This document shows positions 1 to 64,000 of a stretch of 64,000 nt of DNA, piece by piece. Source of the DNA: a virus; the IMG/VR virus record IMGVR_UViG_3300025874_000005, positions 100,119-164,118 of that record; one strand, written 5' to 3'. Each line of letters starts with the position of its first letter. Positions within the stretch are counted from its first letter, which is position 1. The notes beneath the pieces were generated by a model, which worked only from the letters and a program-made list of their open reading frames with translations, had not been told where the DNA came from and did no database searches. The translations under genes were made by a program, and so were the position numbers.

Positions 1-9
1 TGGTATGAA

Positions 10-1239
10 ATGGAATATGATGGAGATAGAGCATGGTACCCAAAAATAAAATTTCAATTTAATGTAGCAGATTTTCCAATCAACGAAGGGATGAGTAAAG
101 CAGGCATCAAAAAACAAATCAAAGATGCAGAAGAAATATTAGATAGTGGTGAAGCTAATGGTGAACCTTTAACTTCTGAAACAGAAATGTTAGTACAGAA
201 AGAACTTAAAAGACTACTTTCACTATACAAATCAGTTAACGAAATGGATATAAATGACCCAGTACTCGTAAAAATAAGAGCTGCTAAAGATAGAACTGAT
301 AAAATACTATCCCAACCTAAATCAGATTTCGGTAAAGAATATGGTGATGCTGTTAAAAAAGCTCGTGGTGGTAATAATAATGATACTAAACTTAGATTTC
401 TTAAGAAAGAAAGAGATCAATTAATGCGTGATATGGAGCAAGAAGCTGAACCAGAAGGTGGACCAATTGCTGATGAATATGGTAGTAAACTAAACCGTAT
501 AGATAATGCAATTGCTAAACTATCAGGTAGAAAAGAAATGACTTATGACCAAGCAATAGCTGAAGGTAAAAAAATAGGAAAAAATTCATATAAAACTAGA
601 ACTGCTATAAACACAGCACCTGGAAAAACAGAAGATAAAGAAGTAATAATTGATAACATAAGTGATCTTGATAATGTTACTATTAGATGGAGAGGAACTA
701 ACCATCATGGTAATAAAACACTTACAAATTTAAAATTTAAACAAGAATCTAAAGGTGATGATGATTTAATGGCAATATCAAATGATGATAAATGGCTATT
801 TATAGTAGATAGGGATGACGACACAGGGGAGATAGATTGGAATACTTTAATCGTAGATAGTAGAGAATTAGAACAAGACGATGGTAGCTATGCCGTAGAT
901 TCTGAAGATAGAATAAATACTAAAGAATCAATAGATGAAAGTGCTTCAACAGAAGAAAAAAGAATTGCCTTACGTGCTATTAAAAGTATAGCTAAGTATA
1001 GAGGTGTTAGTGAAGATGAAGCAAAACGAGATCTTACTAGAGCAATTGAACAGTTAGGTAGTTTAAAAGAAGCAATTAAAGATATTAAAGAAACTACTGA
1101 ATTAGGAAAAAATCTAACTGAAGAACTTTGTGCTAAAGGTAAAGCATATAGAAAGAAAAGAATGGCAGCTGGTGAGAAATCATCTGCTTACTTGAATGGT
1201 CGTGCTGTTAAAGTATGTAAAGGTCAAATGAAAGGGTAG
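10..1239 (+). CDS. Highly charged hypothetical protein, putative head-internal protein; may be 5'-truncated by the window edge
   Basis: 409-aa ORF open from the window start; K/E/D-rich segments separated by INE/VNE/IAE/IDE/LKE/LTE motifs; basic C-terminal LCAKGKAY...SAY...VKVCKG module. Confidence 0.55.
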   Translation: MEYDGDRAWYPKIKFQFNVADFPINEGMSKAGIKKQIKDAEEILDSGEANGEPLTSETEMLVQKELKRLLSLYKSVNEMDINDPVLVKIRAAKDRTDKILSQPKSDFGKEYGDAVKKARGGNNNDTKLRFLKKERDQLMRDMEQEAEPEGGPIADEYGSKLNRIDNAIAKLSGRKEMTYDQAIAEGKKIGKNSYKTRTAINTAPGKTEDKEVIIDNISDLDNVTIRWRGTNHHGNKTLTNLKFKQESKGDDDLMAISNDDKWLFIVDRDDDTGEIDWNTLIVDSRELEQDDGSYAVDSEDRINTKESIDESASTEEKRIALRAIKSIAKYRGVSEDEAKRDLTRAIEQLGSLKEAIKDIKETTELGKNLTEELCAKGKAYRKKRMAAGEKSSAYLNGRAVKVCKGQMKG

Positions 1240-1240
1240 T

Positions 1241-1777
1241 ATGAAAGATTTAAAAATAATACAAGAATTTTTTTCTAAACCTATCTATGAAAATGAAATA
1301 GATAGTTTAGGTGATGCTTTAGCTGATGAAATAAAAGATACCTTAGAAGATAAAAAAGATGAATTAAAAGAAATAGTTGATCCTATAACAATTTTATCTA
1401 CAGTATTAGCTAGCACAACATTAATCAACATTATAGCTAAATTCTCAGGTAAAATATTTAAAAAATATAATTTTGGTAAAGGTGAAGAAGCAGCTAAAAA
1501 AATCTATGATTTTACTCATAAATTAGAACAAGATTTTAAGGGACCCATTAAACGTGTAGTTTCATTATTTTCTAAAGATCCAAAAACAATAAAATTGGTA
1601 ACTGATGGTTTATATGCTTTATTAATTTTAAGTTTAGGTGTTAAAGCCGGTAGTGGAGCAGTACAAAGTTTATCAAAAGGTAATATAGCATCAGGAACCA
1701 TTAGTGGTTTAAAGGCAGCTTTAAAAGGTAAAGATTTAACTACACTAATTAAAGATATAGCAGGAGCAGTAACATGA
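1241..1777 (+). CDS. Hypothetical protein with hydrophobic/amphipathic helices
   Basis: 178-aa ORF tightly coupled to its neighbours; hydrophobic stretches ITILSTVLASTTLINIIA and GLYALLILSLGV. Confidence 0.55.
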   Translation: MKDLKIIQEFFSKPIYENEIDSLGDALADEIKDTLEDKKDELKEIVDPITILSTVLASTTLINIIAKFSGKIFKKYNFGKGEEAAKKIYDFTHKLEQDFKGPIKRVVSLFSKDPKTIKLVTDGLYALLILSLGVKAGSGAVQSLSKGNIASGTISGLKAALKGKDLTTLIKDIAGAVT

Positions 1778-2064
1778 TAACAGAAGAAAGAGTATATGAA
1801 ATAGTTAAAGAATCCTTACGTGATTGGTTTAAAAAAGAAAATTGGGTAAGAATTAACACATCAGGTAATATTGCAGGTGATTGTGGTACTATGAAAAAAG
1901 GAAAGGCCACTACCAGATGTTTACCTAAGAAAAAAGCTCAATCTTTGTCAAAATCAGAAAGAAAATCTACAGTTGCTAAGAAAGTTAGGGGTAGTAAAAA
2001 AGGAAAACAATTTGTAAAAAATACAAAGTCCGCAAAATATCGAAAAGGAACGTATGAGAAATAA
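1774..2064 (+). CDS. Small basic hypothetical protein
   Basis: ATGA overlap with the upstream stop; K/R-rich; LRDWF...WVRI...CG...CLP pattern. Confidence 0.6.
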   Translation: MITEERVYEIVKESLRDWFKKENWVRINTSGNIAGDCGTMKKGKATTRCLPKKKAQSLSKSERKSTVAKKVRGSKKGKQFVKNTKSAKYRKGTYEK

Positions 2065-2071
2065 TTTTTAC

Positions 2072-2081
2072 ATATTTATAA
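2072..2081 (+). promoter_or_regulatory. Putative phage late promoter motif ATATTTATAA
   Basis: Exact copy of the recurrent intergenic motif, 31 nt before ATG 2113. Confidence 0.65.
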
Positions 2082-2112
2082 TAAAATTAATCAACAGAAA
2101 AATACAAATATA

Positions 2113-2775
2113 ATGAAAAAATCGGAATTAAAAGAAATCATCAAAAGTCAGTTTTTAGCTGAAGCTGATGACTCTAAAAAAGGAAACAGCGAAGAACAAA
2201 AACGAATGGAAGGTGCCATTCGTGATGATAGAGATCACATTAAAAATCTTGAAAAAGACATTAAAGATAACGAAGAAAAATTAGCTAAATTAAAGAAAGA
2301 CTTTAAAAAAGATGTTAATGAAGCTGAGGATGTTGATGTTGAAGATAATGAAGATATTGATGTTGAAGATAATGAAGATATTGATGTAGATATTGAAGAT
2401 GATGTTAACATTGATGATGAATCATCCAAATCAGAAATTGAAGTTGATTCAGAATTAGCAGGTGAAGATTCTGATGTAGCAGCTATATTAGGTCTTTTAA
2501 CTAAGGCACAAGAAGAAGCTAAAGGTTTAGGAGATGAAAAACTATTAGACCAAATAGGAAATACAATTACTTATTATACTAGAGCACACGTTGTAGCTAC
2601 TAATGAAGAACAAGGAATGGATCCTGAAAGATTCGTAGGTTCGGGTGGTGATGAAGTTGATTCTGATAGTATAGTTAATGTAACAAAAGACAACCCAGCT
2701 GAAGATGCTGAGATTGGATTTGCATTAGATGAGTCAATTCAAAGATTTGCTAAATTAGCAGGATTAGAAAAATAA
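2113..2775 (+). CDS. Acidic scaffold-like/prohead core protein
   Basis: N-terminal MKKSELKEIIK leader, D/E-rich middle, C-terminal ESIQRFAKLAGL resembling the scaffold C-terminus. Confidence 0.55.
   Translation: MKKSELKEIIKSQFLAEADDSKKGNSEEQKRMEGAIRDDRDHIKNLEKDIKDNEEKLAKLKKDFKKDVNEAEDVDVEDNEDIDVEDNEDIDVDIEDDVNIDDESSKSEIEVDSELAGEDSDVAAILGLLTKAQEEAKGLGDEKLLDQIGNTITYYTRAHVVATNEEQGMDPERFVGSGGDEVDSDSIVNVTKDNPAEDAEIGFALDESIQRFAKLAGLEK
2333..2387 (+). repeat. 24-bp in-frame tandem repeat (DVEDNEDI, about 2.3 copies)
   Basis: ttgatgttgaagataatgaagata at 2333-2356 and 2357-2380, with a partial third copy. Confidence 0.85.
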
Positions 2776-2810
2776 ATAAAAACAGTTATTAACAAATAAA
2801 ATTTATAAAA

Positions 2811-2966
2811 ATGGACACAAAAGAATTATTAGAAGGAATTAAAGAACAAGTATTATTAATTGAAGCAGAATTAGAAAAAACAAGTGCTGCCGCAAAGGGT
2901 AGATGTAGATCTGCTGCCAATAAAATTAAAAACTTATCTGCTGATTTCAAAAGAAACCATAAATAG
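2811..2966 (+). CDS. Small basic protein, histone H1-like Hc1 family-like (not in the ORF track)
   Basis: Manual translation MDTKELLEGIKEQVLLIEAELEKTSAAAKGRCRSAANKIKNLSADFKRNHK (51 aa); A-rich leader; TAG ends 2 nt before the next ATG. Confidence 0.65.
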   Translation: MDTKELLEGIKEQVLLIEAELEKTSAAAKGRCRSAANKIKNLSADFKRNHK

Positions 2967-2968
2967 GA

Positions 2969-5113
2969 ATGAACGAGCGTAAACTGTCAAAAGCAGAACT
3001 CAAAAAGAGGGAAGATATTATCATGAATATGAAAGGTAACAAACGTGACCTTGTTAAAAAATATGGTAAAGATGCTGAGGCAGTTATGTATGGACGTGCA
3101 ACTAATATGGCTAAAAAACAAACAAAAGAAATGAGAGATCCTAATTTAACAGAGTTGATTAAAGATGCATTAAAAAACCCATCAAAAGCAGATTTAAATA
3201 AGGATGGAAAGCTATCAGATTATGAAAAAACTAGGGGGGCTGCTATTGAAAAAAACATAAAAGAATTAGACTCATCAATTCCGTTGGGAAAAGATTTTAC
3301 TTATGATTATGAAGATATAGGTCAATTTTATTTAGAAGGTTTTGGTAGACCACACTCATTAAATAATAGTGAATTAGAAGCATTAGGTAAGCAAATTGTT
3401 GGTAGACTATATGGTGGTAACATTAGTAAAGCCTATGATGATTTAAAAAATAAAGGTAAAATGAATGAAGTAGAATTACCTACATCAATTATCCAGAAAT
3501 TTGCTAATGAAATTAAGGACCCCCAAGGATTTGCAAAAGCAATGCTTGGGATTTTTAATTCTATACAAGATAAAGAACAAAAAGATTATTCTAAAAATCA
3601 AAAATTTGGAAGAGTACTTAGTTATTTAAAAGATATAGCCGATAGTGAAGCTGAAGAAATAAATGAAGCACCAGGAACAACATTAGATTTATCTCAAGAT
3701 GATATGGATAAACTTCATCAAAGTGGTAAATTAGAACTTGATGGTCATAAACTTTTATATAAAGTAAAAGAAGATATTGATTTAGGTCATGAAGATAATG
3801 AACCTGGAATGCTTAAAGCAGAGCTTTACCATATTGGTAGTTATGCTATGGAATTATATAAAATGATGGATGATTTAGAAGGTATGGGAGAAATTGATTT
3901 CCCTGCTTGGTGGCAATCAAAAATCACAACAGCTAAAAATAATATATCAGGAGCTAAACATTATCTTGAATTTGAACTTAAAGAACCTAAAATTGATGCC
4001 GTAGTTGATGTAGCTACAGACGTAGTAGATGAAGAAATAGGCCAACTAGGCACAGATGGTGATACAGGATTTCAAGCGTCATTATACACACCAAACGAAT
4101 TAGGTGATGCATCAGTAGGAAGAGAATATGCATCAGGAGCATTTGAGGAAAGTAAAAAACCAATAGAAGAAGCAATGAATATGAATAAATGGCGCCGCGC
4201 CTACAACGGAAAAGCATTTGCTAAAAAAACAGTATATTTAACAGATTATAATAATAATAAAAAGAGATATACTATTTATTTTAAATATAAGGAAACACCA
4301 TCTAAAGATGTTGTATCACTTAAAGAATCTCATTATGGTAATCATGAAGGTAGTGGAATGGCATTTGCAATGTCTAATTTACAAAACAAACCAGTATATC
4401 AATTTACATCTGATGATAAATTTGAGTGGGACAATGAAGAAGAATTTGATGCTTGGGTAGCAGAAGGACCTAAAGGTTTAGAAAGTTTACTAAGCTTTTT
4501 CTTAGGTGGTAGAAATGTTGATGATGCTATTAAATCTTGGTTTGACACAGGTGTTACTGATAAAAGTAAATTAAAAATAGGACCTGCAGAATATTATCCA
4601 GATGCAGCCGTAAATGAATCTACTTCTAAACATAGTTCAATAGCAGAAAAATTAGCTAAAGAGTTAAAAGAAGGTTTACCTAAAGGATTTTGGGATAAAA
4701 AAATCGATGCTAAAGATGAAGACCAAGATGGTAAAATAGATGAAGACTTAAAAGGTCTAATGGCACAGGGAGAAAAAATAGCTGCATTTGCTAATAAGCA
4801 AAGTGGGTATGAAGGGGGTGTATCTTCACCTGTAAGAGGTGTTTTAGCAGCTATGGCAGCAGCGGGTGCACCTGATTTTGATGGTGATGATGAAATGGTA
4901 AGTTATTATACTAGAAAATTAACTAAAGCTATTGAAACTCAAAAAGGTAAAAAATATATGAGTGGTTTTTCTATTGATGAATCATACGATACTTTAGTTA
5001 ATAAAATTAAAAAACAAGGTAAATCTAGTAAGGCAGCTAAAGCAATTGCAGGTGCAGTAGCATCATATAAAGCAAAAGGCGGAGGTAAAGGCCCAACAGC
5101 AAAACAAAAATAA
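2969..5113 (+). CDS. Large modular charged protein, putative head-internal protein
   Basis: 714 aa; modules separated by IKE/MNE/INE/VKE/VNE/LKE/IDE; DLNKDGKLSDYE and DEDQDGKIDE DxDxDG-like loops; basic C-terminus. Confidence 0.55.
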   Translation: MNERKLSKAELKKREDIIMNMKGNKRDLVKKYGKDAEAVMYGRATNMAKKQTKEMRDPNLTELIKDALKNPSKADLNKDGKLSDYEKTRGAAIEKNIKELDSSIPLGKDFTYDYEDIGQFYLEGFGRPHSLNNSELEALGKQIVGRLYGGNISKAYDDLKNKGKMNEVELPTSIIQKFANEIKDPQGFAKAMLGIFNSIQDKEQKDYSKNQKFGRVLSYLKDIADSEAEEINEAPGTTLDLSQDDMDKLHQSGKLELDGHKLLYKVKEDIDLGHEDNEPGMLKAELYHIGSYAMELYKMMDDLEGMGEIDFPAWWQSKITTAKNNISGAKHYLEFELKEPKIDAVVDVATDVVDEEIGQLGTDGDTGFQASLYTPNELGDASVGREYASGAFEESKKPIEEAMNMNKWRRAYNGKAFAKKTVYLTDYNNNKKRYTIYFKYKETPSKDVVSLKESHYGNHEGSGMAFAMSNLQNKPVYQFTSDDKFEWDNEEEFDAWVAEGPKGLESLLSFFLGGRNVDDAIKSWFDTGVTDKSKLKIGPAEYYPDAAVNESTSKHSSIAEKLAKELKEGLPKGFWDKKIDAKDEDQDGKIDEDLKGLMAQGEKIAAFANKQSGYEGGVSSPVRGVLAAMAAAGAPDFDGDDEMVSYYTRKLTKAIETQKGKKYMSGFSIDESYDTLVNKIKKQGKSSKAAKAIAGAVASYKAKGGGKGPTAKQK

Positions 5114-5114
5114 C

Positions 5115-5555
5115 ATGACATCAGCAGAATTAAGGGAAAAGATAAGATTACTTGTCCCAACTGTTGTTGGTAACAAGAAACAAGCAGAAGCAGCTGCTGT
5201 GGAATATGATGAATTAACAAAATTCCCAGAGTTAAAAGCTATTATTGTTGACTTGTTAACTCATGAATTTGATTCTTTTTTATCATCAATTGATTGGGTT
5301 GCCCCAAAACCATCAACTTTTAGAATAAATTTAAAAAATGATCAAGCTTTTTATTTAACATACTCAAGAACAAGTTGGGTAGCTCAAGTAGAAGGTAAAA
5401 GATATTACTTATTAAATCTACCAGAAGAAGAAAGAGCAACAGAAGCTATTGCACGTATTTTAAGATATGGTGTAAAGGCTGACACTGATGCTGTTGAAGG
5501 TGGTGGAGAAGATGTAGATGTGGAGGTAGATGATAACGTTGATATAGACATATAA
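5115..5555 (+). CDS. Hypothetical protein with acidic C-terminal tail
   Basis: 146-aa ORF, translationally coupled on both sides. Confidence 0.6.
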   Translation: MTSAELREKIRLLVPTVVGNKKQAEAAAVEYDELTKFPELKAIIVDLLTHEFDSFLSSIDWVAPKPSTFRINLKNDQAFYLTYSRTSWVAQVEGKRYYLLNLPEEERATEAIARILRYGVKADTDAVEGGGEDVDVEVDDNVDIDI

Positions 5556-6592
5556 TGGATAATATAACAAAATATTTACATAAAATAGCATATAAATTTC
5601 CTAAAGGATATCCTGATATGGGTGATCCTAAAGATAAAGATATGTTATTTGAATTAATAAAAACTGTAATAGAAGCAGAAGAAGAAGTAGAAATTGATGT
5701 CAAAACATCACAACCTTCTGGGGGGTCTGAAACATATAATGATACTATTAGATATGCTATATATGGTAAAGATTACAAAGATAAACCAATTCCAAAACCT
5801 AAGAGTAAATACCCTTATAAAAATTCTACATTTAGTATAGCAGTTAGCTCTGAAGATAAAGAATTATTTACCAAACTATACCCTGTTAAACCCCCAAAAG
5901 TAGGAAAAGAAATAGGTAGTGCTGGTTCTTTAGGTGTGGGGAATGGAGAAATTGCATTATATTGGTTATATCATTTTTCAAATAGTGCTAAAGTAACAGA
6001 AGGTAGAGAAAAAGATGACCCGGATTTATACTTTAACAATCAGGGAGTAGAGGTTAAATCTTGGAGTACTGATAAAGGTTTACACGGTTTAGGAAGATTT
6101 GGAGCTGATAAAGAAAATTTATCATTACTTTCACTTATATTTGGGTTTAGTGCTCTAGTAAGTGTTTTTGATGGTGAAGGTGAATTGCCAAAAACAGTAA
6201 ATCCAACTAATTTTAGAGGATTTCAACTTACGGCTGCTATGGAAAAAGTAAAAGAGTTTAAAAGCCTTTTAAATAAAAATAGTGATTTAGTAGATGAATA
6301 TCCTTTATTTAAAAATATTAAATCTAATGTAGATAGAGTATACAATACATTAAATTTAGAAGATTCAGATAGCCCTCAGGATATGGGGAGAAAGATGGCA
6401 ATACAACTTTTAAAACCAAAATTAGATAGAAAACCAGGAGATGGTAACCATTTAGCAAATGTAAAAGACAATGGGGATATTAAATTCTTTCAAATTAATT
6501 TTGATGAATTAAAAAATAGTGATGAATTAATGAAAGACTTTGAAGTAAAACAGAGTGCAATTAGAATTAATTTTGATAAAATTTGGGGTTAA
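5555..6592 (+). CDS. Putative PD-(D/E)XK nuclease-fold protein with N-terminal leader
   Basis: GNGE helix followed by DPDL-x6-VEVKS, matching the E...PD...ExK catalytic pattern. Confidence 0.45.
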   Translation: MDNITKYLHKIAYKFPKGYPDMGDPKDKDMLFELIKTVIEAEEEVEIDVKTSQPSGGSETYNDTIRYAIYGKDYKDKPIPKPKSKYPYKNSTFSIAVSSEDKELFTKLYPVKPPKVGKEIGSAGSLGVGNGEIALYWLYHFSNSAKVTEGREKDDPDLYFNNQGVEVKSWSTDKGLHGLGRFGADKENLSLLSLIFGFSALVSVFDGEGELPKTVNPTNFRGFQLTAAMEKVKEFKSLLNKNSDLVDEYPLFKNIKSNVDRVYNTLNLEDSDSPQDMGRKMAIQLLKPKLDRKPGDGNHLANVKDNGDIKFFQINFDELKNSDELMKDFEVKQSAIRINFDKIWG

Positions 6593-6610
6593 AAAATAAA
6601 ATAAAACAAT

Positions 6611-7963
6611 ATGTGTAACTGCGGATGTAATACTTGTGATACTAATAAATCAACGTTAATGTTAAATGAAAATTTAGCACCGCGTGCTATATTGTCTGAG
6701 GGTTTAAAACACCATATAGACAACGATAAACCGCTTACTGAACATTTATACCGTGCGGGTTCACGTGCTTATTTTGATTTATTTGCAGAAGCAAGATCTT
6801 TATATAGTAGAGGCATTTTAAAATTTACTAATGAAGATGATTTAGCTTTACTTACAGAAACTAATTTAGGTCATTTTGGTATGTTTGAAGGTAAAAAAGT
6901 GCCTTTAGATTTTCCTATTGAATTAAATGAGCAAATGGACATATATGATGACATTGCAAATATGGAATTTGGAATGGATTATGACCAATTAGGTGATAAT
7001 GAAAAAGAATGGGTTCGTGATGAAATTGATAATATGGAAATGAATGAAGTTACCAGTTATAGTGGTTTTAATAGAAACCCAGAGGACCCAGATTCCGAAC
7101 CATTTCAACCAACAGGGTCAGTATCTGAATTTAGAGAAGATTTAAGAGCATTATTTGGTAAATTTAAGGGTGATTTAAAAAATCCTGAGTTTATAAAAGG
7201 AGTAGCTCAAATAATGGTTAATTGGAAATCACTTTTAAGAAGTCAATTAAATGAATCAGATTCTAAATATCCAAATTTTGATTTAAATAAAAATATAAAA
7301 TACAAAGATACATCTATTTCAAGTGGGATGTGGAGATACACAGGTCAAGAACAAGGTGGAGCAGGTGTTTATAGAAATTTAAATAATGGTCAAATATTAG
7401 CTTTTGATAGAAGTGATTTTGATATATTTAAAAATAATCTTAGCAGTCATTTTGATATAAATGAAGGAACATTTAATTCTCCTAACCATATTGCAATTTT
7501 TGATGGTCCTGATGGCATGGTAGATGTTTATAAGACACCAGAGGGTTATTATTTCCAAACTGATAATTATGATGGAGAAGCTTCTAATGCTAAAGAAGCA
7601 GCTAAATGGTTAAAAGATAATGGTTTTGTTAGATTACAAGCTGGTAGTTTAGATGAAGCTAAAAAGAAAAAAGCTAAGAAAAAAGATAATAGACCAATAG
7701 GAAAACCAATGCGTTCATCTTCAGGTGGAAAAGCTTACAAAGTATACGTTAAGGATCCTAAAACTAAAAAGATTAAAACCGTTAGATTTGGATCTGGTGG
7801 TTTAAGAGCAAAAATAAATGACTCTAAGGCCCGCGCAGCATTTGCAAAAAGACACAAATGTTCAACTAAAAAAGACAGAACTAAAGCAGGTTATTGGAGT
7901 TGTAGATTACCTAGATATGCAAAATTACTCGGACTCAAATCAAGCTTTTCTGGATTCTGGTAA
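6611..7963 (+). CDS. Modular hypothetical protein: Cys-rich N-terminus, basic C-terminal domain (FAKRHKC...AGYWSC)
   Basis: 450 aa; starts MCNCGCNTC; repeated LNE/MNE/INE/LDE junctions. Confidence 0.6.
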   Translation: MCNCGCNTCDTNKSTLMLNENLAPRAILSEGLKHHIDNDKPLTEHLYRAGSRAYFDLFAEARSLYSRGILKFTNEDDLALLTETNLGHFGMFEGKKVPLDFPIELNEQMDIYDDIANMEFGMDYDQLGDNEKEWVRDEIDNMEMNEVTSYSGFNRNPEDPDSEPFQPTGSVSEFREDLRALFGKFKGDLKNPEFIKGVAQIMVNWKSLLRSQLNESDSKYPNFDLNKNIKYKDTSISSGMWRYTGQEQGGAGVYRNLNNGQILAFDRSDFDIFKNNLSSHFDINEGTFNSPNHIAIFDGPDGMVDVYKTPEGYYFQTDNYDGEASNAKEAAKWLKDNGFVRLQAGSLDEAKKKKAKKKDNRPIGKPMRSSSGGKAYKVYVKDPKTKKIKTVRFGSGGLRAKINDSKARAAFAKRHKCSTKKDRTKAGYWSCRLPRYAKLLGLKSSFSGFW

Positions 7964-8228
7964 ACCATATATTGACTTAGAAGTTACAGATAATTATATT
8001 CTAAGACAATTTAATGAATCAATTGATCCTATAGAATTACTTTGGCATCGTGATGATGAAGACAGAGTAGTTGAAATTATAGGAGAAACTGATTGGAGTT
8101 TACAACTTGATAATTCCCTTCCATCTTCCCTTCAGGAACGTATATTTATACCTCGACATCAGTGGCATAGAGTAATCAAAGGCACTGGAAGTTTAAAACT
8201 TAAAATATATAAAAATGAACAAATGTGA
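7917..8228 (+). CDS. Small cupin-like protein (start uncertain: 7818 or 7917)
   Basis: WHRD...IFIPRHQWHRVIKG cupin-type His motifs; the nearest ATG (7917) overlaps the upstream gene by 47 nt. Confidence 0.55.
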   Translation: MQNYSDSNQAFLDSGKPYIDLEVTDNYILRQFNESIDPIELLWHRDDEDRVVEIIGETDWSLQLDNSLPSSLQERIFIPRHQWHRVIKGTGSLKLKIYKNEQM

Positions 8229-8283
8229 TTGTCAAATATGTAAGTGCGGTACTTCATGTAGTTGTACTTGTTGTAATTGTTAA
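8215..8283 (+). CDS. Metallothionein-like micro-protein, 22 aa with 9 Cys (not in the ORF track)
   Basis: ATG 8215 to TAA 8283 translates as MNKCDCQICKCGTSCSCTCCNC; fills the gap between two genes; AAAA directly before the ATG. Confidence 0.65.
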   Translation: MNKCDCQICKCGTSCSCTCCNC

Positions 8284-8288
8284 ATAAA

Positions 8289-8564
8289 ATGGAAAATTTC
8301 GATTATAAAAAATATTTAGCTGAAGGTCGCTTATACGAAAACGTATTAGCTCAAAAACTTAGAGACGAAGCAAAACACCCAGACTCAAAAGTGGGTGCTG
8401 CTATATTTAACAAGTATGCTGAAAAAGTAGAAAAAGCTAAAAAAGAAGATTATGTAAAACTTATAAAAGCTATGGAAAGCGAATTAATATCTAAACACCC
8501 TGATACATTCAGTGGTGAAGATGACATTCCAGGAAGCTTTTTACGTGAGGACAAAATAAATTAA
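8289..8564 (+). CDS. Hypothetical protein with NFDxxKYLAEG leader (start moved from TTG 8277 to ATG 8289)
   Basis: MENFDYKKYLAEGRL matches the N-terminus of the next gene; A-rich context before ATG 8289. Confidence 0.65.
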   Translation: MENFDYKKYLAEGRLYENVLAQKLRDEAKHPDSKVGAAIFNKYAEKVEKAKKEDYVKLIKAMESELISKHPDTFSGEDDIPGSFLREDKIN

Positions 8565-8569
8565 AATAA

Positions 8570-9052
8570 ATGAATAACTTCGATTTAACAAAATATTTAG
8601 CTGAAGGTAAGCTACTAAATGAATTCGTAGGTAAAGCCTTAGAAGATAGAAATCAACCTCTTTATGATAAATTAGTAGCAGGATCTGGCAAATCAGATAC
8701 TATGGAAGGTGAAATGTTAAGAGCTATTAATAGAATTGTTTATCGTTATTATAATGATGGAGATGAATACCATACAGGATATGGTACTGAAACAGCAGGA
8801 CCAGCTCATTCATTTTTGGTTAATGCTAACACAGGTGTAAGATCAGCAATGAATATGATATTTAGAAATGGAACTAATTATGAAGAAACTATTGAGGATG
8901 CTTTAGAGCATATTTTATCTCATATTGAAGCTAAACAAGGTAAATACACCCCTAATACAGTAGGTGATATGTTTGATTATGAAGCTGAATTTGAAGACGA
9001 TACATATGAAGAAGAAGATTATGATGATTATGATGATGATTATGATTATTAA
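8570..9052 (+). CDS. Hypothetical protein with NFDxxKYLAEG leader and acidic D/Y tail
   Basis: MNNFDLTKYLAEGKL; GEMLRAINRIVYRYYNDGD core. Confidence 0.6.
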   Translation: MNNFDLTKYLAEGKLLNEFVGKALEDRNQPLYDKLVAGSGKSDTMEGEMLRAINRIVYRYYNDGDEYHTGYGTETAGPAHSFLVNANTGVRSAMNMIFRNGTNYEETIEDALEHILSHIEAKQGKYTPNTVGDMFDYEAEFEDDTYEEEDYDDYDDDYDY

Positions 9053-9062
9053 TTAAAATAAT

Positions 9063-9072
9063 ATATTTATAA
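9063..9072 (+). promoter_or_regulatory. Putative late promoter motif ATATTTATAA
   Basis: Exact copy, 16 nt before ATG 9089. Confidence 0.65.
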
Positions 9073-9088
9073 TAAAAAATAATAAAAC

Positions 9089-9811
9089 ATGAAATATCAC
9101 ATATTTAGTGGATTGTACGTAGATGGAGCAGACTTTCAAACTGGCACGGGGATAGGCCTTTGGTGTAATTTTAATGATAATTCAGGACTATACACAGTAG
9201 ACCAAGAACAAAATTTTGTAATAGACACACCAAATTTTCTAAATAATTCTTCTATAGGAGGTAGCCTTAATATAGATAATGAAATGTGTGGATCAGCACC
9301 TATACAAGCAGGTACTAATTCCCAATTCCAAGGCCCCGCAGATGGTCTCCCAACTACTTTTCCTGTAGGAAAAAGTAGATTTGCAATAGGAGCAGTTGAC
9401 CTTGATGAATATGTAAGCCAGGGGGGCACTTTATCTCCATCTGATTGGTCAAATAATTTTGCTCAAATAGGATTTAGAGGAAATGCCAACCCATTAACAG
9501 TTTCAAAACTTCCAGGACAAGTTATTCCAAGTACAGATCATTATAATGTAATAGTTGCTGGAAACGAACCCTTAGGATTAAATACAAACGATGCAGGTGG
9601 AAGAGTACATTGGGATGTTGCTACCGGTACTTTAGGTCAATTTGTTAGTAAAATATTAGGTATAAAAATTGGAGAAGTTGGTGGAGCGGGAAGTATAGGA
9701 ACTGTAGTTCCTTCAACTTCCGATGAATTAGCTGCTGGTGTTTTATTACTATCAGGGTATGGAATTTTAAAAAATGATGCACTAGCATTTGCAACAGAAC
9801 CCCAACCATAA
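9089..9811 (+). CDS. Gly-rich hypothetical protein, possibly a virion surface protein
   Basis: 240 aa; G/N/S/T-rich, low charge; has its own late-motif copy upstream and a terminator downstream. Confidence 0.5.
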   Translation: MKYHIFSGLYVDGADFQTGTGIGLWCNFNDNSGLYTVDQEQNFVIDTPNFLNNSSIGGSLNIDNEMCGSAPIQAGTNSQFQGPADGLPTTFPVGKSRFAIGAVDLDEYVSQGGTLSPSDWSNNFAQIGFRGNANPLTVSKLPGQVIPSTDHYNVIVAGNEPLGLNTNDAGGRVHWDVATGTLGQFVSKILGIKIGEVGGAGSIGTVVPSTSDELAAGVLLLSGYGILKNDALAFATEPQP

Positions 9812-9872
9812 TACAATAAACTTACAGCTCGATTCATAGCCGAGCGATTATATAAAAATAAATTTAGAGATC

Positions 9873-9905
9873 TGTGGCCTCCATTTGGAGGTCACATTTT
9901 TTTTT
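9873..9905 (+). terminator. Intrinsic terminator
   Basis: TGTGGCCTCC-ATTT-GGAGGTCACA hairpin followed by T9. Confidence 0.85.
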
Positions 9906-9913
9906 CGTATATT
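9884..9913 (+). promoter_or_regulatory. Putative Bacteroidota housekeeping-sigma-type promoter (-33 TTTG, -7 TATATT)
   Basis: TTTG 9884-9887, 20-nt spacer, TATATT 9908-9913; identical geometry at 43753-43782. Confidence 0.5.
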
Positions 9914-9938
9914 AATAACAAATAAAATTTAAGTCTAG

Positions 9939-11414
9939 ATGAATAAAAACATAGTAATGGTTGGAGCCGGGGTAGCAAATGTAAATGCTGCTACTAAGCT
10001 AGTAGATGAAGGTTATAATGGTAAAATTACCATTATTGATATGGGTAAAGACCCTTATTTAAGACCCTATGAAGAAGTAATGACAGGATTTTTAGGTGCA
10101 GGAGGTTGGTCTGATGGTAAATTAACTTACCATACTTCAATTGGAGGACAATTATCTAAATATTGTGGGGAAGAAAAAGCAATGGAATTATTTGATCAGG
10201 TGATAGATAATTTTAAACGTTTCCACCCCAAACCAGAGGAAGTACAATGTTCAAATCCAATTGCAGAACCAGATTTTATTAAACCCTATTTTGGTTTACG
10301 TTTATTCCCTGTATGGCACGTTGGTACAGATTACCTACACGAAATTGGAAAAAATTGGTATGATTATCTAGTATCTAAAGGTGTTAAATTTGAATGGGAA
10401 GCTAAGGTAACTTCAATTGATTTTGAAAACCAAACAGGAACTGTAATAGTACTACAATCTGATCTAACACATACATTTGAATATGACCGTCTAATATTTG
10501 GTGTAGGTAAATCAGGTATTGACTTTGGTAAACAATTAGCTGAAAAATATGAACTACCAACTGAACCAAAACCAGTACAAATTGGTGTCCGATTTGAAGC
10601 ACCACAAAAACACTTTCAAAAACTTATTGATGTAAGCTATGATTTCAAATTGTATCGTAAATTCGAAGACAAAGGAGTATCATTACGTTCATTCTGTACT
10701 AACAACAACGCAGCTTATGTTGCCGTTGAGCAAACGTATGGGGATGTTAGCTACAATGGACACGCTAAAAAAGGAGAAGAACATAGAAACAATATGACCA
10801 ATTTTGGCATATTAATGGAAATTCAAGGTATTGATGAACCTTTTACCTGGTCAAGAGAATTAGTTAAAGCTGTAAATGAAACTTGGTTTGATAATAGTAA
10901 AGGCCAAGGTAGATTTGCTCGTAAGACTCATACAGGTTTATATTATTCACCTACTCGTGAAGCAGGAATGACAAGTGAAGGTATAAAAGTTGATGCTATG
11001 CCTATTAAATCATTAGATCAAGTTAAAGATGCATTTCAAGGTTATTATGATTACATAGAAGATTTTATTGAAGATATGAAAAAAGTATTCCCAACACTTA
11101 AAGATGATTGGGGTATTTATGTACCTGAAGTAAAATATTTGTCACCTGAACCATTAGTTAACTATAATGATTTAAGTTTAACTACATACCCTAATGTACA
11201 TTTTGTAGGTGATGCTTTAAGTGCAAGAGGCATTACAGTATCAGGTGCTCAAGGGACATTAGTAGCAGAACAAATTGTAAATGACCAAAAAGAAATAAAT
11301 GATTTTTTAGAATGGGCTGATAAACCTGGACCTTGGTCTGAAGAAGATAATAAAATACATACTATAGGAGGATTAACAATGCCTAAAAAAAATACTAATA
11401 AATTAAATAAATAA
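9939..11414 (+). CDS. FAD/NAD(P)-dependent oxidoreductase
   Basis: N-terminal Rossmann VGAGVAN, GFLGAGGWSDGKL motif, C-terminal FVGD...GITVSGAQG FAD-binding motif. Confidence 0.8.
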   Translation: MNKNIVMVGAGVANVNAATKLVDEGYNGKITIIDMGKDPYLRPYEEVMTGFLGAGGWSDGKLTYHTSIGGQLSKYCGEEKAMELFDQVIDNFKRFHPKPEEVQCSNPIAEPDFIKPYFGLRLFPVWHVGTDYLHEIGKNWYDYLVSKGVKFEWEAKVTSIDFENQTGTVIVLQSDLTHTFEYDRLIFGVGKSGIDFGKQLAEKYELPTEPKPVQIGVRFEAPQKHFQKLIDVSYDFKLYRKFEDKGVSLRSFCTNNNAAYVAVEQTYGDVSYNGHAKKGEEHRNNMTNFGILMEIQGIDEPFTWSRELVKAVNETWFDNSKGQGRFARKTHTGLYYSPTREAGMTSEGIKVDAMPIKSLDQVKDAFQGYYDYIEDFIEDMKKVFPTLKDDWGIYVPEVKYLSPEPLVNYNDLSLTTYPNVHFVGDALSARGITVSGAQGTLVAEQIVNDQKEINDFLEWADKPGPWSEEDNKIHTIGGLTMPKKNTNKLNK

Positions 11415-11419
11415 AAATT

Positions 11420-11686
11420 ATGAGCAGTAAATTTTATGAAGAAAAAGTAATTAAATATAAAGGAGCTAGACATTATTTAATTAGATTAGAAGGTGAAGAA
11501 CATTTTAAACATCACAGATACGATTCACCAGCAATAGTACCTATCAATAAACAATCAGAGTTTAAAAGGGGATACTTTTTAAGTGGGATTGAATATTCTG
11601 AGGAAGAGTTTAAGGATATAATGAAGGAAAGAGAAGGTTTACCTTGGTACAAAACATCAGCTGGGAAGGGAACATCAAGACATTAA
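11420..11686 (+). CDS. Hypothetical protein
   Basis: 88-aa ORF in operon context; HRYDSPAI motif. Confidence 0.55.
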   Translation: MSSKFYEEKVIKYKGARHYLIRLEGEEHFKHHRYDSPAIVPINKQSEFKRGYFLSGIEYSEEEFKDIMKEREGLPWYKTSAGKGTSRH

Positions 11687-11687
11687 T

Positions 11688-12095
11688 ATGAGAGACCACA
11701 CATTAGAAGCAATGCCTTATAAAGGAGAAATTCATGAAAAAGCATGGGGTCATGAGTTATGGATAATTAATAATGAATTCTATTGCGGTAAGTTATTAGT
11801 ATTTAAAAAGGATAAATCATTTTCAATGCATTATCATTTATTAAAAGATGAAGCATGGTACATCTCTAAAGGAAAATTTTTGTACAAATATATTGATACT
11901 GAGGATGCTGAGTATAAATCAATTGAAGTAACAGAAGGAGATTGTATACATTTAATGCCAGGACAGCCTCACCAAATGTTGGCTCTCGAAGAAGGAAGTT
12001 GTATATTTGAAGTATCAACACAGCACTTTGATAGTGATAGTTATAGAATAGGAATGGGATCTTCACAGTTAGATCCAAAAAACTTACCATTTTAA
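11688..12095 (+). CDS. Cupin-fold sugar-isomerase-like protein (mannose-6-phosphate isomerase type II / lyxose isomerase-like)
   Basis: KAWGHE...YCGKLL...SMHYHLLKDE...PGQPH...FEVST cupin metal-binding motifs. Confidence 0.7.
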   Translation: MRDHTLEAMPYKGEIHEKAWGHELWIINNEFYCGKLLVFKKDKSFSMHYHLLKDEAWYISKGKFLYKYIDTEDAEYKSIEVTEGDCIHLMPGQPHQMLALEEGSCIFEVSTQHFDSDSYRIGMGSSQLDPKNLPF

Positions 12096-12097
12096 TT

Positions 12098-12385
12098 ATG
12101 AGTATTAGAAAAAAATATAAACAGGAAGACCAAGAATTAGCAGCTTCTTTACAGGAAATAAACATAAATACAGCGATATTAGAAATAAAATTATTGGGTT
12201 TATCTAAAATAAAAGATAATTTATTATATGAGTGTAGATATGTTGATAGAGGAACAATTAAAACAGTGCCGATTATAGCACAAGATGTTACTCAAGCAAT
12301 AGCTAAGTTAGATCCCTATGTAGAATCAGCAATCCCCGAAAACGTATTAAAAATAATGTTGGGCACAGAAAGATATAGTATATAA
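12098..12385 (+). CDS. Hypothetical protein
   Basis: 95-aa ORF coupled on both sides. Confidence 0.55.
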   Translation: MSIRKKYKQEDQELAASLQEININTAILEIKLLGLSKIKDNLLYECRYVDRGTIKTVPIIAQDVTQAIAKLDPYVESAIPENVLKIMLGTERYSI

Positions 12386-13074
12386 TGATAAGAAACGGTA
12401 AACAATTTTATACAAAAGATGGAAAATTAATAGATATGTCAAGCTGGGATGTTAGTAAAGGACATCAAGATGTAGGTATTAATTATGGCTGGGAAGGTGC
12501 TATGGCTTGGGGGAATTTAATCCATGATGAGTTAAATAAATATGGACCTGGTGTTCAACCCGGTGATGTTTATTTAGATTTAGGAGCAAATATAGGACTA
12601 TCAGCTTTAAGAGCAGAATTATCAGGGGCCTCTAAATTATATTGCATTGAACCTGACCCAGGAGTATACGAGGCATTAGAAATGAATAAATCAGATAAAT
12701 GGGAGAATTTTAATTTAGCAATTGCAGACTATGATGGAGAAATAGACATACCCAAATGGCCTGATTGGTGGGATAATGTTTCACGTCCTTGTATTACTTT
12801 AGAAAATTTTATGTATTCTAATAAAATTACACATATTGATTATATGAAAGTTGATATTGAGGGACATGAAATTAAAATTTTACCCCAAATTCCAAAAGCT
12901 ATATATGATAAAATTTCAAAAATTTTTATTGAATATCATGAGGATACTACAATTTCACCAGAAGATAGAGATAAAAAAAGATTAGAATTTGTAAAATCAA
13001 TAATATCAAAAGGATATAATAATCACTTTGTTGAAGTTGGATATCATCAAAGTTTTATTTATATTTGGAAATAA
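12385..13074 (+). CDS. FkbM-family SAM-dependent methyltransferase
   Basis: YLDLGANIG motif I, IEP, IDYMKVDIEGHE, IEYH. Confidence 0.85.
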   Translation: MIRNGKQFYTKDGKLIDMSSWDVSKGHQDVGINYGWEGAMAWGNLIHDELNKYGPGVQPGDVYLDLGANIGLSALRAELSGASKLYCIEPDPGVYEALEMNKSDKWENFNLAIADYDGEIDIPKWPDWWDNVSRPCITLENFMYSNKITHIDYMKVDIEGHEIKILPQIPKAIYDKISKIFIEYHEDTTISPEDRDKKRLEFVKSIISKGYNNHFVEVGYHQSFIYIWK

Positions 13075-13086
13075 AATAAATAAGTT

Positions 13087-13617
13087 ATGAAAATAGGTTT
13101 TTGTGGAACAATGTCAGTAGGTAAAACAACTTTAGTTAATGCTTTATCTGAACTACCAGAATTAAAAAATTATAAATTTAGAACAGAACGTTCTAAATAT
13201 CTTATGGAAATGGGAATCCCATTAAACACAGATAGTACCGTAAAAGGCCAGTCTGTATTTTTAGCTGAAAGAGCTAGTGAACTAATGCAAAATAATATTA
13301 TAACAGATAGAACTATTATTGATGTGATGGCGTTTGCTAAATGTTCTAAGTCTATGAATTACATGGAAGCAGATGATTTTTGCTCATTTGCTAGTAATAT
13401 GTTAGATGAATATGATTATATATTTTATGTTTCACCTGAAGGTGTTGATATAGAAAATAATGGTGTTAGAGAAACTAATGCTGAATATAGAAAATTAATT
13501 GACCAAAACATACAGCTTTTAATTATTAAGTACAGACATAAGATAAAAAACTTAATTGAAATAAAAGGTTCAACAGAGGAACGTATAAAGTTAGTTAAAC
13601 AGTCAATTTCTTTGTGA
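13087..13617 (+). CDS. P-loop kinase/ATPase, NadR-type (AAA_28-like) nucleotide kinase fold
   Basis: Walker A GTMSVGKTT, ITDRTIID, YDYIFY, C-terminal GSTEER. Confidence 0.75.
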   Translation: MKIGFCGTMSVGKTTLVNALSELPELKNYKFRTERSKYLMEMGIPLNTDSTVKGQSVFLAERASELMQNNIITDRTIIDVMAFAKCSKSMNYMEADDFCSFASNMLDEYDYIFYVSPEGVDIENNGVRETNAEYRKLIDQNIQLLIIKYRHKIKNLIEIKGSTEERIKLVKQSISL

Positions 13618-13626
13618 TATTTATAA
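13617..13626 (+). promoter_or_regulatory. Putative late promoter motif ATATTTATAA
   Basis: Exact copy overlapping the upstream stop codon, 13 nt before ATG 13640. Confidence 0.65.
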
Positions 13627-13639
13627 CAAAAATACTCTA

Positions 13640-14008
13640 ATGAAGAAATCAGAATTAAAAGCATCAATTAAAGAAGAAATCCTTGAACTATTAGAAGCAG
13701 AATCTGCAGATGAAATTAGTGCTAAAGCCGATGCACAGGCTGACCTAAATAAGGAATTAGAAAAAACTCAAGACCTTATGAAAGAAGAAGATGAAGATGA
13801 TGAGGATGTAATGGATAAGAAAGCTATAAAAGGAGCTAAAAAAGGAGACTCAGTATCTAAATTAGCATCAAAACTTCAACAAACATCTGCTGAAATGAAA
13901 AAAGTAGTAAAAAAGTGGAAAAATGCTGAAGGTTCTGAAAAACAAAAACTTACGGATCGTCTAAGAGAATTAACTAAAATTAAAAAAGAACTTGAAGGTC
14001 TTCTTTAA
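13640..14008 (+). CDS. Helical charged protein with MKKSELK leader
   Basis: MKKSELKASIKEEILE parallels the N-terminus of ORF 2113. Confidence 0.6.
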   Translation: MKKSELKASIKEEILELLEAESADEISAKADAQADLNKELEKTQDLMKEEDEDDEDVMDKKAIKGAKKGDSVSKLASKLQQTSAEMKKVVKKWKNAEGSEKQKLTDRLRELTKIKKELEGLL

Positions 14009-14588
14009 AAATATCCAATTTCTACTTATTGTAGTTTTAGTTGTACTCCTTTTATTACAAAGGAGTTGTACTTCTGATCCAACTATTATTGAACCTACGA
14101 TTATAACAAAGGTTGAAACTAAATGGGATACTATTACTATTAACAAGATAGAATATGTACCTAAATGGGTAGAAAAAATAGTAACAGTATATGAAAATGA
14201 TACTATTATAATAAATACTCCTATAGATACATTAGAAGTATTAAAAGAATACTATGCCAAAAATGTTTATGTAGATAAAATTGTATTGGATTCTTTAGGG
14301 GTTGTAACTGTAACAGATACAATTTCCCAAAATAGAATATTTTCAAGACAAATAAAATCAGATATACTAATCCCTACAAAAACACTAACTCAAGAGATTT
14401 ATTTAAATAATAGAGAATTTTATTGGGGTTTAAATATAGCAGGTAGATCATCACAAATTAATTATTTAGGTGGGGGAATATTATACAAATCAAAAAGAAA
14501 AAACATATATGGTTTAGGGATAGGTGTTAATGAAAACTTTGAACCTATTATATCAGGTAGTTATTATATGAAAATAGGTAAAAAATAA
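13992..14588 (+). CDS. Membrane-anchored/exported protein with C-terminal amphipathic beta strands
   Basis: N-terminal hydrophobic helix FLLIVVLVVLLLL followed by QRSC; C-terminal alternating G/aromatic strands; TTG start. Confidence 0.6.
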   Translation: MKVFFKNIQFLLIVVLVVLLLLQRSCTSDPTIIEPTIITKVETKWDTITINKIEYVPKWVEKIVTVYENDTIIINTPIDTLEVLKEYYAKNVYVDKIVLDSLGVVTVTDTISQNRIFSRQIKSDILIPTKTLTQEIYLNNREFYWGLNIAGRSSQINYLGGGILYKSKRKNIYGLGIGVNENFEPIISGSYYMKIGKK

Positions 14589-16163
14589 ATGGCTGAAGAT
14601 TTAAAAAAAATAATAAGACAAGAATATATGAAATGTGCTCAAGACCCAGCTCATTTTATGAAAAAATACTGTTTTATTCAACACCCTCAAAGAGGTAGAA
14701 TCCAGTTTAATTTATATCCTTTTCAAGAAAAAACTTTACATTTAGTTAGAGATAATCCTTATTCAATAATATTAAAGTCAAGACAATTAGGAATATCAAC
14801 CCTATCAGCCGGTTATTCTTTATGGTTAATGTTGTTTCATAAGGATAAAAACGTGTTATGTATAGCGACTAAACAAGAAACAGCGCGTAACATGGTTACT
14901 AAGGTAAAATTCATGTATGACAATTTACCATCATGGTTATCTATAAAAGCAGAAGAAAATAACAAACTATCACTTAGATTAAATAATGGATCTATAATTA
15001 AGGCAACATCAGCTAGTAGTGATGCTGGTAGATCAGAAGCAGTATCTTTACTATTAATAGATGAAGCAGCCTTTATTGATAATATTGGTGAGATTTGGGC
15101 ATCAGCTCAACAAACACTAGCAACTGGTGGGGGTGCTATAGTATTAAGTACTCCCTATGGTACCGGAAATTGGTTCCATAAAACTTGGGTTAATGCAGAA
15201 GCTAATGAAAATCAATTTATACCTATTAAATTACCTTGGTTTGTCCACCCTGAAAGAAACCAGGAGTGGAGAGATAACCAAAATGAATTATTAGGAGATC
15301 CTAGAATGGCAGCTCAAGAGTGTGATTGTGATTTTAGTACATCAGGTGATATTGTATTTTACAATGAATGGATTGAGTTTTTAAATGAAACTACTATTAA
15401 AGAGCCTATGGAAAGAAGAGGAGTAGACCAAAATTTATGGGTTTGGGAATCTGCTGATTATTCTAGAGAATATATGGTTGTAGCAGATGTTGCACGGGGT
15501 GATGGTAAAGATTATTCAGCCTGCCATGTAATGGATATAGCTACAAATACACAAGTAGCAGAATATAAAGGACAAATGCCCCCTAAAGAATTTGGATATT
15601 TTTTAACAGGTTTATCTACAGAATATAATAATGCTATGTTAGTAGTAGAAAATGCTAATATAGGGTGGGCAACCTTAGATGCGATACAAGAAAGAGGATA
15701 TAAAAATTTATACCAATCCCCCAAATCCGATGCCTTAACGGCTGAGTCATTTTTAAGAGTATTTGAAGGAAATTCAGAGATGGTACCTGGGTTTACAATG
15801 TCAATGAGAACAAGACCTCTTTGTATTAATAAATTTAGAGAATTTGTAGGAGATAAATCTGTGGTAATTAGGTCAAAACGTTTAATAGAAGAAATGAAGG
15901 TATTTATCTGGAAAAACGGAAGACCAGAAGCTCAAACTGGTTATAACGATGACTTGGTTATGTCATTTGGGATTGGTATGTTTCTACGAGACACATCATT
16001 AAAATTCCAACAGCAGAGTTTAGATATGACAAGGGCAACATTAGGTAGTGTAAAATCTAATAAAGTAACATATAGTGGAGGACATTCAGCAAACAATTCA
16101 ATTGAAAATCCATATGAGATGAAAATAAATGGTAAGTCTCATGATATAGGATGGTTATTATAA
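14589..16163 (+). CDS. terL: Terminase large subunit (T4 gp17-like)
   Basis: LYPFQ, KSRQLGIST (Walker A), LLLIDEAAF (Walker B), STPYG, VADVARGDGKDYS and NDDLVMS nuclease motifs. Confidence 0.95.
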   Translation: MAEDLKKIIRQEYMKCAQDPAHFMKKYCFIQHPQRGRIQFNLYPFQEKTLHLVRDNPYSIILKSRQLGISTLSAGYSLWLMLFHKDKNVLCIATKQETARNMVTKVKFMYDNLPSWLSIKAEENNKLSLRLNNGSIIKATSASSDAGRSEAVSLLLIDEAAFIDNIGEIWASAQQTLATGGGAIVLSTPYGTGNWFHKTWVNAEANENQFIPIKLPWFVHPERNQEWRDNQNELLGDPRMAAQECDCDFSTSGDIVFYNEWIEFLNETTIKEPMERRGVDQNLWVWESADYSREYMVVADVARGDGKDYSACHVMDIATNTQVAEYKGQMPPKEFGYFLTGLSTEYNNAMLVVENANIGWATLDAIQERGYKNLYQSPKSDALTAESFLRVFEGNSEMVPGFTMSMRTRPLCINKFREFVGDKSVVIRSKRLIEEMKVFIWKNGRPEAQTGYNDDLVMSFGIGMFLRDTSLKFQQQSLDMTRATLGSVKSNKVTYSGGHSANNSIENPYEMKINGKSHDIGWLL

Positions 16164-16172
16164 TATTTATAA
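16163..16172 (+). promoter_or_regulatory. Putative late promoter motif ATATTTATAA
   Basis: Exact copy 9 nt before the portal ATG. Confidence 0.65.
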
Positions 16173-16181
16173 ATAAATAAA

Positions 16182-18074
16182 ATGGCAGATACAGGTTTAT
16201 TCCCAAGATTAAGAAGGTTATTTTCTACAGACGTAATAATTCGTAATGTAGGGGGCAGCCAACTTAAAGTTTTCGATGTTAACAAAATCCAGCAAAGTGG
16301 AGAAATTGAAACAAACACACTAGTAGATAGATTTAATAGAATCTATTCAAATTCTTCAACATCACTATATGGTCAACAAGCTGGTTTTAACTACCAGTAT
16401 TTAAGACCTATGCTATACTCAGAATATGATGCAATGGATACAGATGCTATTGTTGCATCTGCTTTAGATATTATAGCTGATGAGTCTACCCTTAAAAATG
16501 ATATGGGTGAAGTGCTACAAATTAAATCTTCTGATGAAGACATCCAAAAAATATTATATAATTTATTTTATGATGTTTTAAATATTGAATTTAATCTTTG
16601 GCCTTGGGTTAGAAATTTAGCTAAATATGGAGATTTTTTCTTAAAATTAGAAATAGCTGAAAAGTATGGAGTATATAATGTAATACCTTATACTGCTTTC
16701 CATATTGAAAGAATGGAGGGAGATGGTGAAAACCCAACTGAAGTTAAATTTAGATTTGACCCAGAAGGAGTATCAGCATCAGATTATGGTATGATGAGTG
16801 TACCAAATGCGGGAGTTAATAATTCCCGCTCTATTATATTTGACAACTATGAAATGGCTCATTTTCGTCTATTAACAGATATGAACTTTTTACCTTATGG
16901 TAGATCATATATAGAGCCTGCTCGTAAATTATTTAAACAGTATGTTTTAATGGAAGATGCTATGTTAATTCATAGAATTGTTCGTGCACCTGAAAAACGT
17001 ATCTTTTATATGAATGTTGGGTCAATTCCTCCAAATGAGGTAGATGCCTTTATGGAAAAAACATTAAGTAAACTTAAACGTACTCCTCACGTAGATGAGA
17101 AAACTGGAGAGTATAACTTAAGATACAACATGCAAAACCTTTTAGAAGATTATTATATTCCTGTTAGAGGTAATGATTCAAGTACTAAAATTGAAAGTGC
17201 AAACGGGTTACAATGGGATGGGATTGCTGATGTTGAATATTTAAGAGATAAATTATTTGCTGCCTTAAAAGTACCAAAAGCATTTTTAGGGTATGATGAA
17301 AATACGGATGGTAAAGCAACACTAGCAGCTCAAGATATTAGATTTGCACGTACTATTGAAAGAATACAAAGAATTATAGTATCAGAATTATATAAAATAG
17401 GATTAGTCCATTTATACACTCAGGGCTATAGAGATGAACAATTAGCTAATTTTGAATTATCATTAACTACCCCATCAATTATATATGATCAAGAAAGGGT
17501 AGCATTAATGAAAGAAAAAATGGATTTAGCAGCTCAAATGACTGAAACTAATTTATTTCCTTCTGATTTCATTTACGACCATTTATTCCATTTAAGTGAA
17601 GACCAATATGATGATTTTAGAGATTTGATTAGAGAAGATGCTAAACGTAAATTTAGAATAGACCAAATAGAAGCAGAAGGTAATGATCCTGTTGAAACTG
17701 GCAAATCATATGGTACACCTCATGATTTAGCTTCACTATATGGTAAGGGTAGAATGTATTCAAACCCAGGTGATGTTCCTAAACCTGAAACATATGATAA
17801 AGATGGAGATAAAGATGTATTAGGTAGACCAAAAGAAAAAGCTTCTAAAAGAAACACACAAGATGATAATTTTGGTAAAGATAGATTAGGTGCTAAAGGT
17901 ATAAAAAAGGATTATAATGATACAAATAAAAGTGGTATGGCTTTAGAAAATAATAGCCACTTTGCAAAGCATCAATCCATGTTAAAATCTATCCCTACAG
18001 GTAAAAAGTTAGTATTTGAAGATAAACCCGCAAAAAGTTCGCTTCTTGACGAGTCAAATATTAAGGAACAATAA
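16182..18074 (+). CDS. gp20: Portal protein (T4 gp20-like)
   Basis: LMEDAMLIHRIVRAPEKRIFY, EDYYIP, DVEYLRDKLFAALKVP motifs; directly follows the terminase. Confidence 0.93.
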   Translation: MADTGLFPRLRRLFSTDVIIRNVGGSQLKVFDVNKIQQSGEIETNTLVDRFNRIYSNSSTSLYGQQAGFNYQYLRPMLYSEYDAMDTDAIVASALDIIADESTLKNDMGEVLQIKSSDEDIQKILYNLFYDVLNIEFNLWPWVRNLAKYGDFFLKLEIAEKYGVYNVIPYTAFHIERMEGDGENPTEVKFRFDPEGVSASDYGMMSVPNAGVNNSRSIIFDNYEMAHFRLLTDMNFLPYGRSYIEPARKLFKQYVLMEDAMLIHRIVRAPEKRIFYMNVGSIPPNEVDAFMEKTLSKLKRTPHVDEKTGEYNLRYNMQNLLEDYYIPVRGNDSSTKIESANGLQWDGIADVEYLRDKLFAALKVPKAFLGYDENTDGKATLAAQDIRFARTIERIQRIIVSELYKIGLVHLYTQGYRDEQLANFELSLTTPSIIYDQERVALMKEKMDLAAQMTETNLFPSDFIYDHLFHLSEDQYDDFRDLIREDAKRKFRIDQIEAEGNDPVETGKSYGTPHDLASLYGKGRMYSNPGDVPKPETYDKDGDKDVLGRPKEKASKRNTQDDNFGKDRLGAKGIKKDYNDTNKSGMALENNSHFAKHQSMLKSIPTGKKLVFEDKPAKSSLLDESNIKEQ

Positions 18075-18081
18075 TTTTAGT

Positions 18082-18091
18082 ATATTTATAA
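18082..18091 (+). promoter_or_regulatory. Putative late promoter motif ATATTTATAA
   Basis: Exact intergenic copy. Confidence 0.65.
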
Positions 18092-18102
18092 AAAAATATT
18101 GA

Positions 18103-18963
18103 TTGATGTATATAAAACATTCAAAATTCAGGAATACAGGCATTTTATTCGAGGTAATAGTAAGAAAAATTACATCAGAAACCCTGTCAGGAAAAGATTC
18201 ACCAGCTATTAACATTCTAAAATCCCACTTTGTAAATACTGAGTTAGGGAAAGAATATAAATTGTATGAAACTATATTTAAATCTAAAAATCTAGATAGT
18301 ACTAGAGCTAGTACAGTTTTAGATACCATATTAGAATCTTCAAAAAGACTTAATAGAACTAGGATTAGAAAAGAAAAATACAATCTTATAAAAGAACTTA
18401 AAGCTCACTATAATGTTGAAGATTTATTTAAAACAAAACTTAATGATTATAAAGCACAGGCTTCATTGTATACTTTATTAGAAACATACAACACAGAAAA
18501 ATTAATAGACCCAAATCAAATTATAGATAATAAAGTTACACTATTAGAATATTTAACATCTAAAGATATAAATAGAGATAATGTTAAAGAAGATGTAATT
18601 GAAGAGTTTAAATCTCAAGATAAAGATATTCGTACATTAACATATTATGTATTACTAGAAAAATTTAATGATAAATACTCAACATTAAACCCTAGACAAA
18701 AGAATATTCTTAAAGAATTTATTGAGTCTGTAGATAACACACCATCATTAAAAGAATTTTATAATAAAGAAGTTCTTTTTATTAAAGAATCAATTAAATC
18801 TCAAATTGCTAAAACAGAAAGTAAAGTAATTAAGATTAAATTAAATGAAGTTAATTCTTTGATTAGTGAGTTAAATAAAAAAACAACCATTAAAAGTGAT
18901 CACTTAGTTGATTTGTTACAATACCATTCATTAATAGAAGAATTAACAAAATCAAATGGATAG
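18103..18963 (+). CDS. Hypothetical head-module protein (ATG 18106 is the likely start)
   Basis: 286 aa, helical; KHSKFRNTGILFE N-terminus; lies between portal and protease. Confidence 0.6.
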   Translation: MMYIKHSKFRNTGILFEVIVRKITSETLSGKDSPAINILKSHFVNTELGKEYKLYETIFKSKNLDSTRASTVLDTILESSKRLNRTRIRKEKYNLIKELKAHYNVEDLFKTKLNDYKAQASLYTLLETYNTEKLIDPNQIIDNKVTLLEYLTSKDINRDNVKEDVIEEFKSQDKDIRTLTYYVLLEKFNDKYSTLNPRQKNILKEFIESVDNTPSLKEFYNKEVLFIKESIKSQIAKTESKVIKIKLNEVNSLISELNKKTTIKSDHLVDLLQYHSLIEELTKSNG

Positions 18964-19993
18964 CATAGTAGAAAAAATAATTGGCTTGATAAAAGAAGTT
19001 AAAAGAAAAGATATTGATCCAAAATTAATAACTTGGATTGAAGATAGATATGGTCCTTGGGATGATAGAGATTTTATATCTGATGATGGTGATACTTATT
19101 TTAAAACAGATGCTGATTATGAATCTGAAGGAGGTGGAATTTCACATAAAATAGTTAAATTGCCTTCATTTTCAGTATTAATCAAACAATTAAAAGCAAC
19201 TAGGGATGCTGCTAATGAATTAGTTAAAGGTGAATCTGTAAGAGATGATGAGATATTAAGAGATATATCTAATGAATTAAAAAGAGAATTTAATAGATTT
19301 AGAACTCATTTAAGAAAAGAATACCCAGCATTTTATGCTCAATTAAAATCTCAACTTACTAAAGAAGAATTAGAGGAAATGTCTACAACTGGCGGTGGAG
19401 CAGGTGCTGCTTCATTTACCCCGGGTACAGGAATGCAATATGCAACCCCATATGCTTTTAAAAAAGCTAAAAAAGCAGTGCAAAAAGAAGCATTACAACT
19501 AGTACATGTTTACGATAAAGATGGTAAAATGTATGGTACTGGATCAGTTGAAAAGGTAGAAGGGGATAAAACGACAGTTCGTTTTGATGGTAGTACAGTT
19601 AAAATATTTCCTAGCAATAGAGTAAAACTAGTAAAAGAGGATATTGGAGCAACATTAGGCCCAGGACCTAAAGCAGGTCCAGAAGGAGTAAAAGATAATG
19701 CATACGTAAAACAATTTAAATATAGTTTAGTACCTAAGAAAATAAAAGGATCTGGTTTAGAAGTTAAGCAGTTATTTGAAGCTGATGATGTAAAATCATT
19801 CCAACAAGAAAGAATAGCTGCTTTTGATGTAATTGAACAACAACTTAATGATATTTATAAGATGTTAAGCAATGCTAAAAATGAAACAGGGGATTATTAC
19901 ACAGAAAACCCTACATCATTTTCAGTTATAAAACCAACAGATCTAGTATTAGATTATATAAAAGATATAAAAGACTTATTAAAAGGAGAATAA
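18956..19993 (+). CDS. Modular hypothetical head protein
   Basis: 345 aa; EMSTTGG...QYATPYAF segment; small SH3-like stretch (GSVEKVEGDKTTVRFDG); xxE junctions. Confidence 0.55.
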   Translation: MDSIVEKIIGLIKEVKRKDIDPKLITWIEDRYGPWDDRDFISDDGDTYFKTDADYESEGGGISHKIVKLPSFSVLIKQLKATRDAANELVKGESVRDDEILRDISNELKREFNRFRTHLRKEYPAFYAQLKSQLTKEELEEMSTTGGGAGAASFTPGTGMQYATPYAFKKAKKAVQKEALQLVHVYDKDGKMYGTGSVEKVEGDKTTVRFDGSTVKIFPSNRVKLVKEDIGATLGPGPKAGPEGVKDNAYVKQFKYSLVPKKIKGSGLEVKQLFEADDVKSFQQERIAAFDVIEQQLNDIYKMLSNAKNETGDYYTENPTSFSVIKPTDLVLDYIKDIKDLLKGE

Positions 19994-21160
19994 ATGAAAA
20001 CATTACAAGAACAATACAACCAAATTAAAAAGGGAAAAGGCAGTAAGCATATTTTCCTTAAAGAAGTTAAAGCTAAATATCCTAATTTAGTACGTAATGC
20101 TGCAGGATTTGATGAAGCATCATCTGCTCTAATTGGTAGAAGCATTATAGCTGAAAACCTTTATGTAGGAACAGGAAACACTAAAAAACCAGACTGGTTT
20201 AAACTTTTTGATGACAACATGAACTTAATCTCTGAGGAAGAAGCTAAAGCTATAGAAAAAAAGGTAACAAAAGGAGTAACTGATTTACAAGCACCTGATA
20301 AAGGATACGATTATAAAGATGATAAAATGCTTAATAATGTATCTGGTGAGCAATTTCGTCAAGGATATTTTACAGAACTTACTTGTGTATCTAATAAAGA
20401 CAAAACTAAGGAAGAATTAATAGATTTAGTTATTAAAAATATTGATAAAAACCCCCTATATTATATTGAGGAAGCTCAATTTGGCATTAAAGGGATAGGA
20501 TATACTGAAGATGCACCCGCTTTAGGTAAAGGTAAAATGGTTAAAGATCCGGGTGTTGGTGGTGGATATGGTGAAGCTACAAAAAAAGACTTCCCAGAAG
20601 GTGAAGTAGGTACTGGTTATTTAGAAATTAAAGAAAACAAAATGATATCATTATTAAACTTATTAGAAAATAGTCCTTTAGGTGAAAAACCAAAGGCAAA
20701 AGTAAAAAAGAAAGTAAAAAAAGAAACAACAGATAGCAAATTAGCCGAGATTGAAAATAATGGTAGAATTGCTACTCTTGAGTTACAAATTAATGCCTTA
20801 GATGAAATCATTGAAAGTAAAAATGATAGAATTTCTATGGTATCCGAAGATGAAAGTTTATCTGAATTAGTAGATAAGAAAAAAATGAAAGAAATGCAAC
20901 GTGAAGTAAAAGTTCTTGAAAAGAAAAAAGCGGGCATGGAGAAAATGTATGAAAAGATGTGTGGTAAATCATACAAAAAAGTAGTTACTGAAATGGATCC
21001 TGAAGCATGGAAAAGACAAAATGGTCAAGATGCTGATTGGGCACCAAGAAATGAAGAAAGTAATGCTAACAGTAATGAAGGATCTAACGAAAATTCAAAC
21101 GAAAATTCAAACGATAATAAAGAATCATATTCAGGATTATCAAAATTTAGAACTGCATAA
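19994..21160 (+). CDS. Hypothetical head protein with MKTLQEQY leader and coiled coil
   Basis: 388 aa; C-terminal SNEN low-complexity repeat. Confidence 0.55.
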   Translation: MKTLQEQYNQIKKGKGSKHIFLKEVKAKYPNLVRNAAGFDEASSALIGRSIIAENLYVGTGNTKKPDWFKLFDDNMNLISEEEAKAIEKKVTKGVTDLQAPDKGYDYKDDKMLNNVSGEQFRQGYFTELTCVSNKDKTKEELIDLVIKNIDKNPLYYIEEAQFGIKGIGYTEDAPALGKGKMVKDPGVGGGYGEATKKDFPEGEVGTGYLEIKENKMISLLNLLENSPLGEKPKAKVKKKVKKETTDSKLAEIENNGRIATLELQINALDEIIESKNDRISMVSEDESLSELVDKKKMKEMQREVKVLEKKKAGMEKMYEKMCGKSYKKVVTEMDPEAWKRQNGQDADWAPRNEESNANSNEGSNENSNENSNDNKESYSGLSKFRTA

Positions 21161-21168
21161 AACATATT

Positions 21169-21771
21169 ATGAGTCAATTACTAATAGAAACACACGTATT
21201 TAAACCTAAGGGAGTCATTTTAAATGAATCACGCTCAAAACGAGGTTTACCCTTAGTTGAAGGAATATTAGCTACTGCTGAAGTAAAAAACGGTAATGGT
21301 AGGTATTATTCTAAAGAATTGTGGGATAGAGAAATTGACAAATATAGAGTATTAGTTGATGAAAATAGAGCAATGGGAGAATTAGACCACCCAGAATCCT
21401 CAGTAATAAATTTACAGAATGTATCACATAATATTTCTGAAATGTGGTGGGATGGAGATAATGTAATGGGTAAAATAGAAATTTTACCTACACCAAATGG
21501 TAATATACTCAAAGCATTAGTTGAAAGTGGGATTACAGTAGGTGTGTCTTCAAGAGGAATGGGTTCATTAGAACAAAAAGGTGAATTAATGGAAGTTCAA
21601 GATGACTTTGAATTATTATGTTGGGATTTTGTCTCAACACCATCTAACCCAGACTCATTTATGCATTTAGTAAGAGAAAATAAAGAATTTAAATCACAAG
21701 ATAAATATAAAAACGTAAATAATATATTAGGTGAAATATTATGTTCATACGGACATTGCCCTATATTATAG
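21169..21771 (+). CDS. gp21: Prohead core protease (T4 gp21-like)
   Basis: KNGNGRYY, GELDHP, VSH, GVSSRGMGS, DFVSTPS motifs. Confidence 0.93.
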   Translation: MSQLLIETHVFKPKGVILNESRSKRGLPLVEGILATAEVKNGNGRYYSKELWDREIDKYRVLVDENRAMGELDHPESSVINLQNVSHNISEMWWDGDNVMGKIEILPTPNGNILKALVESGITVGVSSRGMGSLEQKGELMEVQDDFELLCWDFVSTPSNPDSFMHLVRENKEFKSQDKYKNVNNILGEILCSYGHCPIL

Positions 21772-21797
21772 CTTAACAATACAACCCCTGATTCCTA

Positions 21798-21839
21798 GAA
21801 GAGGCGCACTCATTTTTTTGATGCGCCTTTTCGACTTTT
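21798..21839 (+). terminator. Hairpin, probable terminator after the protease gene
   Basis: GAAGAGGCGCA pairs with TGCGCCTTTTC; T-rich tail is imperfect. Confidence 0.6.
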
Positions 21840-21851
21840 ATACCTTTGCAT

Positions 21852-21861
21852 ATACGTATAA
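21852..21861 (+). promoter_or_regulatory. Late promoter variant ATACGTATAA upstream of the scaffold-capsid operon
   Basis: Two-mismatch variant, also at 50691-50700; follows the terminator-like hairpin. Confidence 0.5.
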
Positions 21862-21961
21862 TTGATAATATGTCATTTCTCATATGACATCAATAATTTT
21901 TTATTATAACCCCCATTACGTTTCTTAATAAACGTAGTTTCCCAACAAAAAATTTAGGAAA

Positions 21962-23119
21962 ATGAATAGAAACTTTTTACAAGAGGCTATCGCCGATGCT
22001 AAAGCAGTCAAAGAATCTGCAATAGCAAATGCTAAAGTCGCATTAGAAGAAGCTTTCTCACCTCAAGTTCAAGCCATGTTTGCTAGTAAACTAGAAGAAA
22101 TGGAAAAAGACGAAGAAGTGAATGAAGCTTATGATGATGTAGATGAAGCAAAAGATGATGAAATTTCAGAAAAGAAAGAGTACATGACCAAAAAGGAAAA
22201 GCGCGAAGGTGACGATCGTAAGTCTGATAATAAGGCTGAGACTGAAACTGAAAAAATGCGTAAAATCAAAGAGGAAGAAGAAATGGACTTAGACGAAATT
22301 TTAGCAGAGTTAGAAAAAGATGAAGATCTTAAAGAAAATGCTCGTACAGACGCTGAAGAAGAAGGCTACAAGGACGGTATGAAGGACGAAAAAGAGGACT
22401 TGAAAGAGGACGAACGTACGGATGCTGAAGAAGAAGGCTACTTAGACGGTGAAAAAGACGAGAAAGAAGACATGGATGATGAGGACGATGAAGATATCGA
22501 CCTTGAAGATATGTCAGAAGAAGACCTTAAGAAATTTATCGAAGACGTAATCGAAGATATGGTTAGTGCAGGTGAAATTGAAGCCGGCGAATCATTCGAA
22601 GATGATGTAGATGTTGATGTTGATGCAGATGGTGAAATTGAAATAGAAGATGATGAAGAAACTTCTGTAGATGTAGCTGAAGCTAAAGACGACATTGATG
22701 AATACGGTAAAGAAGAAATCGATGAAGCAAAAGACGAAATGGATGAAGTTAAAAAAGATTTAGATGAAGCAATGAAAACTGTTGCTACTTTAAGATCTGA
22801 ACTAAATGAAATCAATTTGTTAAATGCTAAATTACTTTACACAAACAAAGTGTTCCGCGGTAAAAATTTATCTGAAAACCAAAAGGTTAAAGTGTTAGGT
22901 GCTTTTGATAAAGCTGAAACAGTTAAAGAAGTAAAACTTGTATTTGAAACTATTAATAGTAGTGTTAAATCAAAAACTACAAATAATTCTATAAGCGAAG
23001 GCTTTAGAGCTAAAGGTAGTGCCTCAAATATGTCAGCTCCAAAAGTAACTAAAAAACAACCAATTGTTGAATCAGATGAAATGGTCGCTCGCTTTAAAAA
23101 ATTAGCTGGAATAATCTAA
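21962..23119 (+). CDS. Prohead scaffold/core protein (T4 gp22-like position)
   Basis: Very acidic and coiled-coil; between protease and major capsid; AIADAKAVKE N-terminus, LNEINLLNAKLLY, C-terminal RFKKLAGII. Confidence 0.75.
   Translation: MNRNFLQEAIADAKAVKESAIANAKVALEEAFSPQVQAMFASKLEEMEKDEEVNEAYDDVDEAKDDEISEKKEYMTKKEKREGDDRKSDNKAETETEKMRKIKEEEEMDLDEILAELEKDEDLKENARTDAEEEGYKDGMKDEKEDLKEDERTDAEEEGYLDGEKDEKEDMDDEDDEDIDLEDMSEEDLKKFIEDVIEDMVSAGEIEAGESFEDDVDVDVDADGEIEIEDDEETSVDVAEAKDDIDEYGKEEIDEAKDEMDEVKKDLDEAMKTVATLRSELNEINLLNAKLLYTNKVFRGKNLSENQKVKVLGAFDKAETVKEVKLVFETINSSVKSKTTNNSISEGFRAKGSASNMSAPKVTKKQPIVESDEMVARFKKLAGII
22328..22471 (+). repeat. 72-bp (24-aa) imperfect tandem duplication in the scaffold gene
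   Basis: LKENARTDAEEEGYKDGMKDEKED / LKEDERTDAEEEGYLDGEKDEKED. Confidence 0.85.
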
Positions 23120-23165
23120 TTAAGTAAAACAAAACAATTAATTATTAAATTTAAAAACGTAAAAA

Positions 23166-24806
23166 ATGAGTCAATTAAATTCTCTTTTAGAAAGCGCTAA
23201 TCCTTACAAGTCACTACAAAGTGATGCTGCAAGATTAGCCAACAAATGGAACAAGACAGGCTTGTTAGAAGGTATCGGAAACGAAACTGAGAAAAACAAT
23301 ATGTCTATGATCCTTGAAAACCAAGCTAAGCAATTAGTGATGGAAGAAAGTAACACCGGTGGTCCACTTCCTGGAGCAGGTACATTCACTCCTGGAACAG
23401 GAGCACAATGGGCAGGTGTAGCTTTACCACTAGTAAGAAAGGTATTTGGTCAAATCGCAGCGAAAGAATTCGTTTCGGTTCAACCAATGAATTTACCTTC
23501 TGGTCTAGTATTTTATCTAGATTTCCAATACGGAACTGCAGGTAAACAACCTTTTGCACAAGGCGGATCACTTTACGGTGATACTGACGGTAACTTACCA
23601 TTTGGTAATGGTGCTACAGGTGGTCTTTATGGTGCTGGTAGATTTGGTTATTCAATTAACAATACTCAATCTGCTGCTTATGCAGTAGCTTCTGGTTCTG
23701 TTGATTGGTATAGTGATTTGAATGCTGATTCTTCAGTATCTCAGTCTTATGTTGCAGGTGCTTCAGGTCAAATTGTAAAATTAACTGTCCCTTCTGCTTC
23801 ATTACCTAACTTTGATGAAAGAGCAGTAAGAGGTTTTTACCTTTCAGGTTCAGCTGCTGATTTACCAGCTTCTGCTACTCAATACCCACAATTTACTAAA
23901 ATCAATGGTGCAAACATTGAATTCTTTGTAGGTTCTGATGTTGTTGAAGCAGGTGCATTAAAAGTTGAGTATTTACTACAAACAAATGACGCTCAAAGAG
24001 GTGATTTTGAAGATGGTAATAACAACTTAAATGCTGACAACACTCCAATTTCAATTCCAGAAATCAATATTCAAATGCAGTCGGAAGCAATTGTTGCTAA
24101 GACTCGTAAATTGAAAGCTGTTTGGACTCCTGAGTTTGCTCAAGATCTTAACGCTTACCACTCTTTGGATGCTGAAGCTGAATTAACTTCAATTATGAGT
24201 GAGTATATCTCATTAGAAATTGATTTAGAAATTCTTGATATGTTGATCGAATCTGCTGCTGCTGGTACTGAGTACTGGAGTGCACAGAATAACTTAGCAT
24301 TAGCTTCAACAGGTGTTGTAGATTCAGATTTAGGTTTCTACAACTCACAAGGACAATGGTTCCAAACTTTAGGAACTAAAGTTCAGAAATTGAGTAATAT
24401 CATTCACCAGAAAACTCTAAGAGGTGGAGCTAATTTTATGGTATGTTCTCCAACAGTAGCTACAATTATCGAATCCATTCCAGGATTTGCTAGTACTTCT
24501 GATGGTGATGCTGCTAAAATGAGCTACGCATTTGGTGTACAAAAAGCAGGTACTATCAATTCAAGATACACAGTTTATAAGAATCCATACATGACTGAAA
24601 ATACCATTTTAATGGGCTTTAGAGGTGGACAATTCTTAGAAGCAGGTGCTGTATTTGCTCCATATATTCCGTTAATCATGACTCCATTAGTATACGATCC
24701 AAATACCTTTACTCCAAGAAAAGGTCTATTAACTCGTTACGCTAAGAAAGTCGTAAGACCAGAATTTTATGGTAAGATCTTCGTAGAAGGTTTAAACACT
24801 CTATAA
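23166..24806 (+). CDS. gp23: Major capsid protein (T4 gp23-like)
   Basis: LENQ, LPLVRKV, SVQPMNLPSGLVF, AKTRKLKAVWTPEFAQDL, LDAEAEL, APYIPL, PRKGLLTRY motifs. Confidence 0.96.
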   Translation: MSQLNSLLESANPYKSLQSDAARLANKWNKTGLLEGIGNETEKNNMSMILENQAKQLVMEESNTGGPLPGAGTFTPGTGAQWAGVALPLVRKVFGQIAAKEFVSVQPMNLPSGLVFYLDFQYGTAGKQPFAQGGSLYGDTDGNLPFGNGATGGLYGAGRFGYSINNTQSAAYAVASGSVDWYSDLNADSSVSQSYVAGASGQIVKLTVPSASLPNFDERAVRGFYLSGSAADLPASATQYPQFTKINGANIEFFVGSDVVEAGALKVEYLLQTNDAQRGDFEDGNNNLNADNTPISIPEINIQMQSEAIVAKTRKLKAVWTPEFAQDLNAYHSLDAEAELTSIMSEYISLEIDLEILDMLIESAAAGTEYWSAQNNLALASTGVVDSDLGFYNSQGQWFQTLGTKVQKLSNIIHQKTLRGGANFMVCSPTVATIIESIPGFASTSDGDAAKMSYAFGVQKAGTINSRYTVYKNPYMTENTILMGFRGGQFLEAGAVFAPYIPLIMTPLVYDPNTFTPRKGLLTRYAKKVVRPEFYGKIFVEGLNTL

Positions 24807-24827
24807 TCAATAGATTATAAATAAATT

Positions 24828-24858
24828 AAGAGCCCCGCGTCAGCGGGGCTTTTTTTTT
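24828..24858 (+). terminator. Intrinsic terminator after the major capsid gene
   Basis: AGCCCCGC-GTCA-GCGGGGCT followed by a T run. Confidence 0.92.
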
Positions 24859-24889
24859 GTTACTAGTGTGTACCTAGTAGGTAGTTAGT

Positions 24890-24910
24890 ATATTTATACT
24901 CGAATATTAA
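24890..24910 (+). promoter_or_regulatory. Late promoter variant with extended conserved downstream element
   Basis: ATATTTATACTCGAATATTAA; 19/21 identical to 54199-54219. Confidence 0.55.
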
Positions 24911-24927
24911 TTAAAATAGTTTTTAAA

Positions 24928-25842
24928 ATGAAAGAAACCCCTTCACAGTTACCGATTCAAAGTTATGTAATGAATTTCCCACATACTTTCTCAACAAATG
25001 ACCCTAATAACGTTTGGATGAAAGAAATGTCCGATAAAGAGTTAGCTATAAATAGACCTAAAGCATACAAACAATTTATGGATTTGTATAATTTTATGGC
25101 TGGTCAATCATTAGTACATTTGTTACCTGCAGAAGGTAATTTTCAAGATTTAATATACGTTGCTAATTTAGGGTTACAATTACCCCACATTAAAGATGAA
25201 AACCATATTTTATTATCAAATTATACTTCACCTCCAAGACAGGGTGAAGAATATGTTGGTGAAAAATTCTTTAATCAAATGGGTTATAAAACCCACATTT
25301 CTCCCCATAAATGGGAAGGGGAAGCAGATATAAAATATCTAAAAGATAATGTTTATATTGGGGGGTATGATATAAGATCAGATATTAAAACCTACCACTG
25401 GATGGAAGAAAATTTTGATATGAAAGTAATCAAAGTTAAAATGGTTGATGAATATATGTATCACTTAGACTGCAGTATCTTCCCGTTAAATACGCGATCA
25501 ACTATGGTTTGCACTGAGTTATATGATAAAACAGAGTTAGCGCAAATAAGCAAATATACAAATATAATAGATATAAATGCTGATGATTCTACTTATGGAA
25601 TGGCCAATTCTGTTAGATTAGGAAACATGATATTATGTGCCTCAAACATTTCAGAATTAAAAAAATCAGATGAATTTTATGAGGGTGAAAAACACAAAAT
25701 TGAATCATTAGAAAAAATATGTTCTGACGAGGGGATGGAACCTGTTATATTTAATTTATCTGAATATATGAAATCTGGAGCTATGTTAAGTTGTATGGTA
25801 ATGCATTTAAATAGAGTTGATCACTTTAAATCACTTCTTTAA
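24928..25842 (+). CDS. Amidinotransferase/pentein superfamily enzyme (arginine dihydrolase ArgZ N-domain / DDAH-like)
   Basis: NNVWM, DLIYVANLG, RQGEE, WEG, YHLD, LSEYMKSGAMLSC with the catalytic Cys. Confidence 0.85.
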   Translation: MKETPSQLPIQSYVMNFPHTFSTNDPNNVWMKEMSDKELAINRPKAYKQFMDLYNFMAGQSLVHLLPAEGNFQDLIYVANLGLQLPHIKDENHILLSNYTSPPRQGEEYVGEKFFNQMGYKTHISPHKWEGEADIKYLKDNVYIGGYDIRSDIKTYHWMEENFDMKVIKVKMVDEYMYHLDCSIFPLNTRSTMVCTELYDKTELAQISKYTNIIDINADDSTYGMANSVRLGNMILCASNISELKKSDEFYEGEKHKIESLEKICSDEGMEPVIFNLSEYMKSGAMLSCMVMHLNRVDHFKSLL

Positions 25843-26609
25843 TGGCTGAAAAACTAGAAGACTGGTTAAATGGAGAAGTTGCAGAATTATCTAAAAAGTC
25901 TGTAGGAGAGTTAAGTAATAATTTTTTCTTTAGAGATCCATTAAGGCCAACACATATAGATTATAAGCATTTTTATAGCCCAGCAGATGGAACTATTTTA
26001 TATCAAAAAGTAGTACAACCTGGTGATCAAGTTTTAGAAATAAAAGGTGTTGATTACACACTTCAAGATGTAATGGGAGATCGTGATTATAATCACCCTT
26101 CTTTAGTTATTGGAATATTTATGTCATTTTATGATGTACATATTAATAGAATTCCATACGGGGGTGTACTTAAATATAAACGTTTGGAGCCTATTGAATC
26201 TACTAATCAACCTATGTTAGCTGTAGAGAAGGATATATTAAATAAAGTAATTAATCCTAACAACATGGCATATTTAAAATACAATGAAAGAATGTCTAAC
26301 CAAGTGTATGTTCCCTCTTTGGATTATACATACCATTTAATACAAATTGCCGATGAAGATGTAAATGTAATAGCCCCTTTTAAACAACAAAATGATCTTT
26401 GTGTCCAAAACGAAAGATTCAGTTTAATTAGATGGGGTTCCCAAGTAGATTTAGTTCTACCTCTAGATTCTAGATATGAGTTTGAGACTGTATTAGATAA
26501 TACAATGCATGTAAATGCTGGTCTTGATAAATTAATTAAAATAAACCACACTCAAAAATGCCTTCAAAACCCCACACAGACGAAGTACACAGAAAACAAA
26601 GAACTGTGA
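25842..26609 (+). CDS. psd: Phosphatidylserine decarboxylase-family pyruvoyl enzyme
   Basis: FFFR, YSPADG, IFMSFYDVHINRIP, RWGSQVDL self-cleavage motif; no N-terminal hydrophobic anchor visible. Confidence 0.8.
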   Translation: MAEKLEDWLNGEVAELSKKSVGELSNNFFFRDPLRPTHIDYKHFYSPADGTILYQKVVQPGDQVLEIKGVDYTLQDVMGDRDYNHPSLVIGIFMSFYDVHINRIPYGGVLKYKRLEPIESTNQPMLAVEKDILNKVINPNNMAYLKYNERMSNQVYVPSLDYTYHLIQIADEDVNVIAPFKQQNDLCVQNERFSLIRWGSQVDLVLPLDSRYEFETVLDNTMHVNAGLDKLIKINHTQKCLQNPTQTKYTENKEL

Positions 26610-27292
26610 AGAACCCAATAAAATTCAAAATAAGTTTAAACGAGGAACAAAAAGAAGCCAAACAAAAAATATTAGATAACACATTAACCCTATTAGCCGG
26701 AAGAGCAGGATCTGGAAAAACACTCCTAGCATGTCAAGTTGCTTTAGATGGTCTTATACGAAGACACTATTCAAAAATAATCATTACTAGACCTACAGTT
26801 TCAAAAGAAGAAATAGGATTTTTACCTGGGGATTTAAGAGAAAAAATGGATCCTTGGATTCAACCTATTTACCAAAATATGTATGCCTTATATGATAAGG
26901 TAAAAGTAGAAAAATTAATTGAGGATGGCAAAGTAGAAATAGTTCCTTTAGCATTTATGAGAGGAAGAACCTTTTTAGACTCTTGTATTATTGTAGATGA
27001 AGCTCAGAATGTTACTCATGAACAAATGGAAATGATTTCAACCCGAATAGGATTAAGATCAAAAATGATTATTTGTGGTGATGACCACCAAGTTGATTTG
27101 AAATCAAAACGAGAATCTGGTTTTAGATTTTTATACTCAGCAGCTCGTAAAGTAAAAAATATGTGTTCTATTACTTTAATGCAAAATCATAGAGACCCAA
27201 TTGTGGATAACTTGATTGAAATTTATGAAGAAGCTGAAAGTAGGGGGATTATTAAAGGATCCTCCGGCACTAGCGGAAAAGCTAGGCGATAG
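26558..27292 (+). CDS. phoH: PhoH-family ATPase
   Basis: GRAGSGKT, TRP, IGFLPGDLREK, FMRGRTF, DEAQN, GDDHQVD, HR motifs. Confidence 0.95.
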   Translation: MPSKPHTDEVHRKQRTVKNPIKFKISLNEEQKEAKQKILDNTLTLLAGRAGSGKTLLACQVALDGLIRRHYSKIIITRPTVSKEEIGFLPGDLREKMDPWIQPIYQNMYALYDKVKVEKLIEDGKVEIVPLAFMRGRTFLDSCIIVDEAQNVTHEQMEMISTRIGLRSKMIICGDDHQVDLKSKRESGFRFLYSAARKVKNMCSITLMQNHRDPIVDNLIEIYEEAESRGIIKGSSGTSGKARR

Positions 27293-27304
27293 TCCTAAAA
27301 ATTT

Positions 27305-27336
27305 AAAAGGGGCTTAGCAATTAAGCCTCTTTTTTT
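27305..27336 (+). terminator. Intrinsic terminator after phoH
   Basis: AAAAGGGGCTTA-GCAAT-TAAGCCTCTTTT followed by further T residues. Confidence 0.8.
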
Positions 27337-27338
27337 AT

Positions 27339-27348
27339 ATATTTATAA
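27339..27348 (+). promoter_or_regulatory. Putative late promoter motif ATATTTATAA
   Basis: Exact copy directly after the terminator, 11 nt before ATG 27360. Confidence 0.7.
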
Positions 27349-27359
27349 CAAAAATAATT

Positions 27360-28673
27360 ATGGCATCAATACTTACTCCATCAGCATTTCAGATTAAAAT
27401 AAAGGAGGAACACGTAGTTAAGGGTATTAAAACTACAAATGAAACATTTTTTACATTAGGGAATATTACTAATGTAGATAGAAGAATAGTTACAATACCA
27501 GCTCAAACTCCAATTGATTTATTTAATGTCAATGGGGTAAGACCTTCAGCAGGAACTTTTCCATCAAGTAGTATGAAATATGCTAGGATTACTAATTTAG
27601 ACACAACATCTTCATTAGCAGTTTCTTTTACATCATCAAAGTCACCTGATGGGATAGGCGTTATAGGTACGGATTTAACTTCATCTTATACAAGCGGTGG
27701 TGTTGGGGGTGTAATTGGGTTATACGCAGGTGTACCAACTACAGCAAGTGTTAGTGGTAGTGGGATGACATTAGATGTTGTTATTTCTTCATCTTTAATA
27801 ATGAGTCAAAGTTTAGGATTAAATATTGCACCCGATGATTGTGCTACTGGAACTTATAATGTTAATTTAATAGGAGGTAGCGGTACTGGAGCAACAGCTC
27901 AAGCAGTAGTTACAGGAGCAAATCCATCTACACCAACATTATCAACTGTAATGGTATTAAATCCTGGAAGAGGATATGTAGTAGGAGATTTATTAACAAT
28001 TGCAAGCGGAGATTTAGGAACGGGACAATTAGTAACAAATCAACCTTTTACTAATAACGGTTTAATTCCTAATGTAACAAATAATATAACAAGAGAAATA
28101 GCAGTTTATACAGCTACAGGTCAAGGTGGTACAGTTAGTGTAAAGTCAGATGGTGGTGTAATTACAGTAGTAAAACCAGTAAATATAGGAACAGGATATT
28201 TGGAAAATCAAACAATTACAATATCTCAAGATCAACTAACTAATGTAGGGTTTGGAGTAGTAAGTTCAGATTATACTAATACATTAATAGCAGATGATGT
28301 TGCTGATTCATCTGCAGCATCTATGTTAGCCTTAACTAGTAGTAATATAAATACAAACGTATTTCAAGCAAAAATAGCAGCAGGTGGAAGTGGGTATGAA
28401 GTAGGAGAAACAATTACAGTAAATGGTGCTGAAATAGGTAATTCAACAGATGCCGTATTTACTTTAACCTTAAATGATTTTACAGAAAATGGAGCAAGAA
28501 GTTACTGGACGATGGATGTATTACCTACATCATCTTTAATGTTTTCAAGTCCTCAAGTTACAGGAAGTACATTTAACGGCTTCTTTGAGCAAGATATAGA
28601 ATTTGTTTCTGTGTATGCTGAAACAGAAAGGATGGATGTTGAATACGTAGTTGTTAACTCAGATAACGCATAA
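27360..28673 (+). CDS. Virion structural protein carrying GxGYxxGD/E-type beta modules
   Basis: T/S/G/V-rich; three GxGY...TI modules; colinear similarity to the tail-sheath insertion. Confidence 0.6.
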   Translation: MASILTPSAFQIKIKEEHVVKGIKTTNETFFTLGNITNVDRRIVTIPAQTPIDLFNVNGVRPSAGTFPSSSMKYARITNLDTTSSLAVSFTSSKSPDGIGVIGTDLTSSYTSGGVGGVIGLYAGVPTTASVSGSGMTLDVVISSSLIMSQSLGLNIAPDDCATGTYNVNLIGGSGTGATAQAVVTGANPSTPTLSTVMVLNPGRGYVVGDLLTIASGDLGTGQLVTNQPFTNNGLIPNVTNNITREIAVYTATGQGGTVSVKSDGGVITVVKPVNIGTGYLENQTITISQDQLTNVGFGVVSSDYTNTLIADDVADSSAASMLALTSSNINTNVFQAKIAAGGSGYEVGETITVNGAEIGNSTDAVFTLTLNDFTENGARSYWTMDVLPTSSLMFSSPQVTGSTFNGFFEQDIEFVSVYAETERMDVEYVVVNSDNA

Positions 28674-28683
28674 ATAAAAAACT

Positions 28684-29847
28684 ATGGCAAATATACCAAT
28701 ATGGCCCGGATCTAGTTCATTCCACCCAGGAGATACACCTTTTGGGTTTTATGATAATGATCCTGAATTCCAAATAGACGCAGATAAATTTTCAACTTTT
28801 GCAGCAAGAAGATTAGGATATCCTATTGTGGATGTTGAACTTCAAGATTTAAACTTTTATGCTGCTTTTGAAGAAGCAGTAACAATATATGCTAATGAAT
28901 TATACGGGTTTAAAATTAGAGATAATTATTTAACCTTAGAAGGAGCAGATGCTTCTACTATGGATATTGAAAATTCAGTTGTTGTTCCAAATCTAGGAAG
29001 AATAATCCAAATGTCAGAACAATATGGGGTTGAAGCTGGTACTGGTGGTAATGTTGACTGGCATACAGGTCATGTTAATTTAACAAAATCAGTACAAGAT
29101 TATAATTTAGAAGAATGGGCAAAGGATACTATACCACATTATAAGGATCATGATATAGAAATTATGAGAGTTTTTTATGAAGCTCCACCTGCAATGTTAA
29201 GATTTTTTGATCCTTATGTAGGAGCAGGAATGGGTACTATGGATATGATGGATACTTTTGGTTGGGATGGATTTTCTCCTGCTGGTGTAAATTTCATGTT
29301 AATGCCTATTAATTATGATTTACAAGTTATCCAACAAATAGAATTTAATGATATGATCAGAAGAGCAAATTATTCTTTTGAAATGCATAACAATAATTTA
29401 AGAATTTTCCCAATACCCGATGGATCAGTCCCAAAATTATACTTTGAATATATTCTTAACTCAGAAAGATCTTCAGCTTCCTTTGTAGTAGGTGGAAGTA
29501 GTACTATTACTAATATATATGATGTACCTTATAAAAACCCAAATTACGATGATATTAACTCAGTAGGTAGAAGTTGGATATTTGAATATGCTTTAGCTTT
29601 ATGTAAAGAAATGTTAGGGTATGTTAGAGGTAAATATCAAGTAGTACCAGTCCCTGGGGATAATGTTACACTAAATGCAAATGATTTAATTACAGCAGCT
29701 ACTGGAGAAAAAGAAAGATTAATTGATAGGTTAAGGGCTTATTTAGGAGAAACATCAAGAGAAAAATTACTAGAAAGAAGAACAGCCGAAAGCGATTTCA
29801 TTGAAAAAGAATTAGGCAAGGTTCCATTTCCAATTTATATAGGATAA
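28684..29847 (+). CDS. Neck/head-tail adaptor protein (T4 gp13-like)
   Basis: RRLGYPIVDVEL N-terminal motif; WIFEYALALCKEMLG...GKY...PG.NVTLN C-terminal motif. Confidence 0.75.
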   Translation: MANIPIWPGSSSFHPGDTPFGFYDNDPEFQIDADKFSTFAARRLGYPIVDVELQDLNFYAAFEEAVTIYANELYGFKIRDNYLTLEGADASTMDIENSVVVPNLGRIIQMSEQYGVEAGTGGNVDWHTGHVNLTKSVQDYNLEEWAKDTIPHYKDHDIEIMRVFYEAPPAMLRFFDPYVGAGMGTMDMMDTFGWDGFSPAGVNFMLMPINYDLQVIQQIEFNDMIRRANYSFEMHNNNLRIFPIPDGSVPKLYFEYILNSERSSASFVVGGSSTITNIYDVPYKNPNYDDINSVGRSWIFEYALALCKEMLGYVRGKYQVVPVPGDNVTLNANDLITAATGEKERLIDRLRAYLGETSREKLLERRTAESDFIEKELGKVPFPIYIG

Positions 29848-29848
29848 T

Positions 29849-30445
29849 ATGGCATTATTTGGAGGAGCAAGAGACATAAGTTTATTTAGACATCTAAATA
29901 GAGAGTTAATGGCAGACATCATTACTCAGCAATGTTCTTTTTATAAGTTTAAGTTAGAAGAAACTAAAGTAAACATATATGGAGAAGCAGCAGAGGAAAA
30001 ATTCTACATGGGTCCTGTTTTACTAAATTGTCTAATTGAAAGATCAAATGAAGAATTTCCTGAAACAGATTTAGGTACTGACTTTACTTGGGGTGCTACC
30101 TTTAAATTTTTAAGAGATGATTTATTAGGAAAAATGAAAGAATTTAATTTAGATTTTGCACCTACAAACTATCAATATGGAGCTGATTTAGTTCCTGAAG
30201 TTGGAGATATAATTTTATATAATGAAGGATATTATGAAGTAGATAATGTAAATGCTAACCAATATTTTATGGGTAAAAATCCAGATTATCCTAATTCACC
30301 TCAATTACAAAACCCAGGCTTAGAAAATTTTGGAACTTCAGTTTCAATTATAGTTGAAACACATTATGTACCTGCTGATAAGGTTGGTATTACACAAGAA
30401 AGATTGTATACTGGAAATAATTCAAACCCATCACTAAATGGCTAA
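29849..30445 (+). CDS. Neck/head-closure protein (T4 gp14-like)
   Basis: NIYGE, PEVGDII, YYEVDNV; position after the gp13-like gene. Confidence 0.6.
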   Translation: MALFGGARDISLFRHLNRELMADIITQQCSFYKFKLEETKVNIYGEAAEEKFYMGPVLLNCLIERSNEEFPETDLGTDFTWGATFKFLRDDLLGKMKEFNLDFAPTNYQYGADLVPEVGDIILYNEGYYEVDNVNANQYFMGKNPDYPNSPQLQNPGLENFGTSVSIIVETHYVPADKVGITQERLYTGNNSNPSLNG

Positions 30446-31397
30446 AAGAGGAAAAATACCAACACCTAAAACTCAAAGAGAAATATTAAATTCTCAAATT
30501 GATCCATACAGCCCACCAGCTGGTTCTCCTGGTTTTTCAGATACAGGTAATCCTAATAATGCTGATACTCCTAATAGAGGTAACCAAGTATCATTTAGAG
30601 ATGATACTACTAAACCTTTTAGTTTAGGAATTAAAGATATAGATGAAGCTATTGCTTATTATATGGAAGAAGTAATTCAACCTACCGTAATACAAAATGG
30701 GGCAGTACAACAAGTACCATTTATTTATGGTTCTCCTGAAAGGTGGAAGCAGGTACAAAAAGATGGGTATTATAGAGATAAAAAAGGTAAAATTATGTTA
30801 CCTTTAATTACTTTTAAACGTAACAATATTGAAAAAGTTAGAAATATAGCTAATAAATTAGATGCAAATAACCCACATAATGTAAATATTTTTCAAAAAC
30901 AATATAGTGTTAGTAATGCTTATGATAATTTTGATATACTAAATAATAAAAGACCTGATAAGGTTAATTATGCAGTAGTAGTACCTGACTATGTAAATAT
31001 TACTTATGATTTTATTGTTGCTACTTACTATATAGAACAATTAAATAAAATAGTCGAAGCTATTAACTATGCTTCAGATTCTTATTGGGGCAATCCTGAA
31101 AGATATCAATTTAGAGCTAGAATAGATAATTTTGCTACACCTGTACAAGTAGAACAAAAAGGAGAAAGATCAGTTAAAGCAACATTTAGCCTAAAATTAT
31201 ATGGTTATTTAGTTCCTGACACAGTCCAAAAACAATTAAACGCAATAAAAAAATTCAATACCCCAACACAAATTATATTTAATATGGAAACAGTACAAAG
31301 TATAGAAGAGTTAAACCAAAGAAAAAAATTAGATAATTCCCGTCTTAGTATTCAAACGGATAATAATTTTACAGAATTTCCAAAATCTGGGAAATAA
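30438..31397 (+). CDS. Tail terminator/sheath stabiliser (T4 gp15-like)
   Basis: VPFIYGSPERW, LPLI, PDYVNITYDF, QLNKIVE motifs; position in the neck cluster. Confidence 0.65.
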   Translation: MAKRGKIPTPKTQREILNSQIDPYSPPAGSPGFSDTGNPNNADTPNRGNQVSFRDDTTKPFSLGIKDIDEAIAYYMEEVIQPTVIQNGAVQQVPFIYGSPERWKQVQKDGYYRDKKGKIMLPLITFKRNNIEKVRNIANKLDANNPHNVNIFQKQYSVSNAYDNFDILNNKRPDKVNYAVVVPDYVNITYDFIVATYYIEQLNKIVEAINYASDSYWGNPERYQFRARIDNFATPVQVEQKGERSVKATFSLKLYGYLVPDTVQKQLNAIKKFNTPTQIIFNMETVQSIEELNQRKKLDNSRLSIQTDNNFTEFPKSGK

Positions 31398-31411
31398 TAC
31401 TGTTTTTTATA

Positions 31412-31421
31412 ATATTTATAA
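31412..31421 (+). promoter_or_regulatory. Putative late promoter motif ATATTTATAA
   Basis: Exact copy 10 nt before ATG 31432. Confidence 0.65.
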
Positions 31422-31431
31422 ATAAAATTAG

Positions 31432-33972
31432 ATGGGTATAATATTAAGACAGAACAAAGGTTCCGAGTTAACATTCGCAGAAGTAGATGGCAATTTTCAG
31501 TCACTCTACTACTCTAGTTCTCTGTCTGGTACTGACCTTCAATTCTTTTTTGCAAGTAGTAGTGTAACACATAGTATAGATTTACAAAATGTTCCGGGAT
31601 TTACAGGAGTTACAATTGAAAGTGGAAGTACTTTAATAAGTAATGGTGTTCAAACTCTAAATTTTTTAGGAGATGGTATAGCTAGTATAACAAACTCCCC
31701 AACAACAAACCAAGTTGATATTAATATCCAAGGAGGTGGTGGTGGTGGTGGTTCTGGAACAGGAATATTCCAATTATTAGGAGCTACAGATATATATTTT
31801 GCAACCTCTTCATTACAAGTTACAGCCAGTACTTACCAAGAATCTGAGTATACTACTATAGGCGTTACACAAAACCCAAACAATGATGGCACTGGAGGTA
31901 ATGTAGCTAAGTATGGAATGATGTTTAGCCAATCAGTATGGCATTATACGGATAATGTAGGTTACCCAACATCAAAAGCATGGCAGACAGATTTAGAAGG
32001 ATCGGTATTTAATAACTATGACCAAAATACAGATACAGCAGAAATTTTAAGGTTTATTGCAACACAATTAAGTGCATCATCCCCAGATACTTCCCCAAAT
32101 GCTCGTTATTATTCTGGTACTTCTGAAACAATTGCTTCAAATGGAACTGGTGGGGTTACGGGTTATGTACCCAATTCTACAACCGACCCCATTTTATTAT
32201 ATTTGCAAGGAAAAGGATGGGCTATAGCAGGACAAAGTGTATTTCAAGGAATTACCCCAATTTATAATAATTCAGGCTATAATATAAAATATACATCAGT
32301 TGCAGCTGGTTCGACTACATGCCCCTCATCATCTTATGATCCTTCTTTCCAATTATTCAATTTAGGATTAGTAAGTTCTTCATTTACAACATCAGGTTCT
32401 TTAAGAAGAATTTTTGCTGATAACTCTGCAAAAACCCAAACAGTAGTAGATGAACAACAATATACTTTAGTAAAAACCCCACCACCTTTTAATACAACAT
32501 CAGGTCAAACTATTGGGGCAATACCTACAGTAGGAGGATTAGATATAAAATATCAAGATGGTAAATTTGCTACGATTTTCCAAAATAATTTATATAATGG
32601 GGGTATTTCTTTCACAACAAAAGAGGCTACAGGTTGGTATAGATTATCTTCATCAATAGGAGTACAATCAGGTTCTTCTAATTATACTACTTTTTATGAT
32701 CAAGATACTGAAATATTTTGGTCGGAAGTACAAACTAGTGATTTTTCTCAAACAGTAGGTTTTAATACTAGACAAAGTTCATCTTTATCAGCAACCTCAA
32801 GATCACTTTCAGGAGCTCCTTTATTATTAACATCAAATTTTAAAGAAGGATCTCATCTTACAGGATATTTCAATCCTTTATTTTCAGCACAACCTACATT
32901 TGCTTCAATTACAGAAACAGATTCTTTAGTAACCCCCTCTAACCCAACAGGTGGAACTAGAAATGGAAGTACAAATGGGGGTACTGTTCAAACTTCTAAT
33001 TTTATATATTCTAGTGGGGGTGTTGTTAGAACTGTAGGAACTATACCAAGTCAAGGAGATGTTGTTTATTTGACAGCAAGTTTAGCATTTAATGCAGGAT
33101 CAGGAGGGGCTGATAATATCAACCAAACCGGATTTGGCACAACAACATTTATAACAACAACAAAAGGTAGAGAATTTGGAGGATCGTTAAATACCGTATT
33201 TACTAATACTTATGCTTATTTTGACCCAGGGGCATATGGACAAAATGTACTGTCAGGTTCTATGGGTTACTACGGTAGAGCTCAAGGATATGATGGTGGC
33301 ACCTTAACTGGGGCTTCAAGTAATACAATATTTACAGAACAATTTTCAGGAGAAGATTATAGAATAGTTATTGATGATGATTTATTAACAGGATCCTATG
33401 CTAGTGGAACAAAATTGGCAACGGGTGTGTATGCAGAGTATGTTCAACAACCCTTAGAATTACAAATAAAACCAGGATATTTAGTAACCCCAGGAGGAAC
33501 ATATGGTTATTGGACTCCTGCAAACGCTGGTGCAAATACTTATCAATATTATTCAAGAGCATTTCAAAGAGATTTAACAACAGGAGCAAGTGATGTAACA
33601 GCTAGTTTTGGTGCAGCTTTAAATACGTGGGATAGCACAGCTAATGGGGTATCAGTAGCATTTTTGTTTTCAGGTTCGGGTGCACAAGCTTATACAAATC
33701 CAAGAATATTTGATCCTGCAACAACCGTAGGAGATGCTTTACAAATAGGTATAACAAATAATAATTTTACAAATCCATTTAGTGATCCAATTGATTTATA
33801 TGCTTGTAAAACAGGTACAGTAAGAGGAAGTGGAGCTGGTACAAGTTATGAATTTCCTCTTTTAAATGGAAATGGTATGACTTTAGATCAGTTAACACAG
33901 GACTTTATAGTTATAATAAGATATAAAGGAGACCCAGTTCCAGTAGAAGATATAGACATAACGATTACGTAA
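31432..33972 (+). CDS. Ser/Thr/Gly-rich virion structural protein
   Basis: N-terminal LRQNKGSELTFAEVDGNF (RxxKGSxLTxxExDxNF-type motif seen in phage fibre/appendage proteins); poly-Gly linker; beta-rich body. Confidence 0.6.
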   Translation: MGIILRQNKGSELTFAEVDGNFQSLYYSSSLSGTDLQFFFASSSVTHSIDLQNVPGFTGVTIESGSTLISNGVQTLNFLGDGIASITNSPTTNQVDINIQGGGGGGGSGTGIFQLLGATDIYFATSSLQVTASTYQESEYTTIGVTQNPNNDGTGGNVAKYGMMFSQSVWHYTDNVGYPTSKAWQTDLEGSVFNNYDQNTDTAEILRFIATQLSASSPDTSPNARYYSGTSETIASNGTGGVTGYVPNSTTDPILLYLQGKGWAIAGQSVFQGITPIYNNSGYNIKYTSVAAGSTTCPSSSYDPSFQLFNLGLVSSSFTTSGSLRRIFADNSAKTQTVVDEQQYTLVKTPPPFNTTSGQTIGAIPTVGGLDIKYQDGKFATIFQNNLYNGGISFTTKEATGWYRLSSSIGVQSGSSNYTTFYDQDTEIFWSEVQTSDFSQTVGFNTRQSSSLSATSRSLSGAPLLLTSNFKEGSHLTGYFNPLFSAQPTFASITETDSLVTPSNPTGGTRNGSTNGGTVQTSNFIYSSGGVVRTVGTIPSQGDVVYLTASLAFNAGSGGADNINQTGFGTTTFITTTKGREFGGSLNTVFTNTYAYFDPGAYGQNVLSGSMGYYGRAQGYDGGTLTGASSNTIFTEQFSGEDYRIVIDDDLLTGSYASGTKLATGVYAEYVQQPLELQIKPGYLVTPGGTYGYWTPANAGANTYQYYSRAFQRDLTTGASDVTASFGAALNTWDSTANGVSVAFLFSGSGAQAYTNPRIFDPATTVGDALQIGITNNNFTNPFSDPIDLYACKTGTVRGSGAGTSYEFPLLNGNGMTLDQLTQDFIVIIRYKGDPVPVEDIDITIT

Positions 33973-33989
33973 AAGAATAAAGATATAGA

Positions 33990-36900
33990 ATGGCATTAGA
34001 TAAAATAAAAAAGTCGAATAGATTACTCCAGAGTAAGAGATATACAATGGAGCAGAGTACTGATGCTCAGGAGGCATTCACAAGAACTCTCGACATTAAT
34101 GCTGGTGATGTTTATATAAGAGAAAATTTTGTTCCCTTAAATAATTTACCATATTCTGGTAGTGGACAGAACCAAGATACAATAGAATCAGGTTCAGCTT
34201 TAACAGCTGTTGATATTGTAAAGTTTCACTTCCAACATCAATTAACACCATCATCGGTTGTTAATGGTAGTAAAACAGAAGTATTTTTCTTTATATCAAA
34301 ATCAGCACATGATCCTACAATAGCTGTTACTCCTCAAATTATACAGGATGGACAACAAACAAACTTTTTATCACCAAAATATTCAGATGCTTCCTTAACA
34401 TTTAAAAATACTGAGGATAATGTACCCGCAGGAAACGGTACACCTGGATATAATGTTACTGTTAGAGTAAATGGTACTGAACAAGATTCAGCTTTTTATC
34501 AATTTGATTATAAAACAGGTGTAATACAATTCGTAGATAATTCAGTCTCACCATCAACCGGAGATACTGTCGTTTTATCAGCATACCAATATGTAGGTCC
34601 TACATTAGCAGATGGTGGTGTTGGTGGAGGTAATGCTTTTCCATTTTCAGGATCAGCACAAATAACAGGATCAGTTGGGGGTGTTCCAGGTGGATTCGCA
34701 GTAACCGGTAGTAGTACATTTGATGTAAGTGGTACCGGAGATGATTTTTCTATAATATCAGCTCCAATACAAGATAGACCTGAATTATTAACATATAACC
34801 CTTCAACAGGTCTTATAGGATATGTAAATGCAACTAGTGGTACTAGTGGATTTTCAGGTTCAAGTGGTACAGCAGGCCAATCTGGTACTTCAGGTACAAG
34901 TGGTTCATCAGGTTCAACAGGAACAAATGGTACTTCAGGAGAATCTGGTACTTCAGGAACATCAGGTGAAAGTGCTACTTCAGGTACATCAGGTACATCA
35001 GGTACTTCAGGTACATCAGGTGAAAACGGAACAAACGGTACTTCAGGTTTAAGTGCAACAAGTGGTTCTTCAGGAACAAGTGGTACTTCAGGTGAATCAG
35101 GCACAGCAGGAACAAGCGGAGAAAGTGCAACATCAGGCTCAAGTGGTACTTCAGGTACTTCAGGTGAAAGCGGCACAGTAGGTACATCAGGAGAAAGTGC
35201 AACATCAGGCTCAAGTGGTACATCAGGTACTTCAGGAGCAGATGGAACAAGAGGTACTTCAGGTTCAAGTGGTACAAGTGGTACTTCAGGTACATCAGGT
35301 ACTTCAGGAGCAGATGGGACAAGAGGTACGTCAGGAGAAAGTGCAACATCCGGCTCATCAGGTACTAGTGGTACTTCAGGTGAATCAGGCACAGCAGGAA
35401 CAAGCGGAGAAAGTGCAACATCAGGCTCAAGTGGTACTTCAGGTACTTCAGGAGCAGATGGAACACGCGGAACTTCAGGAGAAAGCGCTACTTCAGGATC
35501 AACAGGTACTTCAGGTACATCAGGTTCAAACGGAGTAGCAGGAGAAAGTGGCTTAAGTGCTACAAGTGGTACATCAGGAACCAGTGGTGCAGATGGTACA
35601 TCAGGTACTTCAGGTTTAAGTGCAACAAGTGGTTCTTCAGGAACAAGTGGTACTTCAGGAGCAGATGGAACAAGAGGTACATCAGGAGAAAGTGCAACAT
35701 CAGGCTCAAGTGGTACTTCAGGTACTTCAGGAGAATCTGGTACTGCGGGAACATCAGGTGAAAGTAGTACAAGTGGTTCTTCAGGTACTAGTGGTACCTC
35801 AGGAGCAGATGGAACATCAGGTACATCAGGTAAAAGTGCAACAAGTGGTTCTACAGGAACAAATGGAACTTCAGGTTCAAATGGTGTTGCCGGAGAAAGT
35901 GGCTTAAGTGCTACAAGTGGTACATCAGGAACCAGTGGTGCAGATGGCACCTCAGGAACTTCAGGTGTAAGTGGTACAGCAGGTTCATCAGGAACTTCAG
36001 GTACTTCAGGAGCAGATGGAACAAGAGGTACTTCAGGAGAAAGTGCAACATCCGGCTCATCAGGTACTAGTGGTACTTCAGGTGAATCAGGCACAGCAGG
36101 AACATCAGGAGAAAGTGAAACTTCAGGATCTTCAGGAACAAGCGGTACTTCAGGAGCAGATGGAACATCAGGTACATCAGGTTTAAGTGCAACAAGTGGT
36201 TCAACAGGAACAAATGGTACAAGTGGCTCAAACGGAGTAGCAGGTGAAAGTGGCTTAAGTGCAACTTCAGGTACTTCAGGAACAAGTGGAGTTGATGGTA
36301 CATCTGGAACAAACGGAAAAAGCGGAACAAGTGGTTCATCAGGAACAAGTGGTACTTCAGGAGCAGATGGAACAAACGGAACTTCAGGTTTAAGTGCAAC
36401 TTCAGGATCATCAGGTACTTCAGGTACTTCAGGTACTTCAGGAGAATCTGGTACTGCAGGAACATCAGGTGAAAGTGCTACAAGTGGTTCAGCAGGTACA
36501 TCAGGTACTTCAGGTGAAAGTGGAACAAATGGCACATCAGGAGAAAGTGCAACCTCAGGTTCAACAGGAACAAATGGTACATCAGGTTCAAATGGGGTAG
36601 CAGGAGAAAGTGGCCTAAGTGCAACTTCAGGAACCTCAGGAACTTCAGGTGTAGATGGCACCTCAGGAACTTCAGGTGTAAGTGGTACAGGAGGTTCATC
36701 AGGTACATCAGGTACTTCAGGAGCAGATGGAACAAATGGTACAAGTGGTTTAAGTTCAACTTCAGGTTCAACAGGAACAAGCGGTACTTCAGGTGAATCA
36801 GGTACTGCAGGAACATCAGGAGAAAGCGAAACTTCAGGATCTTCAGGAACAAGCGGTACCTCAGGAGCAGATGGAACATCAGGTACATCAGGTTTAAGTG

Positions 36901-39900
36901 CAACTTCAGGTTCAACAGGTACTTCAGGTACATCAGGTTCAAATGGGGTAGCAGGTGAAAGTGGCTTAAGTGCAACTTCAGGAACTTCAGGAACTTCAGG
37001 AGCAGATGGAACTTCAGGTACAAGTGGCGAAAGTGGCGAAAGTGGCTCATCAGGTACTAGTGGTACTTCAGGAGCAGATGGAACATCAGGAACAAGTGGT
37101 CTAAGTGCAACTTCAGGTTCATCAGGTACATCAGGTACTTCAGGAGCAGAGGGAACAAAAGGAACTTCAGGAAAAAGCGGAAAAAGCGGAACTAGTGGTT
37201 CAGCAGGTACTTCAGGTACTTCAGGTGAAACAGGAACAAATGGTACATCAGGTTTAAGTGCAACAAGCGGTTCAACAGGAACAAATGGTACAAGTGGCTC
37301 AAATGGAGTAGCAGGGGAAAGCGGTTTAAGCGCAACTTCAGGTACTTCAGGAACTTCAGGTGTAGATGGTACATCAGGTACAAGTGGTGTAAGCGGAACT
37401 GGAGGTTCATCAGGAACTTCAGGTACTTCAGGAGCAGATGGAACAGCAGGAACATCAGGTGAAAGTAGTACAAGTGGTTCTTCAGGTACTAGTGGTACTT
37501 CAGGTGAATCAGGTACTGCAGGAACATCAGGAGAAAGTAAAACAAGTGGTTCATCAGGTACTTCAGGTACTTCAGGTGAAACTGGAACAAATGGTACATC
37601 AGGTAAAAGTGCAACATCAGGATCAACGGGTACTAATGGTACTTCAGGTTCAAACGGAGTAGCAGGTGAAAGTGGCTTAAGTGCAACTTCAGGTACTTCA
37701 GGAACTTCAGGAGTAGATGGAACTTCAGGTACAAGTGGCATTAGTGGTACAAGTGGCTCATCAGGTACATCAGGTACATCAGGAGCAGATGGAACAAACG
37801 GAACTTCAGGTTTAAGTGCAACTTCAGGATCAGGAGGTACTTCAGGTACTTCAGGAGCAGATGGAACAAACGGAACTTCAGGAAAAAGTGCAACTTCAGG
37901 ATCATCAGGTACATCAGGTACTTCAGGTAAAACAGGAACAAACGGAACTTCAGGTAAATCAAATACTTCAGGTACATCAGGTACTTCAGGTTCCTCAGGT
38001 ACTAATGGTACAAGAGGTTTATCAGGTAAATCAAATACTTCAGGTACATCAGGTACTTCAGGTTCGACAGGTACTTCAGGTACATCAGGTGAATCAGGCA
38101 CAGCAGGAACAAGCGGAGAAAGTGCAACTTCAGGTTCGACAGGTACTTCAGGTACATCAGGTTCAAATGGAGTAGCAGGTGAAAGTGGCTTAAGTGCAAC
38201 TTCAGGAACTTCAGGAACTTCAGGTGTAGATGGCACCTCAGGAACTTCAGGTGTAAGTGCAACAAGCGGTTCATCAGGTACTTCAGGTACAAGTGGTGCT
38301 GATGGTACAGCAGGAACATCAGGTGAAAGTAATTTAAGTGGTACATCAGGTACATCTGGTACATCAGGTACATCAGGTTCAAGAGGTACTTCAGGTACTT
38401 CAGGCGAAAATGGTACATCAGGTACAAGTGGTGTAAGTGCAACAAGTGGTTCAGCAGGTACATCAGGTACTTCAGGTGAAACCGGAACAAATGGTACGTC
38501 AGGTTTAAGTGGTAAAAGTGGTACTTCAGGTTCAGCAGGTACTTCAGGTACATCAGGTAAATCAGGTAAAAACGGCACAGCAGGAACAAGTGGTAAAAGT
38601 TCAACTTCAGGATCAGCAGGTACAAATGGTACTTCAGGTAAAAATGGAACAGCAGGAACAAGTGGTAAATCAGGAACTTCAGGTTCAACAGGAACAAATG
38701 GTACATCAGGTTCAAATGGGGTAGCAGGAGAAAGTGGCCTAAGTGCAACTTCAGGAACCTCAGGAACTTCAGGTGTAGATGGTACTTCAGGTACAAGTGG
38801 TGAAAGTGGAGGAAGTGGTTCATCCGGTACTAGCGGTACTTCAGGAACAGACGGAACAAATGGAACAAAAGGTTCAAGTGGAAATAGTGCAACATCAGGT
38901 TCATCAGGTACATCAGGTACATCAGGTGAAAGTGGAACTTCAGGAACCTCAGGTTTAAGTTCAACTTCAGGAAGTTCAGGTACTTCAGGTACAAGTGGTA
39001 AATCAGGAAAAGATGGTACTGCTGGTACATCAGGTAAATCAAATACTTCAGGAAGTTCAGGTACTTCAGGTACATCAGGTACATCAGGTGAAAGTGGAAC
39101 TTCAGGAACCTCAGGTTTAAGTTCAACTTCAGGATCAAGTGGTACTTCAGGTACAAGTGGTAAAAATGGAACAGCAGGAACAAGTGGTAAATCAAATACA
39201 TCAGGAACAACAGGTACTTCAGGTACAAGTGGTTCAAACGGAGTGGCAGGAGAAAGTGGCCTAAGTGCAACTTCAGGAACCTCAGGAACTTCAGGTGTAG
39301 ATGGAACTTCAGGCACATCAGGTTTAAGTGGTACTGCAGGTTCAAGTGGTACAGCAGGTACTTCAGGTAAATCAGGAAAAGATGGCACTTCAGGTACATC
39401 AGGCAAATCAGGTACTTCAGGATCAGCAGGTACAAATGGTACTTCAGGTAAAAGTTCAACTTCAGGTACCTCAGGTTTAAGTTCAACTTCAGGAAGTTCA
39501 GGAACTTCAGGTACTTCAGGAGCAGATGGAACAGCAGGAACCTCAGGTGAAAGTAATTTAAGTGGTACATCAGGTACATCAGGTACATCAGGTACATCAG
39601 GATCAAGGGGTACTTCAGGTACTTCCGGTAAAAATGGAACAGCAGGAACCTCAGGTTTAAGTTCAACTTCAGGATCAGCAGGTACAGCAGGTACTTCCGG
39701 TAAAAGTGGAACAGCAGGTACAAGCGGTAAATCAAATACATCAGGTACATCAGGTACTTCAGGATCATCAGGTACTAATGGTACAAGAGGTTTATCAGGT
39801 CAATCAAATACCTCAGGTACATCAGGTTCTTCGGGTTCAACAGGTACAGCAGGTACTTCCGGTAAAAGTGGAGTAGCAGGTACAAGTGGTAAAAGTTCAA

Positions 39901-42900
39901 CTTCAGGAACAACAGGTACTTCGGGTACAAGTGGCTCAAACGGAGTAGCAGGTGAAAGTGGTTTAAGCGCAACTTCAGGTACTTCAGGAACGAGTGGAGT
40001 TGATGGTACATCAGGTACAAGTGGTGTAAGTGCAACAAGTGGTTCAGCAGGTACATCAGGTACTTCAGGTAAATCAGGAGCAGATGGAACAGCAGGTACT
40101 TCAGGTAAAAGTGCAACTTCAGGATCAGGAGGTACATCAGGTACAAGCGGTAAAAACGGAACAGCAGGAACCTCAGGTAAATCTAATACTTCAGGAAGTT
40201 CAGGTACAAATGGTACTTCAGGTAAAAATGGAACAGCAGGAACCTCAGGTAAATCAAATACTTCAGGAACATCAGGTACTTCGGGATCATCAGGTACTAA
40301 CGGTACAAGAGGCCTATCAGGTCAATCAAATACCTCAGGTACATCAGGTTCTTCAGGTTCAACGGGTACGGCAGGTACAAGCGGTAAATCAGGAGCAGAT
40401 GGAACAGCAGGAACTTCAGGTGTATCAAATACTTCAGGTTCTACAGGTACTTCAGGTAAGTCAGGAGCAGATGGAACCGCAGGAACCTCAGGTAAATCTA
40501 ATACTTCAGGATCAGGAGGTACTTCAGGTACTTCAGGTAAATCAGGAGCAGATGGAACAGCAGGAACTTCAGGTAAATCAAATACTTCAGGTTCTACAGG
40601 TACAAGTGGTACTTCCGGTAAAAGTGGAACAGCAGGTACAAGCGGTAAATCAAATACTTCAGGTACATCAGGTACTTCAGGATCATCAGGTACTAATGGT
40701 ACAAGAGGCCTATCAGGTCAATCAAATACCTCAGGTACATCAGGTTCTTCGGGTTCAACAGGTACAGCAGGTACAAGCGGTAAATCAGGAAAAGATGGTA
40801 CTGCGGGTACTTCAGGTGTATCAAATACTTCAGGTTCTACAGGTACTTCAGGTAAATCAGGAGCAGATGGAACAGCAGGAACATCAGGTAAAAGTTCAAC
40901 TTCAGGATCAGCAGGTACTTCAGGTAAATCAGGAGCAGATGGAACAGCAGGAACCTCAGGTAAATCAAATACATCAGGATCATCAGGTACATCAGGATCA
41001 TCAGGTATAGATGGGGGTAGTGGTGAAAGTGGCGAAAGCGCTACAAGTGGATCATCAGGTACTTCAGGTACTTCAGGTAAAAATGGTACTGCTGGAACTT
41101 CAGGTGTATCAAATACTTCAGGAAGTTCAGGTACAAATGGTACTTCAGGTAAAAATGGAACAGCAGGAACAAGTGGTAAATCAAACACTTCAGGTACATC
41201 AGGTACTTCGGGTTCCTCGGGTACTAATGGTACAAGAGGCCTATCAGGTCAATCAAATACCTCAGGTACCTCAGGTACATCAGGTTCTTCAGGTTCAACA
41301 GGTACGGCAGGTACAAGCGGTAAATCAGGAAAAGATGGAACAGCCGGAACATCAGGTAAAAGTGCAACTTCAGGATCAGGAGGTACTTCAGGTACTTCAG
41401 GTAAGTCAGGAGCAGATGGAACAGCAGGTACTTCAGGTAAAAGTGCAACTTCAGGATCAGGAGGTACATCAGGTACTTCAGGTAAAAATGGAACAGCAGG
41501 AACAAGTGGTAAATCAAACACTTCAGGAACATCCGGTACTTCAGGTTCCTCAGGTACTAACGGTACAAGAGGCCTATCAGGTCAATCAAATACCTCAGGT
41601 ACCTCAGGTACATCAGGTTCTTCAGGTTCAACGGGTACAGCAGGTACTTCAGGTAAATCAGGAGCAGATGGAACAGCAGGAACATCAGGTAAATCTAATA
41701 CTTCAGGTTCTACAGGTACTTCAGGTAAGTCAGGAGCAGATGGAACAGCAGGTACTTCAGGTGTATCAAATACTTCAGGATCAGCAGGTACTTCAGGTAA
41801 ATCAGGAGCAGATGGAACAGCAGGTACTTCAGGTGTATCAAATACTTCAGGATCAGCAGGTACTTCAGGTAAATCAGGAGCAGATGGAACAGCAGGAACC
41901 TCAGGTAAATCAAACACTTCAGGTTCTACAGGTACTTCAGGTACTTCAGGTAAATCAGGAGCAGATGGAACAGCAGGAACTTCAGGTAAATCAAATACTT
42001 CAGGTTCAACGGGTACGGCAGGTACAAGCGGTAAATCAGGAGCAGATGGAACAGCAGGAACATCAGGTAAATCTAATACTTCAGGATCAGCAGGTACTTC
42101 AGGTAAATCAGGAGCAGATGGAACAGCAGGAACCTCAGGTAAAAGTGCAACTTCAGGATCAGGAGGTACTTCAGGTACAAGCGGTAAAAACGGAACAGCA
42201 GGTACGTCAGGTACTTCAGGATCATCAGGTACAACTGGTTCAAGTGGTGTAGGTGGTGCTGGTGGTGTTTCAGGTGGATCAGGTACATCTGGTACATCAG
42301 GAAAAGATGGTACTTCAGGATCATCAGGTACATCAGGTACATCAGGTACTTCAGGTACTTCAGGTAAAAATGGTACAAGTGGTACATCAGGTATAAACGG
42401 TGCCTCAGGAGCGAGTGGAACACCTTTAGAGGTTTGGGTTGATGATAATACATCATTAGATTATGCTGCAAATATTAAGATAAATGGAGCAAATTATACA
42501 CAAGCATCACCATTTACATTAAATACAGATTTTTCATTAGGTATTACAAACCCATTCCAAATAGGTAAAAACCAACCAGACTTAACTAATACAAGTGCAA
42601 TTAATGGTACAGGATTTATTGAATATCTAATCCCAGGTGCAGATGGTTTTACTGGGGAATTTTATACTGGTGGGGGGAATGCAGGTGGAGTAACTCAATT
42701 TGAATTAGTAGCTTTAAACAGTGCTGGTAATTGGGATGAAGCAGATGCTGATTTATCATCAACAAAGAATTTATTGGGTGTTGCATATAAGGCAACCGGA
42801 GTATTGGTTGATGTTATATTAAGAGGTATGATTAAATCTAAGACTTTTAGTTTTACTGTTGGAGCACCAGTTTATGTTTCAAGAACACCTGGGGGTTTCA

Positions 42901-43013
42901 CACAATCATTAACAGGATTTGTTACTGGTGATTATGTAAGATTAGTAGGACATTCCATAGAAACTAATGTTTTATATTTCAACCCAGAACCAACATGGAT
43001 CTTAATTTCATAA
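33990..43013 (+). CDS. Giant Gly-Thr-Ser triplet-repeat (collagen-like/PPII-like) fibre protein, 3007 aa
   Basis: About 280-aa globular N-terminus, about 2530 aa of period-3 repeats, about 195-aa globular C-terminus; synonymous codon variation across repeats indicates selection on the protein. Confidence 0.85.
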   Translation: MALDKIKKSNRLLQSKRYTMEQSTDAQEAFTRTLDINAGDVYIRENFVPLNNLPYSGSGQNQDTIESGSALTAVDIVKFHFQHQLTPSSVVNGSKTEVFFFISKSAHDPTIAVTPQIIQDGQQTNFLSPKYSDASLTFKNTEDNVPAGNGTPGYNVTVRVNGTEQDSAFYQFDYKTGVIQFVDNSVSPSTGDTVVLSAYQYVGPTLADGGVGGGNAFPFSGSAQITGSVGGVPGGFAVTGSSTFDVSGTGDDFSIISAPIQDRPELLTYNPSTGLIGYVNATSGTSGFSGSSGTAGQSGTSGTSGSSGSTGTNGTSGESGTSGTSGESATSGTSGTSGTSGTSGENGTNGTSGLSATSGSSGTSGTSGESGTAGTSGESATSGSSGTSGTSGESGTVGTSGESATSGSSGTSGTSGADGTRGTSGSSGTSGTSGTSGTSGADGTRGTSGESATSGSSGTSGTSGESGTAGTSGESATSGSSGTSGTSGADGTRGTSGESATSGSTGTSGTSGSNGVAGESGLSATSGTSGTSGADGTSGTSGLSATSGSSGTSGTSGADGTRGTSGESATSGSSGTSGTSGESGTAGTSGESSTSGSSGTSGTSGADGTSGTSGKSATSGSTGTNGTSGSNGVAGESGLSATSGTSGTSGADGTSGTSGVSGTAGSSGTSGTSGADGTRGTSGESATSGSSGTSGTSGESGTAGTSGESETSGSSGTSGTSGADGTSGTSGLSATSGSTGTNGTSGSNGVAGESGLSATSGTSGTSGVDGTSGTNGKSGTSGSSGTSGTSGADGTNGTSGLSATSGSSGTSGTSGTSGESGTAGTSGESATSGSAGTSGTSGESGTNGTSGESATSGSTGTNGTSGSNGVAGESGLSATSGTSGTSGVDGTSGTSGVSGTGGSSGTSGTSGADGTNGTSGLSSTSGSTGTSGTSGESGTAGTSGESETSGSSGTSGTSGADGTSGTSGLSATSGSTGTSGTSGSNGVAGESGLSATSGTSGTSGADGTSGTSGESGESGSSGTSGTSGADGTSGTSGLSATSGSSGTSGTSGAEGTKGTSGKSGKSGTSGSAGTSGTSGETGTNGTSGLSATSGSTGTNGTSGSNGVAGESGLSATSGTSGTSGVDGTSGTSGVSGTGGSSGTSGTSGADGTAGTSGESSTSGSSGTSGTSGESGTAGTSGESKTSGSSGTSGTSGETGTNGTSGKSATSGSTGTNGTSGSNGVAGESGLSATSGTSGTSGVDGTSGTSGISGTSGSSGTSGTSGADGTNGTSGLSATSGSGGTSGTSGADGTNGTSGKSATSGSSGTSGTSGKTGTNGTSGKSNTSGTSGTSGSSGTNGTRGLSGKSNTSGTSGTSGSTGTSGTSGESGTAGTSGESATSGSTGTSGTSGSNGVAGESGLSATSGTSGTSGVDGTSGTSGVSATSGSSGTSGTSGADGTAGTSGESNLSGTSGTSGTSGTSGSRGTSGTSGENGTSGTSGVSATSGSAGTSGTSGETGTNGTSGLSGKSGTSGSAGTSGTSGKSGKNGTAGTSGKSSTSGSAGTNGTSGKNGTAGTSGKSGTSGSTGTNGTSGSNGVAGESGLSATSGTSGTSGVDGTSGTSGESGGSGSSGTSGTSGTDGTNGTKGSSGNSATSGSSGTSGTSGESGTSGTSGLSSTSGSSGTSGTSGKSGKDGTAGTSGKSNTSGSSGTSGTSGTSGESGTSGTSGLSSTSGSSGTSGTSGKNGTAGTSGKSNTSGTTGTSGTSGSNGVAGESGLSATSGTSGTSGVDGTSGTSGLSGTAGSSGTAGTSGKSGKDGTSGTSGKSGTSGSAGTNGTSGKSSTSGTSGLSSTSGSSGTSGTSGADGTAGTSGESNLSGTSGTSGTSGTSGSRGTSGTSGKNGTAGTSGLSSTSGSAGTAGTSGKSGTAGTSGKSNTSGTSGTSGSSGTNGTRGLSGQSNTSGTSGSSGSTGTAGTSGKSGVAGTSGKSSTSGTTGTSGTSGSNGVAGESGLSATSGTSGTSGVDGTSGTSGVSATSGSAGTSGTSGKSGADGTAGTSGKSATSGSGGTSGTSGKNGTAGTSGKSNTSGSSGTNGTSGKNGTAGTSGKSNTSGTSGTSGSSGTNGTRGLSGQSNTSGTSGSSGSTGTAGTSGKSGADGTAGTSGVSNTSGSTGTSGKSGADGTAGTSGKSNTSGSGGTSGTSGKSGADGTAGTSGKSNTSGSTGTSGTSGKSGTAGTSGKSNTSGTSGTSGSSGTNGTRGLSGQSNTSGTSGSSGSTGTAGTSGKSGKDGTAGTSGVSNTSGSTGTSGKSGADGTAGTSGKSSTSGSAGTSGKSGADGTAGTSGKSNTSGSSGTSGSSGIDGGSGESGESATSGSSGTSGTSGKNGTAGTSGVSNTSGSSGTNGTSGKNGTAGTSGKSNTSGTSGTSGSSGTNGTRGLSGQSNTSGTSGTSGSSGSTGTAGTSGKSGKDGTAGTSGKSATSGSGGTSGTSGKSGADGTAGTSGKSATSGSGGTSGTSGKNGTAGTSGKSNTSGTSGTSGSSGTNGTRGLSGQSNTSGTSGTSGSSGSTGTAGTSGKSGADGTAGTSGKSNTSGSTGTSGKSGADGTAGTSGVSNTSGSAGTSGKSGADGTAGTSGVSNTSGSAGTSGKSGADGTAGTSGKSNTSGSTGTSGTSGKSGADGTAGTSGKSNTSGSTGTAGTSGKSGADGTAGTSGKSNTSGSAGTSGKSGADGTAGTSGKSATSGSGGTSGTSGKNGTAGTSGTSGSSGTTGSSGVGGAGGVSGGSGTSGTSGKDGTSGSSGTSGTSGTSGTSGKNGTSGTSGINGASGASGTPLEVWVDDNTSLDYAANIKINGANYTQASPFTLNTDFSLGITNPFQIGKNQPDLTNTSAINGTGFIEYLIPGADGFTGEFYTGGGNAGGVTQFELVALNSAGNWDEADADLSSTKNLLGVAYKATGVLVDVILRGMIKSKTFSFTVGAPVYVSRTPGGFTQSLTGFVTGDYVRLVGHSIETNVLYFNPEPTWILIS
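34833..42423 (+). repeat. 7.6-kb degenerate 9-bp coding tandem repeat (GGT ACT/ACA TCA) with a 351-360-bp higher-order unit
   Basis: ggtacttca/ggtacatca/ggaacaagt units throughout; SNGVAGESGLSATS marker recurs 11 times. Confidence 0.95.
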
Positions 43014-43017
43014 AAAT

Positions 43018-43746
43018 ATGCCTCAAGTAAATTTAGCCCCATATACTACAAACAGCTCTAACTATGCTTTAGGTAATATTAGAAGAACGGGTGTAGGTTC
43101 CTGGACTTCTATTAGAACAGGCACACCAGTTTCAGGAAATGTGTCTCAAACAGGTAATTCTACTAAAAGTATTGGTGTTGCTTGGACTGGAGGTAGTAGA
43201 GGATCATATAGCTTATATAGAAATTATATATGGTATGATGTAACAGCCTACCAAAGCGTTTTAATAACTTCAGCAGAATTAACTTGTCCTACAACGGCAG
43301 GGGTAACTGCTTTAGCACTTCCAGTAATAGCAGTAGATAGTAGTACTGCTTTTAGTAATAATTCAAACACAACATTAAGTTTAAGTCAATTTCTTTCTAC
43401 TTCTTTTGTAGCTTATAGTAATTCTACAAATTGGGCACAAACCACAGGTTTCCAACAAATAACCCTAAATAGTTCAGCAATAGTAGCAATACAAAATGGA
43501 AATAATTTTGGAGTTGGTATTATAGACCATAATTATGATTTTCAAAATGTTCAACCCTCAGGTATTGGATTTGATGGTTTTTATTTAGGTGATATGTCAA
43601 ATGCAACACAAAGATCAAGATGGACATTAACTTTAAATTACATAGCAGGATGGTCAGCCGGAGACATGAATGGAGTGGCAAGTAGTGACATGGGGGAAGT
43701 TAATGGTGTAGCTATAGCAGACATAAGTGAAATTAATGGTATTTAA
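43018..43746 (+). CDS. Ser/Thr-rich beta-sandwich-like structural protein
   Basis: 242 aa; YRNYIWYDVT...ITSAEL pattern; C-terminal 11-residue NGV/NGI repeats. Confidence 0.55.
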   Translation: MPQVNLAPYTTNSSNYALGNIRRTGVGSWTSIRTGTPVSGNVSQTGNSTKSIGVAWTGGSRGSYSLYRNYIWYDVTAYQSVLITSAELTCPTTAGVTALALPVIAVDSSTAFSNNSNTTLSLSQFLSTSFVAYSNSTNWAQTTGFQQITLNSSAIVAIQNGNNFGVGIIDHNYDFQNVQPSGIGFDGFYLGDMSNATQRSRWTLTLNYIAGWSAGDMNGVASSDMGEVNGVAIADISEINGI

Positions 43747-43752
43747 CAATAG

Positions 43753-43783
43753 TTTGGATATGTAATTAATATTTATTATATTG
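43753..43783 (+). promoter_or_regulatory. Putative Bacteroidota-type promoter overlapping a late-motif variant
   Basis: TTTG 43753-43756, 20-nt spacer, TATATTG 43777-43783; ATATTTATTA at 43769-43778. Confidence 0.5.
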
Positions 43784-43808
43784 TCAAGTAGTTTTAAAAA
43801 ATAGTTAT

Positions 43809-46520
43809 ATGAAGAAAATCTTATTTATAGCGCCTCATCTTTCAACAGGAGGACTCCCACAATATTTAACTAAAAAAATTGAACTTATTAAAGATGAGTT
43901 TGAAGTATATGTAGTAGAATGGGTAGATTGTACTGGGGGGAAATTAGTTGTAACCAAAAATAAAATATTAGAATTAGTAGATAATAATAAATTTTTTACA
44001 CTTGAAGAAGATAAAAGTGAATTATTTAATATTATAGATAGGATTACACCAGACATTATTCATTTAGAAGAAATTCCTGAGTATTTTATGGATGATGATA
44101 TAGCTCGAAAGTTATATGATGTAAATAGAAGTTATTTTTTAGTAGAAACATCACATGATTCTTCTATGGATACAGACACTAAAATATTCTCACCAGATAA
44201 GTTTATGTTTGTGTCAAACTGGCAAATAGAACAGTATAAAAACATAGATATACCTAAAATACTGGTAGAATACCCAATTGAATATATCCCCAGACCTAAT
44301 AGAGAAAATGCGTTAAAACGCTTAAATCTCGACCCATCAAAAAAACATATATTACATATAGGTTTATTTACTTCTAGAAAAAACCAAAAAGAATTTTTTG
44401 AATATGCTGAAGCATTACCTGAATATGAATTTCATAGTGTAGGAAACCAGGCAGATAATTTTAAATGGTATTGGGAACCTTTAATGGAAAATAAACCAAC
44501 TAATTTAACTTGGTGGGGTGAACGAACTGATGTAAATAATTTCTATCAATCAATGGATTTATTTTTATTTACATCTAGAGGAAGTAAAAATGATAAAGAA
44601 ACAATGCCTCTAGTAATACGTGAAGCTTTATCTTATCAAATACCACAACTATTATATAATTTAGAAGTTTATCAAAATTATTTTGAAGACTATAATACAA
44701 TTAATTATTTAGATTTTGCAGATTTTAATAAGAACGTTAAATTAATTAAAAATCAACTAAATACCCCTTCTATAATACCCCCAGATGTTGAAGAAAAAGA
44801 AGCATATGTGATTTGTACTTACCCAAATACACAAGCAGTAGTAGATACCACAATAGAATGTATTAAATCATTAAGAAAAAACAGTAATAGAAAAATAATT
44901 ATATCCGCACATTGTCCTGTTCCAAAGGAATTACAGGGTATGGTTGATTATGTTTTTTATGAAAAAAATAATTTATTAACAAAACATACATTCTACTCAG
45001 GTTATTGGATGTATCATGATCAATATGATACCCATGTAAATTTAAAAGGTGAAGATAATGATAGATATCACGGCCCAGCATGTTATACATCCTTCTATAA
45101 CCCAGCAACATTTGCTAAAGAATTAGGGATTGAAAAATTATACTATATTAACTTTGATTATATTCTTAAAGATAGTAGTTATATAGATTATATATCTAAA
45201 AAATTAAATACTCATGATACTTTCTTTGGTGAATATGAAGCACAAGAAGGTAAATGTTATTATACATATTTCTTTGCAGTCAAACCAGATGCAATTTTAA
45301 GACATTGTGATTTTATAGAAACTGAAAATCAATATAATAGTCTTATGGATAAGTATGAGGCTGAATCTAATGGTATTGAAAATTTATATTATCATATATT
45401 TAAAAATAATATAAATAACTATATTGAACCAAAAGAAAAATTTGAATCTGATGCTGAAAAGTATTTTGAATTTGAGGATTATTCAATGATTGAATATTAT
45501 ACTATACTTCCTACAGATGTAGATAATCATTTTTGTCCTTGGATAACTATTTCTAATGCTAAAGAAAGTAAGAATATCTACTATACAGTAGAAAAAAATG
45601 GTGAAGTTATCATTGATAGATTGCTAGAAGTTAGGGGAAAATTTTCATTTTGGGATTTAGTAAAATATGATTTAGATGATAACATCATAGTTACATTTGA
45701 TGTAAAAGATACTAATACTGGAGAAAGTGTAAAATATCATAAATTTAATTTAAATAAAGATTATTTTTTAAATACAATGCCTAATAATGGTATGTTTAAT
45801 TGGAAAGGAGATAGAAGTAGATACAACCCAAAAATTAAACTAATGCATTTAGTTACAGAACCAGATGTAAATGAAAAAGAAATAAGATCAGTAAAAAATA
45901 TTAAAGAATTTTGTGAATCAACAGGTATAGAATACGAACAAAGAATAAATAAAATATGGACTGACTTACCCCCAATTGATACTTGTAATAGACCTGAAGA
46001 TGTTCAAGACAAACCAGGATATTATAAACTAGCACCAGGACATTATGGGTGTTATAAAGCACACACAAATGCTATTATGTCTGAAAATAATAAAGATTAT
46101 GATTATATTTTAATCTTTGAAGGGGATGTTATTGTTGATTCCCCATTTGATGAATTAAAACAAGCTTTAAATCGTTTTAGTAATCTATCTAAATCTAATA
46201 ATCAGGACATTATAGGATTTGGCAACCCTTACCAAAATCGTAATTTAAATGGGCCTAAAATTGAAGACATATACACTAATATATCTCCATTTATACCTGC
46301 ACAATCTTATTTAATAAATAAAAATAAATTACAACTTATTCAAGATAAAATTAAAAATACAAAATGGGATGCTTTTGATATGTGGGTATGTAATGTAGCT
46401 AAATTAAAAGTAGGAACAGCAGAAAAAATTTATACTAAACATCTACCAGGATTTAGTATAATTGAGCAAGAAATAAAAACAACAGACGAAAATAGTCCTT
46501 TAATATACGCTGGAGAATGA
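43809..46520 (+). CDS. Multidomain glycosyltransferase (N-terminal GT-B/GT4-like, central unknown domain, C-terminal GT-A/GT25-like)
   Basis: HLSTGGLPQY, RKNQ, DLFLFTS...ETMPLVIREA (GT4 ExxxxxxxE); C-terminal GHYGCYKAH, ILIFEGD, AQSYLIN, AFD. Confidence 0.8.
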   Translation: MKKILFIAPHLSTGGLPQYLTKKIELIKDEFEVYVVEWVDCTGGKLVVTKNKILELVDNNKFFTLEEDKSELFNIIDRITPDIIHLEEIPEYFMDDDIARKLYDVNRSYFLVETSHDSSMDTDTKIFSPDKFMFVSNWQIEQYKNIDIPKILVEYPIEYIPRPNRENALKRLNLDPSKKHILHIGLFTSRKNQKEFFEYAEALPEYEFHSVGNQADNFKWYWEPLMENKPTNLTWWGERTDVNNFYQSMDLFLFTSRGSKNDKETMPLVIREALSYQIPQLLYNLEVYQNYFEDYNTINYLDFADFNKNVKLIKNQLNTPSIIPPDVEEKEAYVICTYPNTQAVVDTTIECIKSLRKNSNRKIIISAHCPVPKELQGMVDYVFYEKNNLLTKHTFYSGYWMYHDQYDTHVNLKGEDNDRYHGPACYTSFYNPATFAKELGIEKLYYINFDYILKDSSYIDYISKKLNTHDTFFGEYEAQEGKCYYTYFFAVKPDAILRHCDFIETENQYNSLMDKYEAESNGIENLYYHIFKNNINNYIEPKEKFESDAEKYFEFEDYSMIEYYTILPTDVDNHFCPWITISNAKESKNIYYTVEKNGEVIIDRLLEVRGKFSFWDLVKYDLDDNIIVTFDVKDTNTGESVKYHKFNLNKDYFLNTMPNNGMFNWKGDRSRYNPKIKLMHLVTEPDVNEKEIRSVKNIKEFCESTGIEYEQRINKIWTDLPPIDTCNRPEDVQDKPGYYKLAPGHYGCYKAHTNAIMSENNKDYDYILIFEGDVIVDSPFDELKQALNRFSNLSKSNNQDIIGFGNPYQNRNLNGPKIEDIYTNISPFIPAQSYLINKNKLQLIQDKIKNTKWDAFDMWVCNVAKLKVGTAEKIYTKHLPGFSIIEQEIKTTDENSPLIYAGE

Positions 46521-47473
46521 AAATATGCCATGTAGACCCAGCTTGTGGGTTAGATATCCCACCAAAAAATTGGGGAGCAATTGAAAAAATTATTTGGGAA
46601 TTTATAAATAATCAAAAATTACTAGGCCATGAATCTACCTACAAATTATCTTCTCATATTAATCTTGGAGAATTTGATATTGTACATTGTCATGTAGCTA
46701 ATTTAGCAATTGGTTTACAAGAAAGAAATATACCCTATATATTCCAACTTCATGACCACCATGCATTTCATTATGGTAAAGACTCACATATATTTAAAGA
46801 AAATTTAAAAGCTATAGAAGGATCACTTTTAACCTTACTACCAGGTAAATTTTTAGTTGATTATTTTAACCACCCCAAAGCACAATATTTTTCTCATGGG
46901 GTTAATGTTAATGAATTTTATCCTTCACCTAACCCAAATCCTATAAAAATAACAAACCCCAAACTGTTGATGGTTGCAGCTAATGGTTTAGCTGGTGATA
47001 AGGGTTATGATAGAAAAGGATTTAAATATGGATTAGCTTTAGCAGCAAAACATAATTTAGATATAACCATAGCAGGTCCAAACTTTAATAAAGAATTTTT
47101 TAATCAACATTTAGAAATGTTTAATTATCCAAAATTAAACTTAGTCTTTGATACACCCAACAATAAATTATTAGAATTATATCACAAACATGATATTTTT
47201 ATTCACCCTACAATGCTAGAAGCAGGCCACCCAAATTTAACTATGATTGAAGCCGCAGCTGCTGGTTTACCTATAATAGCAAATTGGGAATATGAAACAG
47301 ATTTTCATGGTGCTTGGAGATCACCACGTGATATATTTCACATGGAAGTAGGGTTAAAAGATATAATAAATAACTATGACTATTATAAAGTTAGAGCAGT
47401 AGCTACTGGAAAAGAATTAAGCTGGAAAAACAGAACAAAAGATTTATTAGAAATTTATAAAAATTTTATATAA
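46517..47473 (+). CDS. GT-B glycosyltransferase (GT4-like)
   Basis: IPPKNWGAIE, HGVNVNEF, RKG, DIFIHPT..EAGHPNLTMIEAAAAGLPII. Confidence 0.85.
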   Translation: MKICHVDPACGLDIPPKNWGAIEKIIWEFINNQKLLGHESTYKLSSHINLGEFDIVHCHVANLAIGLQERNIPYIFQLHDHHAFHYGKDSHIFKENLKAIEGSLLTLLPGKFLVDYFNHPKAQYFSHGVNVNEFYPSPNPNPIKITNPKLLMVAANGLAGDKGYDRKGFKYGLALAAKHNLDITIAGPNFNKEFFNQHLEMFNYPKLNLVFDTPNNKLLELYHKHDIFIHPTMLEAGHPNLTMIEAAAAGLPIIANWEYETDFHGAWRSPRDIFHMEVGLKDIINNYDYYKVRAVATGKELSWKNRTKDLLEIYKNFI

Positions 47474-47474
47474 T

Positions 47475-48677
47475 ATGAAAGAAATTTTAATCCAAGAATA
47501 TAATAATTTATCTAAATTACTTATTAAACCAAAACCTCAATCTAACTTTTACCACATTAACTTTATTAATGGGGCTAAATTAGAAATTACAGGTAAAATA
47601 GATAAAAAATATAACATCCAATTTTACGACCAAAATACATTAGAATTACTTTTTGAAAGTGAAATTACAAATAATATGTGGACTAAATTTAACAAAACAT
47701 ATTATATAAATTATAATATTAAAGTAATAGATTTAGAAAATAATACAGTTGTTTTTGAACATAAATTTAATGCAAAAAACAAAAGAGTTTATATTCATTT
47801 TGCCTCAAAAGCCTTAGGGGATACTATAGCATGGTTTCCATTTGCTGAAGAGTTTAGAAAAAAGCACCAATGTGAATTAATTGTTTCTACTTTCCATAAC
47901 AGTATGTTTAAGGAAAACTATCCAAACATTAAATTTATAACTCCTGGAGAAGAACAATTTGACTTATATGCTATGTATGAAGTTGGGTGGCATTATAATG
48001 AAGATGAAAAAATAGATTATAATAAAAATATATCAGATTTTAGAAAACATGGTTTACAAAAATGTAGTGGTGAAATTTTAGGAGTTAACCAATCAGAAAT
48101 TAAACCAAAACTAACATTCAAAAATACAGGATCTACAATAGAAGGAAAATATGTCGTTATAGCACCCCATGGGTCGGCACATGCTAAGTATTGGAATTAT
48201 AAAGGAGGGTGGCAAACAATAATAGATTATTTAAATAATAAAGGTTATAAAGTAGTAATGATAACACAAGAATTATTAGGAGACAAATGGCATGATTCTA
48301 AATTAGGAGGAACTTTAACGGGGGTTATTGATAAAACTGGAGATTACCCTTTAAGTGAAAGAGCTAATGATATGTTAAATGCTAAAGCTTTTATTGGTAT
48401 TGGAAGTGGGTTAAGTTGGTTAGCTTGGGCTTTAAAAACCCCTGTAGTAATGATATCAGGATTTAGTGAAGCTTATAGTGAATTTGAAGATTGTGAAAGA
48501 ATATCATCACCTAAAAATAAATGTTCTGGATGTTTTAATAGAGTAAGATTAGATGCAGGAGATTGGGAATGGTGTCCTGATCATAAGGATACAGATAGAA
48601 TGTTTGAATGTACTAAATCAATAACACCAGATACAGTAATTGCTGCTATAAACCATCAATTAGAAAAATCTCTTTGA
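47475..48677 (+). CDS. Autotransporter O-heptosyltransferase (Aah/TibC)-like protein glycosyltransferase
   Basis: ALGDTIAWFP, KYWN..GGW, FIGIGSGLSWLAWA...VVMISGFS, C-x2-C-x13-C-x11-C metal-finger motif ending FECTKSITP. Confidence 0.8.
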   Translation: MKEILIQEYNNLSKLLIKPKPQSNFYHINFINGAKLEITGKIDKKYNIQFYDQNTLELLFESEITNNMWTKFNKTYYINYNIKVIDLENNTVVFEHKFNAKNKRVYIHFASKALGDTIAWFPFAEEFRKKHQCELIVSTFHNSMFKENYPNIKFITPGEEQFDLYAMYEVGWHYNEDEKIDYNKNISDFRKHGLQKCSGEILGVNQSEIKPKLTFKNTGSTIEGKYVVIAPHGSAHAKYWNYKGGWQTIIDYLNNKGYKVVMITQELLGDKWHDSKLGGTLTGVIDKTGDYPLSERANDMLNAKAFIGIGSGLSWLAWALKTPVVMISGFSEAYSEFEDCERISSPKNKCSGCFNRVRLDAGDWEWCPDHKDTDRMFECTKSITPDTVIAAINHQLEKSL

Positions 48678-48686
48678 TATTTATAA
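48677..48686 (+). promoter_or_regulatory. Putative late promoter motif ATATTTATAA
   Basis: Exact copy; flanks (tgatatttataacaaaa) identical to the 13617 copy. Confidence 0.65.
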
Positions 48687-48698
48687 CAAAATTATAGA

Positions 48699-50651
48699 AT
48701 GGCAATTAAACTTTCAAATACAGGCATAACACCAGGAGCAGTAGTTAAATCCGCTGAAGTTTCTCAATCTATAGATGCTTTTACAGGTACTATAGCCTAT
48801 GATATTCAACAATCAGGCTCATTTAGCCAAACAGGTTCTTCTATACTATCAGGTTCAGTTTATCTACCAGATAATACTCATATGGGGATTGGTACTGCAC
48901 CATCTCCAACAGCTGGAGTTAAATTAACTTTAAAAGCAAATGACTCTTCAAATGATCCAACAATCTTATTAGAAGCATTTGGAGCAGCAGATTCAGCTAC
49001 TATAGGGTGGAAAAATCCTGATGTAAGGTGGAATTTAGGGTTAGCTGGAGGAAGTTCTGATTCTTTTGTTCTACAAAATCAAACAACTAATAAGTTTCCT
49101 ATTTTAATAGATTACTCTTCTTCTGATGCATCAATAGTACTTAGAAATGATAATGGGTCAGATTTATTTCAAAAAGTTGGTATTAATTGGCCTTATGGTG
49201 AGATGGGTTTTGGATCACCAAATCATACACTTTTAGTTAGTGGCTCTGTAACATCATCAGTAGGTTTTTATGGTGATTTAATAGGAACAGCTTCTGTAAC
49301 GGATAAGGCTAAAGTAAGTAATATGATTGCAAATCAAACCAATCCAGTTTTAGTTATGCCCGGAACAGTTGATGGAGGTTATAAAGATGTTATGGCCGAT
49401 CCATTATATCTTAACTTTAATAATATAACAAAAATATTAGAAACAACTGCATCATGGGCAACAGAGTCAATTTCTGCTTCTTATAGTGAAACAGCATCTT
49501 ATGCCTTAACAGCTGAATCAGCAAATCCTCTTTGGTATGATGGGGGTACTTATATCTCATCTTCTTACGGTACTATTGTAAGTGGATCGACAGCAGAATT
49601 TGTACTTTATAGAGGGGGTGTAACCAATACATCCTTAGTATCATCATCTGCAGTCCACTCAATAAATTTTTCTGGAAGCAATTATACAGCTTCAAGTGCT
49701 GTATCCAGTATTGTTATAGGATCTAATAATATATCTTACGATTATAATGGAAGAAGCTACATCCAAAATAAAAATGTAGGAGCTAGTGCTACATTAAATA
49801 TTGGGGTAGGTGGCGTTGGAGGAACAACATCTTCAGCAATAATAATAAATAGTAACAATGAAACCTCAATTGGTTCATCATCACCTGCTTTTAGTTACCC
49901 ATTAGGATATACAGCTGGAGAAATACATTCATATGTCCAAATGCAGAATAACCACCAAGATTCTTCATCAGTATTAGCTGTAAAAGGTGCAAATGGAAGT
50001 GACGGTATTATTTATTTAGGAGGAAATGAAGCATATGGTGGAGGTATTTTATATCATGGTGGGGGTGGAACTTCCCAAATACCTACTGCATTTGCTAGTC
50101 AGAAAACAGCATTATATAGAAGTAGTCAATCTGTTCCATTCCCAGTAATAGATTTTCCTACAGATAATAATCACATTATGGCAAGGTTAGATTCTAGCCC
50201 TGAATCTGATGCTAATTTAGATTATTTTGGTATGGGTCCTTCAGGTAATATAGAGCCCTATAGAAGAACTTACATGCTTAATGGGATACTTACATCTGGT
50301 GCAGGTAATTCTGTCTCCTTAGGTCAAGTATCTGCCGTTCAATCTGGTACTTATTTAGTAAAATTAACTGTAGGTAAATCTAATAATCAATCCCCAACTG
50401 ACGTTGGAGCTATAATAGAAGAAATACAAACCTTTTATGTAGATTCATTTGGAAATCAACCACAAGCTTTGATTACTGGAACAGCACCAGGCCCTACAAC
50501 AGTAGCTGAGGGATCATTCGGTAGTGGAAACACAACCATCCAAATACTCCCCATTTCAACCGGTTTTCAATTCCGCGCTAATGGTAATGTAGGAGAAAAT
50601 ATGAACTTACAAGGCTTTGCAGAAGTAACATTTTTCCCTAATTCTATTTAA
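48699..50651 (+). CDS. Tail-fibre-like structural protein
   Basis: MGIGT/VGIN fibre-type repeats, TASWA/SASYS/TASYA repeats, many SGS motifs. Confidence 0.6.
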   Translation: MAIKLSNTGITPGAVVKSAEVSQSIDAFTGTIAYDIQQSGSFSQTGSSILSGSVYLPDNTHMGIGTAPSPTAGVKLTLKANDSSNDPTILLEAFGAADSATIGWKNPDVRWNLGLAGGSSDSFVLQNQTTNKFPILIDYSSSDASIVLRNDNGSDLFQKVGINWPYGEMGFGSPNHTLLVSGSVTSSVGFYGDLIGTASVTDKAKVSNMIANQTNPVLVMPGTVDGGYKDVMADPLYLNFNNITKILETTASWATESISASYSETASYALTAESANPLWYDGGTYISSSYGTIVSGSTAEFVLYRGGVTNTSLVSSSAVHSINFSGSNYTASSAVSSIVIGSNNISYDYNGRSYIQNKNVGASATLNIGVGGVGGTTSSAIIINSNNETSIGSSSPAFSYPLGYTAGEIHSYVQMQNNHQDSSSVLAVKGANGSDGIIYLGGNEAYGGGILYHGGGGTSQIPTAFASQKTALYRSSQSVPFPVIDFPTDNNHIMARLDSSPESDANLDYFGMGPSGNIEPYRRTYMLNGILTSGAGNSVSLGQVSAVQSGTYLVKLTVGKSNNQSPTDVGAIIEEIQTFYVDSFGNQPQALITGTAPGPTTVAEGSFGSGNTTIQILPISTGFQFRANGNVGENMNLQGFAEVTFFPNSI

Positions 50652-50703
50652 TAGTTTTTAATAATAATATAATTTTAATAACAAGTTTTAATACGTATAA
50701 AAG

Positions 50704-50949
50704 ATGACAAAATTACAAAGTGAAGAAATCAAAAAGGTTAATGATTTAAAAAATAAGTTTAATGAAACAGTACAAGCCCTAGGTAGTATTGAACTTCAAC
50801 TTTTAAACATCAATTTAAAAAAGGAACAACTTAAAATGGAAGCAGTCGAAATTCAAAAAGAAGAAATAGATTTAGCAAAAGAGTTAGAGGAAAAATATGG
50901 TAGCGGAACTATTTCTTTAGAAACTGGTGAATTTTCTCCAACTAAATAG
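50704..50949 (+). CDS. Small coiled-coil protein (possible chaperone)
   Basis: 81 aa, heptad pattern, C-terminal LEEKYGSGTISLETGEF. Confidence 0.6.
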   Translation: MTKLQSEEIKKVNDLKNKFNETVQALGSIELQLLNINLKKEQLKMEAVEIQKEEIDLAKELEEKYGSGTISLETGEFSPTK

Positions 50950-50968
50950 ACTTTTGACAGAAAACCAT

Positions 50969-50978
50969 ATATTTATTA
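50969..50978 (+). promoter_or_regulatory. Late promoter variant ATATTTATTA
   Basis: Intergenic, 23 nt before the sheath ATG. Confidence 0.55.
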
Positions 50979-51001
50979 TCAAAATATAACAATTACATAA
51001 C

Positions 51002-53596
51002 ATGGCAGAAACATTAATTTCCCCAGGAGTATTAGCAAGAGAAAACGATCAATCCCAGATTACATCTCAACCAATACAAGCCGGTGCAGCAATAATAGGA
51101 CCAACAGTAAAAGGTCAAGTAAACATTCCAAGGCTTATTACCACTTATAGTGAGTATCAAGCTAATTTTGGTACTACCTTCGAAAGTGGGTCGGCAAACC
51201 AAAAAAGTGAATATACTTTCTTAACTTCAATCTCAGCTTATAATTACTTCTCAAATGGAGGTACTTCGCTAATTGTTACTAGAGTAGCCTCAGGTTCTTT
51301 TTCACCAGCAACTTCTTCTAAGATTGCTAATGATCAAGAAACAGGACAAATTTTAGCTACAACTAATTTATTAGGATCTGCCGTAGGTGGTGGAGGTGGA
51401 GATGCTACATTCTCTGGAACACCTGCTTTTACAGGAGGAACAGGAACAGGATTAACACTTAACGCAGCAGTAACAACAAATGGGGGTGTTAAAGTAGCAG
51501 TAGATACTTTATTAGATAATTTAAATGCAGGTACAAATCCAACAGATGCAGTAGATGGATCTTACACAGTTCCATTAGTTGGAGGAACAGGAACAAATTT
51601 AACAGCTTCAATTACAGTATCAGGCCAAACAGTTACTTCTATTACAACTCCCCTAGCAACATCAGGTTCAGGTTACACAGCTTTAGATGCTTTAACTTTC
51701 CCAGCAGGTGCTTTATCAGATGGTCAGTTAAAAACAGCTCAAGATATATTATCTATATCTAATGGTGGCGCTTTAGCAATAGGAGCAGGTGGTCCAGCAA
51801 CTGGAGTAGCTATTACAACAGTTACTGGGGGTACAGTACAAACAGGAACAGGAGCAACAGTCGATATAACATCAGATGGAACAAATGTTTCAGTACTAAC
51901 AGTAAATGCATTAGGAACAGGATATGTTACAGGTAATGTATTAACAATTACACAAGCAGATTTAGTTACAGCTGGATTCGCAACTGCAGCAGCAGATTTA
52001 ACAATTACATTAACCCCTGCAAATGTTGAATTATCAACAGCAGGAGCCTTAACATTACAAGCTGCAGATTTATTTTACTCACTAACAACTTTAAATGCTG
52101 CTACAGAAGGTACAGGATATGAAGTTAATGATCAATTAACAATTGTAGCAGGTGCTATGGGTGCAAATTCATCAGAATGTATAATTACATTAGTAGATGC
52201 TGATATAGTAGATGGAAATGCATTTATATTAGAATCAATTGGTCAAGGCCAAATCATGAATAGTACAGGAGCTGAAAATTCTCAAGGTGCTTTAACAAAT
52301 GGATCATCAAATAATTTAAGATGGGAAATTACATCACCAAATACCTCTTCAGGTACGTTTAGTGTAGTAATTAGACAAGGTAATGATAATACAAGAGCTA
52401 AATCAGTACTTGAAAGCTTTACTAATGTATCATTAGACCCAAAATCATCAAATTATATTTCAAGAGTAATTGGTGATCAAACACAAACAGTAAAAGGAGT
52501 TGGAACAACAGATGTTTACCTACAAACAACTGGATCTTATGCCAATGCTTCAAGATACGTAAGAGTAAAAGAAGTTAATTTCAAAACACCAGATTATTTA
52601 GATAATAGTGGACAAGCAAAACCAGAATATACAGCTTCTATACCAGTACAAGCTTCAGGAACATTTGGAGATGCAGTAGGTAGTATTTTAACCGGAACTG
52701 GAAAATATTATGATAAAATTACAGCAGATGATACTCAAGGATTAGTTGGAGATAATTATACAACTGCAATTAATTTATTAGCAAATAAAGATGATTACAA
52801 ATACAACATTATCTCAACACCAGGTTTAACTCAAGCAGATTATACATCAACAACCAATAAATTAATTTCTAACACAGAAAATAGAGGAGATAATATTGTA
52901 ATATTAGATCTTGAACTATATGCTAAGTCTATTACAAATGTTACTACAACGGCAGCAAGTAAAGACTCATCATATGCAGCTTCATATTGGCCTTGGTGTA
53001 TGGTAACAGATCCAGATTCAGGACAAAGAGTTTGGGTACCAGCAGGAACATTAATTCCAGGAGTTTATGCTAATAATGATAGAACAGCAGAAGCATGGTT
53101 TGCCCCAGCAGGTATTAATAGAGGTGGATTAGGTCAAGTAATTCAAGCTGAAAGAAAATTAACTCAAGCTAATAGAGATGAATTATATATTAATAAAGTA
53201 AATCCTATTGCAACCTTCCCAGGAAGAGGAGTAGTAGTATTTGGTCAGAAAACACTACAAAATCAAGCATCAGCTTTAGATAGAGTAAATGTTAGAAGAT
53301 TGTTAATTGCACTTAAAAATTATATTTCTCAATTATCTGATAATTTAGTATTTGAACAAAATACAGCGGCTACAAGAAATACATTCTTAAGCCAAGTTAA
53401 TCCATATTTAGAGTCAGTACAGCAAAGACAGGGTTTATACGCGTTTAAAGTTGTTATGAATGATTCAAATAATGGACCCGATGTAATTGATAGAAACGAA
53501 TTAAGAGGTGCTATATACATACAACCTACTAAAACGGCTGAATTCATTTACTTAGATTTCAACATTTTACCAACTGGAGCAGAATTTCCAGCATAA
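51002..53596 (+). CDS. gp18: Contractile tail sheath protein (T4 gp18-like) with a large internal insertion
   Basis: SPGVLARE, GPTVKG, YWPW, WFAPAGINRG, VNPI, VFGQKTL, RVNVRRL, FEQN, PTKTAEFI motifs. Confidence 0.95.
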   Translation: MAETLISPGVLARENDQSQITSQPIQAGAAIIGPTVKGQVNIPRLITTYSEYQANFGTTFESGSANQKSEYTFLTSISAYNYFSNGGTSLIVTRVASGSFSPATSSKIANDQETGQILATTNLLGSAVGGGGGDATFSGTPAFTGGTGTGLTLNAAVTTNGGVKVAVDTLLDNLNAGTNPTDAVDGSYTVPLVGGTGTNLTASITVSGQTVTSITTPLATSGSGYTALDALTFPAGALSDGQLKTAQDILSISNGGALAIGAGGPATGVAITTVTGGTVQTGTGATVDITSDGTNVSVLTVNALGTGYVTGNVLTITQADLVTAGFATAAADLTITLTPANVELSTAGALTLQAADLFYSLTTLNAATEGTGYEVNDQLTIVAGAMGANSSECIITLVDADIVDGNAFILESIGQGQIMNSTGAENSQGALTNGSSNNLRWEITSPNTSSGTFSVVIRQGNDNTRAKSVLESFTNVSLDPKSSNYISRVIGDQTQTVKGVGTTDVYLQTTGSYANASRYVRVKEVNFKTPDYLDNSGQAKPEYTASIPVQASGTFGDAVGSILTGTGKYYDKITADDTQGLVGDNYTTAINLLANKDDYKYNIISTPGLTQADYTSTTNKLISNTENRGDNIVILDLELYAKSITNVTTTAASKDSSYAASYWPWCMVTDPDSGQRVWVPAGTLIPGVYANNDRTAEAWFAPAGINRGGLGQVIQAERKLTQANRDELYINKVNPIATFPGRGVVVFGQKTLQNQASALDRVNVRRLLIALKNYISQLSDNLVFEQNTAATRNTFLSQVNPYLESVQQRQGLYAFKVVMNDSNNGPDVIDRNELRGAIYIQPTKTAEFIYLDFNILPTGAEFPA

Positions 53597-53611
53597 AAGT
53601 TAAAAAGTATA

Positions 53612-53621
53612 ATATTTATAA
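53612..53621 (+). promoter_or_regulatory. Putative late promoter motif ATATTTATAA
   Basis: Exact copy between the sheath and tube genes. Confidence 0.65.
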
Positions 53622-53649
53622 TTGAATAAAAAAATTAAAAAAACATAAA

Positions 53650-54138
53650 ATGGCAGTATTAGATCCAAACGAAATATTTTTCACAGCATTTGAGCCAAAG
53701 GTAGCTAATAGATTTATCATGTACGTAGATGGATTTCCATCATACATTATTAAAGGTATTAGTGGATTAGGGTTCGCACAAGATGAAATTACATTAAATC
53801 ATATCAACACTTATAGAAAAGTTAAAGGTAAGTTAAGATGGAATGACATTACGATGCAATTATTTGACCCTATAACACCTTCAGGAGCACAAGCTGTAAT
53901 GGAGTGGGTTAGATTACACCATGAATCAGTAACTGGTAGAGATGGTTACTCTGATTTCTATAAAAAAGATTTAACAATTGATGTGTTAGGTCCTGTAGGT
54001 GATGTTGTTTCTGAATGGATCATAAAAGGAGCATTTATCAAAGACGGATCGTTTGCTGATATGAATTGGGACACTGATGGTGAAGCTCAAAACATTGATT
54101 TAACAATTGGAATGGATTACTGCGTGTTGAATTTCTAA
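53650..54138 (+). CDS. gp19: Tail tube protein (T4 gp19-like)
   Basis: EPKVANRF, KGKLRWNDIT, YKKD, WIIKGAF; follows the sheath gene. Confidence 0.88.
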   Translation: MAVLDPNEIFFTAFEPKVANRFIMYVDGFPSYIIKGISGLGFAQDEITLNHINTYRKVKGKLRWNDITMQLFDPITPSGAQAVMEWVRLHHESVTGRDGYSDFYKKDLTIDVLGPVGDVVSEWIIKGAFIKDGSFADMNWDTDGEAQNIDLTIGMDYCVLNF

Positions 54139-54164
54139 TAAGAAATTATATATTTTTGAAAAAT

Positions 54165-54191
54165 AGCTTGGCTTCGGTCAAGCTTTTTTTT
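54165..54191 (+). terminator. Intrinsic terminator after the tube gene
   Basis: AGCTTGGC-TTCG-GTCAAGCT (cUUCGg tetraloop) followed by a T run. Confidence 0.9.
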
Positions 54192-54198
54192 ATATTAT

Positions 54199-54219
54199 AT
54201 ATGTATACGCGAATATTAA
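54199..54219 (+). promoter_or_regulatory. Late promoter variant with extended conserved downstream element
   Basis: ATATGTATACGCGAATATTAA; 19/21 identical to 24890-24910. Confidence 0.55.
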
Positions 54220-54240
54220 GTTATAACAAATAAAATTTAT

Positions 54241-54975
54241 ATGGAAGAATTTAAACTACCTACTGAAAACGTAGAATTACCTTCAAAGGGATTATTATAC
54301 CCTGAAGACAACCCACTATCTTCTGGTATGGTTGAAATAAAATATATGACTGCTAAAGAAGAAGATATTTTAACTAACCAATCATACATTAAAAAAGGAA
54401 TTGTACTAGATAAACTACTACAATCACTTATAGTTAATAAATCTATTAAATATGATGATATTATCGTAGGAGATAAAAATGCACTACTTATTGCAGCCCG
54501 TATCTTAGGATATGGTGCAACCTATGACTTTGATTATAATGGCGAAAAACAATCAGTTGATTTATCTACATTAGAAAATGTTCAGTTCAATGAAGATTTA
54601 ATTACAAAAGGAGTAAATGAGTTTGATTATGAACTCCCAAAAATTAAAGCTAAAATATCTTTTAAAATATTAGATGGAAAAGATGAAAGAGCTATTGAAA
54701 GAGAACTTCAAGGACTTAAAAAGATTAATAAGGATGCTAATCCTGAAATGTCTACTCGTTTAAAATATATTATAACAGCAATTGAGGGAAATCCTGATAG
54801 AAAATCAATTAGGGAGTTTGTAGATAATTATCTGCTAGCCCAGGATTCCAGGGCATTAAGAAACTATATAAAATTAGTTCAACCAGATGTTGATCTAACT
54901 TTTTTTCCCGACGGAAGGACTGATGACGCAATCCTCCCCATTGGACTTAACTTTTTTTGGCCTGACGCTCGATAA
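54241..54975 (+). CDS. Baseplate hub/tail assembly chaperone (T4 gp26-like)
   Basis: VELPSKG, MTAKEEDIL, LLIAARILGYG, C-terminal FFWP; between tube and tape measure genes. Confidence 0.7.
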   Translation: MEEFKLPTENVELPSKGLLYPEDNPLSSGMVEIKYMTAKEEDILTNQSYIKKGIVLDKLLQSLIVNKSIKYDDIIVGDKNALLIAARILGYGATYDFDYNGEKQSVDLSTLENVQFNEDLITKGVNEFDYELPKIKAKISFKILDGKDERAIERELQGLKKINKDANPEMSTRLKYIITAIEGNPDRKSIREFVDNYLLAQDSRALRNYIKLVQPDVDLTFFPDGRTDDAILPIGLNFFWPDAR

Positions 54976-55252
54976 TGCGCCCGGAGTTAGAGTAAACGTA
55001 TTTAATACAATACACGAAATTGTATTCAATGGTAAGGGTGGATATGATTGGAACACTGTGTATAACATGCCTATATGGCTACGTAAGTTTACTTTTAATA
55101 AACTAAAAAGTCATTATGATGAAGTTGAAGAGAATAGAAAAAAAGCTAATAAGGGAAAAGGCACACAAATAGATTTAAATAACCCAACTAAATCCCAACC
55201 ACCAAAAAGTATATCACCCCCCTCTTACGTTTCAAAAAGAACGCAAAAATAG
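54923..55252 (+). CDS. Tail assembly chaperone second ORF, possibly expressed by frameshift
   Basis: +1 frame overlapping the upstream gene across a T7 run; YDWNTVYNMPIWLRKF core. Confidence 0.55.
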   Translation: MTQSSPLDLTFFGLTLDNAPGVRVNVFNTIHEIVFNGKGGYDWNTVYNMPIWLRKFTFNKLKSHYDEVEENRKKANKGKGTQIDLNNPTKSQPPKSISPPSYVSKRTQK

Positions 55253-55261
55253 GTTTTTCTA

Positions 55262-55271
55262 ATATTTATAA
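55262..55271 (+). promoter_or_regulatory. Putative late promoter motif ATATTTATAA
   Basis: Exact copy 15 nt before the tape-measure ATG. Confidence 0.65.
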
Positions 55272-55286
55272 TAAAACAAACCTATA

Positions 55287-58250
55287 ATGGCTGATAATAG
55301 TTTAGACCCTAAAAAATACCAACAGGTAGTTGAACTTCTTAAACAGATAAGAAGAGGCTATGAATCTTTAGGTAAAGCAAATCCTTTTACGGGTCAAACA
55401 GCACGTGAGTTTATTGACGCTATGGAGGATGCTGATGATGCTATTATTAAACTAGTTGATGGTGTAGATGAATTAGATAAGCAATTAGATAATGTTGGGA
55501 AAAATGCAAAGGGTTACTTTGAAACTTTAATAGGTTTAAATGGTGCCCTAAAAAAGCAAAATGAAAGTCTTAACATTACTAAAAGAGCAACCAGCCAAAT
55601 CCAGGGAATTGCTGAAAAGTTAAAAGATGATCAAGAGGGTATTAACAGACTAAACGCTAAAGAACTTGCCCAACTCCAACAAAAATACAAATCCCAACTT
55701 TCTAACTTTCAAATAGCTAATAAAGAAATACTTTTAGGAAAAGATGGTGAAAAATTAAATGAAGCTAATCTAAAAAAACGTTTAGCATCATTATTAGTAC
55801 AAGAAAAGATTACTGAGGGTCATGCTGATATGATAATGGAGATGCAGGCTGAGTCTTCAGTTTTAACTGACATAAACCAAAAATTAGCAGACAGGCAAGC
55901 AAAAGAAGCAAAGGTTGCTGAGTACAATGAATTAACCAATAAAGCATTAGACTCAGCTGGTGGGTTAATGAAAAGTTTAGGATTTGGTAAATATGCTGAT
56001 ATGTTTAAGGACATAAGTAAAGAAGCTAATGAATTAACTGAAGAACTTTACGACCAACAACAAGCAGCTAATGATTTTAATACGGAATTAAAAAAAGCCC
56101 AGGCAAACGGTGAAAGAACAGGTGAAGAGCTTAAAGATTTAAGTAAACTAGGTTTAGAGGATGCCGACATTGAGGCAAAAGTTTTAGGAGATACACTTGT
56201 AAAGGGAGCTACAAAGTTTAAGAAGGAAATGTTAGCTGCTTTAGATGTAGCTATACTTAAGGGTTTAAAAGATGGAATTAAAAAGTTTGGGGAAGAAAGA
56301 GAAGATTTAGCTAAAACATTTGCCCTAGGGAGAGATGATGCTAATAATTTAAAATCTTCATTAAATGTAGCTGCTAATTCTAGTGGAGAACTTCATTTTA
56401 ATATTGCAGATGCTGTTAAAGGTATACAAGAATTCAACCAAGAAATAGGAGGTGCTGTTAAACTAACCCAAGATGAATTAAAAACATTTTCATTATTATC
56501 TAATGAATTTGGGTTAACCAATGAACAAGCAGCTCAATTTGTAAAATCAGCAAAATTAAGAGGTGAAAGTGCTGAAGATCTTACTGCAACCTTAAGAGGA
56601 CAAGTAGCAATTTTAGCAGAACAAGAAGGAGTAGCAGTAAACCAACAACAAACATTTGCTGCCATTGGTAATATTAGTGCTGCTAATAGATTATCAATGG
56701 AAGGTCAAGGTAAATCATTAGCTAATGCAGCATTCCAAGCTGCTAAATTAGGAATGAGTCAATCACAACTTGAAAAAACATCATCATCACTATTAGACTT
56801 TGAAAGTTCTATAGCAGCAGAGATGGAAGCTGAATTAATGACTGGTAAACAGTTAAATTTAGAAGATGCCAGAAGAGCTGCTTTAATGGGTGATCAAGAA
56901 GGATTAGCCAAAGCAATATCTAGAGAAATAGGAACAGCTAAAGATTTTAGTAAAATGAATGTTTTACAACAACAATCATTAGCCAAAGCCTTTGGAATGT
57001 CAAGGGAAGAATTAGCAGAAACTTTAGAAACCCAAGAGCTTTTAACAGGTGAAGCTAAATCTATGACAGCTGCTTCTGATGCTTATAATAAAGCAATGGA
57101 GGATGGAGTTATAACAGCTGATGAACAAAGACAAATTGGATCTGATCAATTAACAGATCAACTACATGCTGAGGCTGCTAGTAAAAGATTTGCAGATGCT
57201 ATGGTAAAATTAAAAGATCAATTAACTCCTATTATGGAATCCATATCTAAGATATTAGATGGATTAATGGATATGGTTGAAGCTGCCCAAAGTGTAGGAG
57301 GTTTATTTACAAGTATAGGTAAATATATGGGAATTATATCTGGGATTAGGATATTTGCAAGAATGAAAGCAGGTTTAGGAGTATTAAAAAATATGTTTGG
57401 TTTTTTAACTAAAATAGGAGGAGCTGCATCATCTTTAGCAAGTACATTAGGGTTTGGTTCAACAGCTGCGTCATCAGCAGCATCCACATCAGCTAATGTT
57501 GCTGAGGGGGTTGCAGGAGCATCTACTAAAGCAGCAGCATCAAAAGTAGCAACAGCAGGTGGTGCAGCTGGTGGAGGTATGATGTCTAAAATTGGAGGAC
57601 TTTTTAGTAAAATAAATCCTATAAATGCTTTAAAAGATGCTATTAAACCTGTAATTGGTAAAGCTGCTTTAGGTCAAACTTTAAAATCATTAACAAAAAG
57701 AATTCCTATAATAGGAAGTTTTATTGAAGGAGTATTTGCAAACTCAGACATTAAAGGAATGATTGCTGACGGTAAAACTAAAAAAGAGATAGACGTAGCA
57801 ATAGGAAAAAGAGTAAATGAAGGTATAGGAGCAGTTATTGGGTCCGCTGGTGGAATGGCAGCTATTCAAGCTTTAAACATAGCACCAGGTTTAGGAATAG
57901 CTTTAACCCCAGTTGCAGGTATAGCAGGAGATTGGTTAGGAAGAAGATTAGGAGGGTTAATGCCAGGACAAGAAACTGTAGGGGGTATTGTTAGAAATAC
58001 ATTCTATGACAAAGAATCAGAAGCTGCGGGTATAGCAGAAGATTTTATTTCAAGACCAGGACAACCTATTCAAAAGTTTAGAGCTGATGATATTATAATG
58101 GGGGGAACTAATCTTACAGGTGGGGGTGATAATTCTCAAGTAGTAACTCTATTAAAAGAATTAATATCAGCAGTAAAAAGTGGCGGTGATGTTTATATTG
58201 ATGGAGCTAAAGCAGGTAAAGCAATGGTTATGGCGACTTCCAATATTTAA
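55287..58250 (+). CDS. Tape measure protein
   Basis: 987 aa, Ala/Gly/Lys-rich helical; LLDFESSIAAEMEAELMTGKQLNLEDAR core; hydrophobic G/A-rich C-terminal third; canonical position. Confidence 0.85.
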   Translation: MADNSLDPKKYQQVVELLKQIRRGYESLGKANPFTGQTAREFIDAMEDADDAIIKLVDGVDELDKQLDNVGKNAKGYFETLIGLNGALKKQNESLNITKRATSQIQGIAEKLKDDQEGINRLNAKELAQLQQKYKSQLSNFQIANKEILLGKDGEKLNEANLKKRLASLLVQEKITEGHADMIMEMQAESSVLTDINQKLADRQAKEAKVAEYNELTNKALDSAGGLMKSLGFGKYADMFKDISKEANELTEELYDQQQAANDFNTELKKAQANGERTGEELKDLSKLGLEDADIEAKVLGDTLVKGATKFKKEMLAALDVAILKGLKDGIKKFGEEREDLAKTFALGRDDANNLKSSLNVAANSSGELHFNIADAVKGIQEFNQEIGGAVKLTQDELKTFSLLSNEFGLTNEQAAQFVKSAKLRGESAEDLTATLRGQVAILAEQEGVAVNQQQTFAAIGNISAANRLSMEGQGKSLANAAFQAAKLGMSQSQLEKTSSSLLDFESSIAAEMEAELMTGKQLNLEDARRAALMGDQEGLAKAISREIGTAKDFSKMNVLQQQSLAKAFGMSREELAETLETQELLTGEAKSMTAASDAYNKAMEDGVITADEQRQIGSDQLTDQLHAEAASKRFADAMVKLKDQLTPIMESISKILDGLMDMVEAAQSVGGLFTSIGKYMGIISGIRIFARMKAGLGVLKNMFGFLTKIGGAASSLASTLGFGSTAASSAASTSANVAEGVAGASTKAAASKVATAGGAAGGGMMSKIGGLFSKINPINALKDAIKPVIGKAALGQTLKSLTKRIPIIGSFIEGVFANSDIKGMIADGKTKKEIDVAIGKRVNEGIGAVIGSAGGMAAIQALNIAPGLGIALTPVAGIAGDWLGRRLGGLMPGQETVGGIVRNTFYDKESEAAGIAEDFISRPGQPIQKFRADDIIMGGTNLTGGGDNSQVVTLLKELISAVKSGGDVYIDGAKAGKAMVMATSNI

Positions 58251-58252
58251 TA

Positions 58253-58262
58253 ATATTTATAA
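58253..58262 (+). promoter_or_regulatory. Putative late promoter motif ATATTTATAA
   Basis: Exact intergenic copy. Confidence 0.65.
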
Positions 58263-58290
58263 CAAAACAACAAATTAAACACATACAATT

Positions 58291-58590
58291 ATGGCAAATT
58301 CAATTCAAAAAATGTTTGATACTGATGGATCACCTTTAGGTGTTCCTGTATCACCAGCAAGCCCACAAGCTCCAGACGCAGTTAGCATTGTAGGTAATTC
58401 ATTACTCCACAATCAATACTCAAATATTGGAGACCCAACATTAACAAATCCAGCATATGATAATTTTGGTGCAGGAGCTATGGGATATACTAATCCAAGT
58501 ACTTCTCAATTAGGTGAACAAACACAAGCATACCAAGAACCAGTAAACAGATATGCAAATAACTTACCTGAAGGAGCAGCAGGAATCTAA
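58291..58590 (+). CDS. Small hypothetical virion protein
   Basis: 99 aa, P/G/N-rich; downstream of a late-motif copy. Confidence 0.55.
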   Translation: MANSIQKMFDTDGSPLGVPVSPASPQAPDAVSIVGNSLLHNQYSNIGDPTLTNPAYDNFGAGAMGYTNPSTSQLGEQTQAYQEPVNRYANNLPEGAAGI

Positions 58591-58599
58591 ATTTAAAAT

Positions 58600-60723
58600 A
58601 TGCCTCTAATTAATTTCCAAACAGATTTTACAAATCTGCCTTGGGGGAGAGACAGACGTAATAGTGACGACAGTCGTCAACCTTATATTACTAAAGATAT
58701 TCCTCAAGGTGATGATAACCTTCCTGTAAGATCAGGACCGGATTTTATCGTTAGGGGAGGATTAAAGGCAGTTTCAAATGCGTTAGATGATGTAGGTAGA
58801 TTAGCCCAAATGTTTGTGGATACTAAAAATCCATCAGCAGGTTTAGGATTTATAGCTAAACAAAATATATTATCTAGAACATCAGTTAAAACCCCAGCTT
58901 CATTTGGTTTAGGATATGCCGGTTTTACACCTTATGTTTGGGGTGTAAATGAAAATGGACTAATAGCTGAAGGTGGTGGTAATATAAATCAAGGAGTTTA
59001 TACTCCTATAGGTACTATAGCAACAGCTTTAGGAAATGGGTTAGGATTTCATGCAAATTTATTAGGTTTAGACCCTTTTTCCCCAATGAGTGGTGTAGTA
59101 GAAGGGGGTTTATTTCAGGGTGATTTACCTCCAGGGATGAGTTTATTAGGTTTAAATACCTATGAAGCAGCTACTAAACAATTAAATGAAACAGCTGAAA
59201 ATAATAGATTAGTAACATTCTTAACTAGGGCTGAAGAAGTAGGCAACAGCCCAGACCAAAATATTTTTGCTTATAGTGGAGGACCGGGTGCTATTTTAGG
59301 AATAGGTAAAACAAATATTAGATTTGCAGATCAACGAACAGGAGTAGCAAATCCTCAATCTGTATCAAACCCTGGACAGTTTTATTTAGGTGGAGTTACT
59401 AGAAGATCATATCAAACTGATGATTTATCAAAATTCCAATACCAACTTTCCATCCAAAATAGTGCCACAGCTAAATACGGCCAATTATATTTAACATCAA
59501 ATGAAAAATTTAAATTCCAGAGAAATAGAGAATTTTTATTTGATGATGTTAATGGTCCCGCAATATTAAAAGGAATAAATGGTCCTTACCAAACTTTTAA
59601 TTATAAGGTAGATGGGTTAGTAAATGAGATAAATTCATTTACAGATGATGAAACTGGAGAAGTAACAACATATAATACTCAAAAATTTATAGTAAATAAT
59701 AATGTATTATACAAAAATAACTCAAGAACATATTCACAACCACAATTAATAGGTAAAGAAAATGTAATTGAAGGAGGAGCTGCGGGTTTATACCCTACAG
59801 ATTTTAGAAAAGAACTATATGATGTAGATGGAGTTAATTTAGAAGATACAAAAGTATCATCTGTAATAGGTTTATCCCCTAACTATAGAGTTAAAAATAT
59901 AGATGAAAGGCTTAATATGGGTATGCCTGGAAAAGAAGGTGGTGAATACAGAGCAGATTACACTGGAAATAAAAATGTATGGAATTATGGAATCCCAGCA
60001 ACTGAATTACAAGCATTAGATAAAATTACAGCTATGCCTATGTATGATGGTACAGGGCCTGACGCAAACCAACCAATTAATGATTTAGTTAAGTTTAGAA
60101 TAGCAGCTATAAATAATGATGGCACAGATGGTGAAGCTGTTTATATGCATTTTAGAGCATTTTTAGATAATATGTCAGATAATTATGAAGCTAATTGGAA
60201 TAGTATTAAGTATGTTGGAAGGGGAGAACCATTATACAATTATGAAGGGTTTGGTAGAACTATATCATTAGGTTTTACAGTTGCAGCACAATCAAAAGCT
60301 GAACTTATCCCCATGTATAAAAAATTAAATTATTTAGCATCAACTTTAGCTCCTGATTACACAGCAGCAGGGTTTATGAGAGGAAATTTAGTTAGACTAA
60401 CAGTAGGGGGATATTTATATGAACAGCCTGGTTTTATTACATCATTAACATATGATATACCTGATACTTCAACTTGGGAAATAGCTATTGATGCTGAAGG
60501 AGGATCAGATGGTAGTGTTAAAGAACTCCCCCATGTTATTAAAGTAAGCGGGTTTTCATTCACCCCAATTCATACATTCCTACCAGAAAAACCAAATAAT
60601 GCAAATAATCCAAATAGTAAATTTATTGCATTAAGTAATGGGGTTAATAATAATTACAATGATGTATATGAAACATATCAACCAACTGCAGGTAGTGGAG
60701 GAGATAACCAAAGCCAAACATAA
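58600..60723 (+). CDS. Baseplate/tail-tube initiator-like protein
   Basis: C-terminal FRAFLDNMSD...W....YVGRGE..Y.Y.GFGRTISLGF...LTVGGY tube-fold pattern; position after the tape measure gene. Confidence 0.6.
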   Translation: MPLINFQTDFTNLPWGRDRRNSDDSRQPYITKDIPQGDDNLPVRSGPDFIVRGGLKAVSNALDDVGRLAQMFVDTKNPSAGLGFIAKQNILSRTSVKTPASFGLGYAGFTPYVWGVNENGLIAEGGGNINQGVYTPIGTIATALGNGLGFHANLLGLDPFSPMSGVVEGGLFQGDLPPGMSLLGLNTYEAATKQLNETAENNRLVTFLTRAEEVGNSPDQNIFAYSGGPGAILGIGKTNIRFADQRTGVANPQSVSNPGQFYLGGVTRRSYQTDDLSKFQYQLSIQNSATAKYGQLYLTSNEKFKFQRNREFLFDDVNGPAILKGINGPYQTFNYKVDGLVNEINSFTDDETGEVTTYNTQKFIVNNNVLYKNNSRTYSQPQLIGKENVIEGGAAGLYPTDFRKELYDVDGVNLEDTKVSSVIGLSPNYRVKNIDERLNMGMPGKEGGEYRADYTGNKNVWNYGIPATELQALDKITAMPMYDGTGPDANQPINDLVKFRIAAINNDGTDGEAVYMHFRAFLDNMSDNYEANWNSIKYVGRGEPLYNYEGFGRTISLGFTVAAQSKAELIPMYKKLNYLASTLAPDYTAAGFMRGNLVRLTVGGYLYEQPGFITSLTYDIPDTSTWEIAIDAEGGSDGSVKELPHVIKVSGFSFTPIHTFLPEKPNNANNPNSKFIALSNGVNNNYNDVYETYQPTAGSGGDNQSQT

Positions 60724-61043
60724 TGAATAGGTATTCTAACGTAAAAGAAATAAGAAATACAAATGAATTTGTAGGCACTATTGGTACTAGATATTATACT
60801 AATAATACTTATCCCGAAGTTCCCCCAAATGAAAATGATATATGGGTTGAAACAGAATTTGGTGATAGATTAGATTCATTAGCATTTCAATTTTATAATG
60901 ATGTTACCTTATATTGGGTAATATCTATAGCAAACCCAAATAAGATTAATATGGGCTCCTTATTTTTAGACCCAGGTGCCCAAATAAGAATCCCAACAAA
61001 TATAGTCCAAATAGTAGATAGTTATAATATATTAAATAGGTAA
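60723..61043 (+). CDS. LysM-like baseplate protein (gp53/tail X-like)
   Basis: GDRLDSLAFQFYNDVTLYWVISIAN...GAQIRIP. Confidence 0.8.
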   Translation: MNRYSNVKEIRNTNEFVGTIGTRYYTNNTYPEVPPNENDIWVETEFGDRLDSLAFQFYNDVTLYWVISIANPNKINMGSLFLDPGAQIRIPTNIVQIVDSYNILNR

Positions 61044-61048
61044 AAGTT

Positions 61049-63976
61049 ATGGGTCAATCATTTACAGGAACCCCTTTTGATCAAGGTGTAAAAACTCAAA
61101 TAGAAACAAGACAAAAATCTTTAGGAAAATATACTAATATTCCTTCTAAAGATCTTCAATATTATAATACAAAAACCCCATTTTTAAGGCTAGCAAGTTC
61201 AGTTGATTTAGAATTTTATAACCCCCTAAAAGGAGTACCTAAACAGTTAAAAAATCTAGGATATCCTGTAGATACATGGGATGGGTATTACTTAGCAAAA
61301 AATATAATACTTCAAGGAGGAGTAATGTCAGCAGATTTTGATGAAGGGTCAAACCCAGGAAAATTAAAATTTGGTTTAAATGATGGTAATAGCGTTTTTA
61401 ATGGTGCTTATGGGTGGGGAGGTACATCAGAAAGAGGATATGTTCCTATGCCTGGTATTACAACAGCCGATGTAACATATTATAATAATGGAGCTTTAGC
61501 TAAGTGTAACATTAATATAAAATGCTTCAGTAAGGCTCAATTTCAATTAATTGATATACTCTATTTAAGACCAGGATATACTTTATTAATGGAATTTGGA
61601 CATTCTGTATGGTTAGATAATGAACAAAATCTAAAATCTATGGATAGTTTCTTAACAGAACCTATGTCTAAATTTCTTTCACCCGATGAAGGAACAAACC
61701 AATACGAAATTTATCAATCTATTAAAACGGCTAGAGAAACATATGATTATAACTATGAAGCTTTTTTTGGTCAGATAAGTAATTTTAATTGGCAGTTTAA
61801 TAGTGATGGTAGTTATGATTGTCAAGTCCAATTAACATCCTTAGGAGATGTTATTTCAGCCCTAAAATGTAATATTACAGACCCTTCTTTAATAGAAATT
61901 AAAACAGATACAAGGGGATGGTGGAAAAAATTATGGACATCAGATCCAGACCCCACACAACAACCCCCATTAGTAGCAAATGCAAATAAAACAATAGTAA
62001 ATAGAGAATTATATGGTATATACCAAGCTGCTCAAGTTTCAGATCCTCAATTACAACTTTTAGATTATGAACTTGTAGATTATAGAGGTATAGATGAAAG
62101 TGGAAAACCTGAAACCCAATCATCTTTAACATTTTCTAAAGGACTACTTACAATTCCCGGCACAACCGCAGATATAGAAGAAAACCAATCACCCCAAGTT
62201 TATATAAAATATGGAGCTTTTTTAGCTTATTTACAATCAAAAATTCTATTATATGATAATAGTACTGATACACCTTTAGTTGTTTTTGATATGGATTTTA
62301 AAAACCTCGATAAAGATGAAAATGTAATATTTAAAGTACCAGGACAATTTTCAGCAGATCCTAGAATATGTATAATTCCTTATTCAAATACTAACATAGG
62401 AGAAGGTGTAACTCTACCCCAAACAAAAATTAATGAAGTTGTTTCTGCAACAGCTTGGGAATATCAAACTTATTTAGGTAGAGTAGGTAACATTATGGTA
62501 AATGTTAATTTTTTAGCTACTTGTTTAGTAGATGCCTCTGATGAAAAAGGTAATATTAATGTTATTAATTATCTTAAAAGTATTAATAATGGATTAATAA
62601 CAGCATTGGGAGATATAAATGAATTTAAAATCAAATTATCCGATGATGGTTTAAAATTAATATTTAATGAAAATATCCCCCAAAGAAGAACACCAGATAC
62701 CCCAACAAGTGAATATACTAGATTTAATGTGTATGGTGTAAAACCTGGAGTTGAGGGAAGTTTTATTAGAAATGTAAGTTTAAATGCTTCAATTCCTTCA
62801 AATTTTGCTACTATGATATCTATTGGGGCCCAAAGTAATGGAAATCAATTATCTGAAAATGCAACTTCGTTTTCAAATTATAATATGGGGTTAGCAGATA
62901 GGATTATAAAAGTAAAAGAAAGCATTTACCCTAAAAAAACACCAACTAATGAAGATGAAGTAGATGAAGTAACAATAAAAACTAATTTTGATGATAATAT
63001 AAATGCAACTAATGAAGAAGGTGCAAGTTTATTTTTAAAAATTTATGGGGATGCAAGTTTAAAATTTTTAAATGATAACATAGGTTCTCTAGTAAGCCAC
63101 AATAAAACTCATGCTTCTTTATTAGTAGGAAAATTAACTAAAGATAACCAAATACAAGCTCCTTTCTTTTTACCATTTAACTTCCAACTTGAAATGGATG
63201 GACTTTCAGGTATGAAATTATATCAGAAATTTTTAATGACTGATGACATTTTACCACCCACATATACTAATGATGGGGTTGATTTACAAATTACGGGTAT
63301 AAATCATAAAATAGACACATCATCTTGGATTACAGAGGTAACAACTCAAAGTGTAGCAGCCGAAACTTTAGGAGCTCCCGCAAGACCAAAACAATTAGTA
63401 TCATCACAAACAACACAACAATCATCAGCCCAAGGCGATGCATTACCTTTATCAACAAATGAGGCACCAGCATCTGATGATCCAGAATCAGTTGAAAGGT
63501 TTAATGCTATGCAAGCCTCTTACAATTATGTATTTAGTAGAGATGGAGAAATAAGTGGGATGTGTGCTAGATATTCTTATAATTTAGCTTTAAATTACAT
63601 GAGATATTTACGAGATAACAACCCAGAAAAAAGACAATTAGCAGCAGGGGGTAATGCTAACAATAACCAAGAATATTATAATAATTTAACAGCCTTAGGA
63701 TATACTAAAACCCAATCTGTTGTTACTAAAACACAACTATTAAATGACTTAGCTACCCGTACTTGGGGTTATGGGGATGTTGTAGCATACTATTGTAATA
63801 ATGGTCCTACACAAGAATCCCATGTAAAATATGGTCACACGCAAGTTTATGTAGGGACTATTAACTCTGTTGGGTGGACAACATCAACAAGATCAAATTA
63901 TAATACAGATTTCCCATATAGATCTAGAGTAGGAGATAATTGGACATATTTAATATTTACAGCACCCGCAGAATAA
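61049..63976 (+). CDS. Baseplate hub protein with C-terminal CHAP-like peptidoglycan hydrolase domain
   Basis: PMPGIT, YLRPGY.LLMEFGH hub-type motifs; C-terminal GMCARY, GNAN, GDVV, YGHTQVY Cys-His pattern. Confidence 0.65.
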   Translation: MGQSFTGTPFDQGVKTQIETRQKSLGKYTNIPSKDLQYYNTKTPFLRLASSVDLEFYNPLKGVPKQLKNLGYPVDTWDGYYLAKNIILQGGVMSADFDEGSNPGKLKFGLNDGNSVFNGAYGWGGTSERGYVPMPGITTADVTYYNNGALAKCNINIKCFSKAQFQLIDILYLRPGYTLLMEFGHSVWLDNEQNLKSMDSFLTEPMSKFLSPDEGTNQYEIYQSIKTARETYDYNYEAFFGQISNFNWQFNSDGSYDCQVQLTSLGDVISALKCNITDPSLIEIKTDTRGWWKKLWTSDPDPTQQPPLVANANKTIVNRELYGIYQAAQVSDPQLQLLDYELVDYRGIDESGKPETQSSLTFSKGLLTIPGTTADIEENQSPQVYIKYGAFLAYLQSKILLYDNSTDTPLVVFDMDFKNLDKDENVIFKVPGQFSADPRICIIPYSNTNIGEGVTLPQTKINEVVSATAWEYQTYLGRVGNIMVNVNFLATCLVDASDEKGNINVINYLKSINNGLITALGDINEFKIKLSDDGLKLIFNENIPQRRTPDTPTSEYTRFNVYGVKPGVEGSFIRNVSLNASIPSNFATMISIGAQSNGNQLSENATSFSNYNMGLADRIIKVKESIYPKKTPTNEDEVDEVTIKTNFDDNINATNEEGASLFLKIYGDASLKFLNDNIGSLVSHNKTHASLLVGKLTKDNQIQAPFFLPFNFQLEMDGLSGMKLYQKFLMTDDILPPTYTNDGVDLQITGINHKIDTSSWITEVTTQSVAAETLGAPARPKQLVSSQTTQQSSAQGDALPLSTNEAPASDDPESVERFNAMQASYNYVFSRDGEISGMCARYSYNLALNYMRYLRDNNPEKRQLAAGGNANNNQEYYNNLTALGYTKTQSVVTKTQLLNDLATRTWGYGDVVAYYCNNGPTQESHVKYGHTQVYVGTINSVGWTTSTRSNYNTDFPYRSRVGDNWTYLIFTAPAE

Positions 63977-64000
63977 TTATGTATATACCAAAAAGTAGAA

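Follow-up and report, generated by a model that had tools for sequence, protein, structure and literature searches.

A candidate metallothionein-like family of nine-cysteine micro-genes in phages and on chromosomes of marine Bacteroidota

Metallothioneins are recognized as a class by a high metal content with metal-thiolate clusters and, in sequence, by their low mass and high Cys content, by CxC, CC and CxxC motifs, and by the absence of aromatic residues and the rarity of His. The thiolates of CxC and CC pairs are avid ligands of Zn and Cu. Among the closest described cases are the beta-domain of vertebrate metallothioneins and the beta-E domain of wheat Ec-1, which belong to proteins of 60-80 residues. 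These domains have nine Cys close together, with CxC pairs and a CxC-x3-CxC core, as well as small polar linker residues (G, S, T, K, N, D) and no aromatics. The beta-E domain of Ec-1 forms a Zn3Cys9 cluster, which has been termed 'common in MT' (PMC10612145), and the nine Cys of the Pseudomonas metallothionein PflQ2 take part in Zn3Cys9His or Cd4Cys9His clusters (PMC7387436). Other small, cytosolic and Cys-rich metal binders of bacteria are SmtA/BmtA (PF02069) and mycobacterial MymT; together with the Pseudomonas proteins these have 50-80 residues, His ligands and a zinc-finger-like fold, and SmtA has a divergent SmtB repressor. The Cu(I) metallothioneins of Neurospora crassa and Agaricus bisporus are single-domain, leaderless proteins of about 25 residues with seven Cys, rich in CxC with G, S and N as linkers. 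To our knowledge, proteins of this type are the shortest gene-encoded metallothioneins described. In the literature we found no paper that connects metallothioneins with auxiliary genes of phages or with Bacteroidota.

Here we analyze a gene for a nine-Cys peptide located in the final 64 kb (hereafter the window) of a virus record from IMG/VR of 164,118 bp; the GC content of the whole genome is 31.9%. The large terminase of this phage shares 59% identity with TerL of Flavobacterium phage vB_FspM_immuto (genus Immutovirus, 160 kb), which is its nearest cultured relative, and T4-like terminases are more distant. The peptide gene forms part of a tightly packed string of co-directional genes, with those for TerL and the portal protein 6-8 kb further downstream. 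No nine-Cys peptide is encoded by vB_FspM_immuto, where the sole match to the Cys pattern with three mismatches is interrupted by a stop codon, and a blastn search of the region against GenBank phages gave no match.

The peptide has in common with the vertebrate beta-domain and Ec-1 beta-E the nine closely packed Cys, the CxC-x3-CxC core and the type of linker residues. It differs from them in being a free-standing product of 20-22 residues, and its Cys spacing, CxCxxCxCxxxCxCxCCxC, is peculiar to it. Compared with the Neurospora/Agaricus type, with which it shares the abundance of CxC and the G, S and N linkers, it is shorter (20-22 aa), denser in Cys (41-45%) and has nine Cys in a different spacing; the Neurospora/Agaricus proteins are eukaryotic and homology with them is not established. 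Like the bacterial proteins it is small, Cys-rich and presumably cytosolic, whereas it lacks their length and their His ligands, and its loci do not contain an adjacent metal sensor.

The micro-gene and its translation start

The features of the region are listed in Table 1. The first-pass annotation had pointed to a hidden ORF of 22 codons at 8215-8283 with all nine Cys codons in one frame, and its coordinates, translation and Cys frame all agree with what we find. The overlap of 14 nt with the upstream cupin gene and the adjoining ATG at 8289, which it had also reported, are both seen in the sequence; the overlap (ATGAACAAATGTGA) includes the upstream stop codon TGA at 8226-8228. The 22-aa product contains nine Cys, which are encoded by eight TGT codons and one TGC codon in a single frame.

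Table 1. Features around the nine-Cys micro-gene (positions in the window)
Feature	Position	Strand	Remarks
450-aa protein	6611..7963	+	N-terminal Cys4 motif; syntenic with the peptide in 37 viral loci
Small single-domain gene, predicted cupin fold	7917..8228	+	3' end shares 14 nt with the peptide gene
A-rich translation-initiation region without Shine-Dalgarno	8195..8214	+	A at -3, -6, -12, -13; sequence AAAACTTAAAATATATAAAA
22-codon nine-Cys micro-gene	8215..8283	+	ATG 8215, TAA 8281-8283; encodes MNKCDCQICKCGTSCSCTCCNC
91-aa downstream gene	8289..8564	+	5 nt past the peptide stop
Strong intrinsic-terminator-like hairpin with T-run	9873..9896	+	closes the co-directional gene string that holds the peptide gene
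Orphan FAD/NAD(P)-binding oxidoreductase, 491 aa	9939..11414	+	homologue downstream of the peptide in 38/112 viral contexts

When the window was searched with a pattern of nine TGY codons, allowing up to three mismatches, a single match was obtained, compared with none in 100 shuffled sequences in which the dinucleotide composition was preserved. Moreover, translation of the whole 164,118-bp genome in all six frames contained exactly one stop-free window of 19 codons with nine Cys. The single match, together with its uniqueness in the six frames, excludes a chance ORF. A tblastn search of phages with the 22-mer gave no match, probably owing to the low-complexity filter.

The region upstream of the start codon has the composition expected for the presumed host group. 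Bacteroidetes are a phylum without Shine-Dalgarno sequences, and in Flavobacterium johnsoniae ribosome profiling and reporter assays demonstrated that A residues at the positions concerned promote initiation (PMC6847099). Across 105 viral contexts of the peptide gene, A occupies position -3 in 90%, -6 in 76%, -12 in 89% and -13 in 87% of the cases. The claim that the micro-gene has the same A-rich start context as other genes of this phage holds as well: for 44 large genes in the window A is found at -3, -12 and -13 in 68-70%, against a background of 38%. By this comparison the micro-gene carries an initiation signature of the host (Bacteroidetes) type and, with the conservation described below, 8215-8283 is almost certainly a translated gene.

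Relatives in viruses and on Bacteroidota chromosomes

Relatives were first gathered independently of the peptide, by means of the neighboring upstream gene. This yielded 169 viral contigs, from which 80 loci were kept. In 12 of these 80 loci the same slot contains a 22-codon ORF in which all nine Cys are kept while other residues have changed (for example MNKCNCTKCNCGKSCDCPCCDC, MENCNCTVCECKKSCSCSCCGC and MINCNCTTCKCGVSCSCSCCDC). A scan for nine TGY codons that was run initially was dominated by (TGY)n repeats, and was replaced by a DNA pattern in which the Cys codons are separated by VNN linkers and followed by a stop codon. The latter pattern matched at least 118 viral contigs and 56 genome contigs, and 37 of the genome contigs carry genuine members of the family. 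The distinct peptides, 20-22 residues long, amount to 92 viral ones among the matches listed and 34 cellular ones, none of which is common to both sets. Their skeleton can be written as M-x(0-2)-CxCxxCxC-x(2,3)-CxCxCCxC-stop, and with three residues in the middle linker the core reads CxCxxCxCxxxCxCxCCxC, the stop coming right after the last Cys.

Three observations that are independent of the scan pattern indicate that this skeleton is maintained as protein-coding sequence. An ATG, which was not required by the scan patterns, is present at most three codons before the first Cys in 162 of the 174 matches listed. We also carried out two leave-out scans, in each of which only half of the Cys codons were fixed. 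The positions left free encoded Cys in 310/312 and 380/380 cases (690/692 in total), the two exceptions being changes of C to Y and of C to H. Across the family the Cys codons vary synonymously (897 TGT, 309 TGC); pN is 0 at these codons, and pN/pS is 0.73 at the remaining ones. Besides Cys, the conserved residues are G9 (83/134), S11 (112/134) and N or D at core positions 2 and 18. Thus, the prediction that the ORF would be conserved in frame in relatives, with synonymous changes, is borne out by nine retained Cys and varying TGT/TGC codons. To judge from these substitution patterns, the Cys skeleton is under strong purifying selection, and 8215-8283 belongs to a large, unannotated family of predicted leaderless nine-Cys peptides of 20-22 residues.

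Two longer relatives were observed. A phage form of 36 aa with 13 Cys (L209:798-905, minus strand) appears to have arisen by duplication of part of the module within the peptide, and an archaeal MAG contains a form of 33 aa that is extended at the N-terminus by a Lys-rich stretch (L332:3133-3231, minus strand).

A natural extended form of 41 residues gave no candidate when searched against a collection of 5.8 billion proteins, and we found no called or named copy there. This is consistent with gene callers never calling such ORFs. Standard gene callers and family libraries hence miss a family of well over a hundred variants, and because of this annotation-based studies of marine metal cycling and of virus-host relations are blind to it.

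The composition of the peptides agrees with that of metallothioneins. They consist of 20-22 residues, nine of which are Cys (41-45%), arranged in CxC, CC and CxxC motifs; F, W and Y are absent, a single His occurs in 134 distinct sequences, and the linker residues are N, S, K, D, T, G and E. Searches with MNKCDCQICKCGTSCSCTCCNC of Pfam-A (hmmscan, E<=1), NCBIfam (E<=10) and the PDB (phmmer, E<=10) gave nothing; PF00131 and the related metallothionein families of Pfam are covered by the first of these. There was also no profile match to SmtA/BmtA (PF02069), from which the peptide is set apart by the lack of His and by a length of 22 aa versus about 55 aa. A profile built from 61 members retrieved one PDB entry at E<=10, wheat Ec-1 (2KAK), with a non-significant E-value of 6.2 (10.7 bits). 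The term metallothionein-like used in the first-pass annotation therefore stands as far as Cys motifs and composition go, which fit the sequence-level definition, but the searches of Pfam, NCBIfam and the PDB revealed no metallothionein family with significant homology. As judged from sequence the likeness is one of kind, with descent not demonstrated, and the genes appear to constitute an undescribed family of metallothionein-like micro-genes.

All 37 genuine cellular matches are in MAGs or SAGs of Bacteroidota, mostly marine Flavobacteriaceae, Cryomorphaceae and unclassified marine 'Bacteroidetes', and also Marinoscillum/Cytophagales. These copies are chromosomal, on contigs of up to 1.1 Mb, and 15-22 of the 37 loci have one conserved neighborhood. 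It comprises genes for an AIR-synthase-like and a GlnA-like protein, a member of the Na/Ca-exchanger family, a tRNA, a helical protein of 119 aa, the peptide itself, a lipoprotein-like product, pirin, DUF6174 and MsrA. The gene for the conserved 119-aa protein, which is all-helical, is located 30 nt upstream of the peptide gene on the same strand (L309:3585-3941 and 13 orthologues) in marine Flavobacteriales; its AF2 model has a pLDDT of 86, yet no fold match in the PDB and no family were found for it. Further cellular neighbors encode a dienelactone hydrolase, GNAT, glyoxalase/VOC and PhoD proteins and a deaminase. In the cellular and viral neighborhoods examined there was no consistent metal-efflux gene, metal sensor, regulator or metal-resistance context, and linkage to MerC was not seen.

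The viral peptides differ from the cellular ones. Core position 9 is Gly in 71 of 89 viral forms versus 1 of 33 cellular forms, and MK predominates as the prefix in the former, MD in the latter. Since the two are distinguishable, the phage copies would represent an old separate lineage and not recent captures. The gene is not confined to phages, as copies are also carried by the chromosomes of marine Bacteroidota; rather than a phage invention, this looks like a gene family common to host and phage. Overall, then, the observation made in the first-pass annotation is confirmed and its interpretation is supported in part.

The cupin-fold neighbor and the putative role of the peptide

The longest reading of the ORF upstream of the micro-gene starts at 7818 and would overlap the end of the preceding 450-aa gene by 146 nt (7818-7963). 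The relatives begin at MQNYSDSN, encoded here from ATG 7917, or later; for this reason the real start is probably ATG 7917 or a later one, and the call of 136 aa is probably too long. A core of about 86 residues is highly conserved, with invariant H44, D46, E48, H81 and H84 (alignment A2). H44, D46 and E48, followed by H81 and H84, resemble the two cupin motifs in a non-canonical form, and neither Pfam profiles nor PHROGs matched the protein. In the AF2 model (pLDDT 72, moderate confidence) it adopts a double-stranded beta-helix, and the top matches obtained with Foldseek in the PDB were all small single-domain cupins (E ~1e-3, TM ~0.5), several of them metal-bound. The predicted fold is the same as that of the small metal cupins TM1459, DSY2733 (2OZJ) and MJ0764 (2B8M), from which the protein differs by having no sequence-profile match to Cupin families. 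The label 'cupin' given to it earlier is thus supported at the level of the predicted fold, for which the top Foldseek matches are all cupins.

A gene of this cupin family is located within 3 kb of the peptide gene in 36 of 112 non-redundant viral contexts. In 23 of the 112 it directly abuts or overlaps the peptide gene, with junctions ranging from a gap of 1 nt to an overlap of 14 nt and including four different overlap lengths. In a single lineage (L016/L205; P0001, nine member sequences) the two are fused in frame. Adjacency and fusion suggest a functional link between cupin and peptide, albeit weakly because related phages share synteny by descent.

We favor the view that the peptide is a minimal metallothionein, i.e. 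that it forms a metal-thiolate cluster which buffers or transfers metal, and give this a probability of about 0.6. As it has no signal or leader sequence it is expected to stay in the reducing cytoplasm. There, its nine closely spaced thiolates would bind soft metal ions, most economically in an M(II)3Cys9 cluster as in the beta-type domains of metallothioneins, or else in a Cu(I) cluster. In such a form the peptide could serve to buffer or store Zn, Cu or Cd during infection or to pass them on, possibly with the small metal-type cupin encoded just upstream, in translational overlap, as its partner. Action late in infection or packaging into the virion, both suggested by the first-pass annotation, would be speculative. 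Marine Flavobacteriia have the gene in their chromosomes, and in their phages it occurs as a small movable gene. Should the peptide bind metal, the lower size limit of gene-encoded metallothioneins would become 20-22 residues, Bacteroidota and bacteriophages would join the groups that have metallothioneins, and handling of metals or redox would be an auxiliary trait in phages of abundant, bloom-forming marine flavobacteria. A more far-reaching version is rather speculative: the peptide would be the smallest known gene-encoded metallothionein and the first in phages, would act as a dedicated metal donor or acceptor for the coupled cupin, and would make up with it a metal-handling module, common to phages of marine Flavobacteriia and their hosts, by which the phages redirect Zn, Cu or another metal during infection.

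Several other explanations were weighed against a minimal metallothionein. Phage micro-proteins often act by binding to host proteins, and the peptide might be a metal-knotted micro-protein that recognizes one particular protein (the cupin or one of the host), so that the metal would be structural only and the peptide an effector or regulator instead of a buffer. The conservation of residues other than Cys (G9, S11, and N or D at core positions 2 and 18), a hint of a specific fold or surface, would fit this, as would the tight coupling to the cupin in 23/112 contexts and the fusion lineage. We nevertheless consider it doubtful: the chromosomal copies in host lineages argue for cellular housekeeping and not for an anti-host weapon, many contexts of the peptide do not contain the cupin, and the linker residues vary freely (pN/pS 0.73). 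Metallothioneins are known too as radical scavengers (PMC7387436), and another possibility is that the peptide serves as a thiol-rich scavenger of ROS or redox agent, or as a reservoir of sulfur or cysteine, and forms no stable metal cluster. Scavenging would not need the exact, invariant spacing of the Cys residues nor the invariable C-terminal Cys. In addition, free CxC and CC thiolates in the cytoplasm would be expected to bind Zn or Cu avidly anyway. This explanation is therefore unlikely, even though MsrA and pirin are encoded within 1-4 kb in many cellular loci and the FAD-dependent oxidoreductase is syntenic in 38/112 viral contexts.

The same oxidoreductase, or the cupin, would be a tailoring enzyme if the peptide were a modified precursor or substrate of the RiPP type, or an exported disulfide-rich peptide. 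This would agree with the invariant C-terminal Cys, with the frequent proximity of the oxidoreductase, and with the presence in relatives of other Cys-containing micro-ORFs (with three and six Cys) in the slot behind the cupin gene. However, with the first Cys at residue 2-4 and the last one directly before the stop codon there is neither leader nor follower, and a signal peptide is lacking; transporters, proteases or known RiPP enzymes are not consistent neighbors, and the oxidoreductase, for which no PDB sequence match and no equivalog was found, matched no known tailoring family. Such a role is improbable. Finally, an ORF so short, in which 9 of 22 codons specify Cys, could be a regulatory leader that senses the supply of cysteine or Cys-tRNA, or it could be non-coding or due to chance; frame 2 likewise lacks stops in 124 of 134 sequences, as a by-product of their TGY-rich composition. 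With only 5 nt before the next ATG there is no room for an attenuator in front of the 91-aa gene, the genes downstream vary among contexts, and in the bacterial loci the nearest hairpin is distant, about 235 nt downstream of the peptide gene. The exact Cys spacing, the G and S positions and the stop that always follows the last Cys are likewise not accounted for, the chance expectation is 0, and an Rfam search gave no real match, so that the conservation is not explained by an RNA family. A leader, attenuator or chance ORF is largely refuted by this conservation pattern and is highly improbable.

Other genes near the micro-gene in phages

The surroundings of the peptide gene in phages are varied: it adjoins the cupin gene, the FAD oxidoreductase gene, or genes for a primase, an AAA_28 protein or a GIY-YIG homing endonuclease of the SegE type. 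In one group of phage contigs (L254:3861-4346 and about 11 similar loci) the SegE-type endonuclease gene precedes that of the peptide by about 1.5-2 kb, which is consistent with the micro-gene residing in mobile, variable regions. In this respect the phage copy behaves like a small movable gene. Of the 491-aa oxidoreductase, the Rossmann N-terminus alone matches a family, Pyr_redox_2; in locus L031 its gene starts 185 nt past that of the peptide.

In relatives without the nine-Cys gene the slot behind the cupin gene is occupied by other small ORFs. Seven loci (L003, L005, L008, L010, L013, L015 and L018, at ~3398-3475 in most) contain a micro-ORF for a hydrophobic peptide of 24 aa with three Cys, MKKLICNIIYYITFKQVCLGYCIK, and in L007 a 28-aa micro-ORF with six Cys, MKKWICELVCKLSFGKICLQWCDIKCCR, is present at 3398-3484. 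Tiny genes seem to be exchanged for one another in this slot.

The first-pass annotation had also remarked that the nearby 450-aa protein begins with a Cys cluster. This holds: the protein starts with MCNCGCNTCDT (6611-6650), and the motif MCxCGCNTC[DE]T is kept in about 14 relatives. The Cys4 motif may constitute a small zinc knuckle. Of this protein the C-terminal part alone matches a family (phrog_7595).

Downstream of the micro-gene, the 91-aa gene and the gene that follows it have unrelated bodies and near-identical N-termini (MENFDYKKYLAEGRL and MNNFDLTKYLAEGKL); the two gene starts (8289-8340 and 8570-8620) share 83% DNA identity over 48 nt.

Follow-up and report, generated by a model that had tools for sequence, protein, structure and literature searches.

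Why would a marine phage of the Flavobacteria type carry, directly after its major capsid gene, an arginine-dihydrolase-like enzyme coupled to a soluble relative of the lipid enzyme phosphatidylserine decarboxylase (PSD)? We addressed this in a window of 64,000 nucleotides (positions 100,119 to 164,118 of IMG/VR record IMGVR_UViG_3300025874_000005). A preliminary description of the sequence had noted two TAATG-coupled genes behind their own late-type motif, the first with the motifs of the ArgZ N-terminal/DDAH pentein fold including the catalytic His and Cys, the second with a pyruvoyl Gly-Ser cleavage site but no visible membrane anchor. It had proposed a noncanonical two-step route from arginine through ornithine to putrescine (or from arginine to agmatine), timed with DNA packaging, rather than phospholipid synthesis. 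What had been observed is confirmed by our analysis, whereas the proposed interpretation is supported only in part.

Structure of the locus

Both ORFs exist on the + strand, and the TAA stop of ORF1 (25840-25842) shares its last base with the ATG of ORF2 (25842-25844), so the TAATG coupling is real. Together with a PhoH-like gene, the two ORFs form a unit between two terminator-like hairpins (Table 1). The motif in front of ORF1 is likewise real as a motif: TATAT[TG]TATA occurs six times in the window, all on the + strand, and five of the copies lie 15-45 nt before an ORF start, including those of the next structural block (27360) and of a baseplate-hub-like gene (54241). The exact 10-mer gives 5 matches against 1.5 expected, and 5 of 100 shuffled sequences reach 5. 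The motif is kept in the spacer between the capsid gene and ORF1 in most of the 40 distinct relatives, 26 of which have ATATTTAT and most of the rest ATATGTAT. Its function as a late promoter is inferred, and late timing itself is not shown. PhoH belongs to the phage backbone and not to the cassette, as it is present without the pair in the related Flavobacterium phage immuto, where the slot between the capsid gene and PhoH holds other genes.

Table 1. Coordinates of the features in and around the two-gene unit (positions within the window)
Position	Strand	Feature	Supporting observation
24828-24860	+	Intrinsic-terminator-like hairpin (24828-24853) plus T run, ending the major capsid (gp23) transcript	11 pairs, 7 of them G-C; a hairpin at this place is kept in almost all relatives
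24886-24900	+	Promoter-like motif TAGTATATTTATAC, core TATATTTATA at 24889-24898	About 30 nt before the ORF1 start
24928-25842	+	ORF1, 304 aa, guanidino-group-modifying (pentein) superfamily, closest to the arginine dihydrolase domain of ArgZ/AgrE	Predicted nucleophile Cys289, with His179, Asp181, Glu130, Asn80, Asp74, Arg104 and Arg150
25842-26609	+	ORF2, 255 aa, soluble PSD-family pyruvoyl proenzyme	Predicted self-cleavage between Gly199 and Ser200, with Asp49 (PADG) and His100; tail after about residue 236 not conserved
26558-27292	+	PhoH-like ATPase gene	PhoH match 2.4e-63; overlaps the ORF2 end by 52 nt
27305-27340	+	Terminator-like hairpin (27305-27333) plus T run, closing the ORF1-ORF2-PhoH unit	Next copy of the promoter-like motif (27338) follows directly

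Family membership of the two proteins

ORF1 matched the ArgZ, arginine dihydrolase, and DDAH models (E 2e-24 to 6e-23) but scored far below their curated cut-offs: 86.3 bits against 450 for the domain model and 81 bits against 1025 for bifunctional ArgZ (NCBIfam NF052232 / NF052231), and 84.1 bits against 300 for DDAH (NF045659). No Pfam family, including PAD_porph (PF04371) and PF19420, matched it up to E 0.1, although some close relatives carry a precomputed PF19420 hit. Its best solved relatives by sequence are AgrE (Anabaena Alr4995) and ArgZ (Synechocystis Sll1336; PDB 6JUY-6JV1, 6LRF-6LRH), with E 4e-15 for the single sequence and 1.4e-25 for the family profile. The predicted structure (pLDDT 77.5) agrees: the best Foldseek match is 6jv0 (E 1.1e-18, TM 0.76/0.84), followed by DDAH at 9e-11, amidinotransferases (AGAT, SxtG, HsvA) at 4e-10 to 6e-8, and C. 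jejuni agmatine deiminase (6b10) at 1e-8, ten orders of magnitude weaker than ArgZ. Every ArgZ active-site residue that we could map is kept. ArgZ N22, D65, N71, R90, E118, R139, H168, and D170, and AgrE C264, align with ORF1 N28, D74, N80, R104, E130, R150, H179, D181, and C289, all invariant in 24 phage and bacterial sequences. In DDAH structures the equivalents of D74, R104, and R150 hold the alpha-amino and alpha-carboxylate groups, which fits a free amino acid as substrate and not agmatine; the roles that we assign to these residues and to N80 are carried over from DDAH and ArgZ. Identity to ArgZ is only about 20% in the fold alignment, and ORF1 is thus a separate family whose reaction could differ (deiminase, amidinotransferase, or another guanidino substrate). 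It also stands alone without an ornithine cyclodeaminase domain, is paired with a decarboxylase instead, and is found in phages and noncyanobacterial phyla.

ORF2 passes the Pfam PS_Dcarbxylase model (PF02666) with 84.4 bits against a gathering threshold of 22, covering 8-193 of 198 model positions. D49 of the PADG motif, H100, and G199-S200 are invariant in 23 sequences, as is Q201 after the cleavage site. The best solved relative by sequence is the E. coli Psd (PDB 6L06/7CNW; profile E 1e-6), with which PADG aligns; we did not assign H100 to either of the E. coli histidines 144 and 147. The predicted structure is mediocre (pLDDT 70), and its fold matches are modest, with Z 7.0 to PSD tying with Z 7.9 to the related EIIA-Glc fold, but it aligns to the E. 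coli PSD beta chain up to the last residues of the latter (model 198 with chain 252). It likewise aligns up to just before the cleavage sites of two fungal PSD-fold pyruvoyl decarboxylases of free amino acids, PsiD of Psilocybe (PDB 8X4Q, 8ZIA) and the arginine decarboxylase Ao-ADC1 of Aspergillus oryzae (PDB 9JER, 9JF5; PMC12904898), with Z 5.4-6.1 (5.4 to 9jf5). These are also soluble PSD-family enzymes that self-cleave at Gly-Ser, but they are 440-480 aa long with an extra N-terminal helical region and a GGST motif, whereas ORF2 is of the short bacterial type with GSQ.

ORF2 differs from canonical PSD in several respects. All 15 curated equivalog models, including PRK05305-type and TIGR00163/00164, were missed, the best score being 73.5 bits against 183. 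ORF2 has no 19-residue stretch above a Kyte-Doolittle mean of 0.95, and across all 37 family members the highest mean is 0.82-1.31 and lies in the beta core, while a canonical short PSD of Streptomyces has 1.69 directly before the FFRDP motif. No sequence of the family has a hydrophobic anchor; amphipathic membrane binding was not examined. Four of five pair-bearing bacterial genomes also hold a separate canonical PSD scoring 150-207 bits, against 89-95 bits for the pair-type copy.

Conservation and context of the pair

Loss of the pairing among relatives had been put forward in advance as an outcome that would overturn the proposal. We found the two genes conserved as a pair in phages and bacteria. 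They are adjacent in all 80 related IMG/VR loci that have upstream DNA, staying at 74-84% identity where the capsid protein falls to 56-57%, and in about 68 of 70 bacterial loci from many phyla, where the gene order is reversed. The two gene trees share their well-supported clades. Campylobacter Fletchervirus and Bacteroides DAC phages carry both genes as well, and Fletchervirus keeps both although they lie 43 kb apart. In Bacteroides phage DAC19 and Campylobacter phage NCTC12673, however, the genes sit in replication modules, among replication and nucleotide-metabolism genes. The proposed timing with DNA packaging is thus not general, and the link holds only for the lineage studied here. A DNA-level search of cultured phages with the 1.7-kb region found nothing, and only protein-level searches recovered relatives.

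In bacteria, the most conserved neighbor of the pair is an exporter, MATE in most loci and ABC in others, which usually follows it. In Verrucomicrobia, a PotD/PotF-like binding protein (2e-53) and a hybrid sensor kinase follow as well. This context points to a small exported polyamine-like product rather than a membrane lipid, although a secreted product need not be putrescine. No third biosynthetic enzyme is conserved next to the pair across phyla. In three Pseudonocardiaceae loci a true agmatine deiminase (PAD_porph, 344 bits) is encoded as a separate gene 2 kb downstream. The pair-type decarboxylase was found in none of 300 other sampled Bacteroidota and none of 150 other Campylobacterota genomes, and the phage genome has no SpeE, SpeD, CN-hydrolase, or PLP-fold ODC/ADC gene.

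Possible reactions and alternative readings

Our preferred reading, to which we give a probability of about 0.5, is that the two genes form a self-contained cassette making a diamine from arginine in the infected cell. ORF1 would hydrolyze the guanidino group of free L-arginine through a Cys289 thiouronium intermediate, giving L-ornithine, two ammonia, and CO2, and ORF2 would cleave itself to create an N-terminal pyruvoyl group and decarboxylate ornithine to putrescine. In this view the phage transcribes the pair from its own promoter-like element, together with PhoH, within the structural-gene region. As the hosts of the pair-carrying phage lineages (Bacteroidota, Campylobacter) do not seem to have the module, the phage would add a putrescine supply independent of host enzymes, for DNA charge neutralization, replication, and translation. 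Our data establish the gene structure, family membership, conserved catalytic residues, pairing, co-inheritance, and the bacterial exporter and sensor context, while the substrates, reaction order, product, and physiological use are inferred, the route from arginine through ornithine to putrescine being an inference from conserved residues. No enzyme activity has been measured for any member of either family, and neither the conversion of arginine by ORF1 nor the decarboxylation of a free amino acid by ORF2 was assayed here. The two proteins are not claimed to bind each other, and no complex prediction was run.

The alternatives that we considered are all less likely. The order could be reversed, with ORF2 making agmatine from arginine and ORF1 acting on agmatine, either as a deiminase giving N-carbamoylputrescine, which the host amidohydrolase finishes, or as an "agmatine dihydrolase" giving putrescine directly. 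The only characterized PSD-fold enzyme acting on a basic amino acid, Ao-ADC1, indeed decarboxylates arginine and not ornithine, agmatine deiminase shares the superfold of ORF1, a gene for it lies 2 kb downstream of the pair in three actinomycete loci, and Bacteroides and Campylobacter make putrescine via agmatine and N-carbamoylputrescine (Hanfrey et al. 2011), so that host enzymes could complete the route. Yet ORF1 is much closer to ArgZ and DDAH, which act on amino acids, the residues that by homology hold the amino-acid end are invariant, and the phage has no CN-hydrolase; the three loci with an agmatine deiminase belong to one family and count as one event, and ORF1 would be redundant beside such an enzyme. 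We regard this route as unlikely. About equally unlikely is another small cationic metabolite, such as the product of an amidino transfer from arginine onto an amine made by ORF2, decarboxylated citrulline, or a decarboxylated modified arginine, which bacteria would export as a signal or antibiotic-like compound and phages would use for a purpose other than bulk polyamine supply, such as interference with host signaling or competitors, or as a precursor of DNA or virion modification. The exporters are typical of secreted products, the Verrucomicrobia arrangement looks like a make-export-sense circuit, amidinotransferases (SxtG, the polyamine amidinotransferase HsvA, AGAT) are clear fold matches whose activity cannot be excluded by sequence, all curated family cut-offs are missed by a wide margin, and the replication-module setting in DAC19 and Fletchervirus would fit. 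On the other hand, the best matches in sequence and fold are the dihydrolases, the Asn aligned with ArgZ N71 is invariant, the binding protein is most like PotD/PotF, which bind plain putrescine and spermidine, and the lack of a conserved third enzyme places the product two steps from a primary metabolite.

Arginine catabolism for nitrogen or pH, where the benefit would be the two ammonia released per arginine (for nucleotide synthesis in nitrogen-poor sea water) or alkalinization and the decarboxylase would only dispose of the carbon skeleton, appears very unlikely. ArgZ works in cyanobacteria as a nitrogen-mobilizing enzyme of the ornithine-ammonia cycle (Zhang et al. 2018), and the phage family is abundant in marine metagenomes, with over 1200 protein clusters for each gene and Tara sources among them. 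Nitrogen release does not need the decarboxylase, however, yet the genes stay together at the counts given above and co-evolve, and the same pair occurs in phages of gut bacteria, where nitrogen is not scarce. That ORF2 is a true PSD remodeling host membrane lipids, with ORF1 functionally unrelated, is only a remote possibility: databases name ORF2 and its relatives phosphatidylserine decarboxylase and the Pfam model agrees, but against this stand the missed equivalog cut-offs, the lack of an anchor, the separate and much better-scoring PSD in four of five genomes, the tight linkage to the pentein gene and to small-molecule exporters, and the precedent of PsiD and Ao-ADC1 having left lipid chemistry.

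In its broadest form, which we hold only tentatively and consider slightly less likely than not, the pair represents a widespread, undescribed pathway combining an ArgZ-like dihydrolase with a PSD-fold pyruvoyl ornithine (or arginine) decarboxylase and making putrescine or a close relative from arginine. It would be wired to an exporter in bacteria of at least seven phyla and, in Verrucomicrobia, to a PotD-like sensor circuit, making the product a secreted polyamine signal, and at least three lineages of large myophages whose hosts seem to lack it would have captured it. If the chemistry holds, this would be a new route to putrescine from two folds not known to cooperate, the first ArgZ-type dihydrolase outside cyanobacteria, and a further case of a PSD-fold enzyme leaving lipid chemistry. 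Hundreds of phage and bacterial genes now named phosphatidylserine decarboxylase, DDAH, or amidinotransferase would need new names, and ocean surveys of viral auxiliary metabolic genes that file such genes under phosphatidylethanolamine synthesis (PMC11360552) would need correcting. The exporter and sensor context in bacteria also hints at polyamine signaling. A host-independent polyamine supply would also be added to the known phage repertoire: the phage and virus enzymes surveyed by Li et al. 2023 (PMC9992855), SpeD-derived pyruvoyl ODC/ADC, PLP ODC, and arginase, follow the same logic of a virus supplying its own putrescine precursors from arginine or ornithine, with a pyruvoyl enzyme recruited from another function, but here both steps use different folds, pentein instead of arginase and PSD instead of SpeD. 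That survey mentions neither the PSD family, nor a dihydrolase, nor Campylobacter phages.

We found no paper describing the pair. Literature searches on phosphatidylserine decarboxylase in phages together with amidinotransferase gave one unrelated survey of auxiliary metabolic genes, those on PSD, putrescine, and pyruvoyl enzymes in bacteria gave nothing relevant, and those on arginine dihydrolase with putrescine and pyruvoyl gave no paper; the pelagimyophage paper does not mention these genes. A link to bleomycin/tallysomycin, suggested by an old annotation note in phage NCTC12673, led nowhere. DNA hypermodification, suggested by the Fletchervirus hits and the replication-module context, was not pursued as the direct role because the same pair sits next to small-molecule exporters in bacteria, although the product could still feed a modification. 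Two long proteins with an N-terminal PSD-like domain (P0245 and P0249), suspected of being fusions, are not fusions with the pentein, and their extensions have no clear family. A Pelagibacter phage was considered initially, but the nearest cultured capsid is that of Flavobacterium phage immuto.

Gene arrangement around the pair

The 164-kb virus record, of which the window is the right-hand 64 kb, is rated as complete by CheckV. All genes around the pair lie on the + strand and consist of a prohead protease, a scaffold-like acidic protein, the gp23-type major capsid protein, ORF1, ORF2, a PhoH-like ATPase, and then further structural genes, among them a head-tail adaptor-like gene. The ORF1 stop and the ORF2 start overlap in TAATG. 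As a strong terminator-like hairpin follows the capsid gene and another follows PhoH, ORF1, ORF2, and PhoH form one bracketed unit. ORF2 in this phage runs into PhoH, but its last 20 or so residues are not conserved and are predicted to be disordered, and most relatives end at about residue 235-247.

Thirty bases before ORF1 lies TATATTTATA. The pattern TATAT[TG]TATA occurs six times in the window, always on the + strand, and five of the copies lie 15-45 nt before an ORF start, often right after a terminator; these include the next structural block and a baseplate-hub-like gene. The same element is kept in the capsid-ORF1 spacer of most of 40 distinct relatives. It is a candidate phage promoter that differs from the T4 late consensus TATAAATA. 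The preliminary description, which had placed two TAATG-coupled genes behind a late-type motif right after the major capsid gene, has the anatomy right, although the role of the motif as a late promoter is a reasonable inference and not a result.

Coordinates of the features in the window and in the loci used for comparison
Feature	Source	Position	Strand	Length
gp23-type major capsid gene	window	23166-24806	+	
ORF1	window	24928-25842	+	304 aa
ORF2	window	25842-26609	+	255 aa
PhoH-like ATPase gene	window	26558-27292	+	
ORF2 end within PhoH	window	26558-26609	+	52 nt
TATAT[TG]TATA copies	window	8141, 9062, 18081, 24889, 27338, 54198	+	
Region with a homing endonuclease gene directly after the PSD-like gene	Bacteroides phage DAC19 (L001)	9782-11299		
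Region with a homing endonuclease gene directly after the PSD-like gene	Campylobacter phage NCTC12673 (L003)	6731-8185		
Capsid-PhoH slot with two other genes	Flavobacterium phage immuto_2-6A (L168)	6693-8616		89 aa and 546 aa
Two pair-type PSD-like matches	Streptomyces sp., genome G004, contig C4	193686-195370	opposite strands	
Agmatine deiminase	Pseudonocardiaceae locus L094	11657-12709		
Agmatine deiminase	Pseudonocardiaceae locus L121	11696-12697		
Agmatine deiminase	Pseudonocardiaceae locus L122	10971-12686		
Locus with pentein gene first	Desulfobacula MAG (L089)	5678-8720		

Relationships of the two proteins

A search with Pfam models returned nothing for ORF1. Of the NCBIfam models, it matched the arginine dihydrolase domain (E 1.9e-24), a mycobacterial DDAH model (8.8e-24), and bifunctional ArgZ (5.6e-23), but all three matches fall far below their curated cut-offs. 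The only solved relatives by sequence are AgrE and ArgZ, with E 4e-15 for the single sequence and 1.4e-25 for a family profile. An AlphaFold model built on 24 phage and bacterial sequences (pLDDT 77.5, pTM 0.80) finds the ArgZ N-terminal domain first (E 1e-18, TM 0.76/0.84), followed by DDAH at 9e-11 and then by amidinotransferases, C. jejuni agmatine deiminase (1e-8), and AstB. To compare the active sites, we counted along the HMMER alignments, where the 6JUY chain runs two residues ahead of native numbering. ArgZ N22, D65, N71, R90, E118, R139, H168, and D170, and AgrE C264, fall on ORF1 N28, D74, N80, R104, E130, R150, H179, D181, and C289, and every one of these is invariant in the 24-sequence alignment. 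In DDAH structures, the equivalents of D74, R104, and R150 hold the alpha-amino and alpha-carboxylate groups of the substrate, while the titles of PDB entries show that the Asn at ArgZ position 71 matters for completing the reaction, as the N71S mutant traps an intermediate. We therefore read ORF1 as a free-standing, ArgZ-like enzyme that acts on a free guanidino amino acid, most simply L-arginine, although it is not an orthologue of ArgZ by the curated thresholds.

ORF2 passes the Pfam PSD model (84 bits, cut-off 22) but misses all fifteen curated PSD models of NCBIfam, the best score being 73.5 against 183. The Asp of PADG (D49), His100, and Gly199-Ser200-Gln201 are invariant from phages to actinomycetes, and PADG aligns with E. 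coli PSD. In the structural alignment, the model matches the E. coli beta chain up to its last residues (model 198, chain 252) and also matches PsiD and the Aspergillus arginine decarboxylase up to just before their cleavage sites (Z 7.0, 6.1, and 5.4, respectively), which places Ser200 as the pyruvoyl precursor. The model is only fair (pLDDT 70) and the related EIIA-Glc fold scores as high (Z 7.9), so the fold evidence supports the sequence evidence but does not stand alone. No member of the family has a hydrophobic stretch, the highest 19-residue hydropathy mean being 0.82-1.31 in 37 sequences, whereas a canonical short PSD from a pair-bearing Streptomyces genome has an anchor directly before the shared FFRDP motif. 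Among metagenome proteins, P0245 (1114 aa) and P0249 (653 aa) have PSD-like N-terminal domains followed by long extensions with no clear family, apart from a faint ParB-like stretch in P0245, and they are not fusions with the pentein, i.e., with the ORF1-type protein.

Conservation and bacterial context of the pair

The preliminary description had named a lack of conservation as a pair among the outcomes that would count against it, and we examined this in several data sets; the pair proved to be conserved. Protein searches of cultured phages find ORF1 in 46 records and ORF2 in 45, and these are the same two groups, Campylobacter Fletchervirus and Bacteroides phages of the DAC/SJC group. In IMG/VR, all 80 fetched relatives with upstream DNA have ORF1 directly before ORF2 with the same coupling, and the two proteins stay at 74-84% identity where the capsid protein has dropped to 56-57%. 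A large protein collection holds about equal numbers of clusters for the two genes (1283 and 1234), many of them from marine samples. A scan of one genome per prokaryotic species found 72 loci, two of which are phage-like contigs. Of the remaining 70, about 68 have an ORF1 homologue (43-53% identity) immediately after the ORF2 homologue (44-53%), the reverse of the phage order. These loci come from Actinomycetota, Verrucomicrobiota, Gammaproteobacteria, Campylobacterota (Sulfurimonadaceae), Latescibacterota, Thermodesulfobacteriota, Cryosericota, and others. The only bacterial locus seen with the phage gene order is that of a Desulfobacula MAG, where a GT4 glycosyltransferase lies upstream and a CoA-ligase-like fragment, not a MATE gene, follows; in the ORF2 tree it is the nearest bacterial branch to the marine phage clade, with moderate support. 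Trees of the two proteins share their well-supported clades, namely six Verrucomicrobiales with the same inner split, Gammaproteobacteria plus Campylobacterota, two Pseudonocardiaceae, and the marine phages, and the genes are therefore inherited together. Fletchervirus keeps both genes although they lie 43 kb apart, which argues for a functional link and not merely a physical one.

In bacteria, the most conserved neighbor is an exporter. In most loci this is a MATE transporter directly after the pair, while in some actinomycetes and a methanotroph it is a fused ABC exporter. In Verrucomicrobiales, there follow a periplasmic binding protein whose best matches are PotD and PotF (2e-53 and 3.5e-40) and a hybrid sensor kinase with a Cache domain. 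No third biosynthetic enzyme is conserved across phyla, and the product should therefore lie two steps from a primary metabolite, be small and probably cationic, and be exported. Four of five pair-bearing genomes also contain a canonical PSD that scores 150-207 bits, against 89-95 bits for the pair-type copy, and the pair-type enzyme is therefore not the lipid enzyme of these cells. One Streptomyces genome (G004, the genome of locus L087) has, in addition to a canonical PSD elsewhere, two pair-type PSD-like matches about 500 bp apart.

Inferred pathway and the phage setting

We favor a route in which ORF1 converts arginine to ornithine and ORF2 converts ornithine to putrescine, with a probability of about 0.5. 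While the gene arrangement, the conserved residues, and the joint inheritance of the pair are observed, the substrates, the order of the reactions, and the product are inferred, and none of the chemistry is shown. The reading rests on ORF1 keeping the full ArgZ site, including the residues expected to bind an amino-acid end; on the route needing no third enzyme; on PSD-fold enzymes being known to decarboxylate free amino acids (PMC12904898); and on the binding protein in the bacterial context being of the putrescine/spermidine type. Among the alternatives, an order passing first through agmatine is unlikely but is kept alive by a true agmatine deiminase (PAD_porph, 344 bits in L094) about 2 kb downstream of the pair in three Pseudonocardiaceae genomes, which however counts as a single phylogenetic event. 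Another exported cationic product, such as an amidinotransfer or carbamoyl compound, is about as unlikely. Arginine breakdown driven by nitrogen or pH is more unlikely still, and true lipid PSD activity is very improbable. Virus-encoded polyamine synthesis is itself known, and what is new here is the undescribed enzyme pair from which it would be built: a systematic survey of viral polyamine enzymes names neither family, an ocean AMG survey treats viral psd genes as lipid genes, and we found no paper that combines the relevant terms.

On the phage side, the nearest cultured capsid belongs to Flavobacterium phage immuto (60% identity), and a 92%-identical copy of the region sits on a contig binned with a Flavobacteriales MAG (locus L085). 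Phage immuto lacks the pair and its capsid-PhoH slot holds two unrelated genes. The pair is therefore an accessory cassette in a variable slot, a cargo hot spot, and PhoH belongs to the backbone. In DAC19, the pair lies between primase/dUTPase genes and a homing endonuclease, and in NCTC12673 the pentein gene lies between the gp41 helicase and the gp45 clamp. A link to packaging time is thus a property of this lineage only, and the interpretation in the preliminary description, a two-step route from arginine through ornithine to putrescine (or from arginine to agmatine) timed with DNA packaging rather than phospholipid synthesis, is supported in part.

The phage genome has no spermidine synthase, SpeD, CN-hydrolase, or PLP-fold ODC/ADC gene. 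The pair-type decarboxylase was found in none of 300 other sampled Bacteroidota genomes and none of 150 other sampled Campylobacterota genomes; as these are samples, the absence applies to the genomes searched. The cassette looks like a capability that the hosts lack, not a copy of a host gene. A relative of ORF2 in a metagenome protein (P0244, 737 aa) is interrupted by an intein at about residue 99, next to the conserved His100, as indicated by matches to an intein N-terminal region model and to intein-containing helicase and gyrase models. In both DAC19 and NCTC12673, which represent unrelated phage groups, a homing endonuclease gene lies directly after the PSD-like gene, in NCTC12673 overlapping its end, and together with the intein this suggests that mobile elements target the gene as a conserved phage gene.

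Follow-up and report, generated by a model that had tools for sequence, protein, structure and literature searches.

The gene block described here probably encodes a phage system that O-glycosylates a virion protein, with the phage's own giant fibre as the main substrate; the probability of this reading is put at about 0.6. One of its glycosyltransferases (GTs) is a true relative of the enzyme that attaches heptose to adhesin serines, and it is therefore probable that the phage coats its fibre with sugar, by what would be a variant of the known protein O-glycosylation systems. In bacteria, the genes of the AIDA-I and TibA autotransporters and of the serine-rich repeat adhesins adjoin the genes of the GTs that O-glycosylate them. 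The source is a marine phage with a genome of 164 kb, rated 100% complete by CheckV, and "the window" below means the whole 64-kb stretch that was analysed. The features are the following.

28684 to 29847, plus strand: head-tail adaptor, upstream edge of the neck-to-tail block (phrog_211, E 9e-11)
33990 to 43013, plus strand: giant fibre gene, an open frame of 3007 aa (about 264 kDa)
33990 to 34838, plus strand: fibre N-terminal domain, aa 1-283, conserved among relatives
34839 to 42425, plus strand: collagen-like stalk, aa 284-2812, with 843 Gly-X-Y triplets, mostly G-T-S
42426 to 43010, plus strand: fibre C-terminal domain, aa 2813-3007, the probable tip
43018 to 43746, plus strand: 242-aa protein between the fibre and the GTs, 24% Ser+Thr
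43809 to 46520, plus strand: 903-aa multi-domain GT, a GT4-like plus GT25-like fusion
46517 to 47473, plus strand: GT4-like glycosyltransferase of 318 aa, sharing its first 4 nt with the end of the 903-aa gene
47475 to 48677, plus strand: 400-aa homologue of the TibC/Aah-type protein Ser-O-heptosyltransferases (BAHT family), 1 nt past the end of the 318-aa gene
51002 to 53596, plus strand: tail sheath, downstream edge (Pfam Phage_sheath_1 and 1C; phrog_23, E 4e-64)
53650 to 54138: tail tube, beyond the sheath

The GT genes overlap or abut within the late neck-to-tail operon of a virulent-type myovirus, and the adaptor upstream and the sheath and tube downstream bear out the placement between neck and tail genes made in the first-pass annotation. 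That annotation had also described a 3007-aa protein with about 2530 residues of triplets, roughly half of them Ser or Thr, and the count is indeed 2529 residues with 49.4% Ser+Thr. The tract had been called mucin-like, and what was found instead is a strict collagen-like Gly-X-Y register, single and without any shift over the 843 triplets. Gly fills position 1 in 758 of them (90%), the rest including Ala (42), Asn (29) and Ser (11), while Thr occupies X in 493/843 and Ser occupies Y in 608/843. Pfam Collagen (PF01391) recognises 59 above-cut-off segments in the fibre frame. By sequence, then, the stalk is collagen-like, beyond a merely Ser/Thr-rich tract, and if triple-helical it would be about 720 nm long. 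Its DNA repeats are degenerate (65-83% matches, with periods of 72, 81, 351 and 396 nt), making an assembly collapse or a duplication artefact unlikely. A long antisense ORF at 34508-39406 results from the composition of the repeats.

Whether such a chain would fold as collagen does is a separate matter, and one alternative is that the stalk is a flexible, disordered Ser/Thr-rich tether, or forms bundles of the polyglycine-II type. Several features agree with this: a single Pro residue, no KGE or KGD triplets that could act as clamps, and 85 non-Gly residues among the 843 first positions. However, a disordered linker would not require Gly in each triplet, and here the register runs unshifted over 2529 residues and is also kept in relatives with diverged X and Y residues. 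The position-1 substitutions are mostly Ala or Ser (53/85), though with 29 Asn; they recur at each eighth triplet and do not form turns, and the Pfam model matches throughout the stalk. A tether or bundle is accordingly considered unlikely, and the triple helix is the preferred arrangement.

The N-terminal domain, probably the virion-attached end, has no Pfam match and an AF2 model with a pLDDT of only 34. It is 64-96% identical to its counterparts in close relatives, and 43-45% identical to those of a clade of 11 loci that lack the stalk. The C-terminal domain is probably the distal, receptor-binding or trimerising tip: it is 42% identical to the C-end of the annotated tail fibre protein of phage immuto, and weakly matches Phage_cement_2 (E 0.0023). 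Among the relatives, the tips that follow the stalk belong to different classes, with a conserved C-terminal module of about 100 aa. The earlier suggestion that the fibre is a polysaccharide-mimic bait for a glycan-foraging host found no support; the nearest cultured relative infects Flavobacterium.

The 400-aa protein is a member of the autotransporter Ser-O-heptosyltransferase family by the curated threshold, scoring 336 bits on NCBIfam TIGR04414 (equivalog cut-off 200), and its residues 21-396 match TibC (PDB 4RAP) at E 2.3e-63, so that the Aah/TibC-like call made at first sight was correct. In Pfam it matches Glyco_transf_9 and, weakly, TibC_1st. When the essential TibC residues given in PMC4358343 were mapped, Asp110, Lys230 and Thr226 corresponded to Asp116, Lys238 and Ser234 of the phage protein, which also keeps TibC Arg286, Trp305 and Cys339/342/358/370. 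All 30 phage homologues compared, those with 41-43% identity among them, have the Asp, the Lys, the Trp and the four Cys of the iron finger, and the sugar-binding Arg is found in 28/30. TibC modifies Ser, and not Thr, in TibA, at N-S-G-G and T-S-A-A, and accepts synthetic peptides (PMC4358343).

Like the enzymes of the TibC/TibA and Aah/AIDA-I pairs (TIGR04414; PDB 4RAP/4RB4; PMC4358343), the phage protein is a full-length homologue with the catalytic and sugar-binding residues and the four-Cys iron finger retained, is soluble and cytoplasmic, and has its gene adjacent to that of a surface fibre that is repetitive and rich in Ser, with many Ser-Gly/Ala sites of the kind modified in TibA. Unlike them, it is phage-encoded, and its neighbour is a collagen-like virion fibre instead of a beta-helical autotransporter passenger. 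This is a caveat to the main reading, as BAHT enzymes naturally act on a beta-helix and not on a collagen-like chain. Indels are also present in the thumb region, which builds the TibC dodecamer, and the stereoselectivity residue, Pro300 in TibC and Ser294 in AAH, is Gly in the phage enzyme; because of this Gly, the sugar may differ from the heptose of TibC and AAH.

The same family relationship bears on another possibility, in which the GTs would alter the LPS core, O-antigen or capsule of the host during infection, for instance as a means of superinfection exclusion. GTs encoded in host-recognition regions of marine myophage genomes are usually read in this way, as were those close to the tail fibre genes of pelagimyophages (PMC7029224); moreover, Pfam places the TibC-like protein nearest to GT9, the family of the LPS heptosyltransferases, and the GT4-like domains resemble in fold WaaG and other LPS or teichoic-acid enzymes. 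Yet the best LPS heptosyltransferase model gives the 400-aa protein at most 41 bits, far below its score on the protein-heptosyltransferase equivalog, and the BAHT-specific iron finger and N-terminal barrel match are both kept. In addition, the cluster sits in a late structural operon and its presence tracks the collagen-like stalk. Modification of the host surface is thus quite improbable, and a virion protein remains the favoured target.

Four GT domains in three GT genes are real, as the Pfam and TibC matches show, in agreement with the earlier count of at least four; TM segments were found in none of the three proteins. The GT4-like calls hold, with Glycos_transf_1 above its cut-off in both the 903-aa protein (40.6 bits, cut-off 26.4) and the 318-aa protein (33.1 bits), the latter also matching phrog_2170 glycosyltransferase; in relatives, the 318-aa gene invariably follows the 903-aa GT and precedes the TibC-like gene. 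In the AF2 model of the 903-aa protein (pLDDT 79.8), aa 1-321 form a GT-B, GT4-like domain that GT4 enzymes match at Z 20-22, aa about 330-700 form an alpha/beta domain and a beta-sandwich without family assignment, and aa about 700-903 form a GT-A, GT25-like domain. The GT25-like call stood at the level of the fold (Foldseek, stand-alone viral GT25 proteins at TMt 0.54-0.65) but not in Pfam, where Glyco_transf_25 reaches 21.6 bits, under its cut-off of 24.

The best Foldseek match of this model is the human collagen galactosyltransferase COLGALT1 (GT25; E 6e-11), and LH3 matches at E 4e-8; the C-terminal domain is GT25-like, and the animal enzymes and the phage protein would alike have a collagen-type chain as client. 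The sequence identity, however, is about 9%, and the likeness may reflect the shared GT-A fold, no more. The acceptor of the animal collagen GTs is hydroxylysine, in the ER; in the phage stalk, Lys occupies X and not Y, and the 64-kb window showed no lysyl hydroxylase. The GT4-like domain also matches in fold SdgB (Z 20.0) and GtfA (Z 19.2), and the GtfA/GtfB and SdgA/SdgB enzymes likewise have the GT4 fold and O-glycosylate long Ser-rich repeats. This likeness is at fold level only and is common to dozens of unrelated GT4 enzymes, and the phage differs from these systems in having neither SecA2/Y2 export nor Ser-Asp or SRR repeats. As for the small gene reported between the fibre and the GTs, it is present, but the label "structural" has no family behind it, as its 242-aa product has no Pfam, PHROG or NCBIfam match. 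It occupies the same position in only a few relatives, with weak conservation, and might act as a fibre chaperone or tip partner.

Further support for a link between the fibre and the GTs was provided by their co-occurrence in relatives, which had been set as a test beforehand. A Gly-X-Y fibre gene lies upstream of the GT cluster in 21 of 22 de-replicated relatives (90%-identity clusters), and the order fibre, 903-aa GT, 318-aa GT, TibC-like gene and sheath is found in 37 of the 40 IMG/VR loci with at least 1.5 kb of upstream sequence. The relatives have in common the N-domain and a Gly-X-Y stalk, the length of which varies; across those of the Ser type, Ser at Y is the conserved feature, at a fraction of 0.49-0.75, and the residue at X is variable (T, S, N, A or K). 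In the sister clade, 11 loci (178 kb) have the same gene order from adaptor to sheath and a stalk-less N-domain homologue of 369-375 aa, and the GT cluster is absent from all 11. The complete genome of Flavobacterium phage immuto has no match to TIGR04414, Collagen, rfaE domain I or rfaE domain II. Judged from these loci, gain or loss of the fibre goes with that of the GT cluster (Fisher p = 7.6e-9, without phylogenetic correction), and as the data come mostly from one phage clade, this may reflect a single gain or loss.

Other proteins of the virion might instead be the main targets, namely Ser/Thr-rich baseplate or fibre proteins and the flanking 846-aa, 650-aa and 242-aa proteins, with the stalk a minor substrate at most and its adjacency due to shared late expression. 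The three flanking proteins contain 22-24% Ser+Thr and many SGS/TGS turns. In addition, the TibC-like GTs of Mel-JY01 and locus L106 lie beside Ser/Thr-rich structural proteins without a Gly-X-Y repeat, and in three relatives (L037, L060 and L061) the cluster is retained next to collagen-like fibres of the Ser-poor GYQ/GPQ type; at L063, the cluster adjoins a capsid-like gene. Set against this are the 446 candidate acceptor sites of the TibA-like type [T/N/S]-S-[G/A] in each stalk chain, far above any neighbour, and the sister clade, which lost stalk and GTs jointly but kept the Ser/Thr-rich neighbours with VSGS N-termini.

Moreover, three distant lineages, with 41-48% TibC identity, again have GTS/GSS collagen-like genes next to the GT. 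In LR756501, a 735-kb phage, the collagen-like protein is encoded beside a GT4 gene and a GT4-TibC fusion, and L109 has the same gene order at 42% identity; in L113, two GSS/GTS ORFs lie within 10 kb. No Gly-X-Y neighbour was found at the distant TibC-like genes of LR756504, L111 and L112. A main role on other virion proteins is therefore improbable, and the stalk stays the preferred main substrate, although the relatives with Ser-poor fibres and the loci of Mel-JY01 and L106 indicate that it need not be the sole one.

The phage also has a split HldE-like pair, a heptose kinase and an adenylyltransferase, whose best matches are rfaE domain I (248 aa) and rfaE domain II (134 aa), both under the equivalog cut-offs; a GmhA-type isomerase was looked for and not found. 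A single operon of L112 comprises genes for a TibC fusion, a PfkB kinase and a CTP_transf enzyme. Such a kinase and nucleotidyltransferase could, together with the GTs, hypermodify the phage DNA with sugars, as in the case of heptose on 5-hydroxymethylcytosine. There is a precedent in which a phage cytidylyltransferase and a GT-B enzyme make mono- and di-heptosyl-5hmC, with clusters near structural genes (bioRxiv 10.1101/2023.12.21.572611), and one of the enzymes that the GT4-like domain matches in fold is T4 alpha-glucosyltransferase (Z 19.6). However, the family of the TibC-like enzyme has protein substrates, and the HldE-like genes are 30-50 kb away from the GT cluster. A thymidylate-synthase-type hydroxymethylase and a C5 cytosine methyltransferase are both absent from the complete genome, suggesting that no known sugar acceptor base is made; Tet/JBP gave no match in the genome, though the control was also silent. 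DNA as the acceptor is highly improbable.

Glycosylation of the fibre would take place in the host cytoplasm, late in infection, on a chain with a particle-attaching N-domain, an essentially proline-free 843-triplet stalk and a variable C-terminal tip. The soluble TibC-type enzyme would transfer heptose, or a related nucleotide-activated sugar, to serines in the T/N/S-Ser-Gly context, which is near that of the TibA sites, and Ser at the Y position of the stalk is the most likely acceptor. The GT4-like enzymes and the GT25-like domain would then lengthen or diversify the glycan; the two further GT genes accompanying the TibC-like gene suggest that the glycan is an oligosaccharide and not a lone heptose. 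The donor would come partly from the HldE-like pair. The glycan sheath would probably stabilise and stiffen a triple helix devoid of proline and of Lys-Gly-Asp/Glu salt bridges, in a stalk with 7.6% charged residues. The outcome would be a sugar-coated fibre, at most about 0.7 micrometre long, with which the phage would capture or adhere to its host. Of the original proposal of phage-encoded fibre O-glycosylation, the enzyme family and the co-occurrence speak for the process, but they do not reach to the glycan itself or to Thr as acceptor, TibC-type enzymes being known for Ser.

In 2023, Freeman et al. (cited, for example, in PMC11256854) reportedly found that mycobacteriophage-encoded GTs glycosylate the phages' own capsid and tail-tube proteins. 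There, too, the GT genes adjoin structural genes, but the actinophage GT families are other ones, with no collagen-like substrate and no BAHT or HldE-type genes. Regarding the helix, Ac-(Gly-Pro-Thr)10-NH2 forms a triple helix only when its Thr is galactosylated (PMC11923368), and Riftia cuticle collagen has glycosylated Thr (Mann 1996, as summarised in PMC11923368). In both the animal collagen and (Gly-Pro-Thr(Gal))10, a sugar at Y stands in for hydroxyproline, which is the role proposed for the stalk Ser, although these chains have Pro in X and Thr in Y. To our knowledge, stabilisation of a triple helix by Ser-linked heptose has never been shown. Among bacteria, the collagen-like exosporium filament BclA of Bacillus anthracis is glycosylated (Daubenspeck 2004, as cited in PMC11923368), and BclA3 of Clostridioides difficile is glycosylated by SgtA, encoded by the adjacent gene (PMC7157674). 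These resemble the phage system in the collagen-like repeat, with BclA-type proteins forming surface hairs, O-glycosylated within the triplets, and an initiating GT gene adjacent; their Gly-Pro-Thr repeat, Thr acceptor and GT-A O-GlcNAc transferase differ from the Pro-free Gly-Thr-Ser repeat of the phage, in which the acceptor is likely Ser, the initiating enzyme would be a BAHT and the stalk exceeds theirs many-fold in length.

The phage genome is a single contig of 164,118 bp, 100% complete by CheckV, and the window is its final 64 kb. The cultured phage nearest to this one is vB_FspM_immuto, which infects Flavobacterium and has 160 kb; the two sheaths are 53% identical. Every large ORF of the window is carried by the + strand, and the structural genes and their neighbors are arranged as follows.

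Gene order around the fiber and the glycosyltransferase (GT) genes
14589-16163, + strand: terminase
16182-18074, + strand: portal
23166-24806, + strand: major head protein
28684-29847, + strand: head-tail adaptor, then three further genes before the fiber
33990-43013, + strand: fiber ORF, 3007 aa
43018-43746, + strand: 242-aa ORF between the fiber and the GT genes
43809-48677, + strand: three glycosyltransferase genes, overlapping or abutting
between the GT genes and the tail sheath, + strand: 650-aa and 81-aa ORFs
51002-53596, + strand: tail sheath
53650-54138, + strand: tail tube

The stalk of the fiber, residues 284-2812 and window positions 34839-42425, consists of 843 triplets in a single register with zero shifts. 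Its first position is Gly in 758 of the 843 triplets, the remaining 85 being Ala (42), Asn (29), Ser (11), Glu (2) and Lys (1); these exceptions typically come eight triplets apart, in keeping with the 72-nt period of the DNA. Thr occupies the second position (X) in 493/843 triplets and Ser the third (Y) in 608/843. The Pfam Collagen model (PF01391) exceeds its cut-off in 59 stalk segments, of which 49 do so singly, at 27.4-35.3 bits, while the other 10 reach it only as a sum with neighboring matches. By its sequence, then, the stalk is a collagen-type repeat as regards both the Gly-every-third register and the HMM, but the helix stabilizers that a sequence can encode are missing: there is one Pro in 2529 residues, the motifs KGE, KGD, RGE and RGD do not occur, and charged residues amount to 7.6%. 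It is possible that such a stalk is simply non-helical, although this appears improbable. Its triplet count is 2.5 times that of human type I collagen and, if it is collagen-helical with a rise of 0.286 nm per residue, its predicted length is about 720 nm.

The DNA repeats of the stalk are only 65-83% alike, which indicates a diverged array; this divergence, together with an architecture common to the relatives, excludes an assembly artifact as the source of the repeats. The GC content climbs to 0.42-0.46 across the fiber gene because of its GGT/GGA/TCA/ACA codon set. A 1632-aa antisense ORF (34508-39406, - strand) was rejected as a gene, being, like several others, a by-product of the stop-free repeat composition.

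The 283-aa N-domain of the fiber is conserved, with 64-96% identity among close relatives and 43-45% in a sister clade; its AF2 model, built from a 10-sequence alignment, has a pLDDT of 33.8, too low for a fold search. Beyond the stalk, the relatives have C-terminal domains of several unrelated classes; that of this phage shares 42% identity with the end of the annotated tail fiber protein of immuto and has one weak related locus in IMG/VR. A conserved N-end, a stalk of variable length and a swappable C-tip suggest the usual layout of a receptor-binding fiber. In one relative (L090:9992-19975), the fiber ORF reaches the locus end without closing; it has at least 3328 aa, of which at least 3054 are Gly-X-Y residues. 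Three others (L037:3-2513, L060:1-4550 and L061:2-2107) have GYQ/GPQ collagen-like fibers adjoining the same GT cluster; these fibers have about 9% Pro, and half of their Y residues are Gln. The clusters of L060 and L061 are without the GT25-like domain described below.

The last of the three GT genes encodes a 400-aa protein that matches TIGR04414, the NCBIfam model "autotransporter strand-loop-strand O-heptosyltransferase", over residues 29-393 with 336 bits (E 2.6e-100), against a curated equivalog cut-off of 200. It also matches TibC (PDB 4RAP) over residues 21-396 (E 2.3e-63), and it reaches at most 41 bits on LPS heptosyltransferase models. Sequence comparison thus identifies it as a full-length TibC homologue and a member of the bacterial autotransporter heptosyltransferase (BAHT) family. 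In TibC, Asp110 is the catalytic base and Thr226, Lys230, Arg286 and Trp305 bind the sugar (PMC4358343). The 4RAP alignment places Asp116 and Lys238 of the phage enzyme at the first and third of these sites, with Ser234 as a conservative replacement of Thr226, and Arg286 and Trp305 are kept. Furthermore, the iron-finger residues Cys339, 342, 358 and 370 of TibC correspond to Cys350, 353, 367 and 379, a predicted iron site. The Asp, Lys, Trp and four Cys are invariant in 30/30 phage homologues, those of 41-43% identity included, and the Arg286 equivalent is kept in 28 of the 30. The residue linked to stereoselectivity, Pro300 in TibC and Ser294 in AAH, is Gly in the phage enzyme. TibC assembles into a ring-shaped dodecamer through a beta-hairpin thumb, whereas the phage enzyme has indels at this thumb (TibC Phe265/Val266).

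In the TibCA and Aah-AIDA-I systems the enzyme adjoins a beta-helical, self-associating autotransporter, whereas in the phage it adjoins a collagen-like fiber. No autotransporter is encoded in the window and the neighbor is the collagen-like virion fiber, so the phage system would resemble TibCA in its working while lying outside TibCA membership. Such phage proteins already carry the label "Aah/TibC" from automated pipelines. A literature search, outside of which most subscription journals lay, found no paper in which a collagen-like phage fiber is paired with an enzyme of the BAHT type.

The other two GTs have 903 and 318 aa and reach 40.6 and 33.1 bits, respectively, on Glycos_transf_1 (cut-off 26.4). 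The AF2 model of the 903-aa protein (pLDDT 79.8) aligns with HepE, PimA, BshA and WaaG at Z 20-22 and an rmsd of about 3 A over 280-298 residues, the structural alignment covering residues 1-321 only. This region is therefore a GT4-type GT-B domain, and the 318-aa protein is GT4-like; the fold is silent on the acceptor. The C-terminal domain scores 21.6 bits on the GT25 family (PF01755), below the cut-off of 24. This model matches 8 of 18 homologues of the protein (best E 2e-4), stand-alone viral GT25 proteins superpose on the domain with TMt 0.54-0.65, and the homologue consensus has a conserved F-E-G-D motif. The top PDB match of the whole 903-aa model is the human collagen galactosyltransferase COLGALT1 (E 6e-11), a likeness that, at about 9% identity, would hold at the level of fold only; sequence and profile searches of the PDB with this protein gave chance-level matches only. 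None of the three GT proteins has a transmembrane segment.

Relatives at least 56% identical were found on 216 IMG/VR contigs, and in the best 80 of these the order is 903-aa GT, 318-aa GT, TibC-like gene, sheath. Co-occurrence was counted at the 40 loci where the sequence upstream of the 903-aa homologue extends for at least 1.5 kb, clustered at 90% TibC identity. A Gly-X-Y ORF lies upstream at 37 of these loci and in 21/22 clusters. One exception (L004) is a truncated locus where the C-end of the fiber is still present; another (L063) is rearranged and adjoins a capsid-like gene; in the third (L071), the 3.4 kb upstream contain a GT2-like gene and a 2OG-oxygenase-like gene. A search with the N-domain led to the sister clade, 11 loci (178 kb) with the same adaptor-to-sheath order and a stalk-less homologue of 369-375 aa; none of the GT-cluster genes was found within the 11-21 kb fetched for these loci. 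A sample of distant TibC-like genes has varied surroundings.

Neighborhoods of the sampled distant TibC-like genes, with TibC identity
LR756501 (735-kb phage), 41%: GTS/GSS collagen-like protein adjoining a GT4 gene and a GT4-TibC fusion
L109, 42%: same order of fiber, GT907, GT315, TibC
L113, 48%: two GSS/GTS ORFs at most 10 kb away
Microcystis phage Mel-JY01, 43%: Ser/Thr-rich structural protein, without Gly-X-Y
L106, 51%: Ser/Thr-rich structural proteins, without Gly-X-Y
LR756504, 33%: neighbors neither Gly-X-Y nor Ser/Thr-rich
L111 and L112, 44% and 39%: neighbors neither Gly-X-Y nor Ser/Thr-rich
L108 and L110, 49% and 40%: bacterial chromosome context

The first-pass annotation had suggested testing whether genes for Gly-Thr-Ser (GTS) repeats go together with Aah/TibC-like GTs. 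For Gly-X-Y genes, such co-occurrence is borne out by the 37/40 loci and by LR756501, L109 and L113, but not by Mel-JY01, L106, LR756504, L111 and L112. The link between fiber and GT cluster is strong, not universal, and mostly not phylogenetically independent. A search of 50,697 phage records found no cassette carrier of the clade beyond Mel-JY01, a Microcystis phage, and uncultured huge phages.

As for the sugar donor, which in the BAHT family is ADP-heptose, a split pair of HldE-like genes lies upstream of the window; 17 kb separates the two, and their distance to the GT cluster is 30-50 kb. HldE domain I is a heptose-7-phosphate kinase and domain II a heptose-1-phosphate adenylyltransferase. 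A 248-aa protein (genome 50519-51265) has HldE/rfaE domain I as its best match, with 125 bits, below the equivalog cut-off of 345; a 134-aa protein (genome 68063-68467) best matches domain II, with 102 bits, below the cut-off of 181.5. No GmhA-type isomerase (SIS_2) was found in the phage genome. The complete genome of immuto has neither rfaE-like gene, and no match to TIGR04414 or Collagen. In L112, which belongs to a different phage lineage, a single operon combines a TibC fusion with a PfkB kinase and a CTP_transf enzyme.

TibC modifies Ser rather than Thr, at sites of the type N-S-G-G and T-S-A-A, and peptides also serve it as substrates (PMC4358343). The stalk offers 446 [T/N/S]-S-[G/A] sites per chain and, among the Ser-type relatives, Ser at position Y stays constant (0.49-0.75) while X drifts. 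The Ser preference of TibC, these sites and the constant Y-Ser together lead to the proposal that the BAHT-type enzyme would start a glycan on the Y-position Ser of the stalk, which the remaining GT domains might then lengthen. The peptide (Gly-Pro-Thr)10 is triple-helical only with galactosylated Thr (PMC11923368); given this precedent, and a stalk with neither of the known stabilizers, the glycan may be what allows the stalk to fold. For a collagen-like surface filament whose GT is encoded alongside it, the closest precedent is BclA3 with SgtA (PMC7157674). The joint reading is that a Ser-linked heptose, or heptose-based oligosaccharide, would stabilize the triple helix of a proline-free collagen, so that the stalk would be unfolded without the BAHT-type enzyme and, with it, a sugar-sheathed rod of about 0.7 micrometer serving as a long-range host-capture fiber, in a system widespread in aquatic phages. 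We give this reading as a whole a probability of roughly 0.3. Metagenomic TibC-like proteins form 4213 clusters.

The same enzymes might instead act mainly on other virion proteins and not on the stalk, as the Ser/Thr-rich flanking proteins and the retention of the GT cluster by the three relatives with GYQ/GPQ fibers would allow; this is considered unlikely. GTs in the host-recognition regions of marine and freshwater myophages are usually read as modifiers of LPS or DNA (PMC7029224, PMC10202952). Remodeling of the host LPS, the customary interpretation in the literature, seems quite unlikely here. Heptosylation of the phage DNA is very unlikely, because the genome has no recognizable route to hydroxymethylpyrimidine; a Tet/JBP search was silent in control genomes too and carries no weight on this point.

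If glycosylation of the stalk is correct, self-glycosylation by phages would reach from the capsids of actinophages to the fibers of abundant marine and freshwater myophages, and many GTs of myophage host-recognition regions would need a different reading. BAHT enzymes, known only on enterobacterial adhesins, would gain a second and much larger class of natural substrates. The stalk would also test, in a natural setting, whether a collagen helix free of proline can be held together by glycosylation alone, with a bearing on collagen biophysics and materials, and a sugar-coated fiber several tail lengths long would alter the adsorption kinetics, stickiness, aggregation and antigenicity of marine virions. 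The hypothesis is open to direct test in E. coli, a native producer of ADP-heptose.

Some further features of these loci deserve mention. The proteins flanking the fiber and the GTs (31432-33972, 43018-43746 and 48699-50651) contain 22-24% Ser+Thr, with abundant SGS/TGS turns, and the neighboring proteins of 242, 846, 650, 319 and 198 aa have zero matches in Pfam and PHROG. The 2OG-Fe(II) oxygenase encoded beside the GT2-like protein at L071:211-2735 resembles prolyl hydroxylases, which is suggestive in a collagen context. In Mel-JY01, a 1226-aa protein recorded as "methyltransferase FkbM" (L083:4750-8430) combines a GT4-like region with a C-terminal TibC-like domain; its gene comes after one for a Ser-rich structural protein and about 3 kb before a cytidylyltransferase-like gene. 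On the bacterial contig L108 (1449-4376), two tandem TibC-like paralogues adjoin a type IV pilin-like gene (N_methyl/ComP_DUS), with no autotransporter, and may glycosylate the pilin.

The stalk itself has a charge gradient, with 9-12 Glu and 0-2 Lys per 253 residues in its N-proximal third and 0-2 Glu and 13-15 Lys in its C-distal third, so that, in a parallel homotrimer, the virion-proximal part would be acidic and the part toward the tip basic. Finally, the 29 Asn at first positions of the stalk sit in N-T-S or N-L-S, spaced at the 24-residue repeat period, and these triplets are the N-x-S/T sequon of cytoplasmic N-glycosyltransferases.
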